In this document: piece after piece, positions 1-64,000 of the stretch | Position numbering within the stretch: position 1 is the first letter of the stretch | How the letters are laid out: each line of letters opens with the position of its first letter | Assembly (NCBI GenBank): GCA_031290885.1 | Contig: JAISLQ010000006.1 | Location: 39,639-103,638, forward strand | Reading direction: 5' to 3' | Origin: Acidaminococcales bacterium | Lineage (GTDB): Bacteria; Bacillota; Negativicutes; Acidaminococcales; JAISLQ01 | Length of the DNA stretch: 64,000 nt | The notes under the pieces: generated by a model | The model's database searches: none | What the model saw: the letters and a program-made list of their open reading frames with translations, nothing else | What the model was told of the DNA's origin: nothing | Made by a program: the position numbers and the translations under genes

Positions 1-650
1 GCAATGGGGCCGACCTGATCGAGCGAGGAAGCGAAAGCTACGCAGCCGTAACGCGAAACGCGCCCGTAAGTGGGTTTCAAGCCGACTGTGCCGGTAAAAG
101 CCGCCGGCTGGCGGATGGAGCCGCCGGTGTCGCTGCCCAGCGACCAGGCGGCTTCCCCGGCCGCCACGCCGGCCGCCGAGCCGCCGGAAGAGCCGCCCGG
201 CGTGCAGTCGGGCGCCCAAGGGTTTCTCGTCTTTTTAAAATAAGAAGTTTCGGTGGTCGAACCCATGGCGAATTCGTCCATATTTGCCTTGCCGATAAAT
301 ACGGCGTCGTTTTGTTTGAGTTTTGCGATGACCGTCGCGTCGTAGGGCGCGATGAAGTTGTCGAGGATGCGCGACGAACAGGTGGTTTTTACGCCTTTTA
401 TGCACAAAATATCTTTGATCGCGCCCGGAATGCCCGCCAAGGGGGCTATCGTCTCTCCCCGGGCGATTTTCGCGTCAACCAGGGCGGCGGTTTCCAGCGC
501 CGCCTGTTCGCACAAAGTAACGAACGCCCCGATTTTTGGTTCCACCTCAGCTATCCGATTCAAAAATTCCTTGGTCAGTTCAACCGAACTGACCTCTTTC
601 GCCCTTAACTTTTTGCCCAGTTCATGGGCGGGAAGGTTGCAAAGAGACAT
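1..650 (-). CDS. gatA: Glutamyl-tRNA(Gln) amidotransferase subunit A (N-terminal ~216 codons; the rest lies beyond the window start)
   Basis: Minus-strand translation from the ATG at 650-648 gives [38 protein letters not shown]. Further in it reads [52 protein letters not shown], the amidase signature. It directly abuts the gatC stop. It is absent from the ORF track because it runs off the window edge. Confidence 0.93.
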
Positions 651-950
651 TCAGGCGCCGCCCCCTTCCATGACGCGCGCTACCAGATAGCCGCCGCGAA
701 AGCGCTCGGGCGCGTTGGCCAATGCCTCCTCCTGCGTCAGGGGCGTCCCCGCGACGTCCTCGCGCATGACATTGCCGTAGGGCAGCACCTGCGCGGTCGG
801 CTCCACGTTTTCCGTGTCAAGTTTGCCGAGCATGCCGGCGTAGCCGAGAATGTCATTGAACTGCCGGACAAAAAGCTCCAAATTTTCCTCCGGTATCTCC
901 AGCCTGGCCAATCTGGCTATGTACTGAACTTCCTGCGCGCTTACCTTCAT
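651..950 (-). CDS. gatC: Glutamyl-tRNA(Gln) amidotransferase subunit C
   Basis: The 99-aa ORF MKVSAQEVQYIARLARLEIPEENLELF...VMREDV has typical GatC size and N-terminus. An AGGAGGG RBS lies upstream, and its stop adjoins the gatA start. Confidence 0.9.
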   Translation of the reverse strand: MKVSAQEVQYIARLARLEIPEENLELFVRQFNDILGYAGMLGKLDTENVEPTAQVLPYGNVMREDVAGTPLTQEEALANAPERFRGGYLVARVMEGGGA

Positions 951-1288
951 GGTTATACGCCCTCCTAAACTTGTCTTTAAATTTGCCCGGCGGCCGCCGC
1001 AAAAAAAACAAAAAGCGCGCGCTGCCGCAAAAACGGCGCGCCCTCGGCGGACGGCGGCGTGATTGCTTTAAGTATTATATCATAAATCGTCGCGCGTGAT
1101 AACCACCTGCTTTTTGGCCTTTATTAATATTAATGCAAAAGATATTGCGAGCTTCATGAATAATAATTCCGCGCAAGGCGATGAAAACGAATTTGCTTCA
1201 AGTTGTTTTTTACGGCTTTTATTTTCTATATTTGCTATATTAATATTATTATAAAAATTCTTTTTTTCAAATTTTTTATTTAAAACCC

Positions 1289-1318
1289 TTGACAATATTT
1301 TTTTATTTATAATATAAT
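1289..1318 (+). promoter_or_regulatory. Candidate sigma-70/SigA promoter for the DUF2294-like gene
   Basis: TTGACA at 1289-1294, an 18-nt spacer, then TATAAT at 1313-1318. It sits in a very AT-rich stretch about 40 nt upstream of the 1360 start. Confidence 0.5.
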
Positions 1319-1359
1319 AACGTATAAATAATACAGATGTTCGTTCTGAGAGGCCTGCA

Positions 1360-1713
1360 ATGAATGTCGAGGCTTTAGGCGGCGCACAGTTAAAGAAGAA
1401 GCTTTTCCGTATTTACAATGAAGTAAATAAAGATATTTACGGTTTCGGCGTAGTTGAAATTAAAATTGACATAACTGCCGATTTTATAATGTTCTTTGGC
1501 AAGCACAACCGTGTGCAAGCCCTGAAAGTATTGGAAAAAAGATATATTGTTCTCAAGCAATCTGTTGACTATGCGCTTTTCCAAGAATTTAAGTTGCTTT
1601 TGCGGCAGAAACTTAACGCGGAGTTGGAGTTGTATCCAGCAGCTATTTTGAGGGATTATGAAACCAGCTCGCAAATCGCCGTTACAGTAGTTGTCTTGGG
1701 GAATAATTTATAA
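1360..1713 (+). CDS. Small cytoplasmic protein, DUF2294-like (function unknown)
   Basis: The ORF is 117 aa. Its length and the alternating hydrophobic pattern (..IYGFGVVEIKIDITADFIMFF...LKQSVDYALFQEFKLLLRQKL...ILRDYETSSQIAVTVVVL) resemble my memory of DUF2294 proteins. It has its own promoter and terminator and is markedly AT-rich relative to its neighbours. Confidence 0.5.
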   Translation: MNVEALGGAQLKKKLFRIYNEVNKDIYGFGVVEIKIDITADFIMFFGKHNRVQALKVLEKRYIVLKQSVDYALFQEFKLLLRQKLNAELELYPAAILRDYETSSQIAVTVVVLGNNL

Positions 1714-1760
1714 AAAATGCAATGATGACTGTTTTTATAGCGTTTACGTTATGGGAAAGT

Positions 1761-1810
1761 CGTTATTAATACCGGTTAATCCCGGGTTTTAATAACGGCT
1801 TTTTGTTTTT
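1761..1810 (+). terminator. Rho-independent terminator after the DUF2294-like gene
   Basis: CGTTATTAA (1761-1769) pairs with TTAATAACG (1789-1797), followed by GCTTTTTGTTTTT. Confidence 0.6.
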
Positions 1811-1885
1811 GGCGGACGCCCGGCAACACGCCGCAATGGGAAAACAGGCAAAATGTTGCGTTATTTTTGACAAAGGAGCTTTGCC

Positions 1886-2455
1886 ATGCGCGTGGTAGTC
1901 GGCATAACCGGGGCGAGCGGCGCTGTCTATGCCTGCGCCTTGCTTGGCGCTCTCAACAGCCTGAATATTGACCTGGAGATTGTAGTGAGCGAAATGGGAC
2001 GGCGCGTGCTTTCGTATGAGTGCTCTGCCGGACTGGATGATTTAGCCCGATGGGGCGCGGTACACGACAACAGCGACCTTTTTTCGGTATTGGCCAGCGG
2101 TTCCGCAAAGTTTGACGCCATGGTGATAGTCCCCTGCTCCGCGAACACCTTAAGCGCCCTGGCCAACGGGCTCGGCGGCAGCTTGCTTTTGCGCGCGGCT
2201 TCCGTCGCGCTCAAAGAAAGGCGCAATCTTATCGTGGTGATGCGGGAAACTCCTCTAAACCTTATAATTGTTGAAAACATGGCGGCGCTGATAAAAGCCG
2301 GGGCGCTTATCCTGCCGGCGTCGCCGGGATTTTACACGCGGCCCGTAGAAATATGGCAGCTTGTGGGCGGCATAGTAGGGCGGATAATTGACAATCTCGG
2401 CATAGATCATGCTTTAGGCGAAAGGTGGACGGGCGGTGAATACAATGAGCCGTGA
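1886..2455 (+). CDS. ubiX: Flavin prenyltransferase UbiX (prFMN synthase)
   Basis: The 189-aa ORF carries MRVVVGITGASGAVYA, VIVPCSANTLSALANG, LKERRNLIVVMRETPL, PGFYTRP and a C-terminal ERWTGG. These are co-linear with E. coli UbiX motifs (GISGASGA, LKERRPLVLVPRETPL, PAFYHRP, RWQG). Confidence 0.9.
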   Translation: MRVVVGITGASGAVYACALLGALNSLNIDLEIVVSEMGRRVLSYECSAGLDDLARWGAVHDNSDLFSVLASGSAKFDAMVIVPCSANTLSALANGLGGSLLLRAASVALKERRNLIVVMRETPLNLIIVENMAALIKAGALILPASPGFYTRPVEIWQLVGGIVGRIIDNLGIDHALGERWTGGEYNEP

Positions 2456-3785
2456 TTTGCGCGGATTCTTGCTCAAACTGCAAGACAGCGGCCTTTTGCG
2501 CCGTGTAAAGAGGCGCGTCAGCTCTCAATATGAAATAGCCGCGCTTTTAAAGAACACCAAAGGCGAGATGCCGCTATGTTTTGAACAGGTAGACGACTAC
2601 AATTGTCCGCTGGTCGCCGGCATCGGCGGCACCCGCGAGTTGATGGCGCTGAGCGTGGGCGTTTCTCCCTGCGCTTTGCCGGAAGCTCTGGCTATGGCAA
2701 TCGCGGCGCCTTTGCCGGTGGAAACGGTCGTGTCCGCGCCTGTGCAGGAGCACGTGATAAAAGCGCCTTTTAACCTTGACGAGCATTTCCCTGTGTTAAG
2801 GTACAACCAGCTCGATCCGGCCGGATTTTTAGTCTCCGGCGTAATGGTAGCAAAATCCGTTTCCGGCGAGAAATTTTACACATCGATCAGAAGGATGCAG
2901 TATCTCGGCAAAAACCGCAGTTGCCTTTTGGTTACTTCTTACGAGATGCGAAAACAAATAAGCCGTTATGAGGAAATAAAAGAGCCTATGCCGGTAGCGT
3001 TTATGTTTGGCGTCAGTCCGGCGGTGGTTTTGGCGTCGCAGATAAGCACGCATTATTATAATGCCGATAAATTCGCGGTAACCGGCGCGCTTTTGGGAGA
3101 AAATAGCCGGACCGTAAAATGCCGGACGGTTGATTTGGCGGTTCTGGCAGACGCGGAAATGATCCTTGAGGGAAATCTTTATCCTTGGCGCAGAGAAAAA
3201 GAAGGCCCTTTCGGGGAACTCGGCGGTTATTACGGCGAAGTATCCGAGCAGCCGGTGGTGGAATTTAGCGCGCTTACTTTTCGAGACAATCCGATCGCGC
3301 AGACGATCTTGGCCGGAAGCTGCGAAGAAAAGCTGCCGGAGGCGATAGCGCGCGAAGTCGCGTTGCTGGCTGCGGTCAGTCAGACCGTGCCGTGCGTCAA
3401 GAAGGTGAACGTAACCATGGCGGGCGCGGGAAGGTTTCACGCGATCATACAACTTGACAAGCAAACCGGCGCCGACGGCAAACAGGCCCTATTGTCGGCG
3501 TTCAGCGCGGACAAGGATTTGAAACATGCGGTTGCGGTGGATATGGACGTAGACATTTTCAGCCCCGAAGACGTGGAATGGGCCATAGCCACCAGAGTGC
3601 AGGCCGATCAGGATGTTTTCATAATCTCCGGCGCCATGGGTTCGCCGCTGGATCCATCCCATCTTTTGCGGGGCGTAAGCGCAAAAATGGGAATAGACGC
3701 CACAGTGCCGATCGGCGGCCGCGGTTACGCCCGCACTCATATACCGGGCGAGGAGAATACGAATATCGAAGATTATATATCATGA
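2436..3785 (+). CDS. UbiD-family (prFMN-dependent) decarboxylase, substrate unknown
   Basis: The ORF is 449 aa. It has the N-terminal DLRGFLLKLQDSGLLRRVKR typical of the UbiD family and the metal/prFMN motif EGPFGELGGYYG. It overlaps the ubiX 3' end. The start is either GTG at 2436 or ATG at 2445. Confidence 0.85.
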   Translation: MNTMSRDLRGFLLKLQDSGLLRRVKRRVSSQYEIAALLKNTKGEMPLCFEQVDDYNCPLVAGIGGTRELMALSVGVSPCALPEALAMAIAAPLPVETVVSAPVQEHVIKAPFNLDEHFPVLRYNQLDPAGFLVSGVMVAKSVSGEKFYTSIRRMQYLGKNRSCLLVTSYEMRKQISRYEEIKEPMPVAFMFGVSPAVVLASQISTHYYNADKFAVTGALLGENSRTVKCRTVDLAVLADAEMILEGNLYPWRREKEGPFGELGGYYGEVSEQPVVEFSALTFRDNPIAQTILAGSCEEKLPEAIAREVALLAAVSQTVPCVKKVNVTMAGAGRFHAIIQLDKQTGADGKQALLSAFSADKDLKHAVAVDMDVDIFSPEDVEWAIATRVQADQDVFIISGAMGSPLDPSHLLRGVSAKMGIDATVPIGGRGYARTHIPGEENTNIEDYIS

Positions 3786-3800
3786 CGGCAGACGAAGGAG

Positions 3801-4094
3801 ATGGGCGCCGTGGCGGCGGGATTGTTGGAAACAAGGGGGCTGGCCGATGCTTTAGAGGCGCTCGATGCTATGCTGAAAGCTGCCGGCGTACGGCTATGCT
3901 TGATGAAACGGGTGGGCAGCGGCGTTGTTGCCATAGTGGTCAAAGGCGAGGTGGCGGCGGTGGAGGCCGCGGTAGAGGCCGGCGCGCGCAAAGTGTTGGC
4001 CGAGGGCGGGACATTGCTTTGTTCTTATGTCATCGCCAATCCTCATCCGGCATTGCGAAAATATCTGATTGGGGAGGCGAAAATAATTGAATGA
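3801..4094 (+). CDS. BMC-H shell protein (single Pfam00936-type BMC domain), divergent paralog 1
   Basis: The 97-aa ORF reads GLLETRGLADALEALDAMLKAAGV...KRVGSGVVAIVVKGEVAAVEAAVEAG...YVIANPHP. This matches the BMC-domain pattern (IET.G...A.DAM.KAA.V ... GSG ... GDV.AV.AA). The start may instead be GTG at 3810, because the GAAGGAG RBS abuts the 3801 ATG. Confidence 0.85.
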   Translation: MGAVAAGLLETRGLADALEALDAMLKAAGVRLCLMKRVGSGVVAIVVKGEVAAVEAAVEAGARKVLAEGGTLLCSYVIANPHPALRKYLIGEAKIIE

Positions 4095-4881
4095 GTTTGT
4101 GTCCGGAATAATAAGCGAATTGCTGTCGCCCGAGCATACGGGCGGGGAGATGCCGCCGCGCCCTAATTACCAGCGCGACAAAAACAAGAGGCGGACGGAA
4201 TGGGGAAACAATAACAAGCCGACCGGGCAAAGAGATAAATTTGCCGAAAACTACGCATTTTTGCGCCGTGCGGCTCTGACGCGCAATATACCGCCTTCGG
4301 TGGACGCGCCGGGCCTTAGGGCGGAAATCGCCGCGGCCGGCAGCCTTCCCTGGCGCGCGCTGATAATCGAGCAGCCAAGCGAATATTTGGCGCGCGATTT
4401 GAAACTGAGATGGAAGAATACGGACGCGATCGGATTGATCAAGGCGGAAACGGCCGGACTGTCCGCGTTGTTTGCCGTCGATGAGGCAATAAGCGCATTC
4501 GGGCTTACGAACAGCATATTCAGCTGCGATATTGAGCGCACGCAAAACTTGCATTTTTATTTCGCGGATGACAGCGCCACCGTGCGCAATGTCGTGGCAC
4601 GCTTCGCGCAAAAGGAAAACTTCAGCTTTTACATAGATGGCCTGCTGGTAAAGAAAAAGGTGTCCGCTTTTTTGAGCAGGTATATGAAAGTCAGCGCCCG
4701 CTTGCCGCTGGCAGCCCGGGAGTCGGTCGATGAATTGTCCATTTGGCCGAAGCTCAATAAATATTACACGGAAAACCGGGGCTGCCTTATAAATTTTAAA
4801 TTTGCAGCCGGCGCGCTTGTTGCCCAGGGGGACGAAGGAGAAATTTTAAAGGCGCTTGCGAGCGTAACCGGGGGGGCATGA
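4087..4881 (+). CDS. Uncharacterised 264-aa protein: N-terminal amphipathic helix, basic low-complexity linker and degenerate BMC-like domain(s)
   Basis: A TTG start at 4087 lies 9 nt after GGAGG (4073-4077) and overlaps the upstream stop. The N-terminus is MNEFVSGIISELLS, followed by PPRPNYQRDKNKRRTEWGNNNKPTGQRDKF. The middle segment AIGLIKAETAGLSALFAVDEAISAFGL...HFYFADDSATVRNVVARF aligns by eye to [26 protein letters not shown]...[18 protein letters not shown]. The C-terminal ALVAQGDEGEILKALASV is a second GD.G..-like motif. Its stop overlaps the next gene start in an ATGA. Confidence 0.6.
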   Translation: MNEFVSGIISELLSPEHTGGEMPPRPNYQRDKNKRRTEWGNNNKPTGQRDKFAENYAFLRRAALTRNIPPSVDAPGLRAEIAAAGSLPWRALIIEQPSEYLARDLKLRWKNTDAIGLIKAETAGLSALFAVDEAISAFGLTNSIFSCDIERTQNLHFYFADDSATVRNVVARFAQKENFSFYIDGLLVKKKVSAFLSRYMKVSARLPLAARESVDELSIWPKLNKYYTENRGCLINFKFAAGALVAQGDEGEILKALASVTGGA

Positions 4882-5165
4882 TTTTGCCTGGCAACGCTAT
4901 GGGTTTTATCGAAACGGTCGGTTACGCCGGCGCGCTTGTTGCGGCCGATTTCGCTTTGAAGAACGCGAACGTCAGGCTGGTAAAGATGGAACGGGTGATT
5001 GGAGCAAACAAGCTGCTGAGTCTGACCGTATGGCTGGAAGGCGAAGTGGCGGCCGTTCAGTCAGCGGTAGCTTCGGGAAAAACGGCGCTGGAGCAAAACG
5101 GCATGTTTGCCCGCGCACATGTCATACCCAATATGGACGCCGGCGCGCGCGCTTTATTCAAATGA
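4878..5165 (+). CDS. BMC-H shell protein, divergent paralog 2
   Basis: The 95-aa ORF reads MGFIETVGYAGALVAADFALKNANVRLV...ERVIGANKLLSLTVWLEGEVAAVQSAVASG...AHVIPNMD. This is a BMC-domain pattern with a longer, atypical pore loop. It is translationally coupled to the upstream gene through an ATGA overlap. Confidence 0.8.
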   Translation: MILPGNAMGFIETVGYAGALVAADFALKNANVRLVKMERVIGANKLLSLTVWLEGEVAAVQSAVASGKTALEQNGMFARAHVIPNMDAGARALFK

Positions 5166-5215
5166 TTGCAAAAACATAGATGCGCAAAAAAAGCAATAAA
5201 AGGGAGGAAAAGGAA

Positions 5216-5506
5216 ATGAAAGAAGCTTTGGGGTTAATTGAAACAAAAGGGCTGGTCGGGGCGATTGAAGCCGCCGACGCTATGGTCAAGGCGGCGAATG
5301 TGGAAATTACGGGCTATGAGAAAATTGGGTTCGGCCTTGTAACAATTATGATCCGCGGCGACGTCGGCGCGGTGAAAGCCGCTACCGACGCCGGCGCGGA
5401 CGCGGCCAGGCGGGTAGGGGAAGTTGTGTCCGTACATGTTATACCGCGCCCGCACAATGAAGTGGAAAAAGCCATTCTCCACTCCGCCGTCAAGCCCGAA
5501 GCCTGA
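5216..5506 (+). CDS. BMC-H shell protein, PduA/EutM-like canonical hexamer
   Basis: [85 protein letters not shown] is nearly co-linear with PduA. I chose the ATG at 5216, which follows an AAGGGAGGAAAAGG RBS. The ORF track begins upstream at 5180. Confidence 0.93.
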
Positions 5507-5544
5507 AAATGACCGTCCTGTAACCGGAATAAGCGGAGGGTGCC

Positions 5545-5808
5545 ATGAAAATAGGTCTTGTGATAGGTCAGGTCATCGCCACGCGCAAAGATGAAAAGTT
5601 AGTGGGCTGCAAGCTCTTGATAACGCAACCGTTAACGCCGGAGAAAAAACCGCGGGGAGAAACCGTCGTCGCGGTGGATTCCGTGGGCGCGGGAGTCGGG
5701 GAATATGTTCTTTATGTCTCCGGTTCAGTCGCGCCCAAAGCGCTGCGCGACTTTAATACGCCTATAGACGCGGTCATAGTCGGCATTATTGACAAAATAG
5801 AGTTGTGA
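5545..5808 (+). CDS. BMC-P vertex (pentamer) protein, EutN/CcmL/PduN family
   Basis: The 87-aa ORF MKIGLVIGQVIATRKDEKLVGCKLLI...VVAVDSVGAGVGEYVLYVSGS...PIDAVIVGIID matches the Pfam03319 pattern. A GGAGGG RBS precedes it. Confidence 0.88.
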   Translation: MKIGLVIGQVIATRKDEKLVGCKLLITQPLTPEKKPRGETVVAVDSVGAGVGEYVLYVSGSVAPKALRDFNTPIDAVIVGIIDKIEL

Positions 5809-5922
5809 AATGCCGCGCGTTCGGGAAACGGCGTGCGCCAATTTAAGCGGCGGGCAATTTTAAAGGTACAAAACTGTCCCTTAAAGGCCGAGAATATACC
5901 TGTGAGCTTGAAGGTGTGAAGA

Positions 5923-7770
5923 ATGAACGCTAATATAAACAAACGGGCGATACGCTTTCGCCGGATGATTGATACGCTATTGAGCGCGAACAAAAATGAG
6001 TGCGCCGACATAGTGCTGACCAACGGGCGTCTTGTAAATGTAATCACGCGCGAGATATATGCTGCCGATGTAGCGATCAAGGATGAATACATATTGCTGA
6101 CAGGCGATTGTTCCGGGGTTGCCGGCCCGCGCACCCGCATTATTGATTTATCCGGCGGATTCATCTGTCCCGGGTTCATTGACGCGCACATGCATTTTGA
6201 AAGTTCCATGCTTACTCTTTCCGAATTCAGTAAACTGTCGATCCTATCCGGCACGACCACTCTGATAGCGGATCCGCACGAGATAGCCAATGTAGCGGGC
6301 ATAGAAGGCATGCGCGCCATGATTGACGAAGCGGCCATGCTTCCTAATCGGATTCTTTTTACTATTCCCTGCATGGTTCCGGACGCTCCCGGGCTGGAAA
6401 CAGCCGGGGCCAGCGTAACGTCCGAAAACGTAGGGCTGCTCCTGGGACACGATTTGGTGCAAGGAATAGGCGAAATGCAGGGCTTTAGCAATGTAAAGCC
6501 GGTTTATGAACACGCGCCGTCGCTTATTGACGATTTATTGGCGAGCGTTTCTTTGGCTTCAGAGCTAAAAAAGACGGTGGAAGGCAACGCGCCCGGACTG
6601 TCCGGCCGGGATCTGGCGGCGCACATCCTGGCCTGCGGCGGCAACACTTCTTGCCATGAAACTACATCCAAGGCGGAATGTGTTGAAAAATTGAGAAACA
6701 ATATTACCGTGTTTATGCGCGAGGGTTCGACGCAAAAGAATATGGCCGAGTGCATAAAAGCGGTAACGGAAGACGGCCTGGACTCGCGCAAGTTGGTTTT
6801 GGCGACGGACGATATGCTGGCGCAGGATTTGCTTGATTGGGGACACATGAACGAGATTGTCCGAAGGACGATTGAGCAGGGCATCGATCCTGTGGAAGCG
6901 ATTCAAATGGCTACGATAAACGCCGCCGGGCATTTTGCTCTAAACGACATCGGGACGGTCGCGCCGGGGAAAATAGCCGATCTGGCGATTGTTGACGATC
7001 TTGCGAAAATGACGGTAAAAATGGTTTTGCTCAATGGCTCGGTCGCCGCCCGTGACGGCGAACTGCTACTTGCCATACCGCCCTACAAATACCCCGACCG
7101 TTTGAAACACACCATGCGCCGGGCGGACGTAAAATATGAAGATCTTTTTTGGCGGTCGGCTGAAGGCAACGAGAAAGTCGATGTGATAAAAGTCATTCCC
7201 AACCAAAACCTTACCGGCCGGGAGCAATGCGTCCTGCCGGTAAAAGACGGAATTATAGCGGCTGACCCCGGGCAGGACGCCATATATATTTTCGTTATAG
7301 AAAGACACGGCGCGGCCGGGCGGACAGGCAAGGGATTTGTCAAAGGGTTTGGGCTGGAAAAAGGCGCCATCGCTTTGAGCGTTGCGCATGACGCGCACAA
7401 TATAGTGGCTTGCGGCGTCAATTTGAATGACGTCGCGCTGGCGGCCAACCGGGTAATCAGAATGGGCGGCGGGGTCGCGCTCATTAACGAAAGCAAAGTT
7501 TTGGGGGACATGGCTTTGCCGGTAGCCGGCCTTATGACCGACGAACTGACCGGCCGCGAGGTTAGCGAAAAGATCGCCTCCTTGGAGCGGATAGCCGCCG
7601 AACAGCTTGGCTGCAAGCTGGCCGCGCCTTTTATGCACCTGTCTTTCCTGACGCTGGTAACCAGTCCGGAGCTGAAAATAAGCGACAAAGGGATGTTAGA
7701 TACGGTAAAACATGAGTTTTTGCATGGCGCGGAAAAAATTCCGCCCGAGCCGTTTATTTTAAAATCATAG
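5923..7770 (+). CDS. Adenine deaminase-family amidohydrolase (Ade-like; true substrate uncertain)
   Basis: The ORF is 615 aa. ADIVLTNGRLVNV...CPGFIDAHMHFESSML...GTTTLIADPHEIANVAG...GIGEMQGF...APGLSGRDLAAHI...SCHETT...FMREGSTQKNM is co-linear with the adenine deaminase family as I recall it. The segment before APG reads EGN, where I recall GH in canonical enzymes. Confidence 0.8.
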   Translation: MNANINKRAIRFRRMIDTLLSANKNECADIVLTNGRLVNVITREIYAADVAIKDEYILLTGDCSGVAGPRTRIIDLSGGFICPGFIDAHMHFESSMLTLSEFSKLSILSGTTTLIADPHEIANVAGIEGMRAMIDEAAMLPNRILFTIPCMVPDAPGLETAGASVTSENVGLLLGHDLVQGIGEMQGFSNVKPVYEHAPSLIDDLLASVSLASELKKTVEGNAPGLSGRDLAAHILACGGNTSCHETTSKAECVEKLRNNITVFMREGSTQKNMAECIKAVTEDGLDSRKLVLATDDMLAQDLLDWGHMNEIVRRTIEQGIDPVEAIQMATINAAGHFALNDIGTVAPGKIADLAIVDDLAKMTVKMVLLNGSVAARDGELLLAIPPYKYPDRLKHTMRRADVKYEDLFWRSAEGNEKVDVIKVIPNQNLTGREQCVLPVKDGIIAADPGQDAIYIFVIERHGAAGRTGKGFVKGFGLEKGAIALSVAHDAHNIVACGVNLNDVALAANRVIRMGGGVALINESKVLGDMALPVAGLMTDELTGREVSEKIASLERIAAEQLGCKLAAPFMHLSFLTLVTSPELKISDKGMLDTVKHEFLHGAEKIPPEPFILKS

Positions 7771-7779
7771 GCGCGGCCT

Positions 7780-8502
7780 GTGATTTGCGTGAAAGCGGGG
7801 ATTGCCGTGGACTATGAAATTATAGATATATCACAGGAAATTTACCAGGGAATGCCTGTTTTTTTCCCGCATCAGCCAACGATGATTTTCCCTAACGTAA
7901 GCCATGAGGAAAGCCTGCAAAAAATGGGTTTTATGTTTGCCACCAACAACCTGTTGCTCAGCGAACACGGCCCCACGCATACTGACGCGCCGTATGAATA
8001 TGACTTGAAAGGCGAGACAATCGACAGGCTTCCTTTGGAAAAGTTTTTTGGCCAAGCTTTTTGCGTTGATTTAAAACATATCGGCGAAGATAGTTTTATT
8101 GGCAAGGAAGATTTGCGGCATGCGTTGGAAAAAGCAGGCTACAAAATCACCGGGGGCGACATTTTGCTCATGCACACAGGGCATTTTGCGCGCAATTACG
8201 GCACTGACAAGTGGCTTGCAAACTACACGGGCCTAAATTACGAAGCGGCGGCATATCTTGCGAAAAGTGGCATAAAAATGATTGGCGTCGACGCGCCTTC
8301 GGTGGACAAAACCGGCGACATGAATTACTCCGCCCATAAAGCTTGCCGTGAATACGGCATGCTTAATACCGAGAACCTGTGCAATCTTGATAAACTTGTC
8401 GGCAAAAAATTTTTGTATATAGGCTTTCCGCTGCGAATAAGAAACGGCACGGGTTCTCCTGTCAGGGCAGTGGCGGTCATCGGCGGCGAAAGGAGGCCAT
8501 GA
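7780..8502 (+). CDS. Cyclase-family protein (kynurenine/aryl-formamidase or isatin-hydrolase-like, Pfam04199-type)
   Basis: The ORF is about 231-240 aa. It shows IIDISQEIYQGMPVF, SEHGPTHTDAPYEY (compare the HxGTHxDAPxH motif), ILLMHTG, IKMIGVDAPSVD and GMLNTENLCNLDKL. The start is uncertain, either GTG at 7780 or GTG at 7807. Confidence 0.75.
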   Translation: MICVKAGIAVDYEIIDISQEIYQGMPVFFPHQPTMIFPNVSHEESLQKMGFMFATNNLLLSEHGPTHTDAPYEYDLKGETIDRLPLEKFFGQAFCVDLKHIGEDSFIGKEDLRHALEKAGYKITGGDILLMHTGHFARNYGTDKWLANYTGLNYEAAAYLAKSGIKMIGVDAPSVDKTGDMNYSAHKACREYGMLNTENLCNLDKLVGKKFLYIGFPLRIRNGTGSPVRAVAVIGGERRP

Positions 8503-9119
8503 AGATGAGATTGAAAAAAGAAATAACCATAAAGCCCTATTCCGGCGCGGCGCTGGAAGTGCTGGAAGGGGAGGAGCTTTGCATAATTGATTTGCAGGGG
8601 CAGCAGGTAAGCGATTTTATCTGTTTCAATAAAGACGACCTAAAAGAACATGTTTCGCCCGTACATATGCGCTCGTCGCTCTCAAGCCTGCGCCTTAAAA
8701 TAAACGACTTGCTGTACAGCAATTACCGCTCCGGCATGATGAGGCTGATAGAAGACACCGTCGGCAGGCATGACTTTTTCTTTCCGGCTTGTGATTGCTA
8801 CAGGTATAAAGTGGATTTCGGCGTGGAAAATCATCCCAACTGTTATGATAACTTTATGAAGGCGCTGCGCGCATTCGGCATCCAGCCGGAAACCTTGCCC
8901 GATCCCATCAACTGGTTTATGTACAACGATGTGGACGAAAACGGCGATTATGCAATTCGGCCGCCGCTTTCCAAACCGGGCGATTATGTGCGGCTGCGGG
9001 CGCTCAAAAACTGTATTGTGGCTTGTACGGCCTGTTCACAGGATTTCGTGCCGGTAAACGGCATGAAGGTAACGATGATAAAATTGCAGATATTTAGCGC
9101 CTCTTCGCCAGGCCCTTGA
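8499..9119 (+). CDS. DUF1989-family protein (urea-carboxylase-associated / carboxyguanidine-deiminase-like fold)
   Basis: The ORF is 206 aa. It shows GAALEVLEGEELCIIDLQGQQVSDF, FFPACDCYRY, HPNCYDNFMKAL, PDPINWFMY and GDYVRLRALKNCIVACTACSQD. These match my memory of the DUF1989 (PF09347) pattern. It overlaps the upstream gene in an ATGA. Confidence 0.7.
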   Translation: MKMRLKKEITIKPYSGAALEVLEGEELCIIDLQGQQVSDFICFNKDDLKEHVSPVHMRSSLSSLRLKINDLLYSNYRSGMMRLIEDTVGRHDFFFPACDCYRYKVDFGVENHPNCYDNFMKALRAFGIQPETLPDPINWFMYNDVDENGDYAIRPPLSKPGDYVRLRALKNCIVACTACSQDFVPVNGMKVTMIKLQIFSASSPGP

Positions 9120-9550
9120 GCTTCTTCCCCCGGGGAAGGCTGGCCAGGCCGCCGGCCGATTTTTGCGGCACGGAATTCATCTGATTCTTCTTGAACCAAT
9201 CGCCAAGCCTATCCCCGTCCATTGTGCCGGCATATTGCCGCTTGCCCCGGCCGCAACAGCTTGCGCCAATCCCAAAGGCTTATTTTGGTTCGGCGAAGGC
9301 ATGTCCGGCTTTCTTGAATATAATCGCTCTTTTCCGATAGTCGTTGTTATAAACATATATAAAAGAAGGAGCGGCGGAAAAATGCGTGGGCTTTCGCGTG
9401 CGGCCGATACATGCGGCGGAAGAAACTTGGGGAGCGGATTTTGTTTAAGATTAAGTCCTTCTTCCGAAAGGGGTGATTATATCGTTAAAAATAGGCGGCG
9501 CAGCGGGTTTGCCTATCCGGACTTATAAAGAAAAATGGAGGAATGTGAAG

Positions 9551-10426
9551 ATGTTTACAGTTTTCAAAAAAAGTTTATGGTTGGCTTTGTTGACAATATG
9601 CATGCTTGTTATGGCAGCTGGCTGCGGAGGCGGCAATACCTCGTCTCCGGCCGCCAAGCCCGCCGCGCCGCAAGCGCCGGCGACCGGCATCCGGCCGCCT
9701 GACACGCTCACGGAAAAAGGCTACCTTACTTTTGGCACCATCTCAACCTTTCCGCCTTTTGAGTATATGAAAGACGGCAAACTGGTGGGTTTTGACGTGG
9801 ATTTGGTAGACGCTTTGGCCAAAGAGATGGGCTTGAAAGCAAAAAATACCGTCATGAATTTCGATGGGCTGATTCCCGCTTTGCAGGGCGGACGTTTTGA
9901 CATGATCGTTTCCGGCATGTACATCAAACCGGAAAGAAGAGAAATGGTCGATTTTATCGGCTATATGAAACTGAGCAATGTCATTGTTACCAGAAAAGGC
10001 GATAACAAAGGCATCAAATCAATGGATGATTTGTCCGGCAAAAAAGTAGCCGTGGTCAGAGCCGGCTATACCGAAATACTTTGCCGCGAACAGAACAAAA
10101 GGCTGGCGGAACTGAAAAAGCCTTTGATTGATATTTTGCTCCTGCCGACGGAAAACGATGTCGTCCTGGCGACCGAACAGGGGCGCGCCGATGCGTTTTT
10201 GCATTCGGCTCCCGGCGCGGCGCATTTGAGCGAACAAAAACCCAATGTTTTTGAAGTGCCCGTTACCATGCCGCCGAACGCGGAAATAGGCATAGCGACC
10301 CGCAAAGGCAATGACAAGACCCGGGCCGCGCTCGAAGCGGCGGTCAAAAAACTGGTCGCTGACGGCACTTATGAAAAACTCATGCAAAAATATCATTTGC
10401 CGCCGGAACTTAATTATTTCAAATAA
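9551..10426 (+). CDS. ABC transporter substrate-binding lipoprotein, polar amino acid (PBP family 3) type
   Basis: I chose the ATG at 9551, which follows an AAATGGAGGA RBS; the ORF track starts at 9473. It has a signal peptide with a lipobox (LVMAAGC). LTFGTISTFPPFEYMKDGKLVGFDVDLVDALAKEMGL...FDGLIPALQGGRFDMIVSGM is typical of His/Gln/Arg-type binding proteins. Confidence 0.85.
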   Translation: MFTVFKKSLWLALLTICMLVMAAGCGGGNTSSPAAKPAAPQAPATGIRPPDTLTEKGYLTFGTISTFPPFEYMKDGKLVGFDVDLVDALAKEMGLKAKNTVMNFDGLIPALQGGRFDMIVSGMYIKPERREMVDFIGYMKLSNVIVTRKGDNKGIKSMDDLSGKKVAVVRAGYTEILCREQNKRLAELKKPLIDILLLPTENDVVLATEQGRADAFLHSAPGAAHLSEQKPNVFEVPVTMPPNAEIGIATRKGNDKTRAALEAAVKKLVADGTYEKLMQKYHLPPELNYFK

Positions 10427-10543
10427 AAAAGCATGCTTTATAGTCTGCGTGCAACCGGCGCGGCGCGAAAGGGCCCGCGGCGGCCTGCCGCCAGGGACCT
10501 TTTGTGTCCGGGCGGGCGCGCTGTGGCGCGGGGAGGGTTGGCT

Positions 10544-11251
10544 TTGGACAATATAGTGAAATATGTTTTTTCGCCGCATTTTCTGATGGGGGCGGTCAAT
10601 ACGCTCGAGTTGTGCATAATGGCGCAGATAGCCGGAGTATTGATAGGTTTTCTGTTGGCTTTGGCGAAAACTTCAAGGTGCGGCGCGGTGCGGTTTTTCG
10701 CTGACGGGTACATCTGGCTGTTTCGCGGCATTCCCGTCTTGTTGCTGCTTATTTTTGTATATAACGCGCTGCCGCAATTCGGCATCAGGCTCGATGAGTT
10801 TAAGTCCGCTTTAGTGGCCCTTATGTTCAACGAAGCGGCGTACATGGCGGAAATAATACGTTCCGGGCTTAGTTCCGTGGGCGCGGAGCAGCAACGGGCC
10901 GGTTACGTCCTCGGTTTGACAAAGTTTCAAATAATGCGCTATATTACCATGCCACAGGCTTTACGGGTAATAATACCGCCTACGGCCAACCAGTTTATCG
11001 GAATGCTCAAACTTTCGTCACTGGCGTCGGTCATTGGCTTCGGAGATTTACTGCTGGTCGCCCAGCAGGTGGCGGGCGAGAATTTTGACTATGTTAATAC
11101 GCTGGTGGCGGTGGCCGTATATTATCTTGTTTTTACCGCAATTTTTACTGTTGTGCAGATATTTTTGGAAAAGAGCATGGATATTTCGCGCAAAGCAAAA
11201 TATGCGGCGGAAAAAGCGGGAAAGAACGCCCAAGACATCGCGGCGGCGTAA
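10544..11251 (+). CDS. ABC transporter permease, polar amino acid type
   Basis: NTLELCIMAQIAGVLIGFLLAL...LFRGIPVLLLLIFVYNALP...FNEAAYMAEIIRSGL...ITMPQALRVIIPPTANQFI are HisM/GlnP-family motifs. The ORF track starts at 10433 with an Arg/Pro-rich, non-membrane N-terminus. I prefer the TTG at 10544, 6 nt after GGAGGG, but the start is uncertain. Confidence 0.8.
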   Translation: MDNIVKYVFSPHFLMGAVNTLELCIMAQIAGVLIGFLLALAKTSRCGAVRFFADGYIWLFRGIPVLLLLIFVYNALPQFGIRLDEFKSALVALMFNEAAYMAEIIRSGLSSVGAEQQRAGYVLGLTKFQIMRYITMPQALRVIIPPTANQFIGMLKLSSLASVIGFGDLLLVAQQVAGENFDYVNTLVAVAVYYLVFTAIFTVVQIFLEKSMDISRKAKYAAEKAGKNAQDIAAA

Positions 11252-11266
11252 CAGGAAATACAGAGG

Positions 11267-12016
11267 GTGATTTTGTTGAACGAGGATAAGTTGCTGCTGC
11301 GCGTTGACGGCGCCGGGAAAAAGTATCACGGAAATACTGTTCTGAAAGATGTTTACATGAGGATTAACCAGGGCGAAAGATTAGTGATGATCGGCCCTTC
11401 CGGTTCCGGCAAATCCACCTTGCTCCGTTGCATGGCCGGGCTGGAAAGGGTCGATGAGGGGTGCATCTGGTATGACGGGGGGTATATAGAAAATCTCGAT
11501 CTTAAAACCCGCGCCGAAATCGGCATGATCTTTCAGTCATTCGACTTGTTCCGGCATTTGACTGCTATAGAAAACATAATGCTGGCACCATTGAAAGCGC
11601 AGAAAAGAAAATATGACGAAGTAAAAAAATCGGCGCTGGCCTTGCTGGAAAAAATGCATTTGGCCGACCATGCGAACCATTACCCCATGCAGCTTTCAGG
11701 CGGCCAGCAACAGCGCGTGGCCATTGCCAGGGCTTTAGCCATAAATCCGCGCCTTATGCTCTTTGACGAGCCGACTTCTGCGCTTGATCCGGAAATGACG
11801 GCTGAAGTGCTTGACGTGATTATTGATTTGGCGCAAAGCGGCATGACTACCGTGATTGTAACGCATGAAATGGAATTTGCCAAACGCGTAGCCGACAGGG
11901 TAGTGTTTATGGAACAAGGCAAAATAATTGAAACAATCGCCGTTGGCAACATCAACGAAACTATCGCCGGCAATAAACGGATAAACCAGTTTTTCAACCA
12001 GATAACCCGTTATTAA
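11267..12016 (+). CDS. ABC transporter ATP-binding protein, polar amino acid (GlnQ/HisP-like)
   Basis: It has Walker [10 protein letters not shown], the signature [15 protein letters not shown], Walker [13 protein letters not shown] and the H-loop VTHEM. Confidence 0.9.
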
Positions 12017-12260
12017 AGCATTCTCGGCGGCAAGGACGGCAGACGAGCCCCCATGCCGTCCGGCGTACCCGCGCAGCAGAGATGTCGCCGCCGCCGCGCC
12101 CCAAAAACAAACTCGCCGCCCCTTTCTTCGCGGATGTTCCGGCAGCTGAGGCTGACGGAGCGCGATTGGCGGTTTCCGGCGGCGGCCGCAAAGCGGATGT
12201 TCGGCGGCTTCCCCAAAAAGCAGGTGTTCCCGGCAAGCCGCAAGGCTTGCTAATTGCCTC

Positions 12261-12956
12261 TTAGCTTTCTTTGACCTTTCCGTCCGTGGTCAATGTAACG
12301 ACTTGCCAAGGCAACAATTTGCCCGATTTTTTGAGCGCCGCCGCAGCGGCCCGCTCGATGCCGCCACAGCACGGGACTTCCATGCGGACAACCGTGACGG
12401 ACTCGATGTCGTTTTCGGCGATGATTTCGGCCAGTTTTTCGCCGCAATCCCCGCCGTCAAGTTTCGGGCAGCCTATGAGCGTGATTTTTCCCCGCATATA
12501 CCCGGCGTGGAAATTTGCCCGCGCGTAAGCGGCGCAATCAGCGGCGATGAGCAGGTTTGCCCCGTTAAAGTACGATGCGCCCGCAGGCGCGAGTCGGATT
12601 TTTACCGGCCATTGGCACAGCTCGCTTTCGCCGGGCGACGCAGGCCCGGCCGCCTTAGGCGTACGGGGCAGCGCGCGGGCGTTCAAGCCAGGGCAGCCGT
12701 CCGCGCGCCGATGTTGCATGTTTTTTATGTGCTTTTTGACCTGCTCTTCGTCATACGCCGCCGCTTCACGCTCCACAAAGGCAACCGCCCCTGTCGGGCA
12801 GGCCGGCAGGCAATTGCCAAGCCCGTCGCAGCAATCGTCCCGGAGAAGCTTCGCTTTGCCGCCCACCATCCCGATTGCCCCTTCATGGCATGCTTCGGCG
12901 CACAATCCGCACCCATTGCATTTACCGATGTCTATTTCAATGATCTTGCGCTTCAT
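12261..12956 (-). CDS. 4Fe-4S dicluster domain-containing protein
   Basis: I chose the ATG at 12956, which follows an AGGAGG RBS; the ORF track starts at 13061. The N-terminus carries CNGCGLCAEACHEGA and CDGLGNCLPACPTGA ferredoxin motifs. The C-terminal domain is Cys-rich (IGCPKLDGGD, VPCCGG). Confidence 0.75.
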   Translation of the reverse strand: MKRKIIEIDIGKCNGCGLCAEACHEGAIGMVGGKAKLLRDDCCDGLGNCLPACPTGAVAFVEREAAAYDEEQVKKHIKNMQHRRADGCPGLNARALPRTPKAAGPASPGESELCQWPVKIRLAPAGASYFNGANLLIAADCAAYARANFHAGYMRGKITLIGCPKLDGGDCGEKLAEIIAENDIESVTVVRMEVPCCGGIERAAAAALKKSGKLLPWQVVTLTTDGKVKES

Positions 12957-13069
12957 AAATTGCGCCTCCTGGTCTTTGGGAGTTGACTGCATTATGGCAT
13001 AATCGGCGATTCGGTTGCATTGCCAACGTAAGTGCCGGGCGTCCGGGCCGCCAAAGGGCAAGGCTTCCT

Positions 13070-14041
13070 TCAGCGCGAGCCGTTTTGCCCGCCGAATGAG
13101 CCCCTACGCAATTTTTCGATTATTTTGGCCATATCGTCAGGCATGGGCGCCGCAAACAGCATCTTTTCCCCTTGCCGGCCGCAAATTTCCAAACTTGCGG
13201 AATGAAGCGCCTGCCCCTTTATGGCAAAACCGTGCCGCCTTGGTGAATATTTGGGATCGCCGACGACCGGGTGGCCGATGTATTCCATGTGCGCCCTGAT
13301 TTGATGGGTGCGCCCGGTATCGAGCCGCAGGCGCAGCAACGCGTGGTTATGGAACTGTTCCAGCAGCCAATAATGCGTAACCGCTTCCCGTCCGCCTTTG
13401 GCTACCGCCGCCATTTTCTGCCGGTCTTTGGGGTCGCGCCCGAGCAGCGTCCGGACCGTGCCTTCCCGCACGGATACCGCGCCATGCACTATGGCGAGGT
13501 ATTCGCGCACGGCGGTTTTGTCGCGTATCTGCGCGGACAGGCTCAGATGCGCAGCGTCGTTTTTGGCCACTACCATTACCCCGGAGGTGTCTTTGTCCAA
13601 ACGGTGCACAATGCCGGGACGTATAAAGCCGTTTATCCCCGACAGCCCGCCGCAGTGGTAAAGCAGGGCGTTGACCAGCGTGCCGCCGTAATTGCCGGCC
13701 GCCGGATGTACGACCATGCCGCGCGCCTTGTCGACCACGATAAAGTCATCGTTTTGGTAAAGGATGTTTACCGGGATGTTTTCCGGTTCCACTTTTATCG
13801 GCTGCGGCGGCCGGTACTCAACGGCAAACGATTCGCCGCCGCGCAAACGGTAATTTTGCCTGATCGCTTTTCCGTCGGCGCGCACCAAACCGTCCTTTAT
13901 CATTTTTTGTATGTTGGCCCGCGAAAGCGCCAGGCTTTTTGCCAAAAATACATCCGCGCGCGCGTCCCGGTCATCCGCGCCCGCAGATACCGCCAGGGCA
14001 TCGGCGGCCGCCGTTATTTTTTGTTTTTCATCATGTTCCAT
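13070..14041 (-). CDS. rluD: 23S rRNA pseudouridine synthase, RluA/RluD family
   Basis: It has an S4-like N-terminus (RADVFLAK...SRANIQKMIKDGLVRADGK), the catalytic HRLDKDTSGVMVVAKN, and GRTHQIRAHM. The start at MEHDEK (14041) overlaps the lspA 3' end. Confidence 0.88.
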   Translation of the reverse strand: MEHDEKQKITAAADALAVSAGADDRDARADVFLAKSLALSRANIQKMIKDGLVRADGKAIRQNYRLRGGESFAVEYRPPQPIKVEPENIPVNILYQNDDFIVVDKARGMVVHPAAGNYGGTLVNALLYHCGGLSGINGFIRPGIVHRLDKDTSGVMVVAKNDAAHLSLSAQIRDKTAVREYLAIVHGAVSVREGTVRTLLGRDPKDRQKMAAVAKGGREAVTHYWLLEQFHNHALLRLRLDTGRTHQIRAHMEYIGHPVVGDPKYSPRRHGFAIKGQALHSASLEICGRQGEKMLFAAPMPDDMAKIIEKLRRGSFGGQNGSR

Positions 14042-14469
14042 AAAATACAACCGGCCCCTATGCAAATGGCGGCGTCGGCGACATTGAAAACCGGCCAGAC
14101 GCGAAAATCCAAAAAATCCACTACTTCGCCCGTATTTATCCGGTCGATCAGGTTGCCCAAGGCGCCGCCCGCAATCAGGCCGGCGCCGGCCAGGATGCAG
14201 GGCGGCTGCTTTTTGATGTGTTTCCGCAGGCCGAGCAAAAGCGCCAGCAAGGCAACGGCCGCCGCAACGAACAAAGCGCGCTGGTTGGGCAAAAGGCCAA
14301 AAGCCGCGCCAGGATTGAGTACATATGTTATGTGAAAAACGCCGTCAATGACAGGCACGCTCATGCCTTCCGTCATAACGCTTTTTATATAGCGTTTGCT
14401 GGCATAATCGGCGGCTACAATTATAAAAGGCAGAAAAACAAGCCGCACGGCAACCCCCCACGCTCCCAA
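14014..14469 (-). CDS. lspA: Lipoprotein signal peptidase (signal peptidase II)
   Basis: The 151-aa membrane protein shows YVLNPGAAFG, GGALGNLIDR and VVDFLDF..WPVFNVADAAI, which are hallmark LspA motifs. Confidence 0.9.
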   Translation of the reverse strand: MGAWGVAVRLVFLPFIIVAADYASKRYIKSVMTEGMSVPVIDGVFHITYVLNPGAAFGLLPNQRALFVAAAVALLALLLGLRKHIKKQPPCILAGAGLIAGGALGNLIDRINTGEVVDFLDFRVWPVFNVADAAICIGAGCILWNMMKNKK

Positions 14470-14528
14470 ACAATGCTAAACGAAGATACATGCTTAGAGG
14501 CCGCGAACAAACAACGCCGCCCGGCGCG

Positions 14529-16232
14529 CTACAGCGCGGCCAACAGTTCTTTTATCTTTTGCGGCCAGCCGCCGCCTTTTACAAAAACAACCTCGCCGCT
14601 TGCGCGTATTTTTATTTCCAGTTCTTTTTCCGCGACCGTTTTGGCGCCGACCGTTATCCGCAAGGGGTAGCCAATCAAATCGGCGTCGTTGAATTTTACC
14701 CCCGCGCGTTCCGCGCGGTCGTCCAGCACGGTTTCCACGCCGGCCGCGACCAGCGTTTCATATATTTCTTCCGCGGCCTTCATTTGCGCCTCGTCTTTGG
14801 CGTTGACCGGCACTACCGCGACTTGATAGGGCGCGATCGCCGCCGGCCAGATTATGCCGTCTTTGTCATGGCTTTGTTCGATGACCGCAGCCATGACGCG
14901 GCTGATGCCTATTCCGTAACAACCCATGACCAGCGGGCGCTCTTTGCCGCTTTCATCAAGATAGTTGGCGGACAGTTTTTCGCTGTATTTGGTGTGCAAT
15001 TTGAATACCTGCCCGACCTCTATGCCCCTTGCTTTTGTCAGGCGCCCGCCGCAGCGCTGGCAGGAATCGGACTCCTGGATCATTCTTATGTCGGCGACAA
15101 AATCCGGCGCAAAATCGCGTCCGGGATTCACGTTGATGTAATGGTAGCCCAAAACGTCCGCGCCGCAAACAAAATTGCGCATATTCATAACCGATTGGTC
15201 GGCTATGAGCGCAAGGTTTTTTTTGCCCGGGCAAAGGCCCATATAACCCGGTTCCGTGCCGGCCGCCCGCAACTCGTCCTCTCCCGCCTTGGAAAGGGCA
15301 AGGGCGCCGGACGCATTTAAAACTTTCACTTCGTTTACTTCATGGTCGCCGCGCACAAAAGCCAATATAAGCCCTTTGTCGCTTTTATAGGCTACCGCTT
15401 TCACGCTTTTTTCCACCGGTATGCCAAGGTACCCGCAAACCGCTTTGATCGTCGCCGCATTGGGCGTACTCACTTTTTCCCGCGCGAGCGGCGCTTCTTC
15501 CGGCGCCGCGATGGGGTTAAGTTCCGCTTTTTCGGTATTGGCGGCGAAATCACAGCTTTCGCAATATACTATTTCCGCTTCGCCGCTGCCGGCCAAAACC
15601 ATGAATTCATGCGAGCCGCTGCCGCCGATCGCGCCGGAGTCCGCTTCCACCGGCCTGAACTGCAATCCGCAGCGGGTGAAGGTCCGGCTGTAGGCGTCGT
15701 ACATTTTCCGGTAGGACAATTCAAGCCCCGCCCCGTCCCGGTCAAAGGAATACAAGTCTTTCATTATGAACTCGCGCCCGCGCAAAAGCCCGAAACGCGG
15801 CCTGGTCTCATCGCGGTATTTGTTTTGTATCTGGTACAAAAGCAAAGGGAGCTGCCGGTAGGAACGGACGCCGCCCTTGACAAGGTCCGTTACGATTTCC
15901 TCATGCGTGGGGCCGAGACAAAATTCCCGGCCGTGCCTGTCCCGCAGGCGAAACATCTCGTCGCCGTACACGGACCAGCGGCCGCTCTCTTGCCACACCT
16001 CCGCCGGCTGGACGATGGGCATGGCTATTTCCTGCCCGCCTTTGGCGTCCATCTCCTCGCGGACGATCTGCTCTATTTTCCGCAAGACGCGCCAGGCCAA
16101 GGGCAAATAGGTATAAATTCCGCCCGCCGCCTTTCTGACGAACCCGGCTTTCAGCAACAATTGGTGGCTGACCACTTCCGCCTCCGCAGGGGATTCCCGC
16201 ATGGTCGGCGCGTACAGTTGGGAAAATCTCAT
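14529..16232 (-). CDS. proS: Proline--tRNA ligase (bacterial type with editing insertion)
   Basis: The 567-aa ORF reads [61 protein letters not shown]...[19 protein letters not shown]. Confidence 0.95.
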
Positions 16233-17302
16233 TGTTTTTTCGCCCTTTCACGCAAAATATCGTTTATTTCTTTTAAAAGTTCGTCAAACAAAACGGCCTC
16301 CGGCACTTTGCGCAAAACGCGCCCCTTTTTGAACAGCAGCCCGGCGCCTTTGCCGCCCGCGATTCCAACATCGGCTTCACGGGCTTCGCCCGGGCCGTTC
16401 ACCACGCAGCCCATCACGGCGACGGTTATGGTGTCCTTTACGCCGGCCAGTTCATCTTCCACCCGCAAAGCCAATTTTTCCAAATCGATCTCCGTGCGCC
16501 CGCAAGTCGGGCAGGCGATGACCGTCGGCCCGTACGGGCGCAGCCCCAACGCCTTCAATATCTCGCGCCCCGCCTTTGCTTCCTCGACCGGATCGCCCGT
16601 CAAGGACACCCTGAGCGTATCGCCTATGCCCATCGACAAAAGGGCGCCTATGCCCACCGCCGATTTTATCAGGCCGCTTCTCGGCGTACCCGCTTCCGTA
16701 ATCCCGATGTGCAATGGATAGTCAGTCGCTTCAGCCGCCAGTTTATAGGCGTTTATGGTCAAGGGCGCGTCATGCGCTTTTAGGGAAAGTTTGATGTCCG
16801 TAAAGCCCCAGCCTTCCAGCAAGGCGGCGTTTCTAAGCGCCGCTTCGAGCAAGGCTTCCGGGCAGGGGCGCTCATATTTGCGCAAAATATCCGCCGGCAA
16901 AGAACCGGCGTTCACGCCTATCCTGATCGGCGCCCCGCGCGTTTTAGCCTTGTCCGCGACCCGGCGGACGTTAGCTTCTGCGCCGATATTGCCCGGATTG
17001 ATCCGCAGCCCGTCCGCCCCGGCGTCCAAGGCTGAAAGCGCCAGCCGGTAATCAAAATGGATGTCCGCGATCAGGGGCAGGGCGATCGCTTGCTTGATAT
17101 AGGGCAGGGCGGCGGCCGCCCGCTCATCCGGGACGGCGACGCGGACAATGTCGCAGCCGGCCGCCGCCAGCGCGTTTATTTGCGCGATGGTCGCCGCCGT
17201 CTCGTGCGTTTTGGTATTGGTCATGGACTGAACGGAGATCGGGGCGCCGCCGCCCACCAAAAGCCCGCCCAGCCTTATTTGCCGGCTTTTCCTACGCTGC
17301 AT
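16229..17302 (-). CDS. ispG: 4-hydroxy-3-methylbut-2-en-1-yl diphosphate synthase
   Basis: The 357-aa ORF shows [56 protein letters not shown] and CPTCGRT, followed by a [4Fe-4S] Cys motif. Confidence 0.95.
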
Positions 17303-17312
17303 GGAGGCATCC

Positions 17313-18344
17313 TCAAAAAAGATTTAACCTGCCTATATCCTGTAAAGTGGAAAAAATAAGCAAAAAGAACAAAAGCGCCAGCCCCACATATTGTACGCGC
17401 CTGGCCATTTTCAGGCTCAGCGGCCTTCCCATCGCCGCTTCCGCCAAAAGTGTCGCGACATGCCCCCCGTCCAATACCGGAACCGGGAAAAGGTTTATAA
17501 TGCCGAGGTTGATACTGAGAAAAGCGGTAAAATTCAAAAGCGGCAAAAAACCGTACTGCGCCACTTCCCCCGCCATGCGCGCGACTCCCAGCGGCCCGGC
17601 GAGGTCCGCCTGCTGCCTGCCGGACAAAAGCGAGTAAAAGCCTTTGAGCATTTCAAGCGCCAGGGTATAAGTTTGTACAAAGGCCGTTTCCAGCGCTTCC
17701 CAAAGGCCGGGGCGATAAGTCTTGGTTTGGGCGCTCACGCCAATCAAGGCGCGTTTGCTTTTTTCATCGTAGCGCGGCGTTATGTCTACGGGAAACTCGG
17801 CGCCGCCGCGCCTGATGAGCAAACGCACGCTCTGGCCGCCTTTTGTCTTTACCGCGTCCACAAGCTGGCTCCAAGTCGCGATTTTTTCGCCGTTTACCGA
17901 CAAGGCCTCGTCCCCCGGTTCAAGCCCGGCCAAAGCGGCCGGGTAGCCGTCCATGATCGCGCCGAAAACCGGCAGGTCCACCGGCTTTTGCACCCCGGCG
18001 AAAAATATCACCAAAAAAAACAGCGCGATCGGCAACATGAGGTTCATAAACGATCCGGCGACAATGACGATCAAGCGTTTCAATAAAGATTGCCGGTCAA
18101 AGTTTCGCGGATCCTGCGGATCGTCGGGATCCATGCCGGCGATCTTCGTATAGCCGCCAAGCGGGATGCTTCGCAGCGAATACAAAGTTTCCCCTTTTTG
18201 CTTTTTATAAAGGCCGGGCCCAAAGCCAACGGCAAATTCCAGCACTTTCATCCCGGACAGCTTCGCCGCCGCGAAGTGGCCGAATTCATGTACGGAAACG
18301 AGTATCCCGAACACAAACAACGTCGCCAATATAGTCGTAAACAT
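17313..18344 (-). CDS. rseP: RIP zinc metalloprotease RseP/RasP (site-2 protease, M50)
   Basis: It has the HEFGHF zinc motif near the N-terminus, a PDZ-like middle region, a C-terminal NLFPVPVLDGG motif, and several TM segments. Confidence 0.9.
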   Translation of the reverse strand: MFTTILATLFVFGILVSVHEFGHFAAAKLSGMKVLEFAVGFGPGLYKKQKGETLYSLRSIPLGGYTKIAGMDPDDPQDPRNFDRQSLLKRLIVIVAGSFMNLMLPIALFFLVIFFAGVQKPVDLPVFGAIMDGYPAALAGLEPGDEALSVNGEKIATWSQLVDAVKTKGGQSVRLLIRRGGAEFPVDITPRYDEKSKRALIGVSAQTKTYRPGLWEALETAFVQTYTLALEMLKGFYSLLSGRQQADLAGPLGVARMAGEVAQYGFLPLLNFTAFLSINLGIINLFPVPVLDGGHVATLLAEAAMGRPLSLKMARRVQYVGLALLFFLLIFSTLQDIGRLNLF

Positions 18345-18383
18345 GATGCTGCCCTCCCTTTGGATAGTCCGCCCGCGCCGCCG

Positions 18384-19532
18384 CTATCCGGCGGAAAACT
18401 CCGCAGCCATCGCGCGCGCCCTTTCGTCGGCGCGCAAAATGTCCGGCAAAGACGGCTCTGCCGGCGCGGCGTGTCCGGACATGGCGTATTCTATGCAGCC
18501 AGGTATGTCAAGGTAGCCGATCCTGCCCTTAATAAAGTCCGCTACCGCCTGTTCATTGGCCGCGTTGTAAACGCACGGCATGACGCCGCCCATCTTCCCC
18601 GCGCGCAAGGCCAGGGAAAGCGCCGGGAAAGTTTCCAAGTCCGGCCGCTCAAAAGTCAGCCCGGACAGTTGAAAAAAATCCAAACGGCCAAAATCGGACG
18701 GCCATCTGTCCGGGCAGGAAAAAGCGTACTGTATCGGCGTTTTCATGTCCGGCAGCCCCAACTGCGCAATAACCGCTCCGTCCGTGTATTCAATCATGGA
18801 ATGTACAATGCTTTGCGGATGCACGATTACTTCTATGTTATCATAATCCACGCCGAACAGCCAGTACGCTTCTATTATTTCCAAGCCTTTGTTGGCGAGG
18901 GTGGAAGAATCGATCGTGATTTTCGGGCCCATCCGCCAATTGGGGTGTTTCAGGCAGTCAGATGGCGTCGCCTTTGCCAAAGCCCGGCGGTCCATGCCGC
19001 GGAACGGCCCGCCGGAGGCGGTGAGAAGTATTTTTCGTATGTTTTTTTTGTCTTCGCCGTTTAATGCTTGGAAAATGGCGCTATGTTCGCTGTCCACCGG
19101 CAATACGCGGCAGCCGCGCCGCGCCGCTTCCCGCATGACGAGGCCGCCGGCGGCCACCAAAGTTTCTTTGTTGGCCAAAGCTATGTCTTTGCCCGCCCCA
19201 ATAGCGGCCAAGGTGGGTTTCAATCCCGCAAAGCCCGACATGGCGGCCAGCAGCATATCGGTATGTTCATAGACGGCGGCTTCCTCCAAGCCTTCTTCGC
19301 CGGAGAGTATCCTTGTTTTTCCCCGGTAATCCGCACGAAGGCGCCCCGCCGCCGACTCGTCGGCTAAAACCGCGATGTCAGGCTCAAATTGTTCCATCTG
19401 CTCCCGTAAAAGCCGGACGTTGGCATTGGCGGCCAAAACGCGTATTTTTATTTTGTCCTTGTGGGCAAAAGCGACTTGAAGCGCCTGTCGCCCTATGGAT
19501 CCCGTACTGCCGAAAACAGCTATGTTTTTCAA
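18384..19532 (-). CDS. dxr: 1-deoxy-D-xylulose 5-phosphate reductoisomerase
   Basis: The 382-aa ORF shows MKNIAVFGSTGSIGRQAL, LANKETLV, PVDSEHSAIFQ, LTASGGPFR, NWRMGPKITIDSSTLANKGLE and HPQSIVHSM. Confidence 0.95.
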   Translation of the reverse strand: MKNIAVFGSTGSIGRQALQVAFAHKDKIKIRVLAANANVRLLREQMEQFEPDIAVLADESAAGRLRADYRGKTRILSGEEGLEEAAVYEHTDMLLAAMSGFAGLKPTLAAIGAGKDIALANKETLVAAGGLVMREAARRGCRVLPVDSEHSAIFQALNGEDKKNIRKILLTASGGPFRGMDRRALAKATPSDCLKHPNWRMGPKITIDSSTLANKGLEIIEAYWLFGVDYDNIEVIVHPQSIVHSMIEYTDGAVIAQLGLPDMKTPIQYAFSCPDRWPSDFGRLDFFQLSGLTFERPDLETFPALSLALRAGKMGGVMPCVYNAANEQAVADFIKGRIGYLDIPGCIEYAMSGHAAPAEPSLPDILRADERARAMAAEFSAG

Positions 19533-19611
19533 GCCAAACCACCTTGTCTGAAATCAGGGCCTGTTAACGCTATCCAAAAATATGGGCGTTGAACGGTAGC
19601 TTTAACAGGAT

Positions 19612-20490
19612 CTAAAGCAAAGATAAATACGCGCACACAACCGGCGCCGCGAACAAAAGGCTGTCTATGCGGTCAAGCGCGCCGCCGTGCCCGGGAAACA
19701 AAGCCCCGGAATCTTTGACGCCAAAAAAACGTTTGAGCCATGACTCGACCAAGTCGCCCAAAGGCGCAAAGACGCCGATCAACACCCCGATTAGCGGCAG
19801 ATTTATCTTCCCGCCCGCAAATTCCAAAAAACCGGGCGCGGGAACCGTAAAGCCTTCCAACCCCAAAACGCGCCCGCCCAAAAAGCATACGGCCGCCACG
19901 CAGCCCAAAAAGCCGCCGCAAGCTCCTTCCCAGGATTTGTTCGGGCTGATGGCCGGGCAAAGTTTGGCGCGGCCGAAAGCCGTGCCGACAAAATAGGCGC
20001 AAGTGTCGCTCGCCCAAACGCCGGCGGCCGTCAGCCAGAAGGCGGCCTCGCCCGCAGGCATGCGACCGAAAAAAGTGTCAAGCGCGGTCTCTGGCCACAG
20101 GTTTCTTAATAAGATAAATTGGGAAGAAAAAATGCCTATATAGCAAAACGCAAAAAGCGTAAAAAGGCTTTTTTGCAGGGAATTGTCCTCTTTATGGCGA
20201 CAAACGCCTTCGCTTAAAACAGACAGCACGGCCAGCGCTGCAATAAAACCGGCCAATGGCCGGCGGCCTGGAAAACAAGCGGCTGCGCATAGGATAAATA
20301 CAGGCGCCGCGCCTGTCAAAAAGTAGATGCCGATATTTTTCCGCGCTGCCATTTTGTTCAGTTCCCAGAGGGAAGCGGCCGCCAAAAAAATCACCGCCGC
20401 CAAAAAAACGCCGCCGCCGGCGTGAACCAGCGCTATGACGGCCGGCAGCCCAACGATGGCGGTCAATAGCCTTTTGGACAACAAAGCCAA
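19612..20490 (-). CDS. cdsA: Phosphatidate cytidylyltransferase
   Basis: The 292-aa polytopic membrane protein has the C-terminal motifs SPNKSWEG, KRFFGVKDSGALFPGHGGALDRIDS. Confidence 0.9.
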   Translation of the reverse strand: MALLSKRLLTAIVGLPAVIALVHAGGGVFLAAVIFLAAASLWELNKMAARKNIGIYFLTGAAPVFILCAAACFPGRRPLAGFIAALAVLSVLSEGVCRHKEDNSLQKSLFTLFAFCYIGIFSSQFILLRNLWPETALDTFFGRMPAGEAAFWLTAAGVWASDTCAYFVGTAFGRAKLCPAISPNKSWEGACGGFLGCVAAVCFLGGRVLGLEGFTVPAPGFLEFAGGKINLPLIGVLIGVFAPLGDLVESWLKRFFGVKDSGALFPGHGGALDRIDSLLFAAPVVCAYLSLL

Positions 20491-20494
20491 GCAC

Positions 20495-21253
20495 CTACCC
20501 GTCCTTTATGGCGCCAAACCGCCGCTCGCGCCTCTGATATTCATATATGGCGCGGCAAAGGCCGTCTTTGTTGAAATCCGGCCAGAACACGTCCACAAAA
20601 CATATCTCGGCGTAAGCCGCCTGCCACAAAAGAAAATTGCTTACGCGCATGTCCCCGCCGGTCCGGATCAAAAGATCCAGCCCGGGGAGGCTCGCCGTGT
20701 ATAAATATTGGGCAAACAGATCGACGGTTATTTCAATGTCGCCTATTTTGCCGTCCGCCTTGTCCCGGATTATATGATTGGCCGCCCGGACAATTTCCGC
20801 CTGCCCGCCGTAATTTACCGCCAGATTAAGCGTCAGGCCGGTATTGGGGGCGGTTATTTTTACCGTTTTTTCCGCCTTTTCCCGCACTTTGCCGGGCAGG
20901 GCGGCGATGTCGCCGCTAAAGACAACCCTGACGTTTTCTTTGTTGAGGTTGTTGATTTCCCCTGTCAAATAAAGATCCAGCAGGTTCATCAGAAAATTAA
21001 CTTCATAAGCCGGCCTTTTCCAGTTTTCGGTGGAAAAGGCGTAAGCGGTTACGGCTTTTACGCCAAGTTCGCCGGCCGCGCGCGCAACCGCGCGCAAAGC
21101 GTCGGCGCCCGCTTTATGCCCGGCCGTCCGCGGCAAACCCCGCTGCCTGGCCCAGCGGCCGTTGCCGTCCATAATGACCGCGATATGCCCGGGGATTTTT
21201 TGCTTGTCCAGCAAATTTTCCGCCGCGCCTGTCTGCTCGTGCCCGCAATCCAT
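20495..21253 (-). CDS. uppS: Di-trans,poly-cis-undecaprenyl-diphosphate synthase
   Basis: PGHIAVIMDGNGRWA, GHKAG, TAYAFSTENWKRP, DLLIRTGGDMRVSNFLLWQAAYAE and RRERRFG are present. I chose the ATG at 21253 (MDCGHEQ). The ORF-track extension to 21469 is Arg-rich and overlaps a ferredoxin gene in another frame. Confidence 0.92.
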   Translation of the reverse strand: MDCGHEQTGAAENLLDKQKIPGHIAVIMDGNGRWARQRGLPRTAGHKAGADALRAVARAAGELGVKAVTAYAFSTENWKRPAYEVNFLMNLLDLYLTGEINNLNKENVRVVFSGDIAALPGKVREKAEKTVKITAPNTGLTLNLAVNYGGQAEIVRAANHIIRDKADGKIGDIEITVDLFAQYLYTASLPGLDLLIRTGGDMRVSNFLLWQAAYAEICFVDVFWPDFNKDGLCRAIYEYQRRERRFGAIKDG

Positions 21254-21327
21254 CGACTTGTCCCCTGTCGTCCATAAAGATACGCCCCCCTCCGCCAAAG
21301 AAGGGGGGCAGACAAAACACGCGCCGG

Positions 21328-21492
21328 TCAGGGCGCCTCGATGGCGCCTACCGGGCAGCCGGCGGCGCAAGCGCCACATTCTACGCAAGAATCGCCGATT
21401 ACATAAGGCGAGCCTTCTTTTATCGCTTCCACCGGGCAAGTTGAAGCGCAAGCGCCGCAACCCACGCAACTGCTGTTGATTTTATATGCCAT
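21328..21492 (-). CDS. fdx: Clostridial-type 2x[4Fe-4S] ferredoxin (54 aa; below the ORF-track size cutoff)
   Basis: My own minus-strand translation gives MAYKINSSCVGCGACASTCPVEAIKEGSPYVIGDSCVECGACAAGCPVGAIEAP, then a stop. It contains two CxxCxxCxxxCP motifs. An AAGGAGG RBS lies 8 nt upstream of the ATG at 21492. Confidence 0.85.
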   Translation of the reverse strand: MAYKINSSCVGCGACASTCPVEAIKEGSPYVIGDSCVECGACAAGCPVGAIEAP

Positions 21493-21648
21493 AATTTAAC
21501 ACCTCCTTGTCTTAATTTCGCCACGGGACTCCAAGGACAAGGAATTTATATTCTCCGTTTCCCCGAAAGCCCCCTATATTCAAATCTTTTATGTATGCCG
21601 GAAACCGCCGGACTGGCCCCGCCCATGGCGCCCGCAAAGGTCTTCCCG

Positions 21649-21915
21649 TCAATCGCCGGCGCTGCGGCGGACAGCTTCCCGCGCCGGTTTGTCGCAGAGC
21701 AGAAGCTCTACCGTCCCGTCCCGGGCAATTTTAAGATTGGCCACATATTGCTCGGTTGGCCCGCCGGCGCGCGCAAAAGGCGCCAACGTCCTGCCGGCGG
21801 CATAAGGGCGTCCGGCCGCTTCAAGGCGCTCCTTGGCCTCTTGAAAAGTAAGGGCCAAAAGATCGGGGCTTTCCGCCGTCAGACTTCCATCACTTCTTTT
21901 TCTTTCTGCTGGCAT
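21649..21915 (-). CDS. Hypothetical small protein (PASTA-like pattern)
   Basis: The 88-aa ORF contains PDLLALTFQEAKERLEAAGRPY....GGPTEQYVANLKIARDGTVELLL, which resembles a small beta-alpha domain. Its ATG overlaps the frr 3' end by 37 nt, and I found no convincing RBS. Confidence 0.35.
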   Translation of the reverse strand: MPAERKRSDGSLTAESPDLLALTFQEAKERLEAAGRPYAAGRTLAPFARAGGPTEQYVANLKIARDGTVELLLCDKPAREAVRRSAGD

Positions 21916-22442
21916 ATTTGATCCGCTTCTTTAACATATTTGTCGGTGATTTTTTGCATGGCTTCCTGGGCCTTTTTGGCCTCGTCCTCTGAAACCGCCT
22001 TGTCCTTTTCCTCTTTTTTGATTATATCATTGGCGTCGCGCCGCATGTTTCTGATGGCAACCTTGCATTCCTCGCATTTTTTCTTGACTATTTTTACTAT
22101 TTCCTGCCGCCTCTGTTCGGTGAGCTGCGGAATGGCCAGCCTGATAATCGCCCCGTCATTATTGGGGTTCAAGCCGAGGTCTGATTTCAAAATCGCTTTT
22201 TCGATATTTTTCAGCAGGTTTTTTTCCCAAGGCTGGATGACTATCGCTCGCGGTTCCGGCACTGAAATGTTGGCTACTTGGTTTATCGGGGCGGGCGTCC
22301 CGTAATAATCGACCGTAATCTTGTCCAAGAGCGCGGGCGTGGCTCTGCCCGCCCTGATTGAGGCGTAATCGGAACGCAGTATGTCAATGGCCTTTTTCAT
22401 CCTGCCTTCATGGTCTGATTGAATTTCGGAAATGCTGCCCAT
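21879..22442 (-). CDS. frr: Ribosome recycling factor
   Basis: The 187-aa ORF shows RMKKAIDILRSDYASIRAGRATPALLDKITVDYYGTPAPINQVANISVPEPR, IPQLTEQRRQEIVK and the C-terminal DEAKKAQEAMQKITDKY. Confidence 0.95.
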   Translation of the reverse strand: MGSISEIQSDHEGRMKKAIDILRSDYASIRAGRATPALLDKITVDYYGTPAPINQVANISVPEPRAIVIQPWEKNLLKNIEKAILKSDLGLNPNNDGAIIRLAIPQLTEQRRQEIVKIVKKKCEECKVAIRNMRRDANDIIKKEEKDKAVSEDEAKKAQEAMQKITDKYVKEADQICQQKEKEVMEV

Positions 22443-22445
22443 GAT

Positions 22446-23168
22446 TTATCCCCCTTCTATAATTGTACCAATTTCTTCGCCGTTTGCAACCCTCAATATA
22501 TTGCCGGGCCGGTCTATATTGAACACGATGATAGGTATTTTGTTGTCCATGCAAAGGCTGACCGCTGTGGAATCCATAACGGCCAGGCCGCGCTTTATCA
22601 CTTCCAGATAAGGAAGGCGGCTGAACTTGACCGCGTTCCGATTGGCCTGCGGATCGCAGTCGTATACGCCGTCAACATTGGTCTTGCCCATGAGTATGGC
22701 GTCCGCCTCTATTTCCGCCGCCCGGAGCGCCGCCGTCGTATCGGTGGAAAAATACGGGTTGCCTGTGCCGGCGGCAAAAATGACGACGCGCCTTTTTTCA
22801 AGGTGCCTGATAGCGCGGCGCCTGATATACGGTTCCGCTATCTGCCGCATTTCTATGGCGGTCTGCACCCTCGTAACAACGCCTAAAGACTCCAAGGCGT
22901 CCTGCAGCGCAAGCGAATTGATGACCGTGGCCAGCATCCCCATATAATCGGCCGATGCCCTGTCCATGCCCTGAGAACTGCCGGAAAGTCCGCGCCAGAT
23001 GTTGCCGCCGCCGTTTACGACGGCTATTTCTATGCCGCTGCGGTTCACTTCCCGTATCTGGGCGGCTATCGCCTCCACGATTTCGGGGTCTATGCCGTAG
23101 CCTCGTTTACCGGTCAGGGCCTCGCCGCTTAATTTGAGCACAATCCGGCGAAACGCGCTTTTTGTCAT
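22446..23168 (-). CDS. pyrH: UMP kinase
   Basis: [58 protein letters not shown] and DGVYDCDP are present. The ATG at 23168 follows a GGGAGGG RBS. Confidence 0.95.
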
Positions 23169-23196
23169 GGCCGTCCCTCCCAACACGGTAATTGTT

Positions 23197-23228
23197 ATAA
23201 AAAGGGAACACGGCGTGTTCCCTTTTTT
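23197..23228 (-). terminator. Stem-loop with flanking A/T runs between tsf and pyrH (terminator or attenuator)
   Basis: GGGAACAC / GTGTTCCC forms an 8-bp stem (23204-23222) with a 3-nt loop. It is flanked by an A-run on one side and a T-run on the other, so it reads as hairpin plus U-tract on the minus strand. Confidence 0.55.
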
Positions 23229-23878
23229 CAGTCTTTTTTTACAAACGCCATGACTTCGGCGGCAAAATCGGCGCTTTTTTTCTCTATGCCCTCGCCCAGC
23301 TGGTAACGCACGAAGCGGCGGATGGAAATGTTTTCCCCGATTTTAGCGATATTCTCGGTAAGCAGCTGGTTTATAGTCTTGTCCTCGTCCTTCACGAACG
23401 GTTGCTCCAGCAAACACACTTCCCTGTAATATTTTTCGATGCGCCCTTCAACCATCTTTTCAATGATTTTTTCGGGTTTGCCATCGTTACGCGCCTGCGC
23501 GCGCAGTATATCGCGCTCGTGTTCCAATATGCCCTCGGGCACTTCTTCCCGGTTAAGATAAAGCGGGTTGGCGGCCGCTATCTGCATGGCGATATCTTTG
23601 ACTAAAGTCTTGAAATCGCTTGTCTTGGCCACAAAATCAGTTTCGCAATTTACCTCGACCAATACGCCGAGCCTGCCGCCGCCGTGGATATAAGCTTCCA
23701 CCGCGCCTTCGCTCGCGATGCGGCCGGCCTTTTTCGCCGCCGCCGCCAGCCCTTTTTCTCTGAGCAGGTCAATGGCCTTTTCTATATTGCCGTCAGTTTC
23801 GGCCAGGGCTTTTTTGCAATCCATCATGCCCGCGCCGGTAATCTCGCGCAGTTGCTTAACCATAGCGGCTGTTATCAT
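23228..23878 (-). CDS. tsf: Translation elongation factor Ts
   Basis: [58 protein letters not shown] is present. The ATG at 23878 follows a GGGGAGGAAA RBS. Confidence 0.95.
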
Positions 23879-23940
23879 AAACTGTTTCCTCCCCAAAATC
23901 GTTCAAGATCATTATCAAGATCATTAGTCAGACAAAATTA

Positions 23941-24690
23941 TCAGACCGCCGCTTCCTCGTCGGCGCTGGCGTCCGGAGCGCCGCCGGCCGGCAGGTCGCG
24001 CAGCTGCATGCCTTGCCTTCCTTCCAAAACCGCATCGGCCATTTTCGCCGTAAGCAATTTGACCGCCCGGATCGCATCGTCATTGGCGGGTATGACATGA
24101 TCTATCTCGTCCGGATCGCAATTTGTATCGACAATGCCGACAATCGGGATTTTGAGCTTGCGCGCTTCCAGCACGGCGATCCTTTCTTTGCGCGGATCCA
24201 CGACAAAGAGCGCGCCCGGCAGTTTGCCCATTTCCTTTATCCCGGCGAGGAACTTGGTCAGGCGCGCCATTTCGTGCCTTAACGTAAGCACCTCTTTTTT
24301 CGGCAGGACGTCAAACGTCCCGTCGCTTTCCATTTTTTCCAATTGCCTGAGATGGTTTATCCGCTTCTGGATAGTTTGATAATTGGTGAGCATGCCGCCC
24401 AGCCATCTTTCGTTCACAAAAAACATGTTGCAGCGCGAAGCTTCCTCGCGCACCGCTTCCTGCGCCTGTTTTTTCGTGCCGACAAAAAGCACGCTTTTGC
24501 CGTCGGCGGAAACCGAACGCATAAAATTATACGCTTCCTCAATCTTTCTTACGGTTTTTTGCAAATCGATAATGTAGATGCCGTTGCGCTCCGTAAAAAT
24601 ATAGGGCGCCATTTTGGGGTTCCAGCGCCTTGTCTGATGCCCGAAGTGAACCCCCGCCTCCAGCAGTTGCTTCATTGAAATAATAGCCAT
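23941..24690 (-). CDS. rpsB: 30S ribosomal protein S2
   Basis: [46 protein letters not shown] is present. I chose the ATG at 24690, which follows a GGAGGGCAAAA RBS; the ORF track starts at 24771. Confidence 0.95.
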
Positions 24691-24898
24691 TTTTGCCCTC
24701 CTGTTTTTCCTCCGCAAGCCATGTAAATCCGGCACAGGATGAAAAAAACTTGCGTGTGTTTTGTACATCAAGAGGCATTATAGCACAAACCGACGATAAA
24801 AGTCCAATAAAATATGGGGCAAGGGGCAAAAAGGACGGCAGACGGACAAGGAAGGGCAATGGATTCTTCCGTTCCCTTAAATTATTTTCAAAGGGGGG

Positions 24899-24927
24899 TT
24901 GATTTTTAAAAAACTTTTCTGTATTAT
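24899..24927 (+). promoter_or_regulatory. SigA-type promoter of groES-groEL
   Basis: TTGATT (24899-24904), a 17-nt spacer, then TATTAT (24922-24927), immediately upstream of CIRCE. Confidence 0.6.
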
Positions 24928-24937
24928 AGTAAATGGA

Positions 24938-24964
24938 TTAGCACTCAATGTTGATGAGTGCTAA
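24938..24964 (+). promoter_or_regulatory. CIRCE operator (HrcA binding site)
   Basis: An exact consensus inverted repeat, TTAGCACTC-N9-GAGTGCTAA, lies 38 nt upstream of the groES start. Confidence 0.95.
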
Positions 24965-25001
24965 CAATTAAAGAAAGATATCAATCAGGAGGTAGTAGAC
25001 A

Positions 25002-25295
25002 ATGTCAAAAACACTAAAACCACTTGCGGACAGAGTCATCATCGAAGTTCTGGCCAAAGAGGAGAAAACTAAAAGCGGGATCGTATTGCCGGATTCGGCG
25101 AAAGAAAAACCGCAGGAAGGAAAAATAATCGCCGCCGGTTCGGGCAAGATACTGGAAAACGGGCAAAGGGTCCCCATAGACGTCAAGGCGGGCGACAAAG
25201 TTATTTTTTCCAAATACGCCGGGACGGAAGTCAAGGTAGACGAAAAAGAATACCTGATTTTAAGCGAACGCGATATTCTCGCTGTCGTCGAATAG
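25002..25295 (+). CDS. groES: Co-chaperonin GroES
   Basis: The 97-aa ORF reads [43 protein letters not shown]...[15 protein letters not shown]. Confidence 0.97.
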
Positions 25296-25331
25296 TTGAC
25301 AAAAATATAAAACGTAAAAATTTGGAGGTAA

Positions 25332-26969
<1,638 letters not shown>

Positions 26970-27033
26970 CATTTGCCGCAATCGCCAAACGGCTGTTGCC
27001 GCAAAAAGCATTTTGCGCTTGAGCAAAACTTAA

Positions 27034-27068
27034 TTCAGCGGGAGCGATCGCTCCCGCTGAATATTTTT
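27034..27068. terminator. Bidirectional rho-independent terminator between groEL and the convergent ABC operon
   Basis: TTCAGCGGGAGCGATCGCTCCCGCTGAA is a perfect palindromic hairpin, followed by TATTTTT. An A/T-rich tract lies on the other side. Confidence 0.75.
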
Positions 27069-27091
27069 CCCGGACAAGCAGGCCGGCCGCG

Positions 27092-27760
27092 TTACAAGGG
27101 GCGCTTTTTTTCTTGCAAAGCGCCCTGCTTCAGATGGAGCCATCTATCGCAGCTTTCGGCCAGACGGCAGTCGTGCGTGACGATAATGGCGGCGCTGCCC
27201 CCGGCGCAGGCTAAAAACAATTGTTCGGAAACGATGCGCGCGTTTTCCTGGTCAAGGTCGTTAGTCGGCTCGTCGGCGAGCAAGATGGGGGGATTGGTCA
27301 AAAGCGCCCTGGCCAGCGCTACCCGCCGCAACTGCCCCAGGCTAAGTTCCTGCGGGCGGCAGTGCATTTTGCCCTCAAGCCCTAGCGCCGCCAACAAAGC
27401 CCGCGCTTTTTGCCCGCTGTCTTTGCCCCGCCGTATAAAACGGACGGGCGCAAGGACATTTTCCAGGGCGTTCAGGGAGTTTACCAGCCTGGCCCTTTGG
27501 AATATGAACCCGTAATAATTCCCCCTGAGTTTCGCTTTTTCCGCCTTCGTGGCTTGCGCCGTTTCGCGCCCGTCCAGCATTATCCGCCCGGAGCTGGCGT
27601 CCTGCAACAAACCGGCGAGGGACAAAAGGGTGGTCTTGCCGCCGCCCGATTCGCCCGTTATCGCCAAAGAAGTCCCCGGCGCGAGCGCGAAGCTGGCATC
27701 GGACAAAATTACGTCGCTGCCGTATTTTTTTGTTACGTTCATTAATTCTAAAATGGCCAA
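27092..27760 (-). CDS. ABC transporter ATP-binding protein (MacB/LolD/FtsE-like)
   Basis: It has Walker A GESGGGKTT, the signature LSLGQLRRVALARAL and Walker B ILLADEPTNDLD. The likely start is the TTG at 27760, 6 nt after GGAGG, giving LAILELMNVTKKYG. The ATG at 27742 is the alternative. Confidence 0.85.
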   Translation of the reverse strand: MAILELMNVTKKYGSDVILSDASFALAPGTSLAITGESGGGKTTLLSLAGLLQDASSGRIMLDGRETAQATKAEKAKLRGNYYGFIFQRARLVNSLNALENVLAPVRFIRRGKDSGQKARALLAALGLEGKMHCRPQELSLGQLRRVALARALLTNPPILLADEPTNDLDQENARIVSEQLFLACAGGSAAIIVTHDCRLAESCDRWLHLKQGALQEKKRPL

Positions 27761-27809
27761 AGCGCCCCTCCTGCGCAAGACATTTAAAGCTTCCCGGCGC
27801 GAGCCGCCG

Positions 27810-29018
27810 TCAGTCGAATTCGCCGCGGGTCATAACCACGCCCGGCTCAACGCTGTTTAGCCGCAAAGCCGGCAGCCAGGCCGACAACATGCTGAAAGCA
27901 AAGACGCCCAACGTGAGCGCGGCCGCCGCCGCAGCCATAAACGCCGCCGATGGTTGGGCGAAAGGGAACTGCTGATAATTTTCCAGCACGGCCAGCCCGC
28001 CCAGATAAAGTATCCCGCCCAGCGGCAACCCGAGCAAAGCCCCGCAGGCGGTAACGGCCGCCGCCTCTCCCAGCACCAGCCGGGACAGGTCGCCGGCGGA
28101 CGCCCCCAGCGCCATGTAAAGGCCCCATTCCGCCTGCCGCTCAACGATCATGGAACAAAACCGGGCGAAAAGGTGGAAAATGGCGCATAAAGCCGCTATC
28201 GCCCCGGTTCCGGCCAAAAGCAGCCCCAGAGCCGTAAATTGTTTTATTATCTGTTCTTTTGCCTGGGATGCGACGATCGTCTTTAAATAGCCTTCGTTTT
28301 GTATTCTTTCCACAATAAGATTAATGTCGGCTTGGGGAGCGGTTTTTAGCAAAACAGCAGAAATAAGCCCCTCCGGGTCGCCCGCTTTTTGCCAGACCGG
28401 GGCGAGCATGGGGCTTTCCCTGGCTACGCGCCTGGCCTCCGCCATGCTGACAAACAGCGATTTGTCCAAAGACGCGCCGGTTTTTTCCGCGACGGCGACA
28501 ATGTTGTACCATTTGCCCAGTATGGAAATTTTGTCCTGCGTCCAGGTAGGGACGCTGGCGCCTAAAATCACCTCGTTGGCGGCGAGCTGCGCCTTGTTTA
28601 TTTTTTTCAGCCAGGGCTTTACTATCCAGTCGCTTGCCGGGTCGTAGCCCAACATGCGGTTTTCGTTTCCTATGTCGTGGCAGTCGGCAGCCAGGGTATG
28701 CGTGAAGAACTGCTGGCTGGCGCGAGCCACGCCGGGTATCCGGGCCAGATTGGCCGCGGTGTCCGCGGGCATGTAGCGGTTGACCGTGGCGCCGCTGAAA
28801 AGATACATGCCGCCGTATTCCATTTCCACTCCGCCCGGCACGACGATGATATCGGCGCCCATGCGTTCCGTTAAAACGCGCAGGCCTTCATCGACGCCCT
28901 TCATAATGTTGGCCACGCAAAAAAGGATGGCAATGCCGGCGGCCACGGACAAAGCGAGCGAAACATTTTGCAGTTTGCGGTGCAGCAGGTTTTTAAAAAT
29001 CAATGGCCACATGACCAA
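27810..29018 (-). CDS. ABC transporter permease, FtsX/MacB-type with a large extracytoplasmic domain
   Basis: The ORF is 402 aa. An N-terminal TM (IFKNLLHRKLQNVSLALSVAAGIAILF) is followed by a soluble region of about 230 aa and then three C-terminal TMs. This topology is typical of the FtsX family. Confidence 0.8.
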   Translation of the reverse strand: MVMWPLIFKNLLHRKLQNVSLALSVAAGIAILFCVANIMKGVDEGLRVLTERMGADIIVVPGGVEMEYGGMYLFSGATVNRYMPADTAANLARIPGVARASQQFFTHTLAADCHDIGNENRMLGYDPASDWIVKPWLKKINKAQLAANEVILGASVPTWTQDKISILGKWYNIVAVAEKTGASLDKSLFVSMAEARRVARESPMLAPVWQKAGDPEGLISAVLLKTAPQADINLIVERIQNEGYLKTIVASQAKEQIIKQFTALGLLLAGTGAIAALCAIFHLFARFCSMIVERQAEWGLYMALGASAGDLSRLVLGEAAAVTACGALLGLPLGGILYLGGLAVLENYQQFPFAQPSAAFMAAAAAALTLGVFAFSMLSAWLPALRLNSVEPGVVMTRGEFD

Positions 29019-29042
29019 GCTCCTTTTTTAACATTAGGGCGG

Positions 29043-29462
29043 CTAACCTTCAGAACGAAGCCTTAGCATCCGCAGGCGCGAAAAACATAGAAACGCGCCG
29101 CTGGCCGCCAAAGCGGCCGCGCCGATGTTCGAGAAAAAAGCGGTTTTCGCGCAAGAGCCGCCGTGCGCGCAAATGCCTGACGCCCAGCTTTGCGGCAAAG
29201 CCAATATAAACACGCCGACGGCGAAAACAAAAAATCCGGCCGCGGCCTTCGCTTCGTCCGTGCGCAGGGCGAAAAGGCCCAAAGACGCGATCGCCGCCAG
29301 CAAAGCGAACAGGAACACTGCCTGATAAGTATAATGGCAAGGCATGGGCCGGCCGTTGCCAAGCCCGGAACAGATCGGGAAAAGGCGCGCTATGGCCAGC
29401 AGCCACAAACTGATCAAAAGAGAAAATGCCGACAGTCCTTTATACACCTTATTCATTGCCAT
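29043..29462 (-). CDS. DUF4418-like integral membrane protein
   Basis: The ORF is 139 aa with 4 predicted TM segments. The conserved-looking PMPCHYT motif and a C-terminal Cys pair (CAHGGSC) match my memory of the DUF4418 (M.CHWT) family, which is often found next to FtsX-type ABC systems. Confidence 0.55.
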   Translation of the reverse strand: MAMNKVYKGLSAFSLLISLWLLAIARLFPICSGLGNGRPMPCHYTYQAVFLFALLAAIASLGLFALRTDEAKAAAGFFVFAVGVFILALPQSWASGICAHGGSCAKTAFFSNIGAAALAASGAFLCFSRLRMLRLRSEG

Positions 29463-29471
29463 GCCATCCTT

Positions 29472-29648
29472 TCATTTGTGCCCGCCGGCCGCGTGCGGAA
29501 GCGGCGCCGCGGCGGGCGCGCCGTTTGTGTGCCGGGCTGCCCCGTCCGGCAAAGTTTTGAAACCGGGGCGGTTGTAACCGCCGTACAAGATCAAAATGCC
29601 GGCAAGCAAAATGAGCAGCCCGGAAAAGAAATACTTTTCGATTTTCAT
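29472..29648 (-). CDS. Small single-TM protein with a His/Ala/Pro-rich tail (58 aa)
   Basis: MKIEKYFFSGLLILLAGILILYGGYNRPGFKTLPDGAARHTNGAPAAAPLPHAAGGHK. The ATG at 29648 follows an AAAGGAGG RBS. It is the first gene of the DUF4418/ABC operon. It is an internal start within track ORF 29472..29819. Confidence 0.5.
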   Translation of the reverse strand: MKIEKYFFSGLLILLAGILILYGGYNRPGFKTLPDGAARHTNGAPAAAPLPHAAGGHK

Positions 29649-30088
29649 CAACAATCGCCTCCTTTTTTTCTCTTGGCGCCAAGCCAGGGCATGTCCGCGC
29701 CATTGTTGAACGCGCTGTTTGGGGGCGTATTTTCCGCCCGGCTTTGTACGGCAAGGCGCGTCCGGCTCCAAATCTCCCGCATTCTTATGCGGGCGCGTTT
29801 TATGTCCGGAAAAACGCAAAAGGCCGGATATGCGCGTTACATCCAGCCTTTAGATTTCTAATCGGCTAAAATATATCATATTTATATATTTAGTATGTTT
29901 TATTGTAGGCGATTTTTTCCCTTTTGTCAATAAGGAACTTCTAAAATTCCCATTTTGCCGAGGCCGCTTTCCAAGTTTGTTCGCGGCGAATTTGTAAATT
30001 TTTTGTAAACAGCCAGCCATGCGCCTGATTTTTGCGCATAAACGAACATAATAGCGGCAATGACGCATTTGGACGTTGGAGGGACGAG

Positions 30089-30364
30089 ATGGACGGATAT
30101 GTCAAAGCGGAAGAAATGGCGGCGCGTTGGAACGTGTCTGCGCGCCAAGTTCAATGGCTTTGCAAAAACGGCAAGATTGAAAGCGCGCCGAAATTCGGAA
30201 ATGCTTGGGCCATCCCGGATGGCGGCCACAAGCCAACGCGCACGGGGAAACGGAAACCCGGGCGCAAGCCGAAAGAACAATGCCCGGCAATTCGCAAGCG
30301 GGCAAAAATGAAAAAGGATGTTGCAAGCGCCGTTTATCAAGCGTTTGGGCGTCGACACTTTTGA
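30089..30364 (+). CDS. Helix-turn-helix DNA-binding protein (excisionase/MerR-like HTH_17 type)
   Basis: MDGYVKAEEMAARWNVSARQVQWLCKNGKIESAPKFGNAWAIPDG is followed by a Lys/Arg-rich tail. The ATG at 30089 lies 5 nt after GGAGGG. Confidence 0.65.
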   Translation: MDGYVKAEEMAARWNVSARQVQWLCKNGKIESAPKFGNAWAIPDGGHKPTRTGKRKPGRKPKEQCPAIRKRAKMKKDVASAVYQAFGRRHF

Positions 30365-30382
30365 GCCGGCGCCATATTTGAA

Positions 30383-30416
30383 AACCCCGCGTCCGCGCTT
30401 ACGCGGACGCGGGGTT
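30383..30416. terminator. Bidirectional terminator hairpin between convergent genes
   Basis: AACCCCGCGTCCGCG-CTTA-CGCGGACGCGGGGTT forms a 13-15 bp GC-rich stem, with AAAA upstream and TCTTT downstream. Confidence 0.75.
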
Positions 30417-30418
30417 CT

Positions 30419-31534
30419 TTACCCGAGGTATTTGCTGATTTCTTTATGGTAATTGCTTTTGCCGATGTTGATGCTGCGCCCTTTGTCCGTCCTGACGACC
30501 AGATCGTCCGTCCCATGTTTGCCGACGAACACAATGGTGCCGCTTTCGCCGTTTTTCAAAACAACGCGCTTGCCTTGCAGGGAGTCGCGTATCTGCACTA
30601 ACATGGACAAACAACTGCGCGCGTCCATCTTTTTGAACATTTCATCGTCAAGTATTTCCATAACGGCCAGCGGCGGACGTTTGGGCTGGTAGACGCGGTC
30701 GGTGGTTACGGCATCGTAAGTGTCGGCAACCGCTATTATTTTTGAAAAGTCGCGTATGGATTCGGCTTTCAGCCCAAGCGGATAACCGCTGCCGTCAATC
30801 CGTTCGTGATGCTGCAACGCGGACAGCCGGACATCTTCCGGGATGCCGTCCACATTGGTCAAAATTTTGTAGCCTTCTACCGTGTGCTGCTTCATCAGCT
30901 CAAATTCGGCGGCATCCAGTTTGCCCGGCTTGTTTACTATTTCTTTGGGAATTTTTGCCTTGCCTATGTCATGCATCATTCCCGCCAGGACAAGGGTGTC
31001 GATCTGGATTTCGTCCATTTTAAGCCAGCGCCCGATAATGCCGGCCAGGACGCCGACGTTCACGGAATGTTGGTAAGTGTAATCATCCCGGCCGCGCAGG
31101 TTCTTCATCACGTGCACAAGGGAATAGTTGTCAAGGAGGCCGTCAACGGTGCTTTTGGCCATGCTCATGACATCGTCAAGGGAAATAGTGTTGAATTGGT
31201 TGGCTATGTCAAAAACATTTTTAACGTAAGAGACCGTCCCCACATATTTTTCTATGACGACTTTTTTTTCTTCCGTCGTATAATCTTCAATATTGCGCTT
31301 GCCAAAAGAAAAATCGGAAATATCGTCGTCTTTGGCGGAAACATCCGATTGTTTGTCGTTGTCGGGAAACAATATGCTCAAAGAAAAAAGTTTGCCATAA
31401 TCCCGCACTTGCCGGAGCGCGTCCGCCGACAATGGTTCCTCGCTGTTTTGAATGATGTTGTTTCTTATCACGATCGGTTCAGCCAGCATCATTCCAACTT
31501 TCAGGCTGTCAACGGTTACTCTTTTTATCCCCAT
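30419..31534 (-). CDS. HD-GYP domain protein (putative cyclic-di-GMP phosphodiesterase)
   Basis: The ORF is 371 aa. It shows HSVNVGVL, MMHDIGKAKIP and HHERIDGSGYPLGL (HD...HHExxDGxGYP). The N-terminal ~150 aa form an unassigned sensor region. Confidence 0.88.
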   Translation of the reverse strand: MGIKRVTVDSLKVGMMLAEPIVIRNNIIQNSEEPLSADALRQVRDYGKLFSLSILFPDNDKQSDVSAKDDDISDFSFGKRNIEDYTTEEKKVVIEKYVGTVSYVKNVFDIANQFNTISLDDVMSMAKSTVDGLLDNYSLVHVMKNLRGRDDYTYQHSVNVGVLAGIIGRWLKMDEIQIDTLVLAGMMHDIGKAKIPKEIVNKPGKLDAAEFELMKQHTVEGYKILTNVDGIPEDVRLSALQHHERIDGSGYPLGLKAESIRDFSKIIAVADTYDAVTTDRVYQPKRPPLAVMEILDDEMFKKMDARSCLSMLVQIRDSLQGKRVVLKNGESGTIVFVGKHGTDDLVVRTDKGRSINIGKSNYHKEISKYLG

Positions 31535-31912
31535 GGATTAACCTCCGTTTCGATAAAGATGAACATAAAGTTCATGTTGAGGGAACTTCCCAACAATCCA
31601 CTGCGGCGCCGGATGTTTTTCCGTCCATGCCGCCGAAAATTTGCCTTCCGCAGTAAACCCGGCGCTTGCGCCGTCCCCGAATGGGCGGACGATACCTGCT
31701 CGCCGCCGCATATCCAAGCGGCCATTAGAGATTCCCCTGGGCAAAAAGGCAAAGTCCTTGCCTGCCGCTTTGTAATCCAAGCAACATTTGCCGCGGCACA
31801 AAGGGCGGCGTATCGCAATATTCTTTTTTTAATGCAGATACCACTATTATAACACAAAATTATCTTGCTACCACATAATAATTAACAAAGTGTGTCCAGT
31901 TCGTCATGCTGC

Positions 31913-31941
31913 TTGACAGTTGTATGGAAAAATGCGATAAT
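31913..31941 (+). promoter_or_regulatory. SigA-type promoter of the ilv leader
   Basis: TTGACA (31913-31918), a 17-nt spacer, then GATAAT (31936-31941). Confidence 0.6.
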
Positions 31942-31947
31942 ACTTAG

Positions 31948-32233
31948 TAATATAATTGATTGGAGCCAATCATTTTTCAATTTAATGTTATTTAAAAGTG
32001 ATGATTGGGAATATGCGGTTCGCGCTAAGCCATAGAGAGCCGGGGCAGCTGAAAACCGGCGCGCGGGGCGGCCGGCTGGATCACCCATGAACTCATAGGC
32101 GAACGCGCGTCCAGTAGCCTGATGCGTTGCCCGCACGTTATCGCGGGGACGGTTTGCAGATCGTCGTTTAGCGACAAACCAGGGTGGTACCGAGCTTTTG
32201 AGCGCCCCTGTCCTTAAAGGGCAGGGGCGTTTT
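31948..32233 (+). promoter_or_regulatory. T-box riboswitch leader, leucine (CUC) specifier
   Basis: The elements seen are GTGATGA, then AGAGAG, a specifier context GAA-CTC-A (about 32088-32094), the conserved T-box AGGGTGGTACCG (32181-32192), and an 11-bp terminator CGCCCCTGTCC/GGGCAGGGGCG followed by TTTT (32203-32233). Confidence 0.8.
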
Positions 32234-32532
32234 CAATGTCCGGCTCGGAATCAACGGGCTATGCTGCTGTGGCGGCCGGATTTCCCGCTCTCTTTGGGAT
32301 AGCGGGGCGCTTGGGGAAATTTATAACTGTCTGTTGCGGCGCAGCGCCGAATGTTTTTCCGCCTGAAACGCCGATTGCCCCCGCAGGGGGCAATCGGCAG
32401 ACAGAAACATCGCATTATGCCACGCGGAAAAATTTCTCGCCGCAGCATGCCGCAAACGATAAAATAAGGGCCCAGCGGGAGCGTGCCGGCTTAGGATGTG
32501 ACGCCTGATTATTATTTTTCGAGGTGATTTTA

Positions 32533-32784
32533 ATGACAGTCGAACTAAGAATCACAACCAGAAACGAATCTACCGCTTTGCCGCGCGTTCTGCGCATAAC
32601 GGCGCGGCAAAGCTGCGCGCTGAAAAAACTCACTTTGCAGCCGGTCGCGGACGATACCGCGCTGGAACTGTTTTTGTTGCTGGACTGTCAGGAATCGCCG
32701 CTTCGTCTGATTAAACTCCTGCAAAAACAGATACTGGTCATGGACGTAAGCCTTTTGAAAGAAGAAGTTTCGCTGGCTGTCTGA
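32533..32784 (+). CDS. Acetolactate synthase small (regulatory) subunit-like ACT protein, IlvM-like
   Basis: The ORF is about 83 aa. TALPRVLRITARQSCALKKLTL...LELFLLLD parallels E. coli IlvM (ETLERVLRVVRHRGFHVCSMNM...). It lies immediately upstream of ilvB. The ATG at 32533 follows a GAGGTG RBS. Confidence 0.6.
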   Translation: MTVELRITTRNESTALPRVLRITARQSCALKKLTLQPVADDTALELFLLLDCQESPLRLIKLLQKQILVMDVSLLKEEVSLAV

Positions 32785-32806
32785 CGACGGCGCAAGGAGA
32801 GATGGA

Positions 32807-34483
32807 ATGAAAATCACAGGCGCGCAGGTCATTGTGAATATACTTTTGGAACAGGGCGTGGACACGGTTTTCGGTTATCCGGGCGGGCAGGTCATACCGC
32901 TCTATGACGCGCTCTATGATGCTCCGCTCAGGAAAGTGCTGCCCGTGCACGAGCAAGGCGCCATACACGCGGCGGACGGTTATGCCCGCGTGAGCGGGCG
33001 CACGGGCGTCTGCATCGTTACTTCCGGCCCGGGCGCAACCAACATAGTTACCGGCTTGGCTACGGCCTACCTCGATTCCATTCCGCTAGTCGTCATTTGC
33101 GGGCAGGTGCCTACCCCCCAGATCGGCCGCGACTCTTTTCAGGAAGTGGACATAGTCAGCGTTTCCCTTGCCGTAACCAAATACAGCGCGGTCGTTTTGC
33201 GGCCGGAGGATTTGGCCGGCACTTTGCGCGAGGCTTTCGCGGTCGCCCGCAGCGGGCGCATGGCGCCGGTATTGATCGACATTCCGAGCGACATACAAAG
33301 GGCTTTGATTGATTGGGACGAAGAGGGCAACGCGGCGGAAATGGACATAGAGGAAGAAGACCTGCCTTTTGACCTGTCGGCGGTCAAGGCGGCGGCCGGC
33401 CTCATCTGCCGGGCCGAGCGCCCGGTGCTTATGGTAGGCGGCGGGGCGATACAGGCCGGCTGCAGCTGGGCAATCCGTGAATTGGCCGGCAAAACCGGCA
33501 TGCCGGTCGTCAGCACTCTAATGGGGCTGGGAGCTTTTCCGGGCAGCCATCCGCAATTTCTGGGCATGAGCGGGATGCACGGCCAAAAGGCGGCCAATCT
33601 GGCCGTAAGCAATTCGGATGTCATCGTCGTCGTTGGCAGCCGTTTTAGCGAGCGCGTAACCGGCGACCGTTCCCGGTACGTAAAAAGCAAAAAGATCATC
33701 CAATTTGACATAGACCCTTCGGAAATGGACAAAAATGTAACCGTCGCCCTGCCGATCGTTGCCAATCTGTCAAACTCCATGGCCGCCTTGGCGGCGGAAG
33801 TGGAAGTGCGCCCGGACATTTCGCGTTGGTGGGAACAAATAGCAAAATGGCGGGAAGAACACGCGTATAGCGACGAAGGCGACTTCAACCCTTACTGGAT
33901 TTTAAGGGAAATCAACAAGGCTTTCCAGGACGAGGAAGTAATCTTCGTTACCGACGTGGGGCAAAATCAGATGTGGGCGGCGCAGGCCCTTTGCATTATG
34001 GAGCCGCGCACTCATATAACCTCTGGCGGCAGCGGCACGATGGGTTTTTCCATGCCGGCGGCCGTGGGCGCGCAGATCGCCAAACCGCGGGCGCGGGTGG
34101 TGCAAATCGCCGGCGACGGCGGATTTAAGATGACCGGGATGGAGCTTTTTACCGCAGTAAACGAAAAACTGCCCATCATCAGCATAGTTTTGAACAACCA
34201 TGTGCTTGGCATGGTGAAACAATGGCAGGAACTATTTTTTAACAAGCGCTTTTCCTCCACTTTGTTGGAATATTTTGACTTTGTGAAATTCGCCGATTCC
34301 TGCGGGGCAAAAGGCAGAAAGGCCGGCAGCCGCGAAGAATTCCTGGCGGCGTTGGTGGAAGCTAAAGCCGCTCGGCAACCTTTTCTGCTTGAGCTTTCCA
34401 TTTGCCCGGACGCCATGGTAAAACCTATGGTTGCGCCGGGAGCGGCCATTGACGAATTTGTCGAATTTAAAGCGGGCAAATGA
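32807..34483 (+). CDS. ilvB: Acetolactate synthase large subunit (ThDP-dependent)
   Basis: The ORF is 558 aa. It shows MKITGAQVIVNILLEQGVDTVFGYPGG, HEQGAIHAADGYARVSG, TSGPGATN, FQEVD, GTMGFSMPAAVGAQ, GDGGFKM and NNHVLGMVKQWQ. Confidence 0.93.
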   Translation: MKITGAQVIVNILLEQGVDTVFGYPGGQVIPLYDALYDAPLRKVLPVHEQGAIHAADGYARVSGRTGVCIVTSGPGATNIVTGLATAYLDSIPLVVICGQVPTPQIGRDSFQEVDIVSVSLAVTKYSAVVLRPEDLAGTLREAFAVARSGRMAPVLIDIPSDIQRALIDWDEEGNAAEMDIEEEDLPFDLSAVKAAAGLICRAERPVLMVGGGAIQAGCSWAIRELAGKTGMPVVSTLMGLGAFPGSHPQFLGMSGMHGQKAANLAVSNSDVIVVVGSRFSERVTGDRSRYVKSKKIIQFDIDPSEMDKNVTVALPIVANLSNSMAALAAEVEVRPDISRWWEQIAKWREEHAYSDEGDFNPYWILREINKAFQDEEVIFVTDVGQNQMWAAQALCIMEPRTHITSGGSGTMGFSMPAAVGAQIAKPRARVVQIAGDGGFKMTGMELFTAVNEKLPIISIVLNNHVLGMVKQWQELFFNKRFSSTLLEYFDFVKFADSCGAKGRKAGSREEFLAALVEAKAARQPFLLELSICPDAMVKPMVAPGAAIDEFVEFKAGK

Positions 34484-34621
34484 CTTCCGGCGGCCATTTG
34501 CGCCTTTGCCCGCACGGGCAAGTGTTCGCAGGCGGCGGCCGCGCAGGATTTTGACGGTGGTTGCAGAAGTTAAGACAGGCAAGGCGGACGCTTGCGGAAT
34601 TTGTTTTCGGGAGGGAAAATT

Positions 34622-35080
34622 ATGTTAAGGAAAATACTCGTGCCGGTAGACGGGTCGGAACCATCCTGGCAGGCGCTGAAATACGCGGCCGAAATCGGCG
34701 CGAAATTTGAAAGCGAACTCTTGGTCGCCCATATTGTCCAGCCTTTTTACAACGCCAGTTTGCTTGCTTTGCCCATAGACAGCGGCCTGTTGGCAATGCA
34801 AATGGACGATCTGAAAAAGAACGCCGAATCCGTCCTCGCGGCGGCTAAAGAAAAACTCGCGCCTTATTCCGTCAAAGTAGCGACAAAACTAGAGACCGGG
34901 CATCCCTCGGAGCGCATATTGAAAATAGCGAGCGAAACAGGCTGCGACGCGATCGTGATCGGCTCGCGCGGGCTTTCCGGCATAGCCGAATTTGTCTTAG
35001 GGAGCGTCAGCTCAAACGTTTCCCAATACGCCAATGTTCCCGTGTTGATCGTAAAATGCGACAAAAAGACGGGAAAATGA
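34622..35080 (+). CDS. Universal stress protein (UspA family)
   Basis: MLRKILVPVDGSEPSWQALKYA...CDAIVIGSRGLSGIAEFVLGSVSSNVSQYANVPVLIV. The ATG at 34622 follows a GGGAGGG RBS. Confidence 0.88.
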   Translation: MLRKILVPVDGSEPSWQALKYAAEIGAKFESELLVAHIVQPFYNASLLALPIDSGLLAMQMDDLKKNAESVLAAAKEKLAPYSVKVATKLETGHPSERILKIASETGCDAIVIGSRGLSGIAEFVLGSVSSNVSQYANVPVLIVKCDKKTGK

Positions 35081-35128
35081 CGGAAGAAAGACCGATCCAG
35101 GATGATTGCGCGTTCTTGCCCCTTTGGG

Positions 35129-35356
35129 TTACTTTTTGCCGAAAGGAGGCAGATTTAAAGGTTTGAGGCTTAGTTTCATGACTTTTTCCGCCGCTTCGTC
35201 CATAGACAGTTCCTCGCGGGCGGAGCCTCTTTCCATTACGCATACCGGCCGGGCGCAGCCGATCTCCCCGCCGGGCATGTAAATGTAGTCGTTGTTGGCG
35301 GTATCGCCGAAAACGACCCCGGCGGCGAGTTTTTCCTTTGTAATATGGTTGCTCAT
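35129..35356 (-). CDS. Hypothetical small protein
   Basis: The ORF is 75 aa with balanced composition (MSNHITKEKLAAGVVFGDTANNDYIYMPGGEIGCARPVCVMERG...). It is co-directional with corA and 31 nt downstream of it. I do not recognise a family. Confidence 0.4.
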   Translation of the reverse strand: MSNHITKEKLAAGVVFGDTANNDYIYMPGGEIGCARPVCVMERGSAREELSMDEAAEKVMKLSLKPLNLPPFGKK

Positions 35357-35387
35357 CGTTCATCCTTCCCCAACGCGCCGACGGCAG

Positions 35388-36338
35388 TCAAAACAGGCGC
35401 TTTTTCCAAAGCAGGCAGGCGGTAACAAGCGCTATGGCAAAGGCAATGGCGCAAACTATGGCAAAGCCCTGCGGCGCCCCGGCTAAGGGCACGGGCACGT
35501 TCATGCCCCAAAAACTGGCGATCATTGTCGGCACGGCCATAGTGATCGTCATGGCCGCCAGGAATTTCATGACAATATTTAAGTTGTTGGAAATGATGCT
35601 GGCGAAAACTTCCATCATGGAACTGAGTATGCGCATGTACATTTCCACCATGTCGATGGCTTGTTTATATTCGACGATGACGTCTTCCAAGAGATCTTCG
35701 TCTTCCTCAAATATGCGGATGAGCTGCGAAAGCTGTTTGGTGGCGCGCAGGCGCAGCAGCCTTTCCGTCAGTATGTAATTGCCGCGCAGCGAAGCGGAAA
35801 AGTAAGTTAGGCTTTTTTCTAAGTCAAGCAATTTAAACAGTTCGTCGTTTTCCATGGATTTGCGCAGATGGCTTTCCAGTTCATCTGTGCGTTTATTGAT
35901 GTTGCGGATATATTTGAGATAGAGCGTCGCGGATTTGAACAGCAGTTGAAAAAGGAACCGGGTTTTTTTCGCCGTGTCGAAAAGCCCGGGCGCGCCTGCG
36001 GCCAATTCGCCGATCAACGCGTTGGGTTCCAAACATACGGTGATAAAGCAGTCTTCTTTTATGATGATGCCCAAAGGCAGCGTTTCATAGTCTTTGCTGC
36101 TGCGGAAAATAGGTATGTCAATCAAAATAAGCACCTGATCGGACTCGATCTCAATACGGGCGCTTTCTTCCTCGTCGGTCGCCGCCATGAGAAAATCCAG
36201 CATTGCGCCAGTTTTTTGCGCCGTCAACGCCAGTTCGTCGCTTGTGGGGTTGCGCAAATCTATCCAGCAGCCCTTTTCCCGGTTTTCAAAATCCAGTTCT
36301 TTAATGCGCGTGCCCACGGTCTTATATATGTTGATCAT
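35388..36338 (-). CDS. corA: Magnesium/cobalt transporter CorA
   Basis: The C-terminus has two TM segments with the FWGMNVP (GMN) motif. The ATG at 36338 follows a GAGGAGGGGGAG RBS; the ORF track starts at 36362. Confidence 0.9.
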   Translation of the reverse strand: MINIYKTVGTRIKELDFENREKGCWIDLRNPTSDELALTAQKTGAMLDFLMAATDEEESARIEIESDQVLILIDIPIFRSSKDYETLPLGIIIKEDCFITVCLEPNALIGELAAGAPGLFDTAKKTRFLFQLLFKSATLYLKYIRNINKRTDELESHLRKSMENDELFKLLDLEKSLTYFSASLRGNYILTERLLRLRATKQLSQLIRIFEEDEDLLEDVIVEYKQAIDMVEMYMRILSSMMEVFASIISNNLNIVMKFLAAMTITMAVPTMIASFWGMNVPVPLAGAPQGFAIVCAIAFAIALVTACLLWKKRLF

Positions 36339-36427
36339 GGCTCCCCCTCCTCTCGCGACCATTGCCGTGACGGCAATTTCGGGCGGCGTTTCCCGCCGCG
36401 CCTCGGACCGGCGTCAGATAGCGGCCG

Positions 36428-36673
36428 TTATTTGCCAAGTTCGGTTTTAAGCGCTTTGGCCAATTGATCGGCGCAAGAAGTCTCTTTTGCGCCGCAACGG
36501 ATGCCTTCAAGCTTTGCGATCACCTCGTCGGCCGGCATCCCCTCGACCAGCGCGGCAATCGCTTTTAGATTGCCGGGGCAGCCGCCGTAAAAGAAAACTT
36601 TTTTTAACAAATTGCCTTCTATTACAAAATCCACCTGCGATGGGCAAACATTGTTTAATTTGTAAGTTGGCAT
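36428..36673 (-). CDS. TIGR03905-family small Cys-motif protein
   Basis: MPTYKLNNVCPSQVDFVIEGNLLKKVFFYGGCPGNLKAIAALVEGMPADEVIAKLEGIRCGAKETSCADQLAKAL matches the remembered pattern (GGC.GN, GI.CG.K.TSC.DQL). The ATG is at 36673. Confidence 0.65.
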   Translation of the reverse strand: MPTYKLNNVCPSQVDFVIEGNLLKKVFFYGGCPGNLKAIAALVEGMPADEVIAKLEGIRCGAKETSCADQLAKALKTELGK

Positions 36674-36990
36674 GACAGGCCTTCTCTCCGCAAAAACCGG
36701 CAAGGCGGCATCCCCGGCGGCAAAGGCGGGAATCTTTGCGCGAAGCCGGGTATGCGCCATTTGACGGCGAAATGAATAAGTTTTGTCGTTTTATTTCGAC
36801 GCGAAACACGCTAAATCCTTGCCGGACATGCGGCAAAAACCACTATTTTTCATTGGGGGCGACCTTCCGGCAGTTGCGGTTGCGCTTTTTCCTGTTTTTT
36901 GTTACCATAAAGGTAATGGCGGCGACATGGTTGAAGACGTTCAAACATGGGCATTTCGGCGGCATTAATTTTAGCGAAAGGTCGGTTTTT

Positions 36991-37374
36991 ATGAAAAAGA
37001 TCATAAACGCACCAGGGGCGCCGCAAGCGATTGGCGCTTATTCGCAGGCGGTCAAGGCAAACGGTTTTCTGTTTGTTTCCGGGCAAATACCGCTCGATTC
37101 GGTTACAGGCGATTTAGTTTACGGCGGCGTGCCCGTGCAAACGCACCAGATACTGGCAAACATAAAGTCAATATTGGCGGCCGAGGCACTCTCTTTCGCC
37201 GACGTGGTCAAAAGCACGGTTTTTCTCGTCAACATGGACGATTTCAAAACGGTAAACGATATTTACGCGCAATATTTCAAAGAAGCGCCGCCCGCAAGAT
37301 CCTGCGTCCAGGCAGCCCGCCTGCCCCGGGGGGCGGAAGTGGAAATAGAAATAATCGCCGCTTATCCGTCCTGA
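36991..37374 (+). CDS. ridA: RidA/YjgF-family reactive enamine/imine deaminase
   Basis: MKKIINAPGAPQAIGAYSQAVKANGFLFVSGQIPLD...ARSCVQAARLPRGAEVEIEIIA. I chose the internal ATG at 36991; the ORF track starts at 36736. Confidence 0.9.
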   Translation: MKKIINAPGAPQAIGAYSQAVKANGFLFVSGQIPLDSVTGDLVYGGVPVQTHQILANIKSILAAEALSFADVVKSTVFLVNMDDFKTVNDIYAQYFKEAPPARSCVQAARLPRGAEVEIEIIAAYPS

Positions 37375-37439
37375 ACCGCGCTTTTTGCCTGAGTACACGT
37401 GAATCATCAAGCCAGTTCATGTTTTTGCCGGCGGCAGTA

Positions 37440-38234
37440 TTATTTTTTGCCGGCCAAAGCGCCGGTTTGCCTTTCTTTCCACTCGCGCCAAAAGAACAAA
37501 AAGGCGCCGGCGGCAACAATGACCAGGCTGGTGATTTGCGCGGATTTCAGCCCCAAAGCCAAAGGTTCGACGTAATCGCCGCGCAGATGCTCCAAAAAGA
37601 ACCGGGCCAGCGAATATAACACGGCGTACAGGATAAAAGCCTGCCCTTTGGCGTGCCGGCGCGCACGAAAGATAAGGAGCAGGGCGAAGATCGCTATGTC
37701 GATCTGCCCTTCCCAGACTTCCGCCGGCCAAAGCGGCTGCCCACCATAAACTTGCCGGGCCAGGGTCCCTTCCGGATAGACAATCCCGAAATCGCCGCCG
37801 GTAGGCGCGCCGAAAGCGTCGCCGTTGAGCAGGTTGGCGCAGCGCCCAAGCGCCTGTCCGAGGACGATGGCGGGAACGACTATGTCGCCAAAGGCCCAAG
37901 TGTCGATTTTATGCGTTTTTGTGTACGCCACGCCGATCAGCACGCCGAAGATTACGCCGCCCTGTATGGCCATGCCGCCTTGCCAGACAAAAGGTATCTC
38001 GGTGAGATGCCCACTGTAGTAATCCCAGTCAAAGAAAAAAACATCCCATAGCCTTGCGCCGACCAGTCCGGCCAGCCCGCAGTATATGCCCATGTCGGGA
38101 ACGTGCCCGTGCCAGCGCCCGTCCTGTTTGGCCAGGAAATAAGCTGCCCCCGTGGCGAGAATGATGCTCAGGCAAAGTACCAGCCCGTAGGAACGGACAG
38201 GAAACCCGCCAATATGGAAAAGATATTGGTGCAT
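37440..38234 (-). CDS. lgt: Phosphatidylglycerol--prolipoprotein diacylglyceryl transferase
   Basis: FPVRSYGLVL, GARLWDV, GGMAIQGGVIFG, GRCANLLNGDAFG and LYSLARFFLEHLRGD are present. The ATG at 38234 (MHQYLF) follows a GGAGGG RBS. Confidence 0.9.
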   Translation of the reverse strand: MHQYLFHIGGFPVRSYGLVLCLSIILATGAAYFLAKQDGRWHGHVPDMGIYCGLAGLVGARLWDVFFFDWDYYSGHLTEIPFVWQGGMAIQGGVIFGVLIGVAYTKTHKIDTWAFGDIVVPAIVLGQALGRCANLLNGDAFGAPTGGDFGIVYPEGTLARQVYGGQPLWPAEVWEGQIDIAIFALLLIFRARRHAKGQAFILYAVLYSLARFFLEHLRGDYVEPLALGLKSAQITSLVIVAAGAFLFFWREWKERQTGALAGKK

Positions 38235-38493
38235 AAGCCCTCCAAGGCTGATTGAACGGCATTTCATCCGGCGAAAGGTTTGCCGGCCGCCGAATGATTG
38301 TATGTTCAGTTTAAATAAAGGGGTTCGCCGACAATCCATTGCGGCGCTCGATCAGGCAATTTTCCGCCTTACATGGCAAGGCGCTTGTGCGCCCCCTAAC
38401 GGCGGGCCATGCCCGCCCGCCGCTTTTCTACATAAAAACCTCTCGCCGCAGCAGCCGCAAGCGATTATTGGCGGCCTTTAAATTTTCAAAAGG

Positions 38494-38997
38494 GTGTGTT
38501 TGATTGTGAAAAAAACAATTTTAAGCCTTTTACTGATTTTCATGCTCGCCGGCGCGGCGAGCCATTCGGCGGAAGCCGCCGCGAACGTGGGCGACGTGCT
38601 TGGCGCGCGCAGTTTTGAACTTTTGGGCGGCGGCACGGTAACCCTTCCGCTCCAAGGCAAAAAAGCCTGCGTGCTCAACCTGTGGGCTTCCTGGTGCCCA
38701 CCCTGCCGGGGGGAAATGCCGCAGTTGCAAGCTTTTTACGACAAGCATAAAAACAATCCGGACATAGCGTTGTATCTTATAAATCACGCCGAGCCGTCCA
38801 AGTCCGTCGAAGAATTTATGCGGCGAAACAACTTGGCGATGCCGGTCATTTTGGATCTGCGGGGCGAAGCGGTCGACATGCTTTACACCTCCGCCATTCC
38901 GACCACTATTATTGCCGGCGCCGACGGAAAGATCATTTTTCGGAAAATCGGCGCGATTACGGCAGAAGAATTGGAAGCCGCGCTTGCCGGTATTTGA
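38494..38997 (+). CDS. Thiol-disulfide oxidoreductase, TlpA/ResA-like (secreted thioredoxin fold)
   Basis: It has a signal or anchor sequence and the motif NLWASWCPPCRGEMP (a WCxxC active site). Confidence 0.85.
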   Translation: MCLIVKKTILSLLLIFMLAGAASHSAEAAANVGDVLGARSFELLGGGTVTLPLQGKKACVLNLWASWCPPCRGEMPQLQAFYDKHKNNPDIALYLINHAEPSKSVEEFMRRNNLAMPVILDLRGEAVDMLYTSAIPTTIIAGADGKIIFRKIGAITAEELEAALAGI

Positions 38998-39683
38998 CGA
39001 TGCCGCACGATATAACCTTTGGTGCGGCGGCCGCCGCGGGACTTCTTTCCTTTTTTTCGCCGTGCGTGTTCCCGCTCATGCCGCTTTATCTTTCGGCGAT
39101 CGCGCCGGGCGGGGCCGGCCGCGGTCGCTTGGCGGTTTTCGCCGGCGCGCTTTCTTTTGTGGCCGGCTTTACCTTGATATTCATCTTGCTGGGGTTGAGC
39201 GCGTCCGCCCTGGGCGCGTTCCTGGCGGAATACCGGAACGCTTTGCGCAAGGCCGGCGCTCTTTTTATGATCGGCATGGGACTTTTCCAGTTGGGGATCG
39301 TCTCGCCCGGCTTTTTGCTGCGGGAGCGGCGGCCGCTGCTTGACGCCGCCGGCCAAAACGGCGGCGCGTTCATTCTCGGCATGGCTTTCGTATTCGGCTG
39401 GATGCCATGCACGGGCCCCGTGCTTGGCGCTATACTCATTTATGCCGGCACGCAAGAAAGCGTTCGTTACGGCGCTTTTTTACTGGCCGCTTATTCCGCC
39501 GGCTTTAGCCTGCCGCTTTTGCTGACCGCGCTGGCCACCGACAGCTTCGCCCACAGGCTGCGCCGCCTGGCGTCGCCCTGGCTGGGGGCGGGGCAGAAAC
39601 TGGCCGGACTGTCCTTAATCGCAATAGGCGCGCTTTTATACACAAACAAACTGTCGCAAATAATAGTTTGGTTTTATCTTTGA
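38994..39683 (+). CDS. ccdA: Cytochrome c biogenesis / thiol-disulfide electron transfer membrane protein CcdA (DsbD family)
   Basis: The 229-aa ORF is polytopic. It shows SFFSPCVFPLMPLYLS and GWMPCTGPVLGAIL, the two conserved Cys motifs. It overlaps the tlpA-like stop. Confidence 0.85.
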   Translation: MTMPHDITFGAAAAAGLLSFFSPCVFPLMPLYLSAIAPGGAGRGRLAVFAGALSFVAGFTLIFILLGLSASALGAFLAEYRNALRKAGALFMIGMGLFQLGIVSPGFLLRERRPLLDAAGQNGGAFILGMAFVFGWMPCTGPVLGAILIYAGTQESVRYGAFLLAAYSAGFSLPLLLTALATDSFAHRLRRLASPWLGAGQKLAGLSLIAIGALLYTNKLSQIIVWFYL

Positions 39684-39718
39684 CCCTTTGCGGTTCGGAC
39701 AGGCCATGCCAACACGCC

Positions 39719-40411
39719 CTAAAGCGTGAGCTTTAACTGAAAGCCTAAAGCGTCGGCCGCGACCAAGCTGTAGATTGTCCCGTCTTTTTCGCCCTGATAG
39801 CCCAAAACGCCGCTTTCTCCGTGCAGGTGGCCGTAAACGCAGATCCTTGCCTGATATTTTTCGCAAAGAGCGCTGAACCCCGTTGGCTTGCCGTCAACAT
39901 AAAGCGGCGGATAATGCAGGGCGAGGAGCGGTTTTTCATAACCGGCGCGTTTGGCGGACAGCAGGGAGCTTTCCGCGCGGATCAGTTCCCGGCGGTAAAT
40001 GGCGTCGTCTTTTTCCGTAAAATCCGGCGCGTTCGGCGTCAGCCAGCCGCGGCTGCCGCAAACGGCGAGCCCGCCTGCGGCGTAAAAATTATTGTGCAGG
40101 AAAAAACAGCCTCCGCCTATCGCCGCATTCATTTTCGCCAAGCCGGTCCACCAGAAATCGTGATTGCCGCGGATTAATACTTTGCCGCCCGGCATGGCAG
40201 CGATTTCCTTCAGATCGCCCAATGCGTCAGGAAAGCGCATGGCCCAAGAAATGTCGCCGCAGATGATTACAAGGTCTTCTTTCCTTACGGCGGCCAGCCA
40301 TGATTTTTGTATTTTTTCCCAGTGGTTCTCCCATTCCGGCGCAAAGACCGACATAGGCTTGGCCGGCGGCCGGCCGGAAAGATGCAGGTCGCCGATGGCG
40401 TAAATGCTCAT
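39719..40411 (-). CDS. Metallophosphoesterase (calcineurin-like)
   Basis: MSIYAIGDLHLS, ICGDISW, IRGNHDFWW and VYGHLHG are the metallophosphoesterase motifs (D.H / GD / GNH / GH.H). Confidence 0.85.
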   Translation of the reverse strand: MSIYAIGDLHLSGRPPAKPMSVFAPEWENHWEKIQKSWLAAVRKEDLVIICGDISWAMRFPDALGDLKEIAAMPGGKVLIRGNHDFWWTGLAKMNAAIGGGCFFLHNNFYAAGGLAVCGSRGWLTPNAPDFTEKDDAIYRRELIRAESSLLSAKRAGYEKPLLALHYPPLYVDGKPTGFSALCEKYQARICVYGHLHGESGVLGYQGEKDGTIYSLVAADALGFQLKLTL

Positions 40412-40422
40412 GTCTGCCTCAA

Positions 40423-40451
40423 TTGACTTTTCTTGTCCGCTCGTTTATAAT
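40423..40451 (+). promoter_or_regulatory. SigA-type promoter of the leuS leader
   Basis: TTGACT (40423-40428), a 17-nt spacer, then TATAAT (40446-40451). Confidence 0.65.
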
Positions 40452-40457
40452 GGTTTC

Positions 40458-40708
40458 GTAAATTCGATGAAGCAGAGTAGTAGATTTGGGAGCCGTATCC
40501 CCTCTCTATCATGTTACAGAAATTTGGCGGCCGATGCAAGCCAAACTTGAAAAATCGAACTCGCTGCCAAGAAGCGGCCGTGAAATATTTGAGCGGCCGC
40601 CGCGCGCCCGGCGTTAACGGTTAAAGTGGGCGGACGGTTGCGCTCTCGTCCGTCAAGCAGGGTGGTACCGCGATGCGTCGTCCCTGGCCTATGGGCCGGG
40701 GATTTTTT
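40458..40708 (+). promoter_or_regulatory. T-box riboswitch leader, leucine (CUC) specifier
   Basis: The elements seen are GATGAAGCAGAGTAG (GA/K-turn plus AGAGTA), a specifier context GAA-CTC-G (about 40556-40562), the T-box AGGGTGGTACCGCG (40658-40671), and a terminator CCCTGGCC-TAT-GGCCGGGG followed by ATTTTTT (40682-40708). Confidence 0.85.
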
Positions 40709-40907
40709 GTTATACTGCCGCCGAGATAGGACACGGACAAGATTTTAAGGGCCAATTCGCCGCCCGGCAAGGCGCGAAACGCAGGCGAGCCGCAAAGCCC
40801 GGCAAGGATTTTGCGCAAAGCGGCGCGGCGAATCAGCCGCAAAGATCCTTATGCTTTAAACAATAGGCAGTATCAGGGGGGCGCCATTAATTTTGGGAGG
40901 CAGGAAA

Positions 40908-43385
40908 ATGCAATTTAACCAAAGATATTCTCCGCACGAAATTGAAGAGAAATGGCAGGCGGCGTGGGCGCGGGAGGCGGCTTTCGCAACAGGCGGCGCC
41001 GGCGGCCCAAAATATTATGTGCTGGAGATGTTCCCTTACCCCTCCGGCAAGCTGCACATGGGCCATGTGCGCAACTACGCCATTGGCGACGTGATCGCGC
41101 GCTTTAAAAGAATGAATGGGTTCAACGTCCTTCACCCCATGGGCTGGGACGCTTTCGGCATGCCGGCGGAAAACGCCGCCATTGCCAACAACATACCTCC
41201 CGCCCGCTGGACTTATTCCAATATAGAGAACATGCGCGCCCTGCAAAAACGGCTGGGGTTTTCCTATGACTGGGAGCGCGAGGTAACCACCTGCGACGAA
41301 GATTACTATCGCTGGACGCAATGGCTGTTTTTGCTTTTTTACGAAAGGGGGCTGGCTTACAAGAAGAAAGCCGTCGTCAATTGGTGCGAGCATTGCAACA
41401 CCGTGCTGGCCAACGAACAGGTCATTGACGGCAAGTGCTGGCGCTGCGACTGTGCCGCATCGCGGAAAAGCCTCGAACAATGGTTCCTGCGCATTACCGA
41501 CTACGCGGACCTTCTGCTGGCCGATATCGAAAAACTAAAGGGCTGGCCGGAACGGGTAAAGGTGATGCAGCAGAACTGGATAGGGCGCAGCGAAGGGATG
41601 GAGTTTTCCTTTGCCGTGCCGTCCATAGCAGACAAGATACCTGTTTATACGACCAGGCAGGATACTGTCTTTGGCGTTACCTATATGGTGCTGGCGCCGG
41701 AACATCCCTTGCTCGCCAAGCTTGTCGCCGGCTACGCGGGGGCGGATGCCGTGCTTGCGTTTTCCGAGCGCGTGCGCGCCCAAAGCGAATTGCAGCGCAC
41801 GTCGGCCGAATTTGAAAAAGAAGGCGTGTTTACCGGCGCTTACGCGGTAAATCCCATGACCGGCGGCGAAATACCTATCTGGATCGCCAATTATGTGCTT
41901 TATGAATACGGCACCGGCGCCGTCATGGGCGTGCCGGCGCATGACGAGCGCGACTGGCAGTTTGCCAATAAATACGGCCTGCCTAAAATCATCGTGATCC
42001 GGCCCGAAGGCAAAGCGCTGGAAACAAGCCAAATGGACGGGGCATATGAGGGGCCGGGCGTTATGGTGAATTCCGGCGAATTTGACGGGTTGGACAGCGA
42101 GAAAGGCAAAAAAGCGGTGGCCGACTATATGATCGCGCACTCCATCGGCCTATGCCGCGTGAATTACCGTCTGCGCGACTGGCTGATCAGCCGGCAGCGT
42201 TATTGGGGCGCGCCCATACCGATGGTTTATTGCGACAAGTGCGGCGCAGTGCCTGTGCCGAAGGAGGATCTGCCGGTAAAATTGCCGAAGGAAGTGGATT
42301 TCAGCGATTTTAAAAAATCACCGCTGGAAACGGCTCCCGATTTCGTAACGTGCGCCTGTCCGCGCTGCGGCGCTAAGGCGCGGCGCGAAACAGACACTAT
42401 GGATACCTTCATCTGCTCGTCTTGGTATTACCTGCGTTATACCGACCCCAATAACGCCAGAGCGCCTTTTGCGGCGGACAAGGTCAATTACTGGCTGCCG
42501 GCCGACATTTATATCGGCGGCATAGAACACGCCATACTGCATCTTCTGTATTCGCGCTTTTTTACCAAGGTATTGCGGGACGCGGGCATGATTGAAGCCG
42601 CCGAGCCCTTTCGTAACCTCTTGACCCAAGGCATGGTGATAAAAGACGGCGCTAAAATGTCCAAATCCAAAGGCAACATTGTTTCGCCGGAAGAAATAAT
42701 CGCCAAATACGGCGCGGACACCGCCAGGCTCTTCATCTTGTTCGCCGCCCCGCCTGAACGCGACCTTGACTGGAGCGATCAGGGCGTGGAAGGGTCTTTC
42801 CGCTTCCTCGGCCGCCTCTGGCGCATAGTGCGGCAGCTCGCGCCGCTTGCGGCGGACGGCGGGTACGCAAAAGGCGAACTGTCAAAAGACGAAAAAGAAA
42901 TGCGCCGCTTGCTCAATGTTACTATTAAACGGGTTACGGACGACATAGCGCAGCGTTTTAATTTTAATACGGCGATAAGCGCGGTAATGGAATTGGTCAA
43001 CGCCCTTTATATTTACAAAGAAAAAACCGAAAAATTGAACGCCGCCCTGACCGGCGAAATCATAAGTGTACTTTTGCGCTTGCTCGCGCCGTTCGTGCCG
43101 CATATAACAGAAGAGTTATGGGCGCTCGGCGGCTATGGGGGCAGCGTCCACGCCCGGCAATGGCCTGCCTATGACCTTGCGGCGACCAAAGCCGAAAAAG
43201 TTGAGATCGTCGTACAATTAAACGGCAAGATCCGCGATAAAATGACCGTCCCTGCCGGACTGTCGGCCGAAGAGTCGGAGCGGCTCGCCCTTTCCCTGCC
43301 CAAGATAAAAGATTCGCTCGGCGGGGCGCGGGTTGCCAAAGTGATTTGCGTGCCCGACAAACTTGTCAACGTAGTCGTGAAATAA
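40908..43385 (+). CDS. leuS: Leucine--tRNA ligase
   Basis: [33 protein letters not shown] (HIGH-type motif), the CP1 editing region and KMSKSKGN are present. The ATG at 40908 follows a GGGAGG RBS. Confidence 0.97.
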
Positions 43386-43508
43386 CGGGGCCTCTAAGGA
43401 CGCCGCGCAATATTGTTCTAAGGTTAGGGCGTGTTTGCAAAATCCGTTGCGGCCTCTTTACGGCTAATTTTGCGCTTTGCTGTGTCAGCATCTCCTAAAG
43501 GAATTGCC

Positions 43509-44093
43509 ATGGAAAAAGAGGAAAAATACAAATTGGCGGCCATCATGCTTTTGCTCGCCCTCTTTACCGGCGCCGGCGTCTGGCGGCAGGAACGCCGCCT
43601 AAGCGTGGCCGGCTCGCCGCCGGAAACTCCCCCGACCGTCTATGAGGCGCTGAAAAAGCAGCAGATCACCGTAAGCGTGGCCGGCGCGGTAGCCTCGCCC
43701 GGCCTGTACGATCTTTCGCCCGGCAGCAGGGCGGCGGATGCGATAAGCAAAGCGGGCGGCTTTCTGCCACAGGCGGATCGGGACAAAGTCAACCTCGCCC
43801 GGCGCTGCTCCGACGGCATGAACATATTGGTTCCGTACAAAAAAGCCGAACCGCCGGAGAAAAGGCCGCGGCGCGCGCGTACGGATGTCCCGCCGCCGGG
43901 CGAAACGATCGACATAAACAGCGCCGGCGAGGACGAATTCTCGCGCCTGCCCGGAATAGGGCCGGAACTGGCCAAAAGGATCGTGGCTTACCGTGCGCGG
44001 TACGGACCTTTTAAAACTACCGGGCAACTTAAAGACGTTGACGGGATCGGCGAAGCTAAATTCTCCCTGTTCAGGAACAGGTTAAAAATATGA
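43509..44093 (+). CDS. comEA: Competence protein ComEA (DNA receptor, SLBB + helix-hairpin-helix)
   Basis: It has an N-terminal TM, the SLBB-like VSVAGAVASPGLYDL..GSRAADAISKAGG, and the C-terminal HhH INSAGEDEFSRLPGIGPELAKRIVAYRARYGPFKTTGQLKDVDGIG. Confidence 0.88.
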   Translation: MEKEEKYKLAAIMLLLALFTGAGVWRQERRLSVAGSPPETPPTVYEALKKQQITVSVAGAVASPGLYDLSPGSRAADAISKAGGFLPQADRDKVNLARRCSDGMNILVPYKKAEPPEKRPRRARTDVPPPGETIDINSAGEDEFSRLPGIGPELAKRIVAYRARYGPFKTTGQLKDVDGIGEAKFSLFRNRLKI

Positions 44094-46450
44094 ACCCGAA
44101 AAAATTATTTTTCGTCGGCGGGGCGCTTTTTGCGCTGGCGGTTTATCTTGCCCAGGCCTTTGCCGTACCTTCATATTTTGCTTTCGGCCTTTCGGCCTGT
44201 GGCGCGGCCATGGCACTTAGCGGCTTGTTTAAGAATGCGGCGGCGCGTTTTTTGTGCTATGGCGGGTCTATGCTTTTCTTTTTTGCTTCTGGCCTTTTAA
44301 TCGGAACGAACGCCAATGCGCCCGCTCCAGACAGTGTTTTTTATCTTGCCGGGCGTACCGGCGTGATCACCGGCAGCGTAGTCCCGGGCACCTGGCGGGC
44401 GGGCAGGGCTGGCTACGCCGCCTTCCTGCTCCAAAGCGCGTCTTTTCACGCGCAAGGGGCAACCGGCGCCCAAAGCGGCAATTTGCGCATAACCTTGCGC
44501 CGCGTGCCGGAAGGGGCAAGGCTGAAAGCCGGCGACATTGTCAGCATCGGCGGGGAAATAAGGCCGCTTTCGGGGTTTGCCAACCCGGGCGGCATCGATA
44601 CGGTCGCCTACGAACGGCGGCGGGACGTTTACGGGCGCGTATCCGCAGACTACGAAGACATAGCGGTGGCCGAAAACGAAACCAGCCTGGCCGCCAGGGC
44701 AGAGGGCTGGCTCGGCGGACTGAAAGACGCGGCGGGCAAAATACTGCCGCCTTCGGACAGGGCGATCATCTTTGGGATGCTCTTTGGCGGGCAGGAAGGA
44801 ATAGACGGAGAGATTATCCAGGATTTTTCCACCACCGGCCTCATCCATATATTGTCCGTTTCCGGCGCGCACGTCGCTATGATCGCGGGCTTTGTCGGCT
44901 GGTTGTTGGGCAGATGCCGGCTGAACCGCAAAAAAGCCGCCCCTTTCGTCATTGCCGCCATTTGGTTTTACGCCCTTTTGTCGTCCTTCTCCATACCGGT
45001 GATACGTTCCGCCGCTATGGGCACGGCTGTCCTCGTAGGGCGACTGTTCGGCCGCAAAGCCGACAGCGGCGCGATTTTGGCCTTTGTGCTGCTGCTTTCG
45101 CTTATCTATGAACCGCGCTGGATTTTTTCAATAAGTTTGCAACTGTCTTTTTTGGCGGCGGCGGGCATTATCTATATCTACCCGCCGCTGAAGGCCAAGC
45201 TGGACGTTTTGCCGGAAATGCCGGCGGCCGCTCTGGCGCTGACTTTGTCGGCGCAAATCGCAACTTTGCCTTTTCTCGCCAACTATTTTTATCAAATTTC
45301 TTTAGTCGCTTTTTTAGCCAACATCTTAATTTTGCCCCTTTTGGAAGGCTGCCTGGTCGCTGCTTTTTTCGCCCTGCCTTTTCTTTACATCCTGCCTCCG
45401 GTCGGCAGTTTAGTTTTTATAGCGGCCGGGCTGCTTTTGGGGATCGCGCTGCGGCTGGCCGAATTTATCGCCGCTTTCCCTTTCGCGGCGCTGTCCGTGC
45501 CGTATCTGCCGCCCTTGCTCTGGAGTTGTTACTATCTGGCGCTATTGTCCGCCTTTGACTGGCTGCCGGGCGGTTTTACAAAGCGCGGACGGCTGATTAT
45601 ATGCGGCGGCGCCCTTTGCGCCGTGCTGATAGGTTTTCTCTGGCGCTCCGATACCGGCGGGCGGCTGGCCGTACACTTTATGGACGTTGGGCAAGGGGAC
45701 GCCGCGCTGGTCATAACGCCCCGGAAGCGGGCAATCTTGATCGACGCGGGCGGGCGCGGGTTTTCCGGCGGCTACGACGCGGGGGAACGGGTCGTGCTGC
45801 CCTACCTTAAATACTATGGGCTAAAAGAATTGCAGCTTCTTATCTTGTCGCACGGCCATGACGATCACGCGGGCGGCGCGGCGGCGGTAGCGAAAAGCCT
45901 GCCGGTGCGGGAAATATGGCTTCCCGCCGGCCAAGTTTCGGACGATGTGGAAAGATTGCTCAAAAACAGCGCGCACAGCAAAAAAGTCGTAATGGCTGAA
46001 GGCACGGCAACAATAATCGACGATGCCAAAATAAAAGTCATATACGCGCCGGACAGCCTTTATGCCGCGCGCAAAAAAACCGCCGAAACCTCGGCGGTAA
46101 TAAAGCTGTCTTACCAAGGGCGGGATTTTTTGTTCACCGGCGATATAACGGCCGCAACCGAACGGGAAATAGCGCCCCTGGCCGGGCAAATATCCGTGCT
46201 GAAGGTGGCGCACCACGGTTCCGGCGCCTCCAGCGACCCTTTGTTCATCGGAACGCTTAATCCGGAACTGTCGGTCATTTCCGTCGGCGGCGGCAATCGG
46301 TACGGGCACCCTTCTTACGAAACGCTCGAGAGGCTCTCCCGGCAGGGCTGCGCCACCTTGCGCACCGATTTTAACGGCGCCGTGCTGGTCGAGGTAACAA
46401 ACGGCGCCTTAAAGTGGCACACTTACAAACAAAACCCCGAACATTTCTGA
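44090..46450 (+). CDS. comEC: DNA internalization competence protein ComEC/Rec2
   Basis: The ORF is 786 aa. It has a polytopic competence domain (HILSVSGAHV) and a C-terminal metallo-beta-lactamase domain (VHFMDVGQGDAALV, LSHGHDDHAGG, KVAHHGS). Confidence 0.9.
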   Translation: MNPKKLFFVGGALFALAVYLAQAFAVPSYFAFGLSACGAAMALSGLFKNAAARFLCYGGSMLFFFASGLLIGTNANAPAPDSVFYLAGRTGVITGSVVPGTWRAGRAGYAAFLLQSASFHAQGATGAQSGNLRITLRRVPEGARLKAGDIVSIGGEIRPLSGFANPGGIDTVAYERRRDVYGRVSADYEDIAVAENETSLAARAEGWLGGLKDAAGKILPPSDRAIIFGMLFGGQEGIDGEIIQDFSTTGLIHILSVSGAHVAMIAGFVGWLLGRCRLNRKKAAPFVIAAIWFYALLSSFSIPVIRSAAMGTAVLVGRLFGRKADSGAILAFVLLLSLIYEPRWIFSISLQLSFLAAAGIIYIYPPLKAKLDVLPEMPAAALALTLSAQIATLPFLANYFYQISLVAFLANILILPLLEGCLVAAFFALPFLYILPPVGSLVFIAAGLLLGIALRLAEFIAAFPFAALSVPYLPPLLWSCYYLALLSAFDWLPGGFTKRGRLIICGGALCAVLIGFLWRSDTGGRLAVHFMDVGQGDAALVITPRKRAILIDAGGRGFSGGYDAGERVVLPYLKYYGLKELQLLILSHGHDDHAGGAAAVAKSLPVREIWLPAGQVSDDVERLLKNSAHSKKVVMAEGTATIIDDAKIKVIYAPDSLYAARKKTAETSAVIKLSYQGRDFLFTGDITAATEREIAPLAGQISVLKVAHHGSGASSDPLFIGTLNPELSVISVGGGNRYGHPSYETLERLSRQGCATLRTDFNGAVLVEVTNGALKWHTYKQNPEHF

Positions 46451-46627
46451 TGCTGAACCGAATGTCCCCTGAACTCATACAAAGCGTATGCTTGCGGCGC
46501 CAAGCCGGATATTTTCATCCTTCGCCGCAGAACCGGGCCATGCCCGCCGGTTACAAGTCCCTGCCCGTCCTTGGGCGGAAGAAGTTGGACTTTCGCCCAA
46601 CTGAATATACTTCAAAAGGAGCTTTTT

Positions 46628-47653
46628 ATGGAAGCGGAAGAATTCCTGCGGCGCCTTGACGCCGCTGTGCCGCCGCTGACGCTGCTGATAGGCGGCGAAC
46701 ACTTTTATGTCGAAAAAATACGGCAAAAAATCAGGGCAAAATGGCTGGGCGGCGAGGCGGAAAAAGACATTGCCGTCTTGCCGTCCGAACCGGCGGCGCA
46801 GAAATTTTCGCTGCTTTTGTCCGGCAGTTCCTTTTTCAGCGCGCGCTCTCTGATCGAAGTGCGGCAAAGCAGGCTTTTGTCCACGGCAAAGCAAGTTTCC
46901 GACGCGGAGGCCGGCGCGTACCTGGCGATGTTCAAAACCATACCTGAACACTGCCGGATAGTAATTCAAAGCGAAAAGGCCGACGCCAGGCTAAAATTTT
47001 ACAAAGCGGCCAGCGCCGTGGGCCAGGTTGTGGAATGTGCGCTCCTTGATCCAAGCAAAAAAGGTGACCTTGGCAAACTGAAAAACTGGCTGGCGCGGAC
47101 GGCGGCCGAATACGGCAGCCGCTGGGAAAGCGATGCGCTCTCTTTTATAACGGACGGCCTGTCCCTGCTGCAGGAAGTATCCCTCGCCCAATTGGCGCGG
47201 GAAATCGAAAAAATGCCCCTTTACGCCGGCGACAGAAAAAGTTGGAGCAGGCAGGACGCGGAAACCATCTTCTCCGATCTGACGGGCTTGTCCGGCTTTG
47301 TGCTCATCCGCGCCCTTGCGGACAGGGACGCCGTCAAAGCGCTTGCCATACTGCGCGAAACAACCGCTCGCGGCGTATATTTGCCGAAAACGTTGGGGCT
47401 TGTCGCTTTGCAATTGCGCCGGCTGCTGGCGGTCAAAAGCATTCTGGAAAAAGACGGCGGGCGGGAGGGCGTCATAACCGAAGCCGGCATAAAGCCGTAC
47501 TTCGCCGATGAAATCATAGGGCAATGCCAAAAAATGCCCAAAGCCAAAATCAAAAAAGCGCTGGCGGGAATTTCCGCCATGGCGCGGGAGATACCTTTCG
47601 GCGGCCGAGGAGCCGCGCATCTGGAAGAAATCATCGCGGATTTTTGCCGCTGA
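46628..47653 (+). CDS. holA: DNA polymerase III delta subunit
   Basis: The ORF is about 341 aa. It lies after comEC as in other Firmicutes. It has the N-terminal LLIGGEHFYVEK and C-terminal helical regions. The ATG at 46628 follows an AAAGGAG RBS. Confidence 0.75.
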   Translation: MEAEEFLRRLDAAVPPLTLLIGGEHFYVEKIRQKIRAKWLGGEAEKDIAVLPSEPAAQKFSLLLSGSSFFSARSLIEVRQSRLLSTAKQVSDAEAGAYLAMFKTIPEHCRIVIQSEKADARLKFYKAASAVGQVVECALLDPSKKGDLGKLKNWLARTAAEYGSRWESDALSFITDGLSLLQEVSLAQLAREIEKMPLYAGDRKSWSRQDAETIFSDLTGLSGFVLIRALADRDAVKALAILRETTARGVYLPKTLGLVALQLRRLLAVKSILEKDGGREGVITEAGIKPYFADEIIGQCQKMPKAKIKKALAGISAMAREIPFGGRGAAHLEEIIADFCR

Positions 47654-47806
47654 CCGCCCAAACGCCGCAAACAGCCATTGACAGTTCCCATTAGATGGCC
47701 GCTTGGTCCAACCTTTCGCAATTTCCCCTTTTCACGCAATGAAGAAAATTCCAACACGGCACAAGGCCGCCGGTCAAGCCGCGCCCCCTTCGCAGGGCGT
47801 TTCGGG

Positions 47807-49078
47807 TCATTCCAGACAATGAAAGCGGGCTTGGTGGTTTTTCTTTATTTCTTCGATCAGGGAAAATTCAGCGATCAGTTTGTGAAAATCAATGCCGGCG
47901 GCGGCTATTTTTGCGTCGGCGTCCGCGCCCCGGCCGGAAATGCTTTTGGTTATGTTGCATACGGCCGTGTACAAATGATCGGAAAAAACGCCGTGTTTGT
48001 AGGACAATACGGCCTCAATGAGCGCCGCCAGGTTGTCGCAGCATTTCAATATAACCCCGTCCACCGGCTTCAGCCCGCCGCGGTCATATTCCGGCGGTAT
48101 GACGAACTCCCCTTCCAGTTTTTGCGGCGCGCCGTCTTTGACGTAGCGCGTGTCAAATTCATTTTCGGTGAAATATCTTAATTCGCCGTGCCAGGATGCC
48201 GGCAAGAGGGGGAATATTTTTTCCCGCATGTACCCGCTTTCAATTTTTTTGATTTTGTCCTCAATTTCGGTGGCCGAGCGTTTGACCGGCGAGATGATGT
48301 CGCGCGTCAGCACTTCGGGCAGATCATGGAAGAGGCCGCACAGATAGTCGTTTACGATCCGCTCGTCGGAGGCGCCGAGCGCGTGGGCGCAAAAATAGCC
48401 AAAGATAGCGACGATCAGCATGTGCCCCATGACGGAAGTTTCCGGTATGCGCGGCGACTGCGCCCAGCGTTTTTGAAAGCGCAATTGCCCGGCCAGGGCA
48501 ATGAACTTTTGTATTTTGCCGCTGCCGGACAGTTTCTGTACGCCGGCAAGATCGCCATAGTCCTTTATCTGCGATAAAATCTCCCTGCGCGTATCTTCAA
48601 TGCCGATCACCACGCCCCTGTTCATGCGGTAGATGATGCGAAACTCCCAATTGGTGGCAAGGTAATGGGCGGCTTTCAGTATGCGTTTTTCACGGGCCAG
48701 GCATTTTGGCTCGGCGAAATAAGCTTTGAAAGCGTCAAAGAAGCCGCCGCCCAAGCTGCGGAGCGCCGGTTCAAGCCGGCCGGTCACCCACCCGTCGATC
48801 TCCCGTCCGTTCCCGCGCATTAATTCATAATAGACAGGCGGCTTTATATCGGTAACGACCGTGCGGTGCAAGAACTCAAACAGCCCGCCTTCGATCAGGG
48901 CGCGCCAGTTGACGGCGTTTTTCCGGCGTTCCTCATATTTGGCCAGAACATAGGCGATGACCATCTTGTGCGCCTGTTTGTCCAACTCCGTAAATCCTTG
49001 GTGCGGGTGCAGGTGATCTTTCCAGCGTTGGGAATTGGCCGCATCGTAAATCTTCTCAATCAGCTCTTTGGTCAGCAT
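47807..49078 (-). CDS. HD-domain phosphohydrolase (about 423 aa, function unknown)
   Basis: HMLIVAIFGYFCA...GLFHDLPEVLTRDIISPVK is an H...HD motif similar to YfbR-type nucleotidases, with a large N-terminal helical region. The ATG at 49078 overlaps the upstream gene's 3' end. Confidence 0.7.
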   Translation of the reverse strand: MLTKELIEKIYDAANSQRWKDHLHPHQGFTELDKQAHKMVIAYVLAKYEERRKNAVNWRALIEGGLFEFLHRTVVTDIKPPVYYELMRGNGREIDGWVTGRLEPALRSLGGGFFDAFKAYFAEPKCLAREKRILKAAHYLATNWEFRIIYRMNRGVVIGIEDTRREILSQIKDYGDLAGVQKLSGSGKIQKFIALAGQLRFQKRWAQSPRIPETSVMGHMLIVAIFGYFCAHALGASDERIVNDYLCGLFHDLPEVLTRDIISPVKRSATEIEDKIKKIESGYMREKIFPLLPASWHGELRYFTENEFDTRYVKDGAPQKLEGEFVIPPEYDRGGLKPVDGVILKCCDNLAALIEAVLSYKHGVFSDHLYTAVCNITKSISGRGADADAKIAAAGIDFHKLIAEFSLIEEIKKNHQARFHCLE

Positions 49079-50309
49079 GTCCACGCCCTCCGCCCCATTC
49101 ATACAAAAGATAGGGTTGCGCCTTCACGGAAAAAGCCGCGCATTCTTCGCGCCATCTGACAAGCAGCTCTTCCAGCGGCAGATTGTCCCAAACCGAATTT
49201 TCGCCGAGGTTTTTATCCAGCCGGGCAGTGCCGCCTGCGTCTATTTTGTCCACCCCCGCCATCCGGCGCAGGATGTAAAACAGCCTTACGCCGGTTTCCA
49301 CCGCGGCCGCTTTTTTTTTGTCCGTAAAATGCAATTGGACGCCATAACAGGTTTTGCCGGCGTAACCGCCGAAAGCGGGCGTAAAAGCCACCGGCCGGAA
49401 GATGACGCCGGGCAGGTTCTCCTGGTTGCCAAGACGAGCCAGCCGGTAAGGGTCTATCCAAGGCGCGCCGACAAACTCAAACGGCCTGGTCGTCCCCACT
49501 CCGTTTGTAACGCCCAGTCCGGCAAAAGCGCCGGTGGCGGCGTAACCTATCACGCTGTCGAGCGTCGGTATGTTCGGCGAGGTCATGACCCAGGGAAGGC
49601 CGGTTTCTTCAAAATACATTTCGCGCGTCCAGCCGGAAAGGGGGACTACAAAAAGATCGACGCCTATGGCGAACTCGCCGTTATAAAAAAGCGCCGCTTC
49701 CCCCGGCGTCAGCCCGTGCCGGAAAGGTATGGGGTAAAGCCCGACAAAAGACTCAAACCCCGCTTTAAGCACCGGCCCTTCCATTTTGCCGCCAAGGGGA
49801 TTGGGCCGGTCGAGCACGGCAAACTGTTTTTTTTCTTCGGCGCAGGCCTGCATGGCGTAAACCATAGTCGAAAGATAGGTATAATTGCGCACGCCTATGT
49901 CCTGTATGTCAAAAACCAGCATATCGACATTTTCCAGCATCTGCGCCGTGGGTTTTTTCACCGCGCCGTACAGGCTATATACCGGCACGCCCAAGCGCCC
50001 GTCAAAATAAGCACCGACTGCGCCGCCGGCCGCCGCCTGCCCAAGATAGCCGTGCTCGGGCGAAAAGATCGCCGTCAAATTCATTTTGCCGGCCAAAATT
50101 TTCGCGCTGTCGTTCAGGTCCTTGTCCACCCCGGTCGCGTTGGTGATAAGCCCTATGCGCTTGCCGGCGAACAGGCCGGCAAATTCGTCGATCCTTTCCA
50201 GGCCGGTTTTTACCGGCGGCGGCTGGCCTTTCCCTCCGGCGACGAAAGCCGGCGGCGAAACCGCCAGCATAAACAATATGAGAAAAATACGCGGCAGATT
50301 TTTACGCAT
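49056..50309 (-). CDS. DUF1343 family protein (YbbC/NamZ-like exo-beta-N-acetylmuramidase)
   Basis: It has a signal peptide, then GLERIDEF...GKRIGLITNATGVD...LTAIFSPEHGY...VPVYSLYG...MLVFDIQDIGVRNYTY...LDRPNPLGG. This matches my memory of DUF1343. Confidence 0.75.
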   Translation of the reverse strand: MRKNLPRIFLILFMLAVSPPAFVAGGKGQPPPVKTGLERIDEFAGLFAGKRIGLITNATGVDKDLNDSAKILAGKMNLTAIFSPEHGYLGQAAAGGAVGAYFDGRLGVPVYSLYGAVKKPTAQMLENVDMLVFDIQDIGVRNYTYLSTMVYAMQACAEEKKQFAVLDRPNPLGGKMEGPVLKAGFESFVGLYPIPFRHGLTPGEAALFYNGEFAIGVDLFVVPLSGWTREMYFEETGLPWVMTSPNIPTLDSVIGYAATGAFAGLGVTNGVGTTRPFEFVGAPWIDPYRLARLGNQENLPGVIFRPVAFTPAFGGYAGKTCYGVQLHFTDKKKAAAVETGVRLFYILRRMAGVDKIDAGGTARLDKNLGENSVWDNLPLEELLVRWREECAAFSVKAQPYLLYEWGGGRGHADQRAD

Positions 50310-50628
50310 GTTCAATTTCCTTTCCATAAACGGCCAGCCAAACGCAGGGCGGGCAAGCGGAAGTGTAAGCCACGCGGTGTTTTTCCCGCGCCGGAAGAAG
50401 CAGCCAGTCTCCCGTTTCCAAAAGTTTCCTGCGCCCGTCCGGCCATTCTATTTCGCCCTTGCCCGCAAGGACAATCACCCATTCGTCTTCCTCCTCCTCA
50501 TACCAAAAACCCGGGGCGGATTTTTGCCCTGTGGATATTATCCTCGTTATCCGCCCTTCTTTCAGCCGGAAAAGTTCTTCGGCCATCTCGCCGCCATTTT
50601 TCCGGGAATATTCAAAAATATTTTGCAA
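50302..50628 (-). CDS. Cupin domain protein
   Basis: The ORF is 108 aa. DEWVIVLAGKGEIEW.DG....LETGDWLLLPAREKHRV is the cupin beta-barrel pattern. The start is either the TTG at 50628, 5 nt after GGAGGG, or the ATG at 50586. Confidence 0.7.
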   Translation of the reverse strand: MQNIFEYSRKNGGEMAEELFRLKEGRITRIISTGQKSAPGFWYEEEEDEWVIVLAGKGEIEWPDGRRKLLETGDWLLLPAREKHRVAYTSACPPCVWLAVYGKEIEHA

Positions 50629-50902
50629 GATGTCCCTCCGCCAATTTTCAGCTTTTGCCAGGAGAGCGCGAAAGCAAAAACTTCTTTGCCCATCACGCCG
50701 CTATTTAAAGATAATTCGGCTGCGGCGGGCAAATTCCTGCTTTGAGTGGCACTATCGCGAAAAGCCAAATGCCATTAAATGCCTTATGTAAAAAACCTTG
50801 CATATTCGCGCAAAATGCTTTAATATTATAAAAAGCGGTAAGCATTAAGTTTGAATGTAAATAAAGTATTACTTAACTCATTGCAAGGCGGAGGGGCGAT
50901 AA

Positions 50903-51928
50903 TTGCCTGATAAAAACGCGATGATCAGCATCAGGGGGCTGCAAAAAAAATTTGACGATACCGTCGTCATCCCCCACCTTGACCTTACCATAAACAACGG
51001 GGAATTCCTTACCCTGCTCGGCCCGTCCGGCTGCGGCAAGACTACTTTGCTGCGTATGCTTGCCGGGCTGGAAACGCCCACGCAGGGCGAAATATACATC
51101 GACAGCCGGAACGTGACGAAACTGCCGCCCTACAAGCGCAATGTCAACATGATTTTTCAGCACTACGCGCTTTTTCCGCACATGACGGTGGAAGAAAACA
51201 TCCGTTTCGGGCTCAACATGAAAAGGGTGCCGGCCGCCGAGCAAAAAAAGCTCGTCGATCAGGTGGTGTACCTTACCCAGCTTGACGAATTTCGCGCCCG
51301 CCGCCCACAGCAATTGTCCGGCGGGCAGCAGCAGCGGGTGGCTATCGCGCGCGCGCTGGTGAACAGCCCCAAGGTCCTGCTTCTGGACGAGCCTTTGGGC
51401 GCGCTTGATTATCAACTGCGCAAAAATTTGCAGCTGGAATTGAAAAATCTGCAAAAAGGGCTGGGCATAACTTTTGTTTACGTAACGCACGATCAAGAAG
51501 AAGCCCTGACCATGTCCGACCGGATAGTAGTCATGAACAAAGGGGCGGTGGAGCAAGATTCCAGCCCCGATACGCTTTATCACCGGCCGGAGTCCACTTT
51601 CGTCGCGACTTTTATCGGCGAAGTGAACATATTTGAAAGCGCAAGCGGCAAGATCGCCATGCGCCCGGAAAAGATAAATCTTGCCGAAGCCGGGGCAGCT
51701 TTGCCTTGCTGCCCGCCGGAGGCCGGCCCCTGCCCGGCCCCTCGTTATTTCGGCACAATCGTGGACGTGGTTTTTTACGGAACTATCGACAAGATATTCA
51801 TACTCATAGACAACAGCCGCCAAATCGTTACCGCGTACCAATATTTTGACGACAAAAGAAAATGGCGGGCAGAAGAAAGGGTCGGCCTGTGGTGGCGCCC
51901 CCAGGACGAAGTGAGGCTACAGCGATGA
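50903..51928 (+). CDS. potA: Spermidine/putrescine ABC transporter ATP-binding protein
   Basis: [44 protein letters not shown] and [10 protein letters not shown] are present, together with a C-terminal TOBE-like region. Confidence 0.88.
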
Positions 51929-52767
51929 AGCGCGGCCAATTAATGGCGGTGCCGGCGCTCGGCTGGCTTGCCTTGTTTTTTGCGGTGCCGCTCATGATCG
52001 TTGTCGTCATTTCTTTTTTGGGCCGCACGCCTTACGGCCAGTTGCTGTTTTATTTTACGGTTGAAAATTACCGGCGCTTTTTTGAACCTCTTTACCTTAA
52101 CATACTTTTTTCTACCTTTGGCACGGCGGTTGCCGTTACCTTCATCACTTTCCTGCTAGGCTACCCCCTTGCCTACGCGATCGCCCGCGCCCGGCGCGGC
52201 TGGCAGAAAACCGGCTTGCTGCTGGTCATGATCCCTTTCTGGATCAATTTTCTCATCCGTTCCTACGCCTGGGTAATTATCCTGCGCTCGCAGGGCGTGG
52301 TCAACTCCTTGCTCCTAAGTGCCGGGCTGATTGAAAGCCCCCTGCCCCTATTGTATAACGACGGCGCGGTGCTGCTTGGGCTTGTTTACGCCATGATCCC
52401 CTTCATGGTGCTGCCGGCCTACGTATCCATAGAACAACTTGACCAGCGCCTTTTGGAGGCGGCGTCCGACCTTGGCGCGTCCCCCCTGAGATCTTTTTTC
52501 AAAATAACCCTGCCCCTTACCCTGCCCGGCATCGCGGCCGGATCCATACTTGTTTTCATCTCTACCCTCGGCATGTTCGTCATACCGGACATAATGGGCG
52601 GCGCCAAATCGCCGCTTATCGGCAACCTGATACAAAACCAGTTCCTGAGCGCGCGCAATTGGCCTTTCGGCTCGGCGCTTTCCATCCTGCTGGCCTTTTT
52701 GTCAATGCTGCTTATCTTTCTTTATTATAGGGCGCTCGGCATAAGGAAAGGGGGCGGCCTGCTATGA
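51925..52767 (+). CDS. potB: Spermidine/putrescine ABC transporter permease
   Basis: I chose the ATG at 51925, which overlaps the potA stop in an ATGA. It is polytopic, with [26 protein letters not shown] (the EAA loop). Confidence 0.85.
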
Positions 52768-53576
52768 ACCGGCGCGCGGGAAAGCTTTTGGCCGCTTACG
52801 CGCTGGCGGTTATTGCCGTTTTGTATTTGCCGATCTTTCTTTTGGCCGCCTATTCTTTTAATTCGTCGCGCATAAACGCTGCTTGGACCGGTTTTACCCT
52901 GAACTGGTACCTGTCGCTTTTCAAGAACGTCCGCGTACTGGAGGCTTTGCGCAACAGCCTTATCATCGCCGGCGCAACCACCGTTGTCTCCACCGTACTA
53001 GGGACGATGGCGGCGATCAGCCTAAGCCGTTACCGGTTCAAGCACAAAGCGGCCATCAACAATCTCCTGTACCTGCCGATACTCATCCCCGAAATAGTCA
53101 TGGGGCTGTCTTTGCTGGTCATGTTCTCGCAGCTTAAAATTCCGCTGGGGAAAAACACGTTGGTCATTTCGCACATAACATTTTGCATCTCTTTTGTCAT
53201 AATAACGGTTGGCGCAAGGCTGGAAGGGATGCGCGCGGATCTTGAGGAGGCGGCGCAGGATCTTTACGCGACGCCTTGGCAAACCTTCCGCTACATCACT
53301 TTGCCGCTGGCTATGCCCGGCATAGTCGCCGGCGCGCTCATGGCCTTTACCCTGTCGATTGACGACTTTGTCATCAGTTTTTTCGTCGCCGGCCCTGAGT
53401 CGACCACCCTGCCCCTTTACATATACGCCATGGTCAAACGCGGCGTAAGCCCGGAGATCAACGCTTTGTCCACCATCATGATCGCGGCGACCGTGGCGCT
53501 TATCTTGCTCGGCCAATTTATCCGGCAGCGAGCTGAAAATAAAAACGAACAAGGAAAGGACGATCTGACAAAATGA
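52764..53576 (+). CDS. potC: Spermidine/putrescine ABC transporter permease
   Basis: The 270-aa ORF is polytopic, with LEEAAQDLYATPWQTFRYITLPLAMPG (the EAA loop). It overlaps potB. Confidence 0.85.
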   Translation: MNRRAGKLLAAYALAVIAVLYLPIFLLAAYSFNSSRINAAWTGFTLNWYLSLFKNVRVLEALRNSLIIAGATTVVSTVLGTMAAISLSRYRFKHKAAINNLLYLPILIPEIVMGLSLLVMFSQLKIPLGKNTLVISHITFCISFVIITVGARLEGMRADLEEAAQDLYATPWQTFRYITLPLAMPGIVAGALMAFTLSIDDFVISFFVAGPESTTLPLYIYAMVKRGVSPEINALSTIMIAATVALILLGQFIRQRAENKNEQGKDDLTK

Positions 53577-54643
53577 AAAAAACACTTTTTTTCGCGCTGT
53601 CTTTGCTCTTGGGCGCCATTTTCCTTCTTGCCGGCTGCGGCGCGGAAAAACCGCCGGCAACAAAAAAACCGGCCGGGCCGCAAGTGCTTAACCTTTTTGG
53701 CTGGGCCGATTACTTTGACCCTGAAATAATCGCCGAATTTGAAAAACAATACAACTGCAAAGTCAACTATGACGTTTTCGCCAACAACGAGGAACTATTG
53801 GCCAAAATGCAGGCCGGCGGCGCCCAGTACGACATCATACAGCCGTCTGACTATATGGTTGCGGCCATGATTAAACTTGGCCTGTTGGATAAAATCAACT
53901 TCAAAAACACGCCCAACCTCAAAAACATCACTTTAAGCTTCACTAAGCCGCCTTTTGATCCCAGCGGCGAATACACCGCTATTTATACTTGGGGGATTAC
54001 GGGCATCGCCTACAACAAAAAATATGTCAAGCAACCGCCGTCAAGCTGGGCCGATCTTTGGAAGCCCGATTACAAGGGGCGCGTCATTTTGCTCAACGAC
54101 GGGCGGGAAGTGCTGGGCATGGCGCTCAGGAAAAACGGGTTTTCCAACAGCACGCGCGACCGCCGGCAGCTGGAGGCGGCTTTTAACGACCTGAAAAAAC
54201 TCGCGCCCAACGTGCTGGCTTACGATACGGACAACATCAAGCAAAAATTCATCGCCGAAGAAGTCTGGATCGGTACCATGTGGTCAGGCGACGCCGTCTT
54301 TACCCAAGCGGAAAATCCCAACATCGAATACGTCACGGCCAAAGAAAACGGCGTCATCTTTGCCGATACCCTGGCCATACCCAAAAACGCCAAAAACAAA
54401 GAACTGGCGGAAAAATTCATAAACTATCTTTACGAACCCCGGGTAAGCGCCAGGAATTTTGAAGCCATCGGCTATATTGACCCGAACGAGAAAGCCTATG
54501 AATTTCATAGCAAAGAATACCGGGAAAACAAAATTTTCAACGACAGCAACGCCGCCATCAAAAACAGCGAGTGGCTGACCGACGTCGGTAGCGCCCTGAC
54601 CCTTTACGATCAATACTGGACGGAACTGAAAACCATAAGATGA
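53573..54643 (+). CDS. potD: Spermidine/putrescine ABC transporter substrate-binding lipoprotein
   Basis: It has a lipobox (LLAGCG). LNLFGWADYFDPEIIAEFEKQYNCKVNYDVFANNEELLAKMQAGGAQYDIIQPSDYMV is the typical PotD/PotF N-terminal pattern. Confidence 0.88.
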   Translation: MKKTLFFALSLLLGAIFLLAGCGAEKPPATKKPAGPQVLNLFGWADYFDPEIIAEFEKQYNCKVNYDVFANNEELLAKMQAGGAQYDIIQPSDYMVAAMIKLGLLDKINFKNTPNLKNITLSFTKPPFDPSGEYTAIYTWGITGIAYNKKYVKQPPSSWADLWKPDYKGRVILLNDGREVLGMALRKNGFSNSTRDRRQLEAAFNDLKKLAPNVLAYDTDNIKQKFIAEEVWIGTMWSGDAVFTQAENPNIEYVTAKENGVIFADTLAIPKNAKNKELAEKFINYLYEPRVSARNFEAIGYIDPNEKAYEFHSKEYRENKIFNDSNAAIKNSEWLTDVGSALTLYDQYWTELKTIR

Positions 54644-54940
54644 CCCCAATTAAAGCCGCTTTGCGGCAAACGATCAGGGGAAGCCTCCGATAAATCCATG
54701 GCGACGCTTTGCCGGACATTTTCCGGGCAGCAGGCGAATGGGCGCGAGAGCAAATGCCGGGCGCGCCAAGAATGTCCATAGCACCCGGCGGCCCTTTGCG
54801 GCGGCTTCGCTTCAAAGCGCGTTGCCGGCCGCGGGCGGACGGCGAACGTTGAGATGCCCGTTCAGAGGGCAAGGTTGCCCGCCGCCACAGGAGATTGCCA
54901 GAGATCCCCTGAAGTTTTGCGAGAATGTTAGGAGTAATTT

Positions 54941-55492
54941 ATGCAGCCTTTGATCAACGCCGGTTTTTTTGGCACCTTGATTTGCGCCGTTGCGGCTTTT
55001 TATTTGGTGCGCAAAAAAAACGCTTTGTGGAAGGGATTTTGCGCCGGCATGGCCTTTTGCGGTCTTTTGGCGGCGGCGGGCTTGGCCGCCGCCCCTTTCG
55101 TTGAAGAAAAGATCCGGCCGCCGAAGATCCAATTTGAGCCAGCCGACCTGATAAAATACGAAATCCGGTCGGTGAACGCGCCCAGCGAGCGGGAAGTACG
55201 GGCGTGGCGCCGGGGCCTTGCCTGCAGCCTGACCTATAACATACTGGTCGAAAAGAACACCCCCAGCGAAGCGGAATTTGCGCGGATTGCCGGGGACATT
55301 GTCGAAAAGGACGCCAAAGCCCGCCGCAACTGGAACTACATCTATTTTTACCTGCATACGCCCGAGGGATTGAAAAGCGGCGTAGCCTATATGTCCGCCA
55401 CCTATTCCCTTAACGGCAGCGCCGAGCAAAGCAGCAAGGTCAGGCCCGGCGAATACGACGATAATTTTCGGTTTGTCATCAGAGTGATTTAA
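54941..55492 (+). CDS. Hypothetical membrane-anchored protein
   Basis: The ORF is 183 aa with an AGGAG RBS and two N-terminal hydrophobic segments, followed by a soluble domain of balanced composition. The antisense ORF 54812..55558 is Arg/Gly/Pro-rich and I judge it spurious. Confidence 0.6.
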   Translation: MQPLINAGFFGTLICAVAAFYLVRKKNALWKGFCAGMAFCGLLAAAGLAAAPFVEEKIRPPKIQFEPADLIKYEIRSVNAPSEREVRAWRRGLACSLTYNILVEKNTPSEAEFARIAGDIVEKDAKARRNWNYIYFYLHTPEGLKSGVAYMSATYSLNGSAEQSSKVRPGEYDDNFRFVIRVI

Positions 55493-55769
55493 CTTCTGCC
55501 GCGCGGTCTGGGCCCGCCGCCTTTCGGCGCGGATTTTATGAATTTTGCGCGAAACCATTCGAAAAATGAGTTCCCGTCAGTTCCAGCTTGCTTTGAGCAA
55601 GTGTTCTTTCCGAGGATTGCGCCCTTGTGCCGGCTTTCAACCGGCGCGCATTTATGCGCTAGCCCACCTGCTTCAGGATGTGGATGTTTAGCCCTCTTTC
55701 TTCTCTCATGTTCTCATTGCGCCTTGTCTTCCCCGCTCTTTTTGAAAATTGATTTTTGTGTGTTGGCGT

Positions 55770-55798
55770 TTGACAAAAAAGTCAATAAATGATATATT
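55770..55798 (+). promoter_or_regulatory. SigA-type promoter of the rplU operon
   Basis: TTGACA (55770-55775), a 17-nt spacer, then TATATT (55793-55798). Confidence 0.6.
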
Positions 55799-55804
55799 GT
55801 TTGG

Positions 55805-55999
55805 GCGCGAACTTATTGGGCATTAGTTTTGTACCCAATCTTTTTTGGACGATGCGGCTTTTGCGGCCGTATTGTTTAACCGCACGGAGAGGCCATGATT
55901 GCGCGCCTGCGGCTGCCAAGCCGCGAATGTGCGCCCCCAAACCGCCTTGAGCGGTGCCGTATCCGGCGAGTCTATGTTTTAAGGAGGTGTGAACACCCA
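55805..55999 (+). promoter_or_regulatory. Long structured 5' leader of rplU (possible L21 ribosomal-protein leader)
   Basis: An untranslated region of about 195 nt lies between a strong promoter and rplU. Firmicutes are known to carry an L21 leader in this position. I could not verify the consensus structure by eye. Confidence 0.4.
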
Positions 56000-56311
56000 A
56001 TGTACGCGATTATCAAAACAGGCGGCAAACAATACAAAGTCAGCGAAGGCGACGCCATTTCGGTGGAAAAACTGGAAGCCGCCGAAGGCGAAACTGTCGT
56101 CTTCGACCAAGTGCTTTTCTGCGCGGACGATTCAGGGGTCAAGATCGGCCAGCCTTTATTGGAAGGGGCAAGCGTCAAGGCGAAAGTGCTGGAACAAGGC
56201 AAAGACAAGAAAATACTTGTTTTCAAATATAAGGCCAAATCCAATTATCGCCGTCGCCAAGGGCACAGGCAGCTTTTTACCAAAATCGAAATCGAAAAAA
56301 TTGAGGCTTGA
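56000..56311 (+). CDS. rplU: 50S ribosomal protein L21
   Basis: [25 protein letters not shown]...[28 protein letters not shown]. The ATG at 56000 follows an AAGGAGG RBS. Confidence 0.97.
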
Positions 56312-56634
56312 TGATAAAAATAAAAATCCGGCGCAGCAATGGCCGGATAACGGCCTGCGAAGTTACCGGCCACGCCGGTACGGACGAAAAAGGCAAGGAC
56401 ATTGTTTGCGCGGCCGTGTCCGCGCTTACGGAAACCGCTCTTTTAGGCTTGGGGCGCTGCGCCGGGGCGCGGCTTGAATACAAAGTCAGCCGGCGGCCGG
56501 CCTTGTTGTCTTTTGCCTTAAAAGACGCCCCGAACGACAAAACGGACGCTATTTTGGAAACAATGCTTTTGGGCTTGACGGAAATAGCCGGAACATACAA
56601 AAACAGCCTGGAACTGGCGGAATATCGGAGGTAA
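56308..56634 (+). CDS. prp: Ribosomal-processing cysteine protease Prp (YsxB/DUF464)
   Basis: The 108-aa ORF lies between rplU and rpmA. It shows [21 protein letters not shown], which carries the His and Cys catalytic dyad context. Confidence 0.88.
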
Positions 56635-56639
56635 GTGCC

Positions 56640-56927
56640 ATGTTTAGATTTAATCTGCAACTGTTCGCGCATAAAAAAGGGGTCAGCAGTTCGCGCAACG
56701 GGCGCGACAGCCAATCCAAGCGCCTGGGCGTAAAAAGGCACGCCGGCCAGGTCGTTACCGCCGGCAGCATACTTGTGCGCCAGCGCGGCACCCGTTTTTA
56801 TCCTGGCTTCAATGTCGGGATTGGCCGCGACCACACCCTGTTCGCGAAGATAGCGGGCAAAGTCGCGTTCGAGCGCCGCGGACGCTTTGACCGGCAAATC
56901 AGTGTCTATGCGTCAGAACAATCATAA
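56640..56927 (+). CDS. rpmA: 50S ribosomal protein L27 (with N-terminal propeptide)
   Basis: [56 protein letters not shown]. The 9-aa extension before AHKKG is the Prp-cleaved propeptide typical of Firmicutes. Confidence 0.97.
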
Positions 56928-56957
56928 GTTCTATGCATAGTGCATTGCGGGAAAACG

Positions 56958-56999
56958 GGCGGCGAATCTTTACGTTAGCGCAAAGATTTGCCGCCTTTT
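56958..56999 (+). terminator. Rho-independent terminator after rpmA
   Basis: GGGCGGCGAATCTTT...AAAGATTTGCCGCC forms a stem, followed by TTTTA. Confidence 0.65.
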
Positions 57000-57274
57000 A
57001 CATTGCCCCTATTTAATACTGTTCAAAGACTAAACCACGCTTTAAGATTCGCGGGGCAATTTAGCGTCCTGCGCGGCGCAAAACACAGGCGACCCCCCTA
57101 CGTTCGGCGAGGCTTCAGGACAAAGCGGGGCGGTAAATTGGCCGCAAAGACGGTACGGTTTTAATCTGATAGCAGCAAAAGCTATTTTATTTGACAAAAA
57201 CAGACGCATGGCCTATTTCAAGGCGCAAAAGGAATTTTTCAAATTCAGCCGTCATTAGGGCCGGAAAGCAGATT

Positions 57275-58636
57275 ATGTTTTTTGACGCGGTAATCGAGAA
57301 TGGAATATTGGTTGACCCGGAGGCCATGACAAGCGAGCGCAAAAACATCGGGATAACCGGCGGCCGGATCGCCGCCGTCAGCAGGGAAAAGCTATCCGGG
57401 AAAGATACTTTTGACGCGGCGGGGCAATTGGTGGCGCCAGGTTTTATTGACATTCACGGCCATATAGATGGCAATTTTTATTCCGCTGAGTTGTCCCTGC
57501 GCCAGGGCATCACCACTACCGTCGGCGGCAATTGCGGCAGCGGCCCGCTTTTAATGGCGGATTTCTTTGCCCGGCAGCAATCCGATCCTTTGCCGATAAA
57601 CCAAGCGGAGCTTTTTGGCATGACCTACAGCCTGCGCGCGCATTTGGGCGGGATAGAGCCCTTGATGGCGGCCGGCCGGAAAGAGATCGAAAAGATGAAG
57701 GAACTGGCGCAAACCGCCTTTGCCGAAGGCGCGTGCGGCCTGTCCATAGGCCTGGCCTACGCCCCCGGTTCCTCCGACGAGGAAATATATTCCCTCGCCG
57801 AAATCGCGGCCAAATACGGCCGGATCGTCAGCGTCGACACCCGTATGCGCACGCCGCTGGATCTGTATTCGCTGGTGGAAGTTTTGCTGCTCGCCAAAAA
57901 TACCGGGGCGCGCGTCCAGATATCGCACTTTGTCTATCAGTACGGCGACGGCCTGGTGGAGGAGGCTCTCTCCGCCATAGACCGGGCGCGCGGGGAAGGC
58001 ATCGACGTCCGGCTGGACAGCGGCATGTATACCCAATGGGCCACCGGCCTGCAGGCCGTGCTTTTCGACCGCGACTATTTGCGGGAAAACCAATGGGATT
58101 TCAGCGACATATTGGTAATAACCGGCCCTTACAAAGGGCGGCGGCTCGACCCGGAACTTTACGACCGGCTGCGCGCGGCCGGCAATCCCGGAGCGCATAC
58201 CTCGGTCGTCGTCTTTACCGGCGTCGAGTCGGAAATATACGCCGCCCTCCGGCATCCCTGGTGCATGCCGTCTACCGATACGGGACGCTACCTGCCGGGC
58301 GAAGGCCATCCACAGATTGCGGGCAGTTTCCCGCGTTATTTCCGCAAGATGGTCGTCGAAAAAAATTTTTTGACGGTTGAGGAAGCCGTACGCAAAGCGA
58401 CCCTTTTGCCGGCTCAAACGCTGGGGCTGAAAACAAAAGGACGTTTGCGCGCAGGCTGTGACGCCGATATTGTGACTTTTGACTTGGCGCGGATGGCGGA
58501 CCGGGCGGGCTTTCTGCCGGAAAAGCAACCGGACGCCCCGCCGGAAGGCATCGGATATGTGTTTGTCAATGGGTCGTTGGCGCTCGAAAACGGCCAATTG
58601 AAAAACATTAGGGCCGGACGCCCTATCATATTTTAA
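57275..58636 (+). CDS. Amidohydrolase, N-acyl-D-amino-acid deacylase (D-aminoacylase)-like
   Basis: MFFDAVIENGILVDPE...GITGGRIAAV...DAAGQLVAPGFIDIHGHID...TTTVGGNCG...ISHF, with a C-terminal GRLRAGCDADIVTFD...VFVNG. I chose the internal ATG at 57275; the ORF track starts at 57191. Confidence 0.75.
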   Translation: MFFDAVIENGILVDPEAMTSERKNIGITGGRIAAVSREKLSGKDTFDAAGQLVAPGFIDIHGHIDGNFYSAELSLRQGITTTVGGNCGSGPLLMADFFARQQSDPLPINQAELFGMTYSLRAHLGGIEPLMAAGRKEIEKMKELAQTAFAEGACGLSIGLAYAPGSSDEEIYSLAEIAAKYGRIVSVDTRMRTPLDLYSLVEVLLLAKNTGARVQISHFVYQYGDGLVEEALSAIDRARGEGIDVRLDSGMYTQWATGLQAVLFDRDYLRENQWDFSDILVITGPYKGRRLDPELYDRLRAAGNPGAHTSVVVFTGVESEIYAALRHPWCMPSTDTGRYLPGEGHPQIAGSFPRYFRKMVVEKNFLTVEEAVRKATLLPAQTLGLKTKGRLRAGCDADIVTFDLARMADRAGFLPEKQPDAPPEGIGYVFVNGSLALENGQLKNIRAGRPIIF

Positions 58637-58764
58637 AACCGCGTAGGTTTCCTTATTGCCCGGGCTGTGTTAAAATCTAACTGCGAACGGGACTTGCTTA
58701 GGCGCTGTTTTATGTGCAGTTCGGCTTTTGCCGCAGGCCGGTTCGCGCTAAAAGTTATGGGGAG

Positions 58765-59805
58765 ATGATCATATTGCACATGGCGGATGCTTTGATTTCA
58801 CCGGCGGTGGGAGCGGCAATGTGGGCCGCGTCGGCGGGGCTTGTGGCGTATTCGGCGAAAAAAACCGGGGGCTTGGGCGACGAGCGCAAGGCGCCGCTCA
58901 TGGGCGCGGTAGGCGCTTTTGTTTTTGCCGCGCAGATGATAAATTTTACCATCCCCGCTACCGGCTCCAGCGGGCATTTGGTCGGCAGCATATTGTTGGC
59001 CGCCTTGCTCGGAAGGCACGCGGCGTTCTTGACTATTGCCTCTATCTTGACCGTACAGGCACTATTTTTCGCGGACGGCGGCCTTCTGGCCTTGGGCTGC
59101 AATATTTTCAACATGGGCGCGATCCCTTGCTATATAGCCTACCCCCTGATTTACAAACGGCTTTTGACTGAAAGGCCCACAGGCAAAAGCATCTGCCGCG
59201 CGTCCGTGTGCGCGTCGGCCATCGGCCTGCAGATCGGGGCCTTGGGCGTCGTGGCCGAAGTTACCCTCTCCGGCGTCACGCAATTGCCGACGGGCTTGTT
59301 TCTCTTGCTCATGCAGCCGATACACTTGGCGATCGGCATTGTGGAAGGTTTCATCACCGCCGCGGTCATTATGTATGTTTTCAGCCAGCGGCCGGAACTC
59401 ATAAATATCGGCGAACAGGCTGATTTGAAAAACAGTTATTCTTTGCGCTCGCTTTTTGCCTTCTTCATTTTGGCGGCAGCGGTTGCCGCGGGCGGGCTGT
59501 CCCTTTTTGCCTCAAGTTATCCGGACGGTCTGGAGTGGTCGCTCCTGCGCGCCAGCGGCCAGGAAGAGTTAGAAACGCCCGCGGGCGGCATATACGATTC
59601 CCTGGCGCAGGCGCAGGAGAAGTTTTCCGTTTTTCCCGATTATACTTTGGCGGACGCCGAGGAAGAAGGCGGCGCGACGGCGGCCATCGCGTCTGCGGCG
59701 GCTGGGCTGGCCGGAGTCGCCCTGTCCTTCGCGGCGGCTTTTTTGCTTGGCAAAGCGGCCCTTGCAGGTTACCGCAAAAAGCGCGGCGCCAGCATGGAAA
59801 CTTAA
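58765..59805 (+). CDS. CbiM/NikM-family ECF transporter substrate component fused to a C-terminal PDGLE domain
   Basis: (L)HMADALISPAVG...GAFVFAAQMINFTIP.TGSSGHLVGSILLAALLG...FFADGGLLALGCNIFNMG is CbiM-like. The C-terminus carries SSYPDGLEWS plus a final TM. The start is ambiguous: ATG at 58765, TTG at 58774 (which would give MHMADAL) or ATG at 58780. Confidence 0.75.
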   Translation: MIILHMADALISPAVGAAMWAASAGLVAYSAKKTGGLGDERKAPLMGAVGAFVFAAQMINFTIPATGSSGHLVGSILLAALLGRHAAFLTIASILTVQALFFADGGLLALGCNIFNMGAIPCYIAYPLIYKRLLTERPTGKSICRASVCASAIGLQIGALGVVAEVTLSGVTQLPTGLFLLLMQPIHLAIGIVEGFITAAVIMYVFSQRPELINIGEQADLKNSYSLRSLFAFFILAAAVAAGGLSLFASSYPDGLEWSLLRASGQEELETPAGGIYDSLAQAQEKFSVFPDYTLADAEEEGGATAAIASAAAGLAGVALSFAAAFLLGKAALAGYRKKRGASMET

Positions 59806-59811
59806 AACGCA

Positions 59812-60795
59812 ATGCTTAGTGAAATATACGAAAATATTTATCTGAACGAAATAACCCTGCCCAACAGCCCGCTGAAATATCTCAACAGTTACATCATAAA
59901 AGACGGCGAGCGCCCCTTGGTCATCGACACCGGGTTCAACCGCCCGGAATGCCGCGAGTGCTTTCTGGCCGGGCTGGAGGAACTGTCCATAGACATAGGG
60001 CAAACCGACGTTTTGATTACTCATCTTCATTCCGATCATTGCGGGCTGATTCATGAATTGCAGGAAAGAGGCGCCCGCATAATGATGGGGGAATTGGAGT
60101 CGCCAAGCATCGTTGCCCTCAATGACCCGCGCTATTGGGACAAAATGGCAAAATTGGCGCACGTGTACGATCTGGAAAAATACGGCCTGGAAATCGGCGA
60201 CCATCCCGGCTACAGATTCCGGCCTGGCGACATAAACGATTATCGGACTTTATCGGCGGGCGAAACATTAAAAAAAGGCGGCTACAATTTCCAGGTTTTG
60301 TTGACGCCCGGGCACACCCTTGGTCACATAGCCCTTTACGAAGCGGGACATGGGTTGCTGTTTTGCGGCGATTTGATATTGGAGAAAATTACCCCCACCA
60401 TTACTTTCTGGGGTTTTGAGCATGACATACTTCAGGTGTATTTCGATACCTTGGACAAAATCAGGCGGCTGCCCGTGAAGTTTCTGCTGACCGGCCACCG
60501 GGCTTTGCTGAAAGACCACGGCCGGCGGATAGGCCAGCTGATGGCCCATCACGAAAAGCGGCTGGCGGAAATAAAGGACATCTTGCAAGGCGGCGAAAAG
60601 AGCGTGGCCGCTACGGCGGGCAGGATGACTTGGGAGATAAAGGCAAAATCGTGGGAAGATTTTCCCAAGGCGCAAAAATGGTTCGCCGCCGGGGAAGCGA
60701 TGGCGCATTTGGAACACCTGTGCCGGCGCGGGCAAATAGAGCGCCGGGACGAAAACGGCATATTGCTGTACAAAGCAAGCCGCCGGACGGAATAA
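59812..60795 (+). CDS. MBL-fold metallo-hydrolase
   Basis: The ORF is 327 aa. It shows VIDTGF, the zinc motif ITHLHSDHCG, TPGHTLGH and LTGH. Confidence 0.85.
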   Translation: MLSEIYENIYLNEITLPNSPLKYLNSYIIKDGERPLVIDTGFNRPECRECFLAGLEELSIDIGQTDVLITHLHSDHCGLIHELQERGARIMMGELESPSIVALNDPRYWDKMAKLAHVYDLEKYGLEIGDHPGYRFRPGDINDYRTLSAGETLKKGGYNFQVLLTPGHTLGHIALYEAGHGLLFCGDLILEKITPTITFWGFEHDILQVYFDTLDKIRRLPVKFLLTGHRALLKDHGRRIGQLMAHHEKRLAEIKDILQGGEKSVAATAGRMTWEIKAKSWEDFPKAQKWFAAGEAMAHLEHLCRRGQIERRDENGILLYKASRRTE

Positions 60796-61047
60796 TCCGC
60801 CATCAACGCCTTTGCCGCGCCGCTTTCCGTCATGCTCTTTCTCTGCCACAGGCTTGCGCTCCCCTCATTGTCGTTTCCTCAGACTAAATGATGGCGCTTT
60901 GCCCTGTGGTTTTTATCTGCGGCATTTCATTTTGCAATGCACTCGCGGCATTAATTGGGCGCTTGCCCCAGAAAATATGTTGCGAATATGGATAAGGCAG
61001 TATAAAATATAAATGCGAATTGTCAAAACAATACAAAAATCCGGCCA

Positions 61048-61953
61048 ATGGCTCGGAGTCCTTCCCAAAGGGTGATTTTTTTGCCATTTTTGACCGTTAC
61101 GGAAACCGCCCGCGCCAAAATCAACCTGACGCTCGACGTGTTGGGAAAGCGGCCGGACGGGTATCATGAAATAAAGACGATCATGCAGTCGCTCGCCCTG
61201 TCCGACAGCATCGAGATCGGCGCAACGGACGGCCCGCTGTCGGTCAGCGTGGAAGGGGCGGATTTGCCGGGCGGAGAGGGCAATATAGCTTTTGGCGCGG
61301 CGCGCCTTATGGCCGCAGCCGCCGGGAGGTCGCCGGCGCTCACGATAAAAATCGTCAAGCGCATTCCGGTCGCCGCCGGGCTGGCCGGCGGCAGTGCCGA
61401 CGCCGCCGCCGTCCTGCGGGGGATTGACCGCCTGTGGAACCTGCGCTGGTGCGATGCGCGGCTGGAGGCGATCGCGGCCAGTCTCGGATCGGACGTACCT
61501 TTCTGTTTGCGCGGCGGCAGCGCGCTGGCGTCCGGGCGCGGCGAGATTGTCGCCCCTCTGCCGGATTGCCCGGATTTTGCGGTTGTCCTGGCTTGCCCGG
61601 ATTTTGCGGTGGCGACAAGCGCGGTATACGCCAATTACGCGCCGGCAGCCGCCGGCAGGCGGCCCGATACGGAATTGGCCGCCAAGGCCCTGGCGCTGGG
61701 CGATCGGGAGCTTCTGGCCGGGCAGCTTTGCAATGTGCTGGAGTCTGTCACATTTAAGATGTTCCCGGAAGTTGAGCGGTTAAAACATACGCTTATTGAC
61801 GCGGGCGCAGCAAGCGCCATGTCAGGCAGCGGGCCGGCGGTGTTCGCTCTGGCGCCGGATAGGGAAACGGCCGAAAGAGCCGCCGCCGCCGTTAAAGACA
61901 AAACAAAGGCGCGGGTATGGGTTACAAAAACAGGAGGGCGTGAAAAAGCATGA
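61048..61953 (+). CDS. ispE: 4-(cytidine 5'-diphospho)-2-C-methyl-D-erythritol kinase
   Basis: ARAKINLTLDVLGKRPDGYHEIKTIMQSL, the GHMP motif KRIPVAAGLAGGSADAAAVL, GSDVPFCL and MSGSGPAVFAL are present. The true start is probably an internal GTG or TTG (61072-61090). Confidence 0.9.
   Translation: MARSPSQRVIFLPFLTVTETARAKINLTLDVLGKRPDGYHEIKTIMQSLALSDSIEIGATDGPLSVSVEGADLPGGEGNIAFGAARLMAAAAGRSPALTIKIVKRIPVAAGLAGGSADAAAVLRGIDRLWNLRWCDARLEAIAASLGSDVPFCLRGGSALASGRGEIVAPLPDCPDFAVVLACPDFAVATSAVYANYAPAAAGRRPDTELAAKALALGDRELLAGQLCNVLESVTFKMFPEVERLKHTLIDAGAASAMSGSGPAVFALAPDRETAERAAAAVKDKTKARVWVTKTGGREKA
61566..61610 (+). repeat. 18-nt exact direct repeat inside ispE (27-nt period, in frame)
   Basis: TTGCCCGGATTTTGCGGT occurs at 61566-61583 and again at 61593-61610, encoding CPDFAV twice (..DCPDFAVVLACPDFAVATS..). 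Confidence 0.9.
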
Positions 61954-62639
61954 CCAAATATCGTTTGCGGCCGGTCGATCTCAATACCTATCGCCCGCTC
62001 CGGGAAATAGTCTGCGAATCTTTGCGCACGGCGATCATCGGGGGGGTGCTGAAACCGGGGGAACGCCTGATGGAGATACAGCTGGCGGAAGAGCTTGGCG
62101 TAAGCCGGACCCCCATCAGGGAAGCGATCCGCAAACTGGAACAGGAAGGATTTATCGACATGCTGCCGCGGCGCGGCGCGTATGTCGCCAATATTTCCAT
62201 CAAAGATGTCGTAGATGTATATGAAATAAGGATCGCGCTTGATGTTTTGGCCGCCGGCCTGGCCGCCGAGCGCATAACCGGCGATGAGCTTGCGCTTTTG
62301 CGCCAGCGCCTGGGAATCATAAAAGAAGTGGTCGAGCATGGCGATATGGAAAAAATCGGCGAATACGACTGGGCGTTTCACGAGGTTTTGTACAAGGCGG
62401 GCAAAAACGACCGACTGGTGGGCATCATCAACAACCTGCGCGACCAGCTCACCAGGCTGCGCGTAACCTCCATGAATTATCAGGACAGAATAAAAGACAC
62501 TATGCTGGAACATGAACTTTTGGTGGAAAGCATCGCCATGCGCGAGCCGGAGCTGGCAAAACAAAGGGCTTTGGAACACATGCGCAACGCCGAGCGGACG
62601 CTTTTGAAAGCGATTGAGGCGGCGCGCGCGAACAGCTGA
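61950..62639 (+). CDS. GntR-family transcriptional regulator (FadR/FCD subfamily)
   Basis: It has the N-terminal wHTH LKPGERLMEIQLAEELGVSRTPIREAIRKLEQEGFI and a C-terminal all-helical FCD-like domain. It overlaps the ispE stop. Confidence 0.88.
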   Translation: MTKYRLRPVDLNTYRPLREIVCESLRTAIIGGVLKPGERLMEIQLAEELGVSRTPIREAIRKLEQEGFIDMLPRRGAYVANISIKDVVDVYEIRIALDVLAAGLAAERITGDELALLRQRLGIIKEVVEHGDMEKIGEYDWAFHEVLYKAGKNDRLVGIINNLRDQLTRLRVTSMNYQDRIKDTMLEHELLVESIAMREPELAKQRALEHMRNAERTLLKAIEAARANS

Positions 62640-62689
62640 CGGATTCGGCGGCAAAACGCCAAAGCGGCTATTTTTAAGGAAGTGATTTG

Positions 62690-63907
62690 ATGAAAGCACA
62701 GGATTTCGTTGCGCTTGGCGATATAAAGGCGGCGGCCGAACGGCTGGGCGGCGTTATAAAATGTACCCCGCTTGAATACAACAACACCTTCAGTTTAATG
62801 TCAGGCTCGGGCGTTTACCTGAAATTGGAAAACCTCCAACGGACGGGGTCGTTTAAGGTGCGCGGTGCCTACAACTGCATACAGGCGATGGATGGGGAAA
62901 GGCGCGCCTGCGGGGTCATCACGGCATCGGCTGGCAACCACGCCCAGGGCGTGGCTCTGGGCGCGGCGGCGGCCAATGTGCCGGCCACCATTGTCATGCC
63001 CGAGAACACTCCTTTGCCCAAAGTCGCCGCTACCCGCGGGTACGGCGCAAAAGTCATCCAAGCCGGGGTCGTTTACGACGATTCCTACGAGGAGGCGCTG
63101 CGGCTGCAAAAAGAGCAAGGTCTCAGTTTTGTCCACGCTTTCGACGATATGGCGGTAATCGCCGGCCAGGGGACGATCGGGCTTGAAATGATGCGCCAGA
63201 GGCCGGATATAGAAGCGGTGGTCGTGCCGGTCGGCGGCGGCGGCTTGATCGCCGGCATTGCCGCCGCCATCAAAATAATCGCCCCGCACGTCAAAGTTTA
63301 TGGAGTACAGGCGAGCGGCGCGCCCTCCGCCTATCTTTCCCGCAACGCCGGCCGCCCGGTGGAAGCGCCCGGCGTCCATACCCTGGCCGACGGCATAGCG
63401 GTGAAAAAAACGGGCGAGATAACTTTCCGCCATATACAAAGATACGTTGACGATATATTTGTAGTTAAAGACGAAGATATCGCCGCAACCATCCTTTTGC
63501 TTCTGGAACGCAGCAAACTGGTTGCGGAAGGCGCCGGCGCGGTGGGGCTCGCCGCTATATTGCACAACTTGGTGCCGCATCACGAAAGGACCGCCACCGT
63601 CATCTCCGGCGGCAATATCGACATAAACTTTGTTTCCCGGATAATTGAGAACGGCCTCATCAAGGCCGGCCGCCGGATCAAACTGGAAACGGATCTTGTG
63701 GACAGGCCGGGCGAATTGCGCAAATTCATTACAACCATCGCCGAACATCAGGCGAACATTGTTTATATATACCATGAACACGCGGGGAAAAACCTGCCGA
63801 TAGGCTATACCAACGTGGAAATGGATCTTGAGACCCGCGACGCCAAACACGCCGAAGCGGTAGTGGCCTCGCTCCGCCAGGCGGGGTACAAGGTGGAGGT
63901 ATTTTGA
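62690..63907 (+). CDS. ilvA: Threonine ammonia-lyase (threonine dehydratase), short form with one ACT-like domain
   Basis: YLKLENLQRTGSFKVRGAYN (PLP lysine), ASAGNHAQGVA and PVGGGGLIAGIA are present, with a C-terminal regulatory domain of about 80 aa. Confidence 0.9.
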   Translation: MKAQDFVALGDIKAAAERLGGVIKCTPLEYNNTFSLMSGSGVYLKLENLQRTGSFKVRGAYNCIQAMDGERRACGVITASAGNHAQGVALGAAAANVPATIVMPENTPLPKVAATRGYGAKVIQAGVVYDDSYEEALRLQKEQGLSFVHAFDDMAVIAGQGTIGLEMMRQRPDIEAVVVPVGGGGLIAGIAAAIKIIAPHVKVYGVQASGAPSAYLSRNAGRPVEAPGVHTLADGIAVKKTGEITFRHIQRYVDDIFVVKDEDIAATILLLLERSKLVAEGAGAVGLAAILHNLVPHHERTATVISGGNIDINFVSRIIENGLIKAGRRIKLETDLVDRPGELRKFITTIAEHQANIVYIYHEHAGKNLPIGYTNVEMDLETRDAKHAEAVVASLRQAGYKVEVF

Positions 63908-63959
63908 TTTTAAAGGCAACGCCAAATATTTTAGGAGAAATTCATGGAGGGGAAATAAA

Positions 63960-64000
63960 ATGTCAATGTTGGCGGCTGTTATTTTAGCGGCAGGCAAAGG
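63960..64000 (+). CDS. glmU: Start of a nucleotidyltransferase gene, probably GlmU (truncated by the window end)
   Basis: ATG at 63960 follows a GGAGGGG RBS. The translation MSMLAAVILAAGKG matches the GlmU/sugar-nucleotidyltransferase N-terminal motif (A.ILAAGKGTRM). Only 13 codons are visible. Confidence 0.5.
   Translation, partial: MSMLAAVILAAGK

Follow-up and report, generated by a model that had tools for sequence, protein, structure and literature searches.

What could a bacterial microcompartment (BMC) enclose if its locus has no aldehyde-dehydrogenase core? The question was raised by a 64-kb stretch of DNA (the window) from an Acidaminococcales MAG (a Negativicute), in which an initial annotation had described ten co-directional genes between 1886 and 9119 that combine shell proteins with UbiX, UbiD and three C–N hydrolases.

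Gene content of the locus

All ten genes were recovered at these coordinates on the plus strand, as were the ubiX–ubiD overlap and the two ATGA couplings, at 4878 and at 8499 (Table 1). Searches of Pfam and NCBIfam, as proposed in the annotation, matched PF00936, PF03319 and the UbiD, UbiX, Cyclase, DUF1989 and adenine-deaminase C-terminal families. Judged from its genes, the locus at 1886–9119 (+) is a real gene cluster for a protein-shelled microcompartment. The lack of a classical core was borne out as well: a scan of the whole 64 kb for PF00171, PF06130 (PduL), Fe-ADH and RuBisCO detected none of them among non-spurious ORFs of at least ~200 aa.

Table 1 Features of the locus and its surroundings in the window
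Feature	Position	Strand	Evidence
Promoter-like site, 5′ of the island's first gene	1289..1318	+	TTGACA-18-TATAAT, 12/12 consensus matches
Small conserved gene, 117 aa, MpsC/DUF2294-like	1360..1713	+	positional homologues match PF10057
Conserved hairpins then U-run, terminator-/attenuator-like, between small gene and ubiX	1737..1812	+	
UbiX flavin prenyltransferase	1886..2455	+	PF02441 3.4e-39; TIGR00421 185 bits, above cut-off
UbiD-family prFMN-dependent decarboxylase, HmfF-like	2445..3785 (2436 = alternative start)	+	PF01977/PF20695/PF20696
BMC-H shell protein 1	3801..4094	+	PF00936 6.8e-22
Divergent tandem-BMC (BMC-T, PduB/EutL/EtuB-like), 264 aa, predicted	4087..4881	+	AF2 model + Foldseek
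BMC-H shell protein 2	4878..5165	+	PF00936 2.2e-20
BMC-H shell protein 3, EutM/PduA-like, pore motif KIGFG	5180..5506	+	PF00936 2.5e-30
BMC-P vertex protein	5545..5808	+	PF03319 5.7e-32
Adenine-deaminase-family amidohydrolase (AdeL), 615 aa	5923..7770	+	PF13382 + PF01979
Cyclase-family metal hydrolase (kynurenine formamidase/isatin hydrolase family)	7780..8502	+	PF04199 6.3e-33
DUF1989 protein, carboxyguanidine deiminase family	8499..9119	+	PF09347 3.8e-50
Terminator-like GC-rich hairpin + T-run, 3′ of DUF1989	9138..9157	+	7 pairs, 6 = G-C
Isochorismatase-family pseudogene remnant	9287..9525	+	two frames, in-frame stops; tblastn
Lipoprotein substrate-binding protein, polar-amino-acid-type ABC importer	9551..10426	+	PF00497 (SBP_bac_3) 9.5e-39
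ABC importer permease	10433..11251	+	PF00528 (BPD_transp_1); TIGR01726 HEQRo_perm_3TM above cut-off
ABC importer ATPase, GlnQ-like	11267..12016	+	PF00005 (ABC_tran); GlnQ model 278 bits, below cut-off

The borders of the locus had to be redrawn in part. The genes from 1886 onwards lie on the plus strand as described, but ubiX is preceded by the 117-aa gene, which also stands first in most related loci. A Pfam search with the window copy of this protein gave no match, while 9/14 of its positional homologues matched PF10057 MpsC (best E 1.1e-9). The hairpins downstream of it share an RNAalifold consensus across four lineages, in which 5 pairs have both partners exchanged, and their folding z-score is –3.3; an Rfam search returned no match to them. 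At the other end, the DUF1989 gene and the importer are both present as annotated, but the terminator-like hairpin between shell operon and importer genes and the isochorismatase remnant had been missed. The polar-amino-acid-type importer itself, annotated at 9551–12016, was corroborated by its family matches, and its binding protein scores under every NCBIfam equivalog cut-off.

Among the shell proteins, BMC-H 3 scored 121.5 bits with the EutM model, and its K(I/V)GFG pore motif is kept in ~44 loci. The 264-aa protein matched nothing in Pfam or NCBIfam. Its AlphaFold (AF2) model reached a pLDDT of ~80–90 over residues 86–264, and the best Foldseek match in the PDB was EtuB (E 6.5e-7), followed by PduB and EutL. 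Since these are tandem-BMC shell proteins, the label "BMC-like" in the initial annotation was appropriate. hhalign against BMC-H gave an E of 1e-4. By its predicted fold, the 264-aa protein is placed among tandem-BMC shell proteins as a divergent member. In the family alignment, its N-terminal helix is amphipathic, the RPNYQR motif is invariant and a linker of ~70 aa is disordered; the family is tiny (55 representative relatives among 1.84 billion proteins).

As to the enzymes, prFMN, the product of UbiX, is the cofactor for UbiD. The UbiD protein (NCBI MDR3348140.1, 100% identity) scored 296 bits with TIGR00148, over the cut-off, retains 88/91 near-invariant family columns and has HmfF (6h6v) as its nearest solved structure (E 1.6e-97, full length). 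AdeL retains 200/209 such columns, and its nearest structure is 3nqb. PDB relatives of the cyclase-family hydrolase are 4cz1, 4j0n and 5nna; those of the DUF1989 protein are 3oru and TMAO demethylase.

A reduced member of a catalogued family

Comparison of UbiD neighbourhoods, likewise proposed in the annotation, revealed UbiX-UbiD-H-(BMC-T-like)-H-H-P-AdeL-Cyclase-DUF1989 as a gene order shared by >60 genomic and metagenomic loci, with UbiD identities of 42–74%. Loci of this type are catalogued as BUF1/BUF1B (101 loci), described as devoid of aldehyde dehydrogenase and proposed to act on xanthine (Sutter et al. 2021, PMC8217296). In the HMM table of the catalogue, BUF1 appears in the names of models for UbiD, Adenine_deam_C, isochorismatase and Xan_ur_permease, a cyclase model is listed as well, and some BUF1 members beyond the typical Firmicutes are remarked to be without the full enzyme set (PMC8217296). 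For the "Xau" (xanthine-utilisation) BMC, xanthine degradation was proposed by Ravcheev et al. 2019 (PMC6620236). The major BMC-H of the window is 79–90% identical to its counterparts in such BUF1/"Xau"-type loci. The novelty implied by the initial annotation thus fails on terms that it had set itself, because the BMC type that the locus matches is already catalogued and has had a substrate proposed for it. BUF1/BUF1B loci are reportedly also covered by Axen (2014). To our knowledge, encapsulation of the enzymes has not been demonstrated experimentally for any BUF1 locus.

The guess of a purine fermentation, by comparison, agrees with the published proposals for this locus type (PMC6620236, PMC8217296). 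Support also came from related loci, which include purine riboswitches (L002, L006, L084), Xan_ur_permease and Bmp-type ABC transporters and, in L090, a PucR regulator that adjoins M20-DUF1989-AdeL-Cyclase together with a glycine transporter. In the 64-kb window itself, no purine riboswitch, purine permease or xanthine dehydrogenase was found.

On its gene inventory, the locus is a reduced copy whose contents are limited to shell proteins and enzymes of the later pathway steps. Candidates for ring opening and ureido hydrolysis in full loci are an allantoinase-like amidohydrolase, a RutB-like isochorismatase and an M20 carbamoylase-like enzyme; neither the first, nor the last, nor an intact isochorismatase occurs anywhere in the 64 kb, so that a one-to-one mapping of the locus onto the whole pathway found no support. 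The xanthine/uracil (purine) permease of related loci is absent from the window, too, and only 39 nt separate the third BMC-H from BMC-P, where other loci have a gene for a conserved 190–290-aa protein. The isochorismatase remnant spans residues ~26–106 of 183 and was aligned by tblastn with isochorismatase queries from L002, L083 and L084 (E 5e-13 and 1e-6). In the sister MAG (L169, Acidaminococcales), no such remnant was found.

The reduced locus is nonetheless maintained, because its layout recurs in the sister MAG (87.6% nucleotide identity), where the start of the binding-protein gene adjoins DUF1989 as well, and because dN/dS between the two genomes is 0.035–0.26 throughout the eleven genes (0.10 for the 117-aa gene, 0.12 for ubiX). 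Each of the eleven is under purifying selection. The window proteins retain 93–97% of near-invariant family columns. What is unusual is not the locus type, which is already known, but a stripped-down yet maintained version of it.

Proposed pathway and competing readings

We consider it fairly probable that the locus is a reduced BUF1/"Xau" BMC, free of aldehyde dehydrogenase, of a family tied to anaerobic "xanthinase" (Rabinowitz) purine degradation. The clostridial pathway is reportedly that of Rabinowitz and Pricer (1956), and the cluster of Tong and co-workers (2023) is said to combine four hydrolases of different families with a decarboxylase. Our best reading is that the shell would surround that half of this pathway which comprises decarboxylation, deamination and ring opening. 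With prFMN supplied by UbiX, UbiD would decarboxylate 4-amino-5-imidazolecarboxylate inside the shell to labile 4-aminoimidazole. On the basis of family chemistry, from which we infer the steps of all three hydrolases, AdeL is the putative 4-aminoimidazole deaminase that would yield 4-imidazolone, the isatin-hydrolase-like cyclase-family protein the candidate ring hydrolase that would open it to formiminoglycine, and the DUF1989 protein a presumptive amidine/imine C–N hydrolase for a further step, e.g., deimination of formiminoglycine. For the two preceding steps, in which the xanthine ring is opened and the ureido group hydrolysed, the genes would have been lost from this neighbourhood. The aminoimidazole carboxylate would therefore have to be made by enzymes with genes in another part of the genome or be taken up from the surroundings, possibly via the ABC importer.

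A stronger version, in which the cell is a scavenger without upstream enzymes and the importer brings 4-amino-5-imidazolecarboxylate, its ureido precursor or a close analogue to the shell, appears unlikely, if worth considering. The importer lies directly 3′ of DUF1989 in both Acidaminococcales MAGs, where it stands in for the purine permease or Bmp transporter of other loci; no upstream gene is present in the 64 kb other than one as a remnant; and the substrate would be an amino-acid-like zwitterion. However, a terminator-like hairpin parts the two operons, the binding protein, which scores below every equivalog cut-off, is of a generic polar-amino-acid type, and an importer of this kind beside the shell genes was seen in no other of ~70 loci. 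The departure from the family's transporter type, the window's want of a purine-specific element and the HmfF-like UbiD, a member of a family whose enzymes take many heteroaromatic acids, could also be explained if the core and the three hydrolases degraded a different heteroaromatic carboxylate with an origin other than xanthine. We regard this as improbable: the four enzymes share 51–74% identity, and also synteny, with their counterparts in loci bearing purine riboswitches, purine permeases and PucR, and they retain nearly all family-invariant residues.

AdeL might instead be a true adenine deaminase, through which adenine would enter purine degradation. Plain adenine deamination has to be weighed because its score with TIGR01178 (adenine deaminase), 468.3 bits, is slightly below the 472.5 cut-off, a gap of ~4 bits, and one source gives the protein this name. 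Yet the arrangement P-AdeL-Cyclase-DUF1989 is fixed in all loci. AdeL also accompanies M20, DUF1989 and Cyclase outside shells and would produce hypoxanthine, which would require the xanthine dehydrogenase that the window lacks; we hold this role to be more doubtful still. The pseudogene remnant and the several missing family genes would finally fit a relic, inactivated by deletion of upstream genes and now eroding. The comparison with the sister MAG largely refuted this idea, to which we give very little credence: all eleven genes are intact in both genomes at a dS of 0.23–0.59, their dN/dS is similar to that of the flanking gatC (0.17), and the spacer 3′ of DUF1989 has diverged beyond alignment while the genes stayed conserved.

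Comparison with known systems

HmfF (2,5-furandicarboxylate decarboxylase), the closest solved relative of the locus UbiD, is likewise a heteroaromatic-acid decarboxylase, but serves another pathway without microcompartment association, and the likeness is that of the full-length match. The DUF1989 family includes the carboxyguanidine deiminase CgdAB (Schneider et al. 2020, as cited in PMC11271267). CgdAB shares its Pfam family with the locus protein and sets a precedent in which an imine/amidine nitrogen is removed by hydrolysis; it is a UAAP1/UAAP2 pair, whereas the locus has a single subunit that scores far under the cut-offs of both models. PduB, EutL and EtuB share the predicted fold of BMC-T residues 86–264 (Foldseek probability 1.00, TM ~0.45–0.51). 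Their sequence similarity to it lies under Pfam detection, and the locus protein has an N-terminal region of ~85 residues with its own invariant RPNYQR motif. PduB, too, has an N-terminal extension, which reportedly links its shell to the enzymatic core.

Identification of the "xanthinase pathway" cluster dates from 2023, and the cluster is reported from Clostridia and Bacilli (Tong et al. 2023, Cell Chem Biol 30:1104, according to the 2025 paper PMC12507026), where loci related to ours are found as well. Both systems pair a prFMN-dependent decarboxylase with C–N hydrolases; unlike the clostridial pathway, the window holds no intact candidate gene for the first two hydrolytic steps. Relative to BUF1/"Xau", the locus is without an intact isochorismatase, the allantoinase-like amidohydrolase, the M20 enzyme, the xanthine/uracil permease and the 190–290-aa protein, has a polar-amino-acid-type ABC importer 3′ instead and resides in a Negativicute. 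With these loci it shares the freedom from aldehyde dehydrogenase and the set of UbiX/UbiD, adenine-deaminase-C amidohydrolase and cyclase-family hydrolase among BMC-H and BMC-P genes.

Gene content of the island

The ten co-directional genes that the initial annotation had placed at 1886-9119 were confirmed, as were the overlap of ubiX with ubiD and the two ATGA junctions (4878 and 8499). The families matched in Pfam and NCBIfam were PF02441 (UbiX), PF01977 (UbiD), PF00936 (three proteins), PF03319, PF13382 (an adenine-deaminase-like amidohydrolase, AdeL), PF04199 (Cyclase) and DUF1989; the NCBIfam model TIGR01178 scored AdeL at 468.3 bits, slightly below its cut-off of 472.5. The window proteins are 100% identical to MDR3348138 to MDR3348149, encoded on a 125-kb contig of a metagenome-assembled Acidaminococcales bacterium at NCBI. 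Missing from the initial annotation was a 117-aa gene that opens the island downstream of a perfect consensus promoter. Its homologues form the first gene of most related loci, 9 of 14 match PF10057 (MpsC/DUF2294), and a dN/dS of 0.10 indicates strong purifying selection. Between this gene and ubiX lies a hairpin pair with a U-run, which four lineages keep with compensatory changes and for which Rfam returned no match. Because the hairpin ends only ~10-20 nt ahead of ubiX in two related loci (L086 and L087), we suggest an attenuator with regulated read-through and not simple termination. A strong terminator-like hairpin, also newly found, separates the DUF1989 gene from the ABC importer, which is of the generic polar-amino-acid type, as had been proposed.

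The island is limited by gatC on one side and a ferredoxin gene on the other, and its G+C (0.49-0.56) lies somewhat below that of the adjoining downstream 10 kb (0.555-0.60). Upstream, gatC and gatA occupy the minus strand; downstream follow the ferredoxin-domain gene, a pseudouridine synthase gene, proS, ispG, rseP, dxr, cdsA, uppS, frr, pyrH, tsf, rpsB and groEL, and farther along leuS, comEC, holA, ilvB, ilvA and others, the remainder of the window outside island and importer being housekeeping. An upstream "Amidase" was rejected as a member of the locus, being the housekeeping protein GatA, encoded next to GatC. An amidohydrolase family protein of the PRK09061 type, whose gene adjoins those for a cobalt transporter (CbiM-type) and for a protein with a metallo-beta-lactamase fold, was considered as a displaced xanthinase and dismissed: it is unrelated to the amidohydrolases of this microcompartment family and does not resemble the allantoinase-like enzyme found in related loci with the complete enzyme set (full loci).

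Features of the window and of related loci, with positions in the respective sequence
Sequence	Positions	Feature	Remark
Window	1360-9119	Microcompartment locus	plus strand
Window	1360-1713	117-aa gene	first gene of island
Window	1737-1812	Hairpin pair with U-run	
Window	5180-5506	Third BMC-H	
Window	5923-7770	AdeL	
Window	7780-8502	Cyclase	
Window	8499-9119	DUF1989	
Window	9138-9157	Terminator-like hairpin	
Window	9287-9525	Isochorismatase remnant	
Window	9551-12016	ABC importer	
Window	29190-29861	ORF, 223 aa	no Pfam family, E up to 1e-4
Window	49068-50708	ORF, 546 aa	no Pfam family, E up to 1e-4
Window	57191-58636	PRK09061-type amidohydrolase family protein	
Window	61635-62699	ORF, 354 aa	no Pfam family, E up to 1e-4
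L002	17394-17496	Purine riboswitch	RF00167
L006	17345-17447	Purine riboswitch	RF00167
L084	995-1096	Purine riboswitch	RF00167
L084	6084-6668	Example of the 190-290-aa protein	no Pfam match
L083	7078-7154	mmgR (suhB-family) sRNA	Rfam
L090	6435-14078	Hydrolase cluster	OKRU01002760.1, gut metagenome

Shell proteins and enzymes

Pfam identified a shell gene cluster with three PF00936 hexamer proteins and one PF03319 pentamer protein. The 264-aa ORF between the first two hexamer genes had no sequence-family match in Pfam or NCBIfam, PF00936 included, and matched a BMC-H profile weakly (E 1e-4) in profile comparison. In its AlphaFold model residues 86-264 fold confidently, and the top PDB matches found by Foldseek were the tandem-domain proteins EtuB, PduB and EutL (E 6.5e-7 to 3e-4; 213-228 columns). 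The modelled secondary structure and these matches thus bear out the label "BMC-like" and indicate a BMC-T-like protein with two predicted BMC-fold domains per chain. Since the protein matches tandem-domain shell proteins, the shell set comprises three BMC-H, one BMC-T-like and one BMC-P protein. In residues 1-85 of the 264-aa protein, the family alignment and AlphaFold show a short amphipathic helix and a disordered linker, with RPNYQR as an invariant motif. The third and major BMC-H carries at residues ~47-51 a pore motif, K(I/V)GFG, conserved in ~44 loci of the family, the Phe of which stands where PduA has Ser40; the first BMC-H has KRVGSG. Compared with syntenic loci, the third BMC-H is 79-90% and BMC-P 50-65% identical, values that serve as a proxy for placement in the BUF-specific shell clades of the published catalogue, among them P_moss1_BUF and H_treeGreen/H_seafoam (Sutter et al. 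2021, PMC8217296).

Both UbiD (PF01977) and UbiX (PF02441), the enzyme pair of the catalogued BUF1 type, are present, as are its AdeL (PF13382) and Cyclase (PF04199), which are syntenic in all loci compared. The orthology of UbiD to that of related loci follows from synteny, at 42-74% identity. In PDB comparisons the nearest structural relative of UbiD was the heteroaromatic decarboxylase HmfF, and the relatives of Cyclase included isatin hydrolase and kynurenine formamidase; the DUF1989 family includes carboxyguanidine deiminase. No purinolytic enzyme names occurred among the PDB entries for UbiD, AdeL, Cyclase and DUF1989. A search for encapsulation peptides in the enzymes turned up a conserved N-terminal helix in AdeL, which is no evidence of targeting because it also occurs in the homologue of L090, outside any shell locus.

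The reduced gene set, its maintenance and its relatives

The gene order UbiX-UbiD-H-(BMC-T-like)-H-H-(190-290-aa protein)-P-AdeL-Cyclase-DUF1989 recurs widely in UbiD neighbourhoods of genomes and metagenomes. We found it in at least ~45 species of Bacillota, including Paenibacillus, Cytobacillus, Neobacillus, Virgibacillus, Carboxydothermus and Syntrophothermus, as well as in Brenneria, in a locus bearing an mmgR sRNA and in ~12 metagenome contigs. Classical purine fermenters were not among the matches listed by the genome-collection scan, and nothing above 67% identity was among the matches listed by the metagenome scan. Almost all related loci add an allantoinase/dihydropyrimidinase-like amidohydrolase, adjoining a RutB-like isochorismatase-family hydrolase, and an allantoate-amidohydrolase/carbamoylase-type M20 enzyme; for transport, many encode either a xanthine/uracil permease or an ABC system of the Bmp type. 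Three of the seven relatives scanned have purine riboswitches inside or beside the locus, in L002 directly 5' of the amidohydrolase-isochorismatase pair, and Rfam returned none in window positions 1-13000 (E up to 1). The closest UbiD relatives (66-72%; L001, L083 and L084/L085) include a proteobacterial locus, L001 from Brenneria sp. 4F2. Because UbiD of the Brenneria locus and of L083, which bears the mmgR sRNA, is closer than that of Bacillota relatives at 50-56%, sequence comparison points to an inter-phylum transfer of the entire island. We take the mmgR sRNA to be alphaproteobacterial. The gut-metagenome locus L090 combines a glycine transporter, the purine regulator PucR, M20, DUF1989, AdeL, Cyclase and a Bmp-type ABC permease, with no shell genes; the three hydrolases and M20 appear to be a unit that needs neither a microcompartment nor a UbiD gene nearby in order to function.

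Set against the other loci examined, the window locus lacks the allantoinase-like amidohydrolase, the M20 enzyme, the purine transporter and the 190-290-aa protein. Within the 64 kb, no intact counterpart was found of the allantoinase-like amidohydrolase, the RutB-like isochorismatase or the M20 enzyme of the full loci, the candidates for the xanthine and 4-ureido-5-imidazolecarboxylate amidohydrolases of a complete xanthinase cluster. Such a cluster reportedly combines a prFMN-dependent decarboxylase with four hydrolases, each from a different family. An intact isochorismatase, also part of BUF1, was not found in the window; a previously unannotated remnant, split over two frames, interrupted by stop codons and corresponding to residues ~26-106, lies between the DUF1989 gene and the importer. 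A tblastn search of the window for a xanthine/uracil permease gave no match, a binding-protein-dependent ABC importer being found there instead. Only 39 nt separate the third BMC-H from BMC-P, where almost every related locus has a gene for a 190-290-aa protein with a conserved C-terminal motif, I-I-T-P-L-A-R-D. This gene is missing from the window, the sister locus L169 and L087; its product may be a core-organising protein with which the window lineage has dispensed. The nearest UbiD relatives (70-74% identity) retain the full enzyme set or the M20 gene.

A chimeric assembly at the DUF1989/importer junction might have produced this layout. It was rejected, as the same junction occurs in an independent Acidaminococcales MAG, GCA_031275255.1 (L169), in which the island lies at the same site, following gatCAB, with 87.6% nucleotide identity; it carries the same reduced complement of genes, and the binding-protein gene again follows DUF1989. 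For each of the eleven genes, comparison of the two genomes gives dN/dS of 0.035-0.26 at dS 0.23-0.59 (flanking gatC, 0.17), and the remnant-bearing spacer is unalignable. Of the alignment columns near-invariant in ~45 loci, the window proteins keep 93-97%. The layout of L169, these ratios and the retained columns demonstrate that the reduced locus is real, no assembly artefact, and maintained by selection.

Candidate pathway and comparison with known microcompartments

Judging from family chemistry, opening of the xanthine ring and ureido hydrolysis would naturally fall to the allantoinase-like and RutB-like or M20 enzymes of the full loci. With prFMN made by UbiX, UbiD would act as the decarboxylase, AdeL would deaminate 4-aminoimidazole, Cyclase would open the 4-imidazolone ring, and DUF1989 might perform further amidine hydrolysis. 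What the reduced locus retains within the shell would be precisely the steps via labile intermediates, and its substrate could be supplied by genes elsewhere in the genome or by uptake, possibly through the adjacent importer. A bolder reading, which we consider improbable, is that a microcompartment for purine degradation has become, in the Acidaminococcales lineage, a minimal organelle for scavenging: with no xanthine-opening enzymes genome-wide, the lineage would use a recruited amino-acid-type ABC transporter to take up an intermediate of the aminoimidazole-carboxylate type, released by purine degraders nearby, and process it wholly in a five-protein shell with four enzymes. In that case it would define the BUF1 type's minimal encapsulated core. 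Because the reduced copy is under purifying selection in two genomes, it suggests that shell, UbiX/UbiD and the three downstream hydrolases form the indispensable core at the level of the gene cluster, whose steps would be those via labile 4-aminoimidazole and 4-imidazolone.

The absence of an aldehyde-dehydrogenase core was borne out, with no PF00171 among the scanned ORFs across 64 kb, and the same ORFs contained no PduL, iron alcohol dehydrogenase, RuBisCO or xanthine dehydrogenase. The locus thus differs from canonical metabolosomes (PDU/EUT/GRM), which combine a signature enzyme with an acylating aldehyde dehydrogenase, PduL/Pta and an alcohol dehydrogenase, families absent from the window. 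Carboxysomes and aldehyde-based metabolosomes are the first two microcompartment paradigms. A third functional paradigm was named by Ravcheev et al. (2019, PMC6620236), whose reconstruction of the locus yielded a microcompartment ("Xau") for the anaerobic utilisation of xanthine along the Rabinowitz pathway. Sutter et al. (2021, PMC8217296) list 46 BUF1 and 55 BUF1B loci as microcompartments without aldehyde dehydrogenase, cite the xanthine role as proposed, and provide the models HMM01977ubiD_1_buf1 (UbiD), HMM13382deam_1_buf1 (Adenine_deam_C), HMM00857isoch_1_buf1 (isochorismatase), HMM00860tp_2_buf1 (Xan_ur_permease) and HMM04199cycl_1 (cyclase). Their catalogue assigns shell proteins of Gottschalkia acidurici and G. 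purinilytica, both of which ferment purines obligately, to BUF1, and describes BUF1 members outside the typical Firmicutes without the full enzyme set. Li et al. (2025, PMC12507026), citing Tong et al. (2023), describe a "xanthinase pathway" gene cluster as recently identified in Clostridia and Bacilli. Given these Xau and xanthinase reconstructions, the purine fermentation on which the initial annotation had speculated was a reasonable guess and coincides with the published pathway (Ravcheev et al. 2019; Li et al. 2025). The suggested novelty of the locus type is not supported: the claim to a new kind of organelle fails because type, proposed substrate and pathway are already in the literature (BUF1/BUF1B). 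We regard the locus as a reduced variant of the BUF1 type, of moderate interest as its natural minimal version; being compact, with eleven genes in ~7.8 kb, it is a candidate for reconstruction in a heterologous host.

Follow-up and report, generated by a model that had tools for sequence, protein, structure and literature searches.

A UbiD-family decarboxylase in a predicted BUF1-type microcompartment operon of reduced gene content from Acidaminococcales

Introduction

The biochemistry of clostridial purine fermentation has been known since the 1950s, yet its genes have, to our knowledge, never been assigned by experiment. The Rabinowitz pathway of this fermentation, which leads from xanthine to formiminoglycine, depends on a decarboxylase for 4-amino-5-imidazolecarboxylate, a deaminase for 4-aminoimidazole and a hydrolase for imidazolone; for these steps there is no experimental gene assignment (Ravcheev 2019). 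A BUF microcompartment locus with a carboxy-lyase and free of aldehyde dehydrogenase was described by Axen 2014. For this locus, anaerobic xanthine degradation was proposed on bioinformatic grounds by Ravcheev 2019, with UbiD (XauD) as the decarboxylase, 4-aminoimidazole as the product of the decarboxylation, and some pathway steps set outside the shell. Sutter 2021 catalogued BUF1 and BUF1B (46 + 55 = 101 loci), with HMMs for UbiD, Adenine_deam_C and cyclase; the loci include those of Gottschalkia acidurici, G. purinilytica, Carboxydothermus SET and a Thermoflavimicrobium strain, and the full enzyme set is missing in some BUF1 members. A literature search found no assay of any BUF1 enzyme. 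BUF1 is among the few microcompartment types outside both the carboxysome and the aldehyde paradigms.

Here, an operon from an Acidaminococcales (Negativicutes) MAG is compared with these systems. It lies in a stretch of 64,000 nucleotides, the whole of which was analyzed and is called the window. Judged by its gene content and order, the operon is a reduced copy of the known BUF1-type microcompartment and no new type. An earlier note on this DNA had considered its two ideas on the purpose of a shell around such an enzyme unusual, but novelty cannot be claimed: the carboxy-lyase BUF locus was known in 2014, the xanthine role was proposed in 2019, and the BUF1/BUF1B catalogue with its UbiD HMM appeared in 2021. 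The points that are new, as read from the sequences, are the replacement of Mn2+ ligands in a clade of UbiD proteins, a hidden PduB/EutL-like BMC-T shell protein and the reduced Acidaminococcales copy itself. The reading preferred here, to which a probability of about 0.55 is given, is that in this BUF1-type operon UbiD makes 4-aminoimidazole from 4-amino-5-imidazolecarboxylate within the shell, and that hydrolases consume it there.

Organization of the operon

All the features described below lie on the forward (+) strand. The operon would run from a promoter through an MpsC-like gene, ubiX, ubiD and the genes of the shell proteins BMC-H, BMC-T, BMC-H, BMC-H and BMC-P to those of a deaminase-like, a cyclase-family and a DUF1989 protein, and would end at a terminator. 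Its eleven genes, five for the shell and six for other proteins, form a compact set that lends itself to expression as one unit. The sigma-70-type promoter-like site upstream (TTGACA-18-TATAAT, 1289..1318) is the sole 12/12 match within 900–12600. The first operon gene, orf117 (1360..1713), codes for a conserved small protein of 117 aa, distantly MpsC/DUF2294-like. The window protein had no Pfam, NCBIfam or PDB match, and its single-sequence AlphaFold model reached a pLDDT of just 60; the orthologue of locus L082 passes Pfam MpsC (25.1 bits versus 23). Identity to orf117 is 72–73% in loci L088 and L090 and 62% in L084, and the gene is always upstream of ubiX.

The ubiX gene (1886..2455; TIGR00421, PF02441), with an AAGGAG ribosome-binding site ahead of its ATG, codes for a 189-aa protein that scores 185 bits with the UbiX subfamily model TIGR00421 (cutoff 108.9) and is identified as the flavin prenyltransferase making prFMN. 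The gene of the UbiD-family decarboxylase, a member of a BMC-specific clade, occupies 2436..3785 and codes for 449 aa from GTG 2436; an alternative start at ATG 2445 gives 446 aa, as in the public protein P0001. The overlap with ubiX is 20 nt with the GTG start and 11 nt with the ATG start. Between the UbiD stop codon (3783–3785) and the ATG of the first BMC-H gene (3801) there is a gap of 15 nt containing a GAAGGAG ribosome-binding site, and this gap measures 12–40 nt in the window and the loci with listed gene calls. The coordinates agree with the earlier description of ubiX and a 449-aa ubiD as overlapping genes placed 15 nt ahead of the first BMC-H gene. The same description had the pair leading the shell operon, which is right as to its position directly before the shell genes, but the conserved 117-aa gene precedes ubiX.

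Downstream, a GC-rich hairpin that resembles a terminator and has a T-run after it (9138..9157) marks the probable operon end. It is followed by the remnant of an isochorismatase-family pseudogene (9287..9525), which has in-frame stops and a frameshift and breaks off near residue 106 of some 190, and by a polar-amino-acid-type ABC transporter (lipoprotein SBP, permease and ATPase; 9473..12016) that adjoins the operon. Membership of this transporter in the operon was considered and found unlikely; it is probably a separate unit, since the hairpin and the pseudogene intervene and it is missing from the other BMC loci.

Compared to other BUF1 loci, the window copy opens with the MpsC-like gene and lacks part of the Firmicute enzyme set: its isochorismatase is the pseudogene just described, and the 64-kb window contains no second amidohydrolase, Xan/uracil permease, M20 peptidase or PduM-like gene. 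The PduM-like protein bears the encapsulation peptide in BUF1B, and other BUF1 loci have, besides the M20 peptidase, a formiminotransferase that is also missing here. These absences, together with a pseudogene directly downstream, would suit a decaying remnant whose working pathway has been lost. Nevertheless, every one of the eleven genes, orf117 through DUF1989, is full length, and the promoter ahead of them matches the consensus perfectly. The PduM-less architecture recurs in an unrelated organism of 34% GC, with 65–88% protein identity over a contig that reaches from orf117 into the beginning of the deaminase-like gene. Such sharing points to purifying selection on a real subtype, and decay of the locus is considered very unlikely.

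Related loci and phylogeny of UbiD

The comparison sample consisted of 87 related loci; gene identities, synteny and clade structure were established directly. All the UbiD proteins at least 44% identical to that of the window (22/22) were accompanied by shell genes in one shared order, UbiX-UbiD-H-T-H-H-P-deaminase-cyclase-DUF1989, while shell genes accompanied 0/64 of the more distant relatives. The association of UbiD with shell genes is far above chance. The shared order and orthology extend to the Carboxydothermus islandicus SET locus and to one Thermoflavimicrobium locus. Loci L013 and L005 of the sample come from these two genera, of which Carboxydothermus is listed under BUF1 and Thermoflavimicrobium under BUF1B, and both are orthologous to that of the window. 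The BUF1/BUF1B loci of Axen 2014 and Sutter 2021, equivalent to the Xau BMC proposed by Ravcheev 2019, show the same likeness: they have no aldehyde dehydrogenase, and their UbiX and UbiD carboxy-lyase, adenine-deaminase-C amidohydrolase and cyclase are ordered as in the window.

The shell-linked UbiD proteins were monophyletic in neighbor-joining analysis (bootstrap 100/100), with the furandicarboxylate decarboxylase PtHmfF outside; PtHmfF joined the clade in merely 11/100 bootstraps. Of the decarboxylase groups among which the earlier note had proposed to place the protein, HmfF is thus excluded, and the protein falls in a distinct shell-linked clade. Concerning family assignment, Pfam UbiD_N, UbiD and UbiD_C were all over their cutoffs, in keeping with a three-domain architecture, and TIGR00148 gave 296.5 bits (cutoff 244.85). 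On the other hand, the scores were far under the cutoffs for the UbiD equivalog NF008175 (134 versus 788 bits) and the menaquinone decarboxylase equivalog TIGR03701 (142.5 versus 495.9 bits), and both of them rule out a role in quinone biosynthesis. Two outcomes had been named beforehand as fatal to a compartment role of UbiD, namely clustering with quinone enzymes and close relatives devoid of BMC genes. Neither was encountered, since every close relative adjoins the same shell genes and the quinone equivalog scores are low.

The block from UbiX to DUF1989 is constant among the BMC loci while other enzyme genes move, the position and strand of the second amidohydrolase, isochorismatase, M20 peptidase and Xan/uracil permease varying among loci. 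The fixed place of UbiD in this invariant core fits a core or signature role, as had been suggested when it was put forward as candidate signature enzyme.

A different interpretation would be that UbiX and UbiD are cytoplasmic and merely co-transcribed, the encapsulated signature enzyme being a hydrolase encoded downstream of the shell genes. Residues 4–448 of the window UbiD align end to end with residues 1–447 of the PtHmfF structure 6H6V (448 aa), so that the protein carries no terminal extension, as the earlier note had perceived, and no encapsulation peptide is recognizable on it. Its length also resembles that of free HmfF, the range across the shell-linked clade being 441–459 aa. Many BMC cargo proteins, however, lack classical encapsulation peptides. 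The sole BUF1B encapsulation-peptide HMM among the entries examined from the ep_hmms file of Sutter 2021 fits the PduM-like protein at its N-terminus and not UbiD, and Ravcheev 2019 already had some steps outside the shell. Against a cytoplasmic location, UbiX-UbiD lies beside the first shell gene in 22/22 loci while the supposedly earlier-acting enzymes move, and the clade, confined to shell loci, shows clade-wide changes at the surface and the cofactor site. A purely cytoplasmic pair is therefore held to be quite unlikely.

Shell proteins

The shell set is complete, with three BMC-H (PF00936), one BMC-P (PF03319) and, by predicted fold, one BMC-T. BMC-H 1 (3801..4094; 6.8e-22) is followed by the BMC-T gene (4087..4881), by BMC-H 2 (4878..5165; 2.2e-20), by the canonical, EutM-like BMC-H 3 (5180..5506; 2.5e-30), which is 76–90% identical across BMC-linked loci, and by the pentamer (vertex) protein BMC-P (5545..5808; 5.7e-32).

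The 264-aa product of the second shell gene gave no match in Pfam or NCBIfam, and word-indexed homologue searches with it returned 3–4 relatives; its structure model was built on five sequences. In this model the C-terminal domain (residues 86–264) has a pLDDT of about 80–90, and Foldseek matched it to EtuB 3IO0 (6.5e-7) and also to PduB 4I61 and EutL 3MPV, all with probability 1.00 and E values from 6.5e-7 to 3e-4; hhalign against BMC-H gave an E value of 0.0016. On the strength of the predicted fold, this Pfam-blind gene codes for a divergent tandem-domain BMC-T of the PduB/EutL/EtuB kind. It differs from those proteins in being too diverged for Pfam and NCBIfam. Its N-terminal extension is predicted to be disordered, with a helix at residues 3–13 and an invariant RPNYQRxK motif that is confined to loci of this type. 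PduB likewise carries such an extension, whose helix is short and amphipathic as here. The N-terminus of PduB ties shell to cargo. It seems reasonable to suppose that in the window operon, too, cargo is probably tied to the shell by the helix and RPNYQRxK extension of the BMC-T. Together with the shell-only decarboxylase clade and the clean residue signature at its cofactor-metal site, this hidden PduB-like protein, which may tether cargo, gives the system testable handles.

Companion enzymes and proposed pathway

The shell genes are followed by those of three enzymes. The adenine-deaminase-like amidohydrolase (5923..7770; PF13382, PF01979), kept in all the complete BMC loci, scores 468.3 bits with TIGR01178, slightly below the cutoff of 472.5, and is a candidate 4-aminoimidazole deaminase. 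The cyclase-family metal hydrolase (7780..8502; PF04199) is a candidate ring-opening lactam hydrolase, and the DUF1989 protein (8499..9119; PF09347, 3.8e-50) a candidate amidine hydrolase acting on formiminoglycine. The DUF1989 family includes carboxyguanidine deiminase and the N-domain of TMAO demethylase. These roles differ from those given to the three proteins by Ravcheev 2019, and both sets are family analogies. By such analogy, the core enzyme families of the operon can plausibly supply the three Rabinowitz steps named above.

The pathway preferred here would then proceed as follows. UbiX would make prenylated FMN, which the UbiD-family enzyme would hold as a tightly bound cofactor. UbiD would decarboxylate an N-heteroaromatic acid, most likely 4-amino-5-imidazolecarboxylate, an intermediate of clostridial purine fermentation, and the unstable product 4-aminoimidazole would be formed inside the shell. 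The three co-conserved hydrolases would consume it by deamination, ring opening and amidine hydrolysis, and only stable small products would exit. Substrate, reaction order, encapsulation and tethering are all proposals of this scheme. Since its enzymes would need just bound cofactors or metals and water, there would be no need of cofactor recycling inside the shell. In this respect it would differ from the PDU, EUT and GRM metabolosomes, with which, as with carboxysomes, it would share homologous shell proteins and a troublesome intermediate made and used inside the shell. Aldehyde dehydrogenase, phosphotransacylase and alcohol dehydrogenase are absent from the operon (no PF00171 protein is encoded in 1360–12016), and there is no diffusible cofactor to recycle.

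Of the two purposes imagined in the earlier note for a shell around UbiD, confinement of a reactive product matches the published xanthine model, with 4-aminoimidazole as that product. The other, a carboxysome-like retention of CO2 with UbiD running toward carboxylation, finds no echo in the operon. UbiD enzymes are reversible and shells can slow the escape of a gas, but the operon products include no RuBisCO, carbonic anhydrase, bicarbonate transporter, acid-consuming or ATP-coupled enzyme, nor any that would pull a carboxylated product onward. The companions of UbiD are catabolic hydrolases or deaminases throughout, and related loci carry uptake permeases and further amidohydrolases. Carboxylation as the purpose of the compartment is most improbable.

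Concerning the link of the preferred pathway to purines, Xan_ur_permease or Bmp nucleoside transporters adjoin related loci. In the opposite sense, the window has no candidates for the first two steps of the Rabinowitz pathway, with no xanthine dehydrogenase, formiminotransferase, purine permease or proposed upstream ring-opening amidohydrolase and ureido-hydrolase, and its isochorismatase is a pseudogene. The absence of a recognizable encapsulation peptide on UbiD and the replacement of three canonical Mn2+ ligands also count against the preferred reading, as does the fact that the nearest characterized enzyme uses a furan diacid and not an imidazole.

Active site and cofactor site of UbiD

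This nearest enzyme is HmfF of Pelotomaculum thermopropionicum (2,5-furandicarboxylate decarboxylase, 6H6V), of the same short UbiD subfamily of about 448 aa and 40% identical to the window UbiD from end to end (330 bits). Both share the catalytic Arg/Glu/Glu and two arginines near the substrate site, while HmfF retains the canonical N/H/E metal ligands, and its counterpart of Glu298 in the window UbiD is a His. The second-carboxylate triad of PtHmfF is presumably H296/R304/R331; E298 aligns with H296, and R306 and R333 keep the positions of R304 and R331. With PtHmfF outside the clade and Glu298 in place of the substrate-site His, the window protein does not belong with HmfF, and HmfF-like relatives in the sample have no shell genes nearby. 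The converse idea, that PtHmfF might be a disguised BMC enzyme, was rejected because it falls outside the clade and its residue signature is of the non-BMC kind; Pelotomaculum is absent among the BUF1 entries examined from the Sutter 2021 files.

The relationship to a furandicarboxylate decarboxylase raises the question of whether the compartment degrades another heteroaromatic or N-rich acid taken up from outside (furan, pyrrole, pyridine or other imidazole carboxylate), for which UbiD would be specific. Glu298, with the two arginines conserved, hints at an altered second binding site, and the window, short of purine genes and purine permease, has an amino-acid-type ABC transporter next door. 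That transporter, however, is parted from the operon by the terminator-like hairpin and the pseudogene, and there is no furfural-pathway context. The invariant deaminase-like, lactam/amide hydrolase and amidine hydrolase partners argue for an amino-N-heterocycle, the transporters of related loci agree with a purine source, and BUF1 shell genes are present in classical purine fermenters (Sutter 2021). Another acid is thus regarded as unlikely, and 4-amino-5-imidazolecarboxylate is retained as the probable substrate.

Residue patterns at the active site were read directly from the alignment. The motif EGPFGELGGYYG spans residues 256–267 of the window UbiD. It had been noted before that the EGPFGE..GYYG metal/prFMN motif is kept; the motif is indeed present, but the two glutamates of EGPFGE are the catalytic ones (Fdc1 E277/E282) and do not form the metal site. 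The catalytic Arg/Glu/Glu (Fdc1 R173, E277 and E282) is intact as R153, E256 and E261, and is kept without exception across the clade (22/22) and the close homologues (121/121). In contrast, the canonical Mn2+ ligands (Fdc1 N168/H191/E233), by which the prFMN phosphate is held, align with Y148/E170/K212. The shell-linked clade has at these positions Y/F, E/G/D/Q (never H) and K in 22/22, and K occupies the third one in 121/121 close homologues, whereas in the non-BMC relatives the three positions are occupied by N/D (69/69), H (60/69) and E (69/69). As the three canonical ligands are replaced, ordinary prFMN binding cannot be assumed. So, cofactor binding in the shell-linked UbiD proteins may differ, while their membership in the UbiD family itself is secure.

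A bolder version of the preferred pathway can be entertained tentatively, being more doubtful than probable. The shell-linked UbiD proteins would bind prFMN without Mn2+, with Lys212 and Arg152 replacing the metal at the phosphate, and would decarboxylate 4-amino-5-imidazolecarboxylate in the shell with no need of cofactor exchange. The reduced subtype of the window and L088, which opens with orf117 and has no PduM-like gene, would be a working minimal version. Import of aminoimidazole carboxylate, or else enzymes encoded at other places, would feed it, and the N-terminus of the BMC-T would be the sole cargo tether. No metal-independent UbiD was found in a literature search; metal-free cofactor binding, if true, would be of interest to engineers of UbiD enzymes for carboxylation.

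Two other assignments at the metal site were discarded. The histidine of GVHPAV, which corresponds to window S194, is not the equivalent of Fdc1 H191; the offsets of R173/R153 and E277/E256 place H191 at 170 and E233 at 212. Uniqueness of the metal-site exchange to the BMC clade was also rejected, as other lineages carry a non-N148 residue with K212 as well. In a set made up of the window protein and the top 150 cluster representatives, 101 sequences have N/D and E at the metal site and 28 have non-N148 with K212, of which four, including the window, are of the BMC-clade type; some of these 28 are merely 29–40% identical to the window UbiD.

Operon Organization and Locus Type

The operon in the window, which comes from an Acidaminococcales (Negativicutes) MAG, was mapped by combining an ORF map with family (HMM) scans. 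A perfect (12/12) consensus promoter at 1289-1318 lies upstream of the first gene, orf117 (117 aa, 1360-1713), which is followed by ubiX (1886-2455; TIGR00421, 185 bits, cutoff 108.9) and a UbiD-family gene (2436-3785; TIGR00148, 296.5 bits, cutoff 244.85) with all three UbiD Pfam domains. The bacterial microcompartment (BMC) shell genes come next: BMC-H 1 (3801-4094), a gene for a 264-aa protein (4087-4881), BMC-H 2 (4878-5165), BMC-H 3 (5180-5506) and BMC-P (5545-5808). The last three genes encode an adenine-deaminase-like amidohydrolase (5923-7770; TIGR01178, 468.3 bits versus 472.5), a cyclase-family hydrolase (7780-8502) and a DUF1989 protein (8499-9119), the latter with a terminator-like hairpin 3′ of it (9138-9157). 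The remaining window genes are housekeeping ones (gatC, proS, ispG, dxr, uppS, pyrH, tsf, rpsB, leuS, comEC, ilvB, ispE and ilvA).

The overlap of ubiX and ubiD amounts to 20 nt with the GTG start or to 11 nt with the ATG at 2445, the start used in the public 446-aa version of the protein, and the 15-nt gap between the UbiD stop and the BMC-H ATG contains a GAAGGAG site. The arrangement described in the earlier note, with overlapping genes 15 nt ahead of the first shell gene, thus agrees with the ORF map and the family scans. The pair was also said to lead the operon; it does directly precede the first shell gene, but its genes are second and third, behind orf117.

The view of this pair as signature enzyme of a shell operon was right in part, but the locus is not new. 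Axen et al. described a locus type, BUF, whose products include amidohydrolases, a carboxy-lyase, a deaminase and an isochorismatase. Xanthine degradation by the clostridial route was put forward as its function by Ravcheev et al. (2019), who took the UbiD homologue Amet_4581 (XauD) for the decarboxylase; XauD shares 36% identity with HmfF of C. basilensis. Sutter et al. (2021) counted 46 BUF1 and 55 BUF1B loci and have HMMs specific to UbiD, to the Adenine_deam_C protein and to the cyclase of these loci. Among the organisms in their shell-protein trees are two purine fermenters, Gottschalkia acidurici and G. purinilytica, as well as Carboxydothermus SET and a Thermoflavimicrobium strain. The window locus is a reduced BUF1 member in a Negativicutes MAG. 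A literature search found no published test of any BUF1 enzyme.

A Shell-Linked Clade of UbiD Proteins

Relatives of the window UbiD were collected by scanning one genome per species, which gave 80 loci, and ten further places were added through exact-protein look-ups. When these loci were compared by tblastn with the window proteins, gene content and gene order were shared, up to the contig ends, wherever UbiD identity was 44% or higher; such loci belong to Bacilli, Carboxydothermus, Bacillota MAGs and Brenneria. No shell gene turned up in any of the 64 loci whose UbiD is no more than 40% identical, which include those of Alphaproteobacteria and Bathyarchaeia. A neighbour-joining tree was built from 91 sequences; in it, all 22 UbiDs linked to shell genes were monophyletic in 100 of 100 bootstraps and split into two subclades, each with a bootstrap of 100. 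The nearest outsider was PtHmfF, the 2,5-furandicarboxylate decarboxylase of Pelotomaculum thermopropionicum (6H6V), which grouped with the clade in just 11 of 100 replicates. With this clade and this synteny, neither of the two computational outcomes that the earlier note had named as adverse was found, i.e., clustering with quinone enzymes or close relatives devoid of BMC genes.

Across the window MAG, Bacilli and Brenneria, identity is 76–90% for BMC-H 3 but 49–68% for the enzymes encoded in these loci. Since, in addition, the GC content of related loci ranges from 34 to 63%, this suggests that the locus spread laterally. A complete copy is present in an enterobacterial plant pathogen, Brenneria sp. 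4F2 (contig L001, 9444-17178), next to genes for a LysR regulator, a Xan/uracil permease, an M20 peptidase and an isochorismatase. This strain would be a genetically tractable host for function tests.

Altered Metal Site of the Shell-Linked UbiDs

The catalytic Arg and two Glu of UbiD enzymes are kept in the window protein as R153, E256 and E261 (R173, E277 and E282 of the reference Fdc1); residues 256-267 read EGPFGELGGYYG. Fdc1 binds Mn2+ through N168, H191 and E233; as the offset between both proteins is 20–21 residues at either flank of this region, these ligands correspond to window positions 148, 170 and 212. All three are replaced, by Y, E and K, and an extra Arg (152) stands beside the catalytic one. 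Position 148 is N or D in 69/69 non-BMC relatives and Y or F in 22/22 shell-linked proteins; position 170 is H in 60/69 of the former and E, G, D or Q, never H, in the latter; position 212 is E in 69/69 versus K in 22/22; and position 152, mostly H in the non-BMC relatives, is R in 22/22. Among the 121 closest database homologues, Y148 occurs in 120, and R152 and K212 in 121.

Covariation was analyzed in the best 150 representatives of 50% clusters plus the window sequence: 101 sequences combine N/D148 with E212, 28 combine K212 with a residue other than N at 148, and mixed cases are few. Judged from these alignments, the swap covaries strongly and, given the 28 sequences that carry it, extends beyond the shell-linked clade. 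It seems reasonable to interpret that the shell-linked UbiDs may hold the prFMN phosphate with Lys/Arg instead of Mn2+, a binding mode of which a literature search found no report. A shell-specific UbiD clade with such a metal site is worth bringing to attention.

A Predicted Hidden BMC-T Protein and the Question of Cargo

The 264-aa protein had no Pfam or NCBIfam match, and its relatives fill the same slot in every locus. The closest, the Acidaminococcales protein P0122, is 81% identical, all others 18–27%; they have in common a helix of the pattern M(N/D)(E/K)FVxx(I/V)(I/V) at the N-terminus and the motif RPNYQRxK, which is invariant. In an AlphaFold model built on five sequences, residues 1–85 of the window protein were disordered except for a helix at 3–13, while the C-terminal domain was confident (pLDDT about 80–90). 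Foldseek searches with the model retrieved EtuB (E 6.5e-7), PduB and EutL, all of them trimeric shell proteins, and a profile comparison of the family with a BMC-H alignment was collinear across the entire BMC domain (E 0.0016). The protein is therefore predicted to be a tandem-domain, PduB/EutL-like BMC-T; with this match to trimeric shell proteins, the shell set is complete (H, T and P). A BMC-T hidden from family searches also deserves notice.

The alignment of the window UbiD with the 448-aa PtHmfF spans both ends, so that the enzyme bears no terminal extension, as the earlier note had held. That no targeting peptide is visible would suit a UbiD working in the cytoplasm, which we regard as improbable. 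The PduB N-terminus links the Pdu shell to its cargo and, by analogy, the N-terminal extension of the 264-aa BMC-T would be the best candidate for a cargo tether.

Conserved Core and Movable Genes

Gene calls across the whole block were obtained for eight loci, and in all of these the stretch from UbiX to DUF1989 was invariant. Movable genes, lying upstream, downstream or on the opposite strand, were those for a second amidohydrolase (427–512 aa), a member of the isochorismatase family, an M20 peptidase and either a Xan/uracil permease or a Bmp nucleoside transporter. Between BMC-H 3 and BMC-P, seven of the eight had a 190–245-aa gene that is PduM-like, with scores below cutoffs; its N-terminus matches the sole BUF1B entry among the encapsulation-peptide HMMs of Sutter et al. 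(2021) that were examined. The window has no PduM-like gene, only 38 nt (5507-5544) separating BMC-H 3 from BMC-P; a second amidohydrolase, an M20 peptidase and a purine permease are likewise absent. Intact isochorismatase copies accompany seven of these eight loci (the Brenneria copy is cut by the locus end). In the window, a remnant lies between the hairpin and an ABC transporter (9287-9525), with two in-frame stops and a frameshift, truncated near residue 106 of about 190. The transporter 3′ of it is of the polar-amino-acid type, without equivalog match, and does not occur in the other loci.

It is very unlikely that the window locus as a whole is decaying, considering its intact genes, its strong promoter and a conserved counterpart in L088, a metagenome contig of 34% GC. 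L088 displays the order orf117-UbiX-UbiD-H-T-H-H-P-deaminase, as in the window, with 65–88% protein identity, and also misses the PduM-like gene in the corresponding stretch (8373-8947). Owing to this identical order, the form without that gene is not an artefact but a smaller subtype, and a compact one that is worth noting as an expression target.

The leader gene orf117 is 72–73% identical in two unrelated contigs, L088 and L090, where UbiD identity is 68–74%, so it is conserved at least as well. Its counterparts stand upstream of ubiX in many BMC loci, and its similarity to MpsC/DUF2294 is distant only. A role as regulator or as helper for a cofactor is conceivable. Its conservation makes this MpsC-like gene worth reporting too.

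Elsewhere in the window, the stretch 57191-60795 encodes an amidohydrolase of 481 aa, which resembles PRK09061 with a score below cutoff, and, after it, a CbiM-like transporter component and a hydrolase of the MBL fold. As this amidohydrolase shares just 25% identity with the second one of BUF1 loci, it probably has no connection to the compartment.

Proposed Pathway

The observations from which roles can be proposed are the gene families, their fixed order, the UbiD clade and the genes next to the locus in other genomes that relate to purines. Clostridial purine fermentation proceeds from xanthine to 4-ureido-5-imidazolecarboxylate, 4-amino-5-imidazolecarboxylate, 4-aminoimidazole, 4-imidazolone and formiminoglycine. 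UbiD would catalyse the decarboxylation step, as in the model of Ravcheev et al. (2019). The adenine-deaminase-like protein would deaminate 4-aminoimidazole, an amidine hydrolysis resembling adenine deamination. The cyclase-family hydrolase, from a family that includes isatin hydrolase and kynurenine formamidase, would open the five-membered lactam, and the DUF1989 protein, whose family includes carboxyguanidine deiminase, may act on the amidine formiminoglycine. In contrast, the scheme of Ravcheev et al. gives the cyclase and other amidohydrolases different roles and leaves the Ade-like and DUF1989 proteins unused; both role schemes are proposals.

The window genome is without the upstream enzymes, which would agree with another heteroaromatic acid as the UbiD substrate, an unlikely choice though one to be reckoned with. 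The suggestion in the earlier note that the shell retains CO2 for carboxylation by UbiD is scarcely credible, having in its favour the reversibility of the reaction and nothing else. With decarboxylation as the UbiD step of purine breakdown, the fixed core would start exactly where unstable intermediates are made, which is what the shell would be for. No cofactor recycling would be needed inside, because, besides water, the core enzymes depend on cofactors or metals that stay bound.
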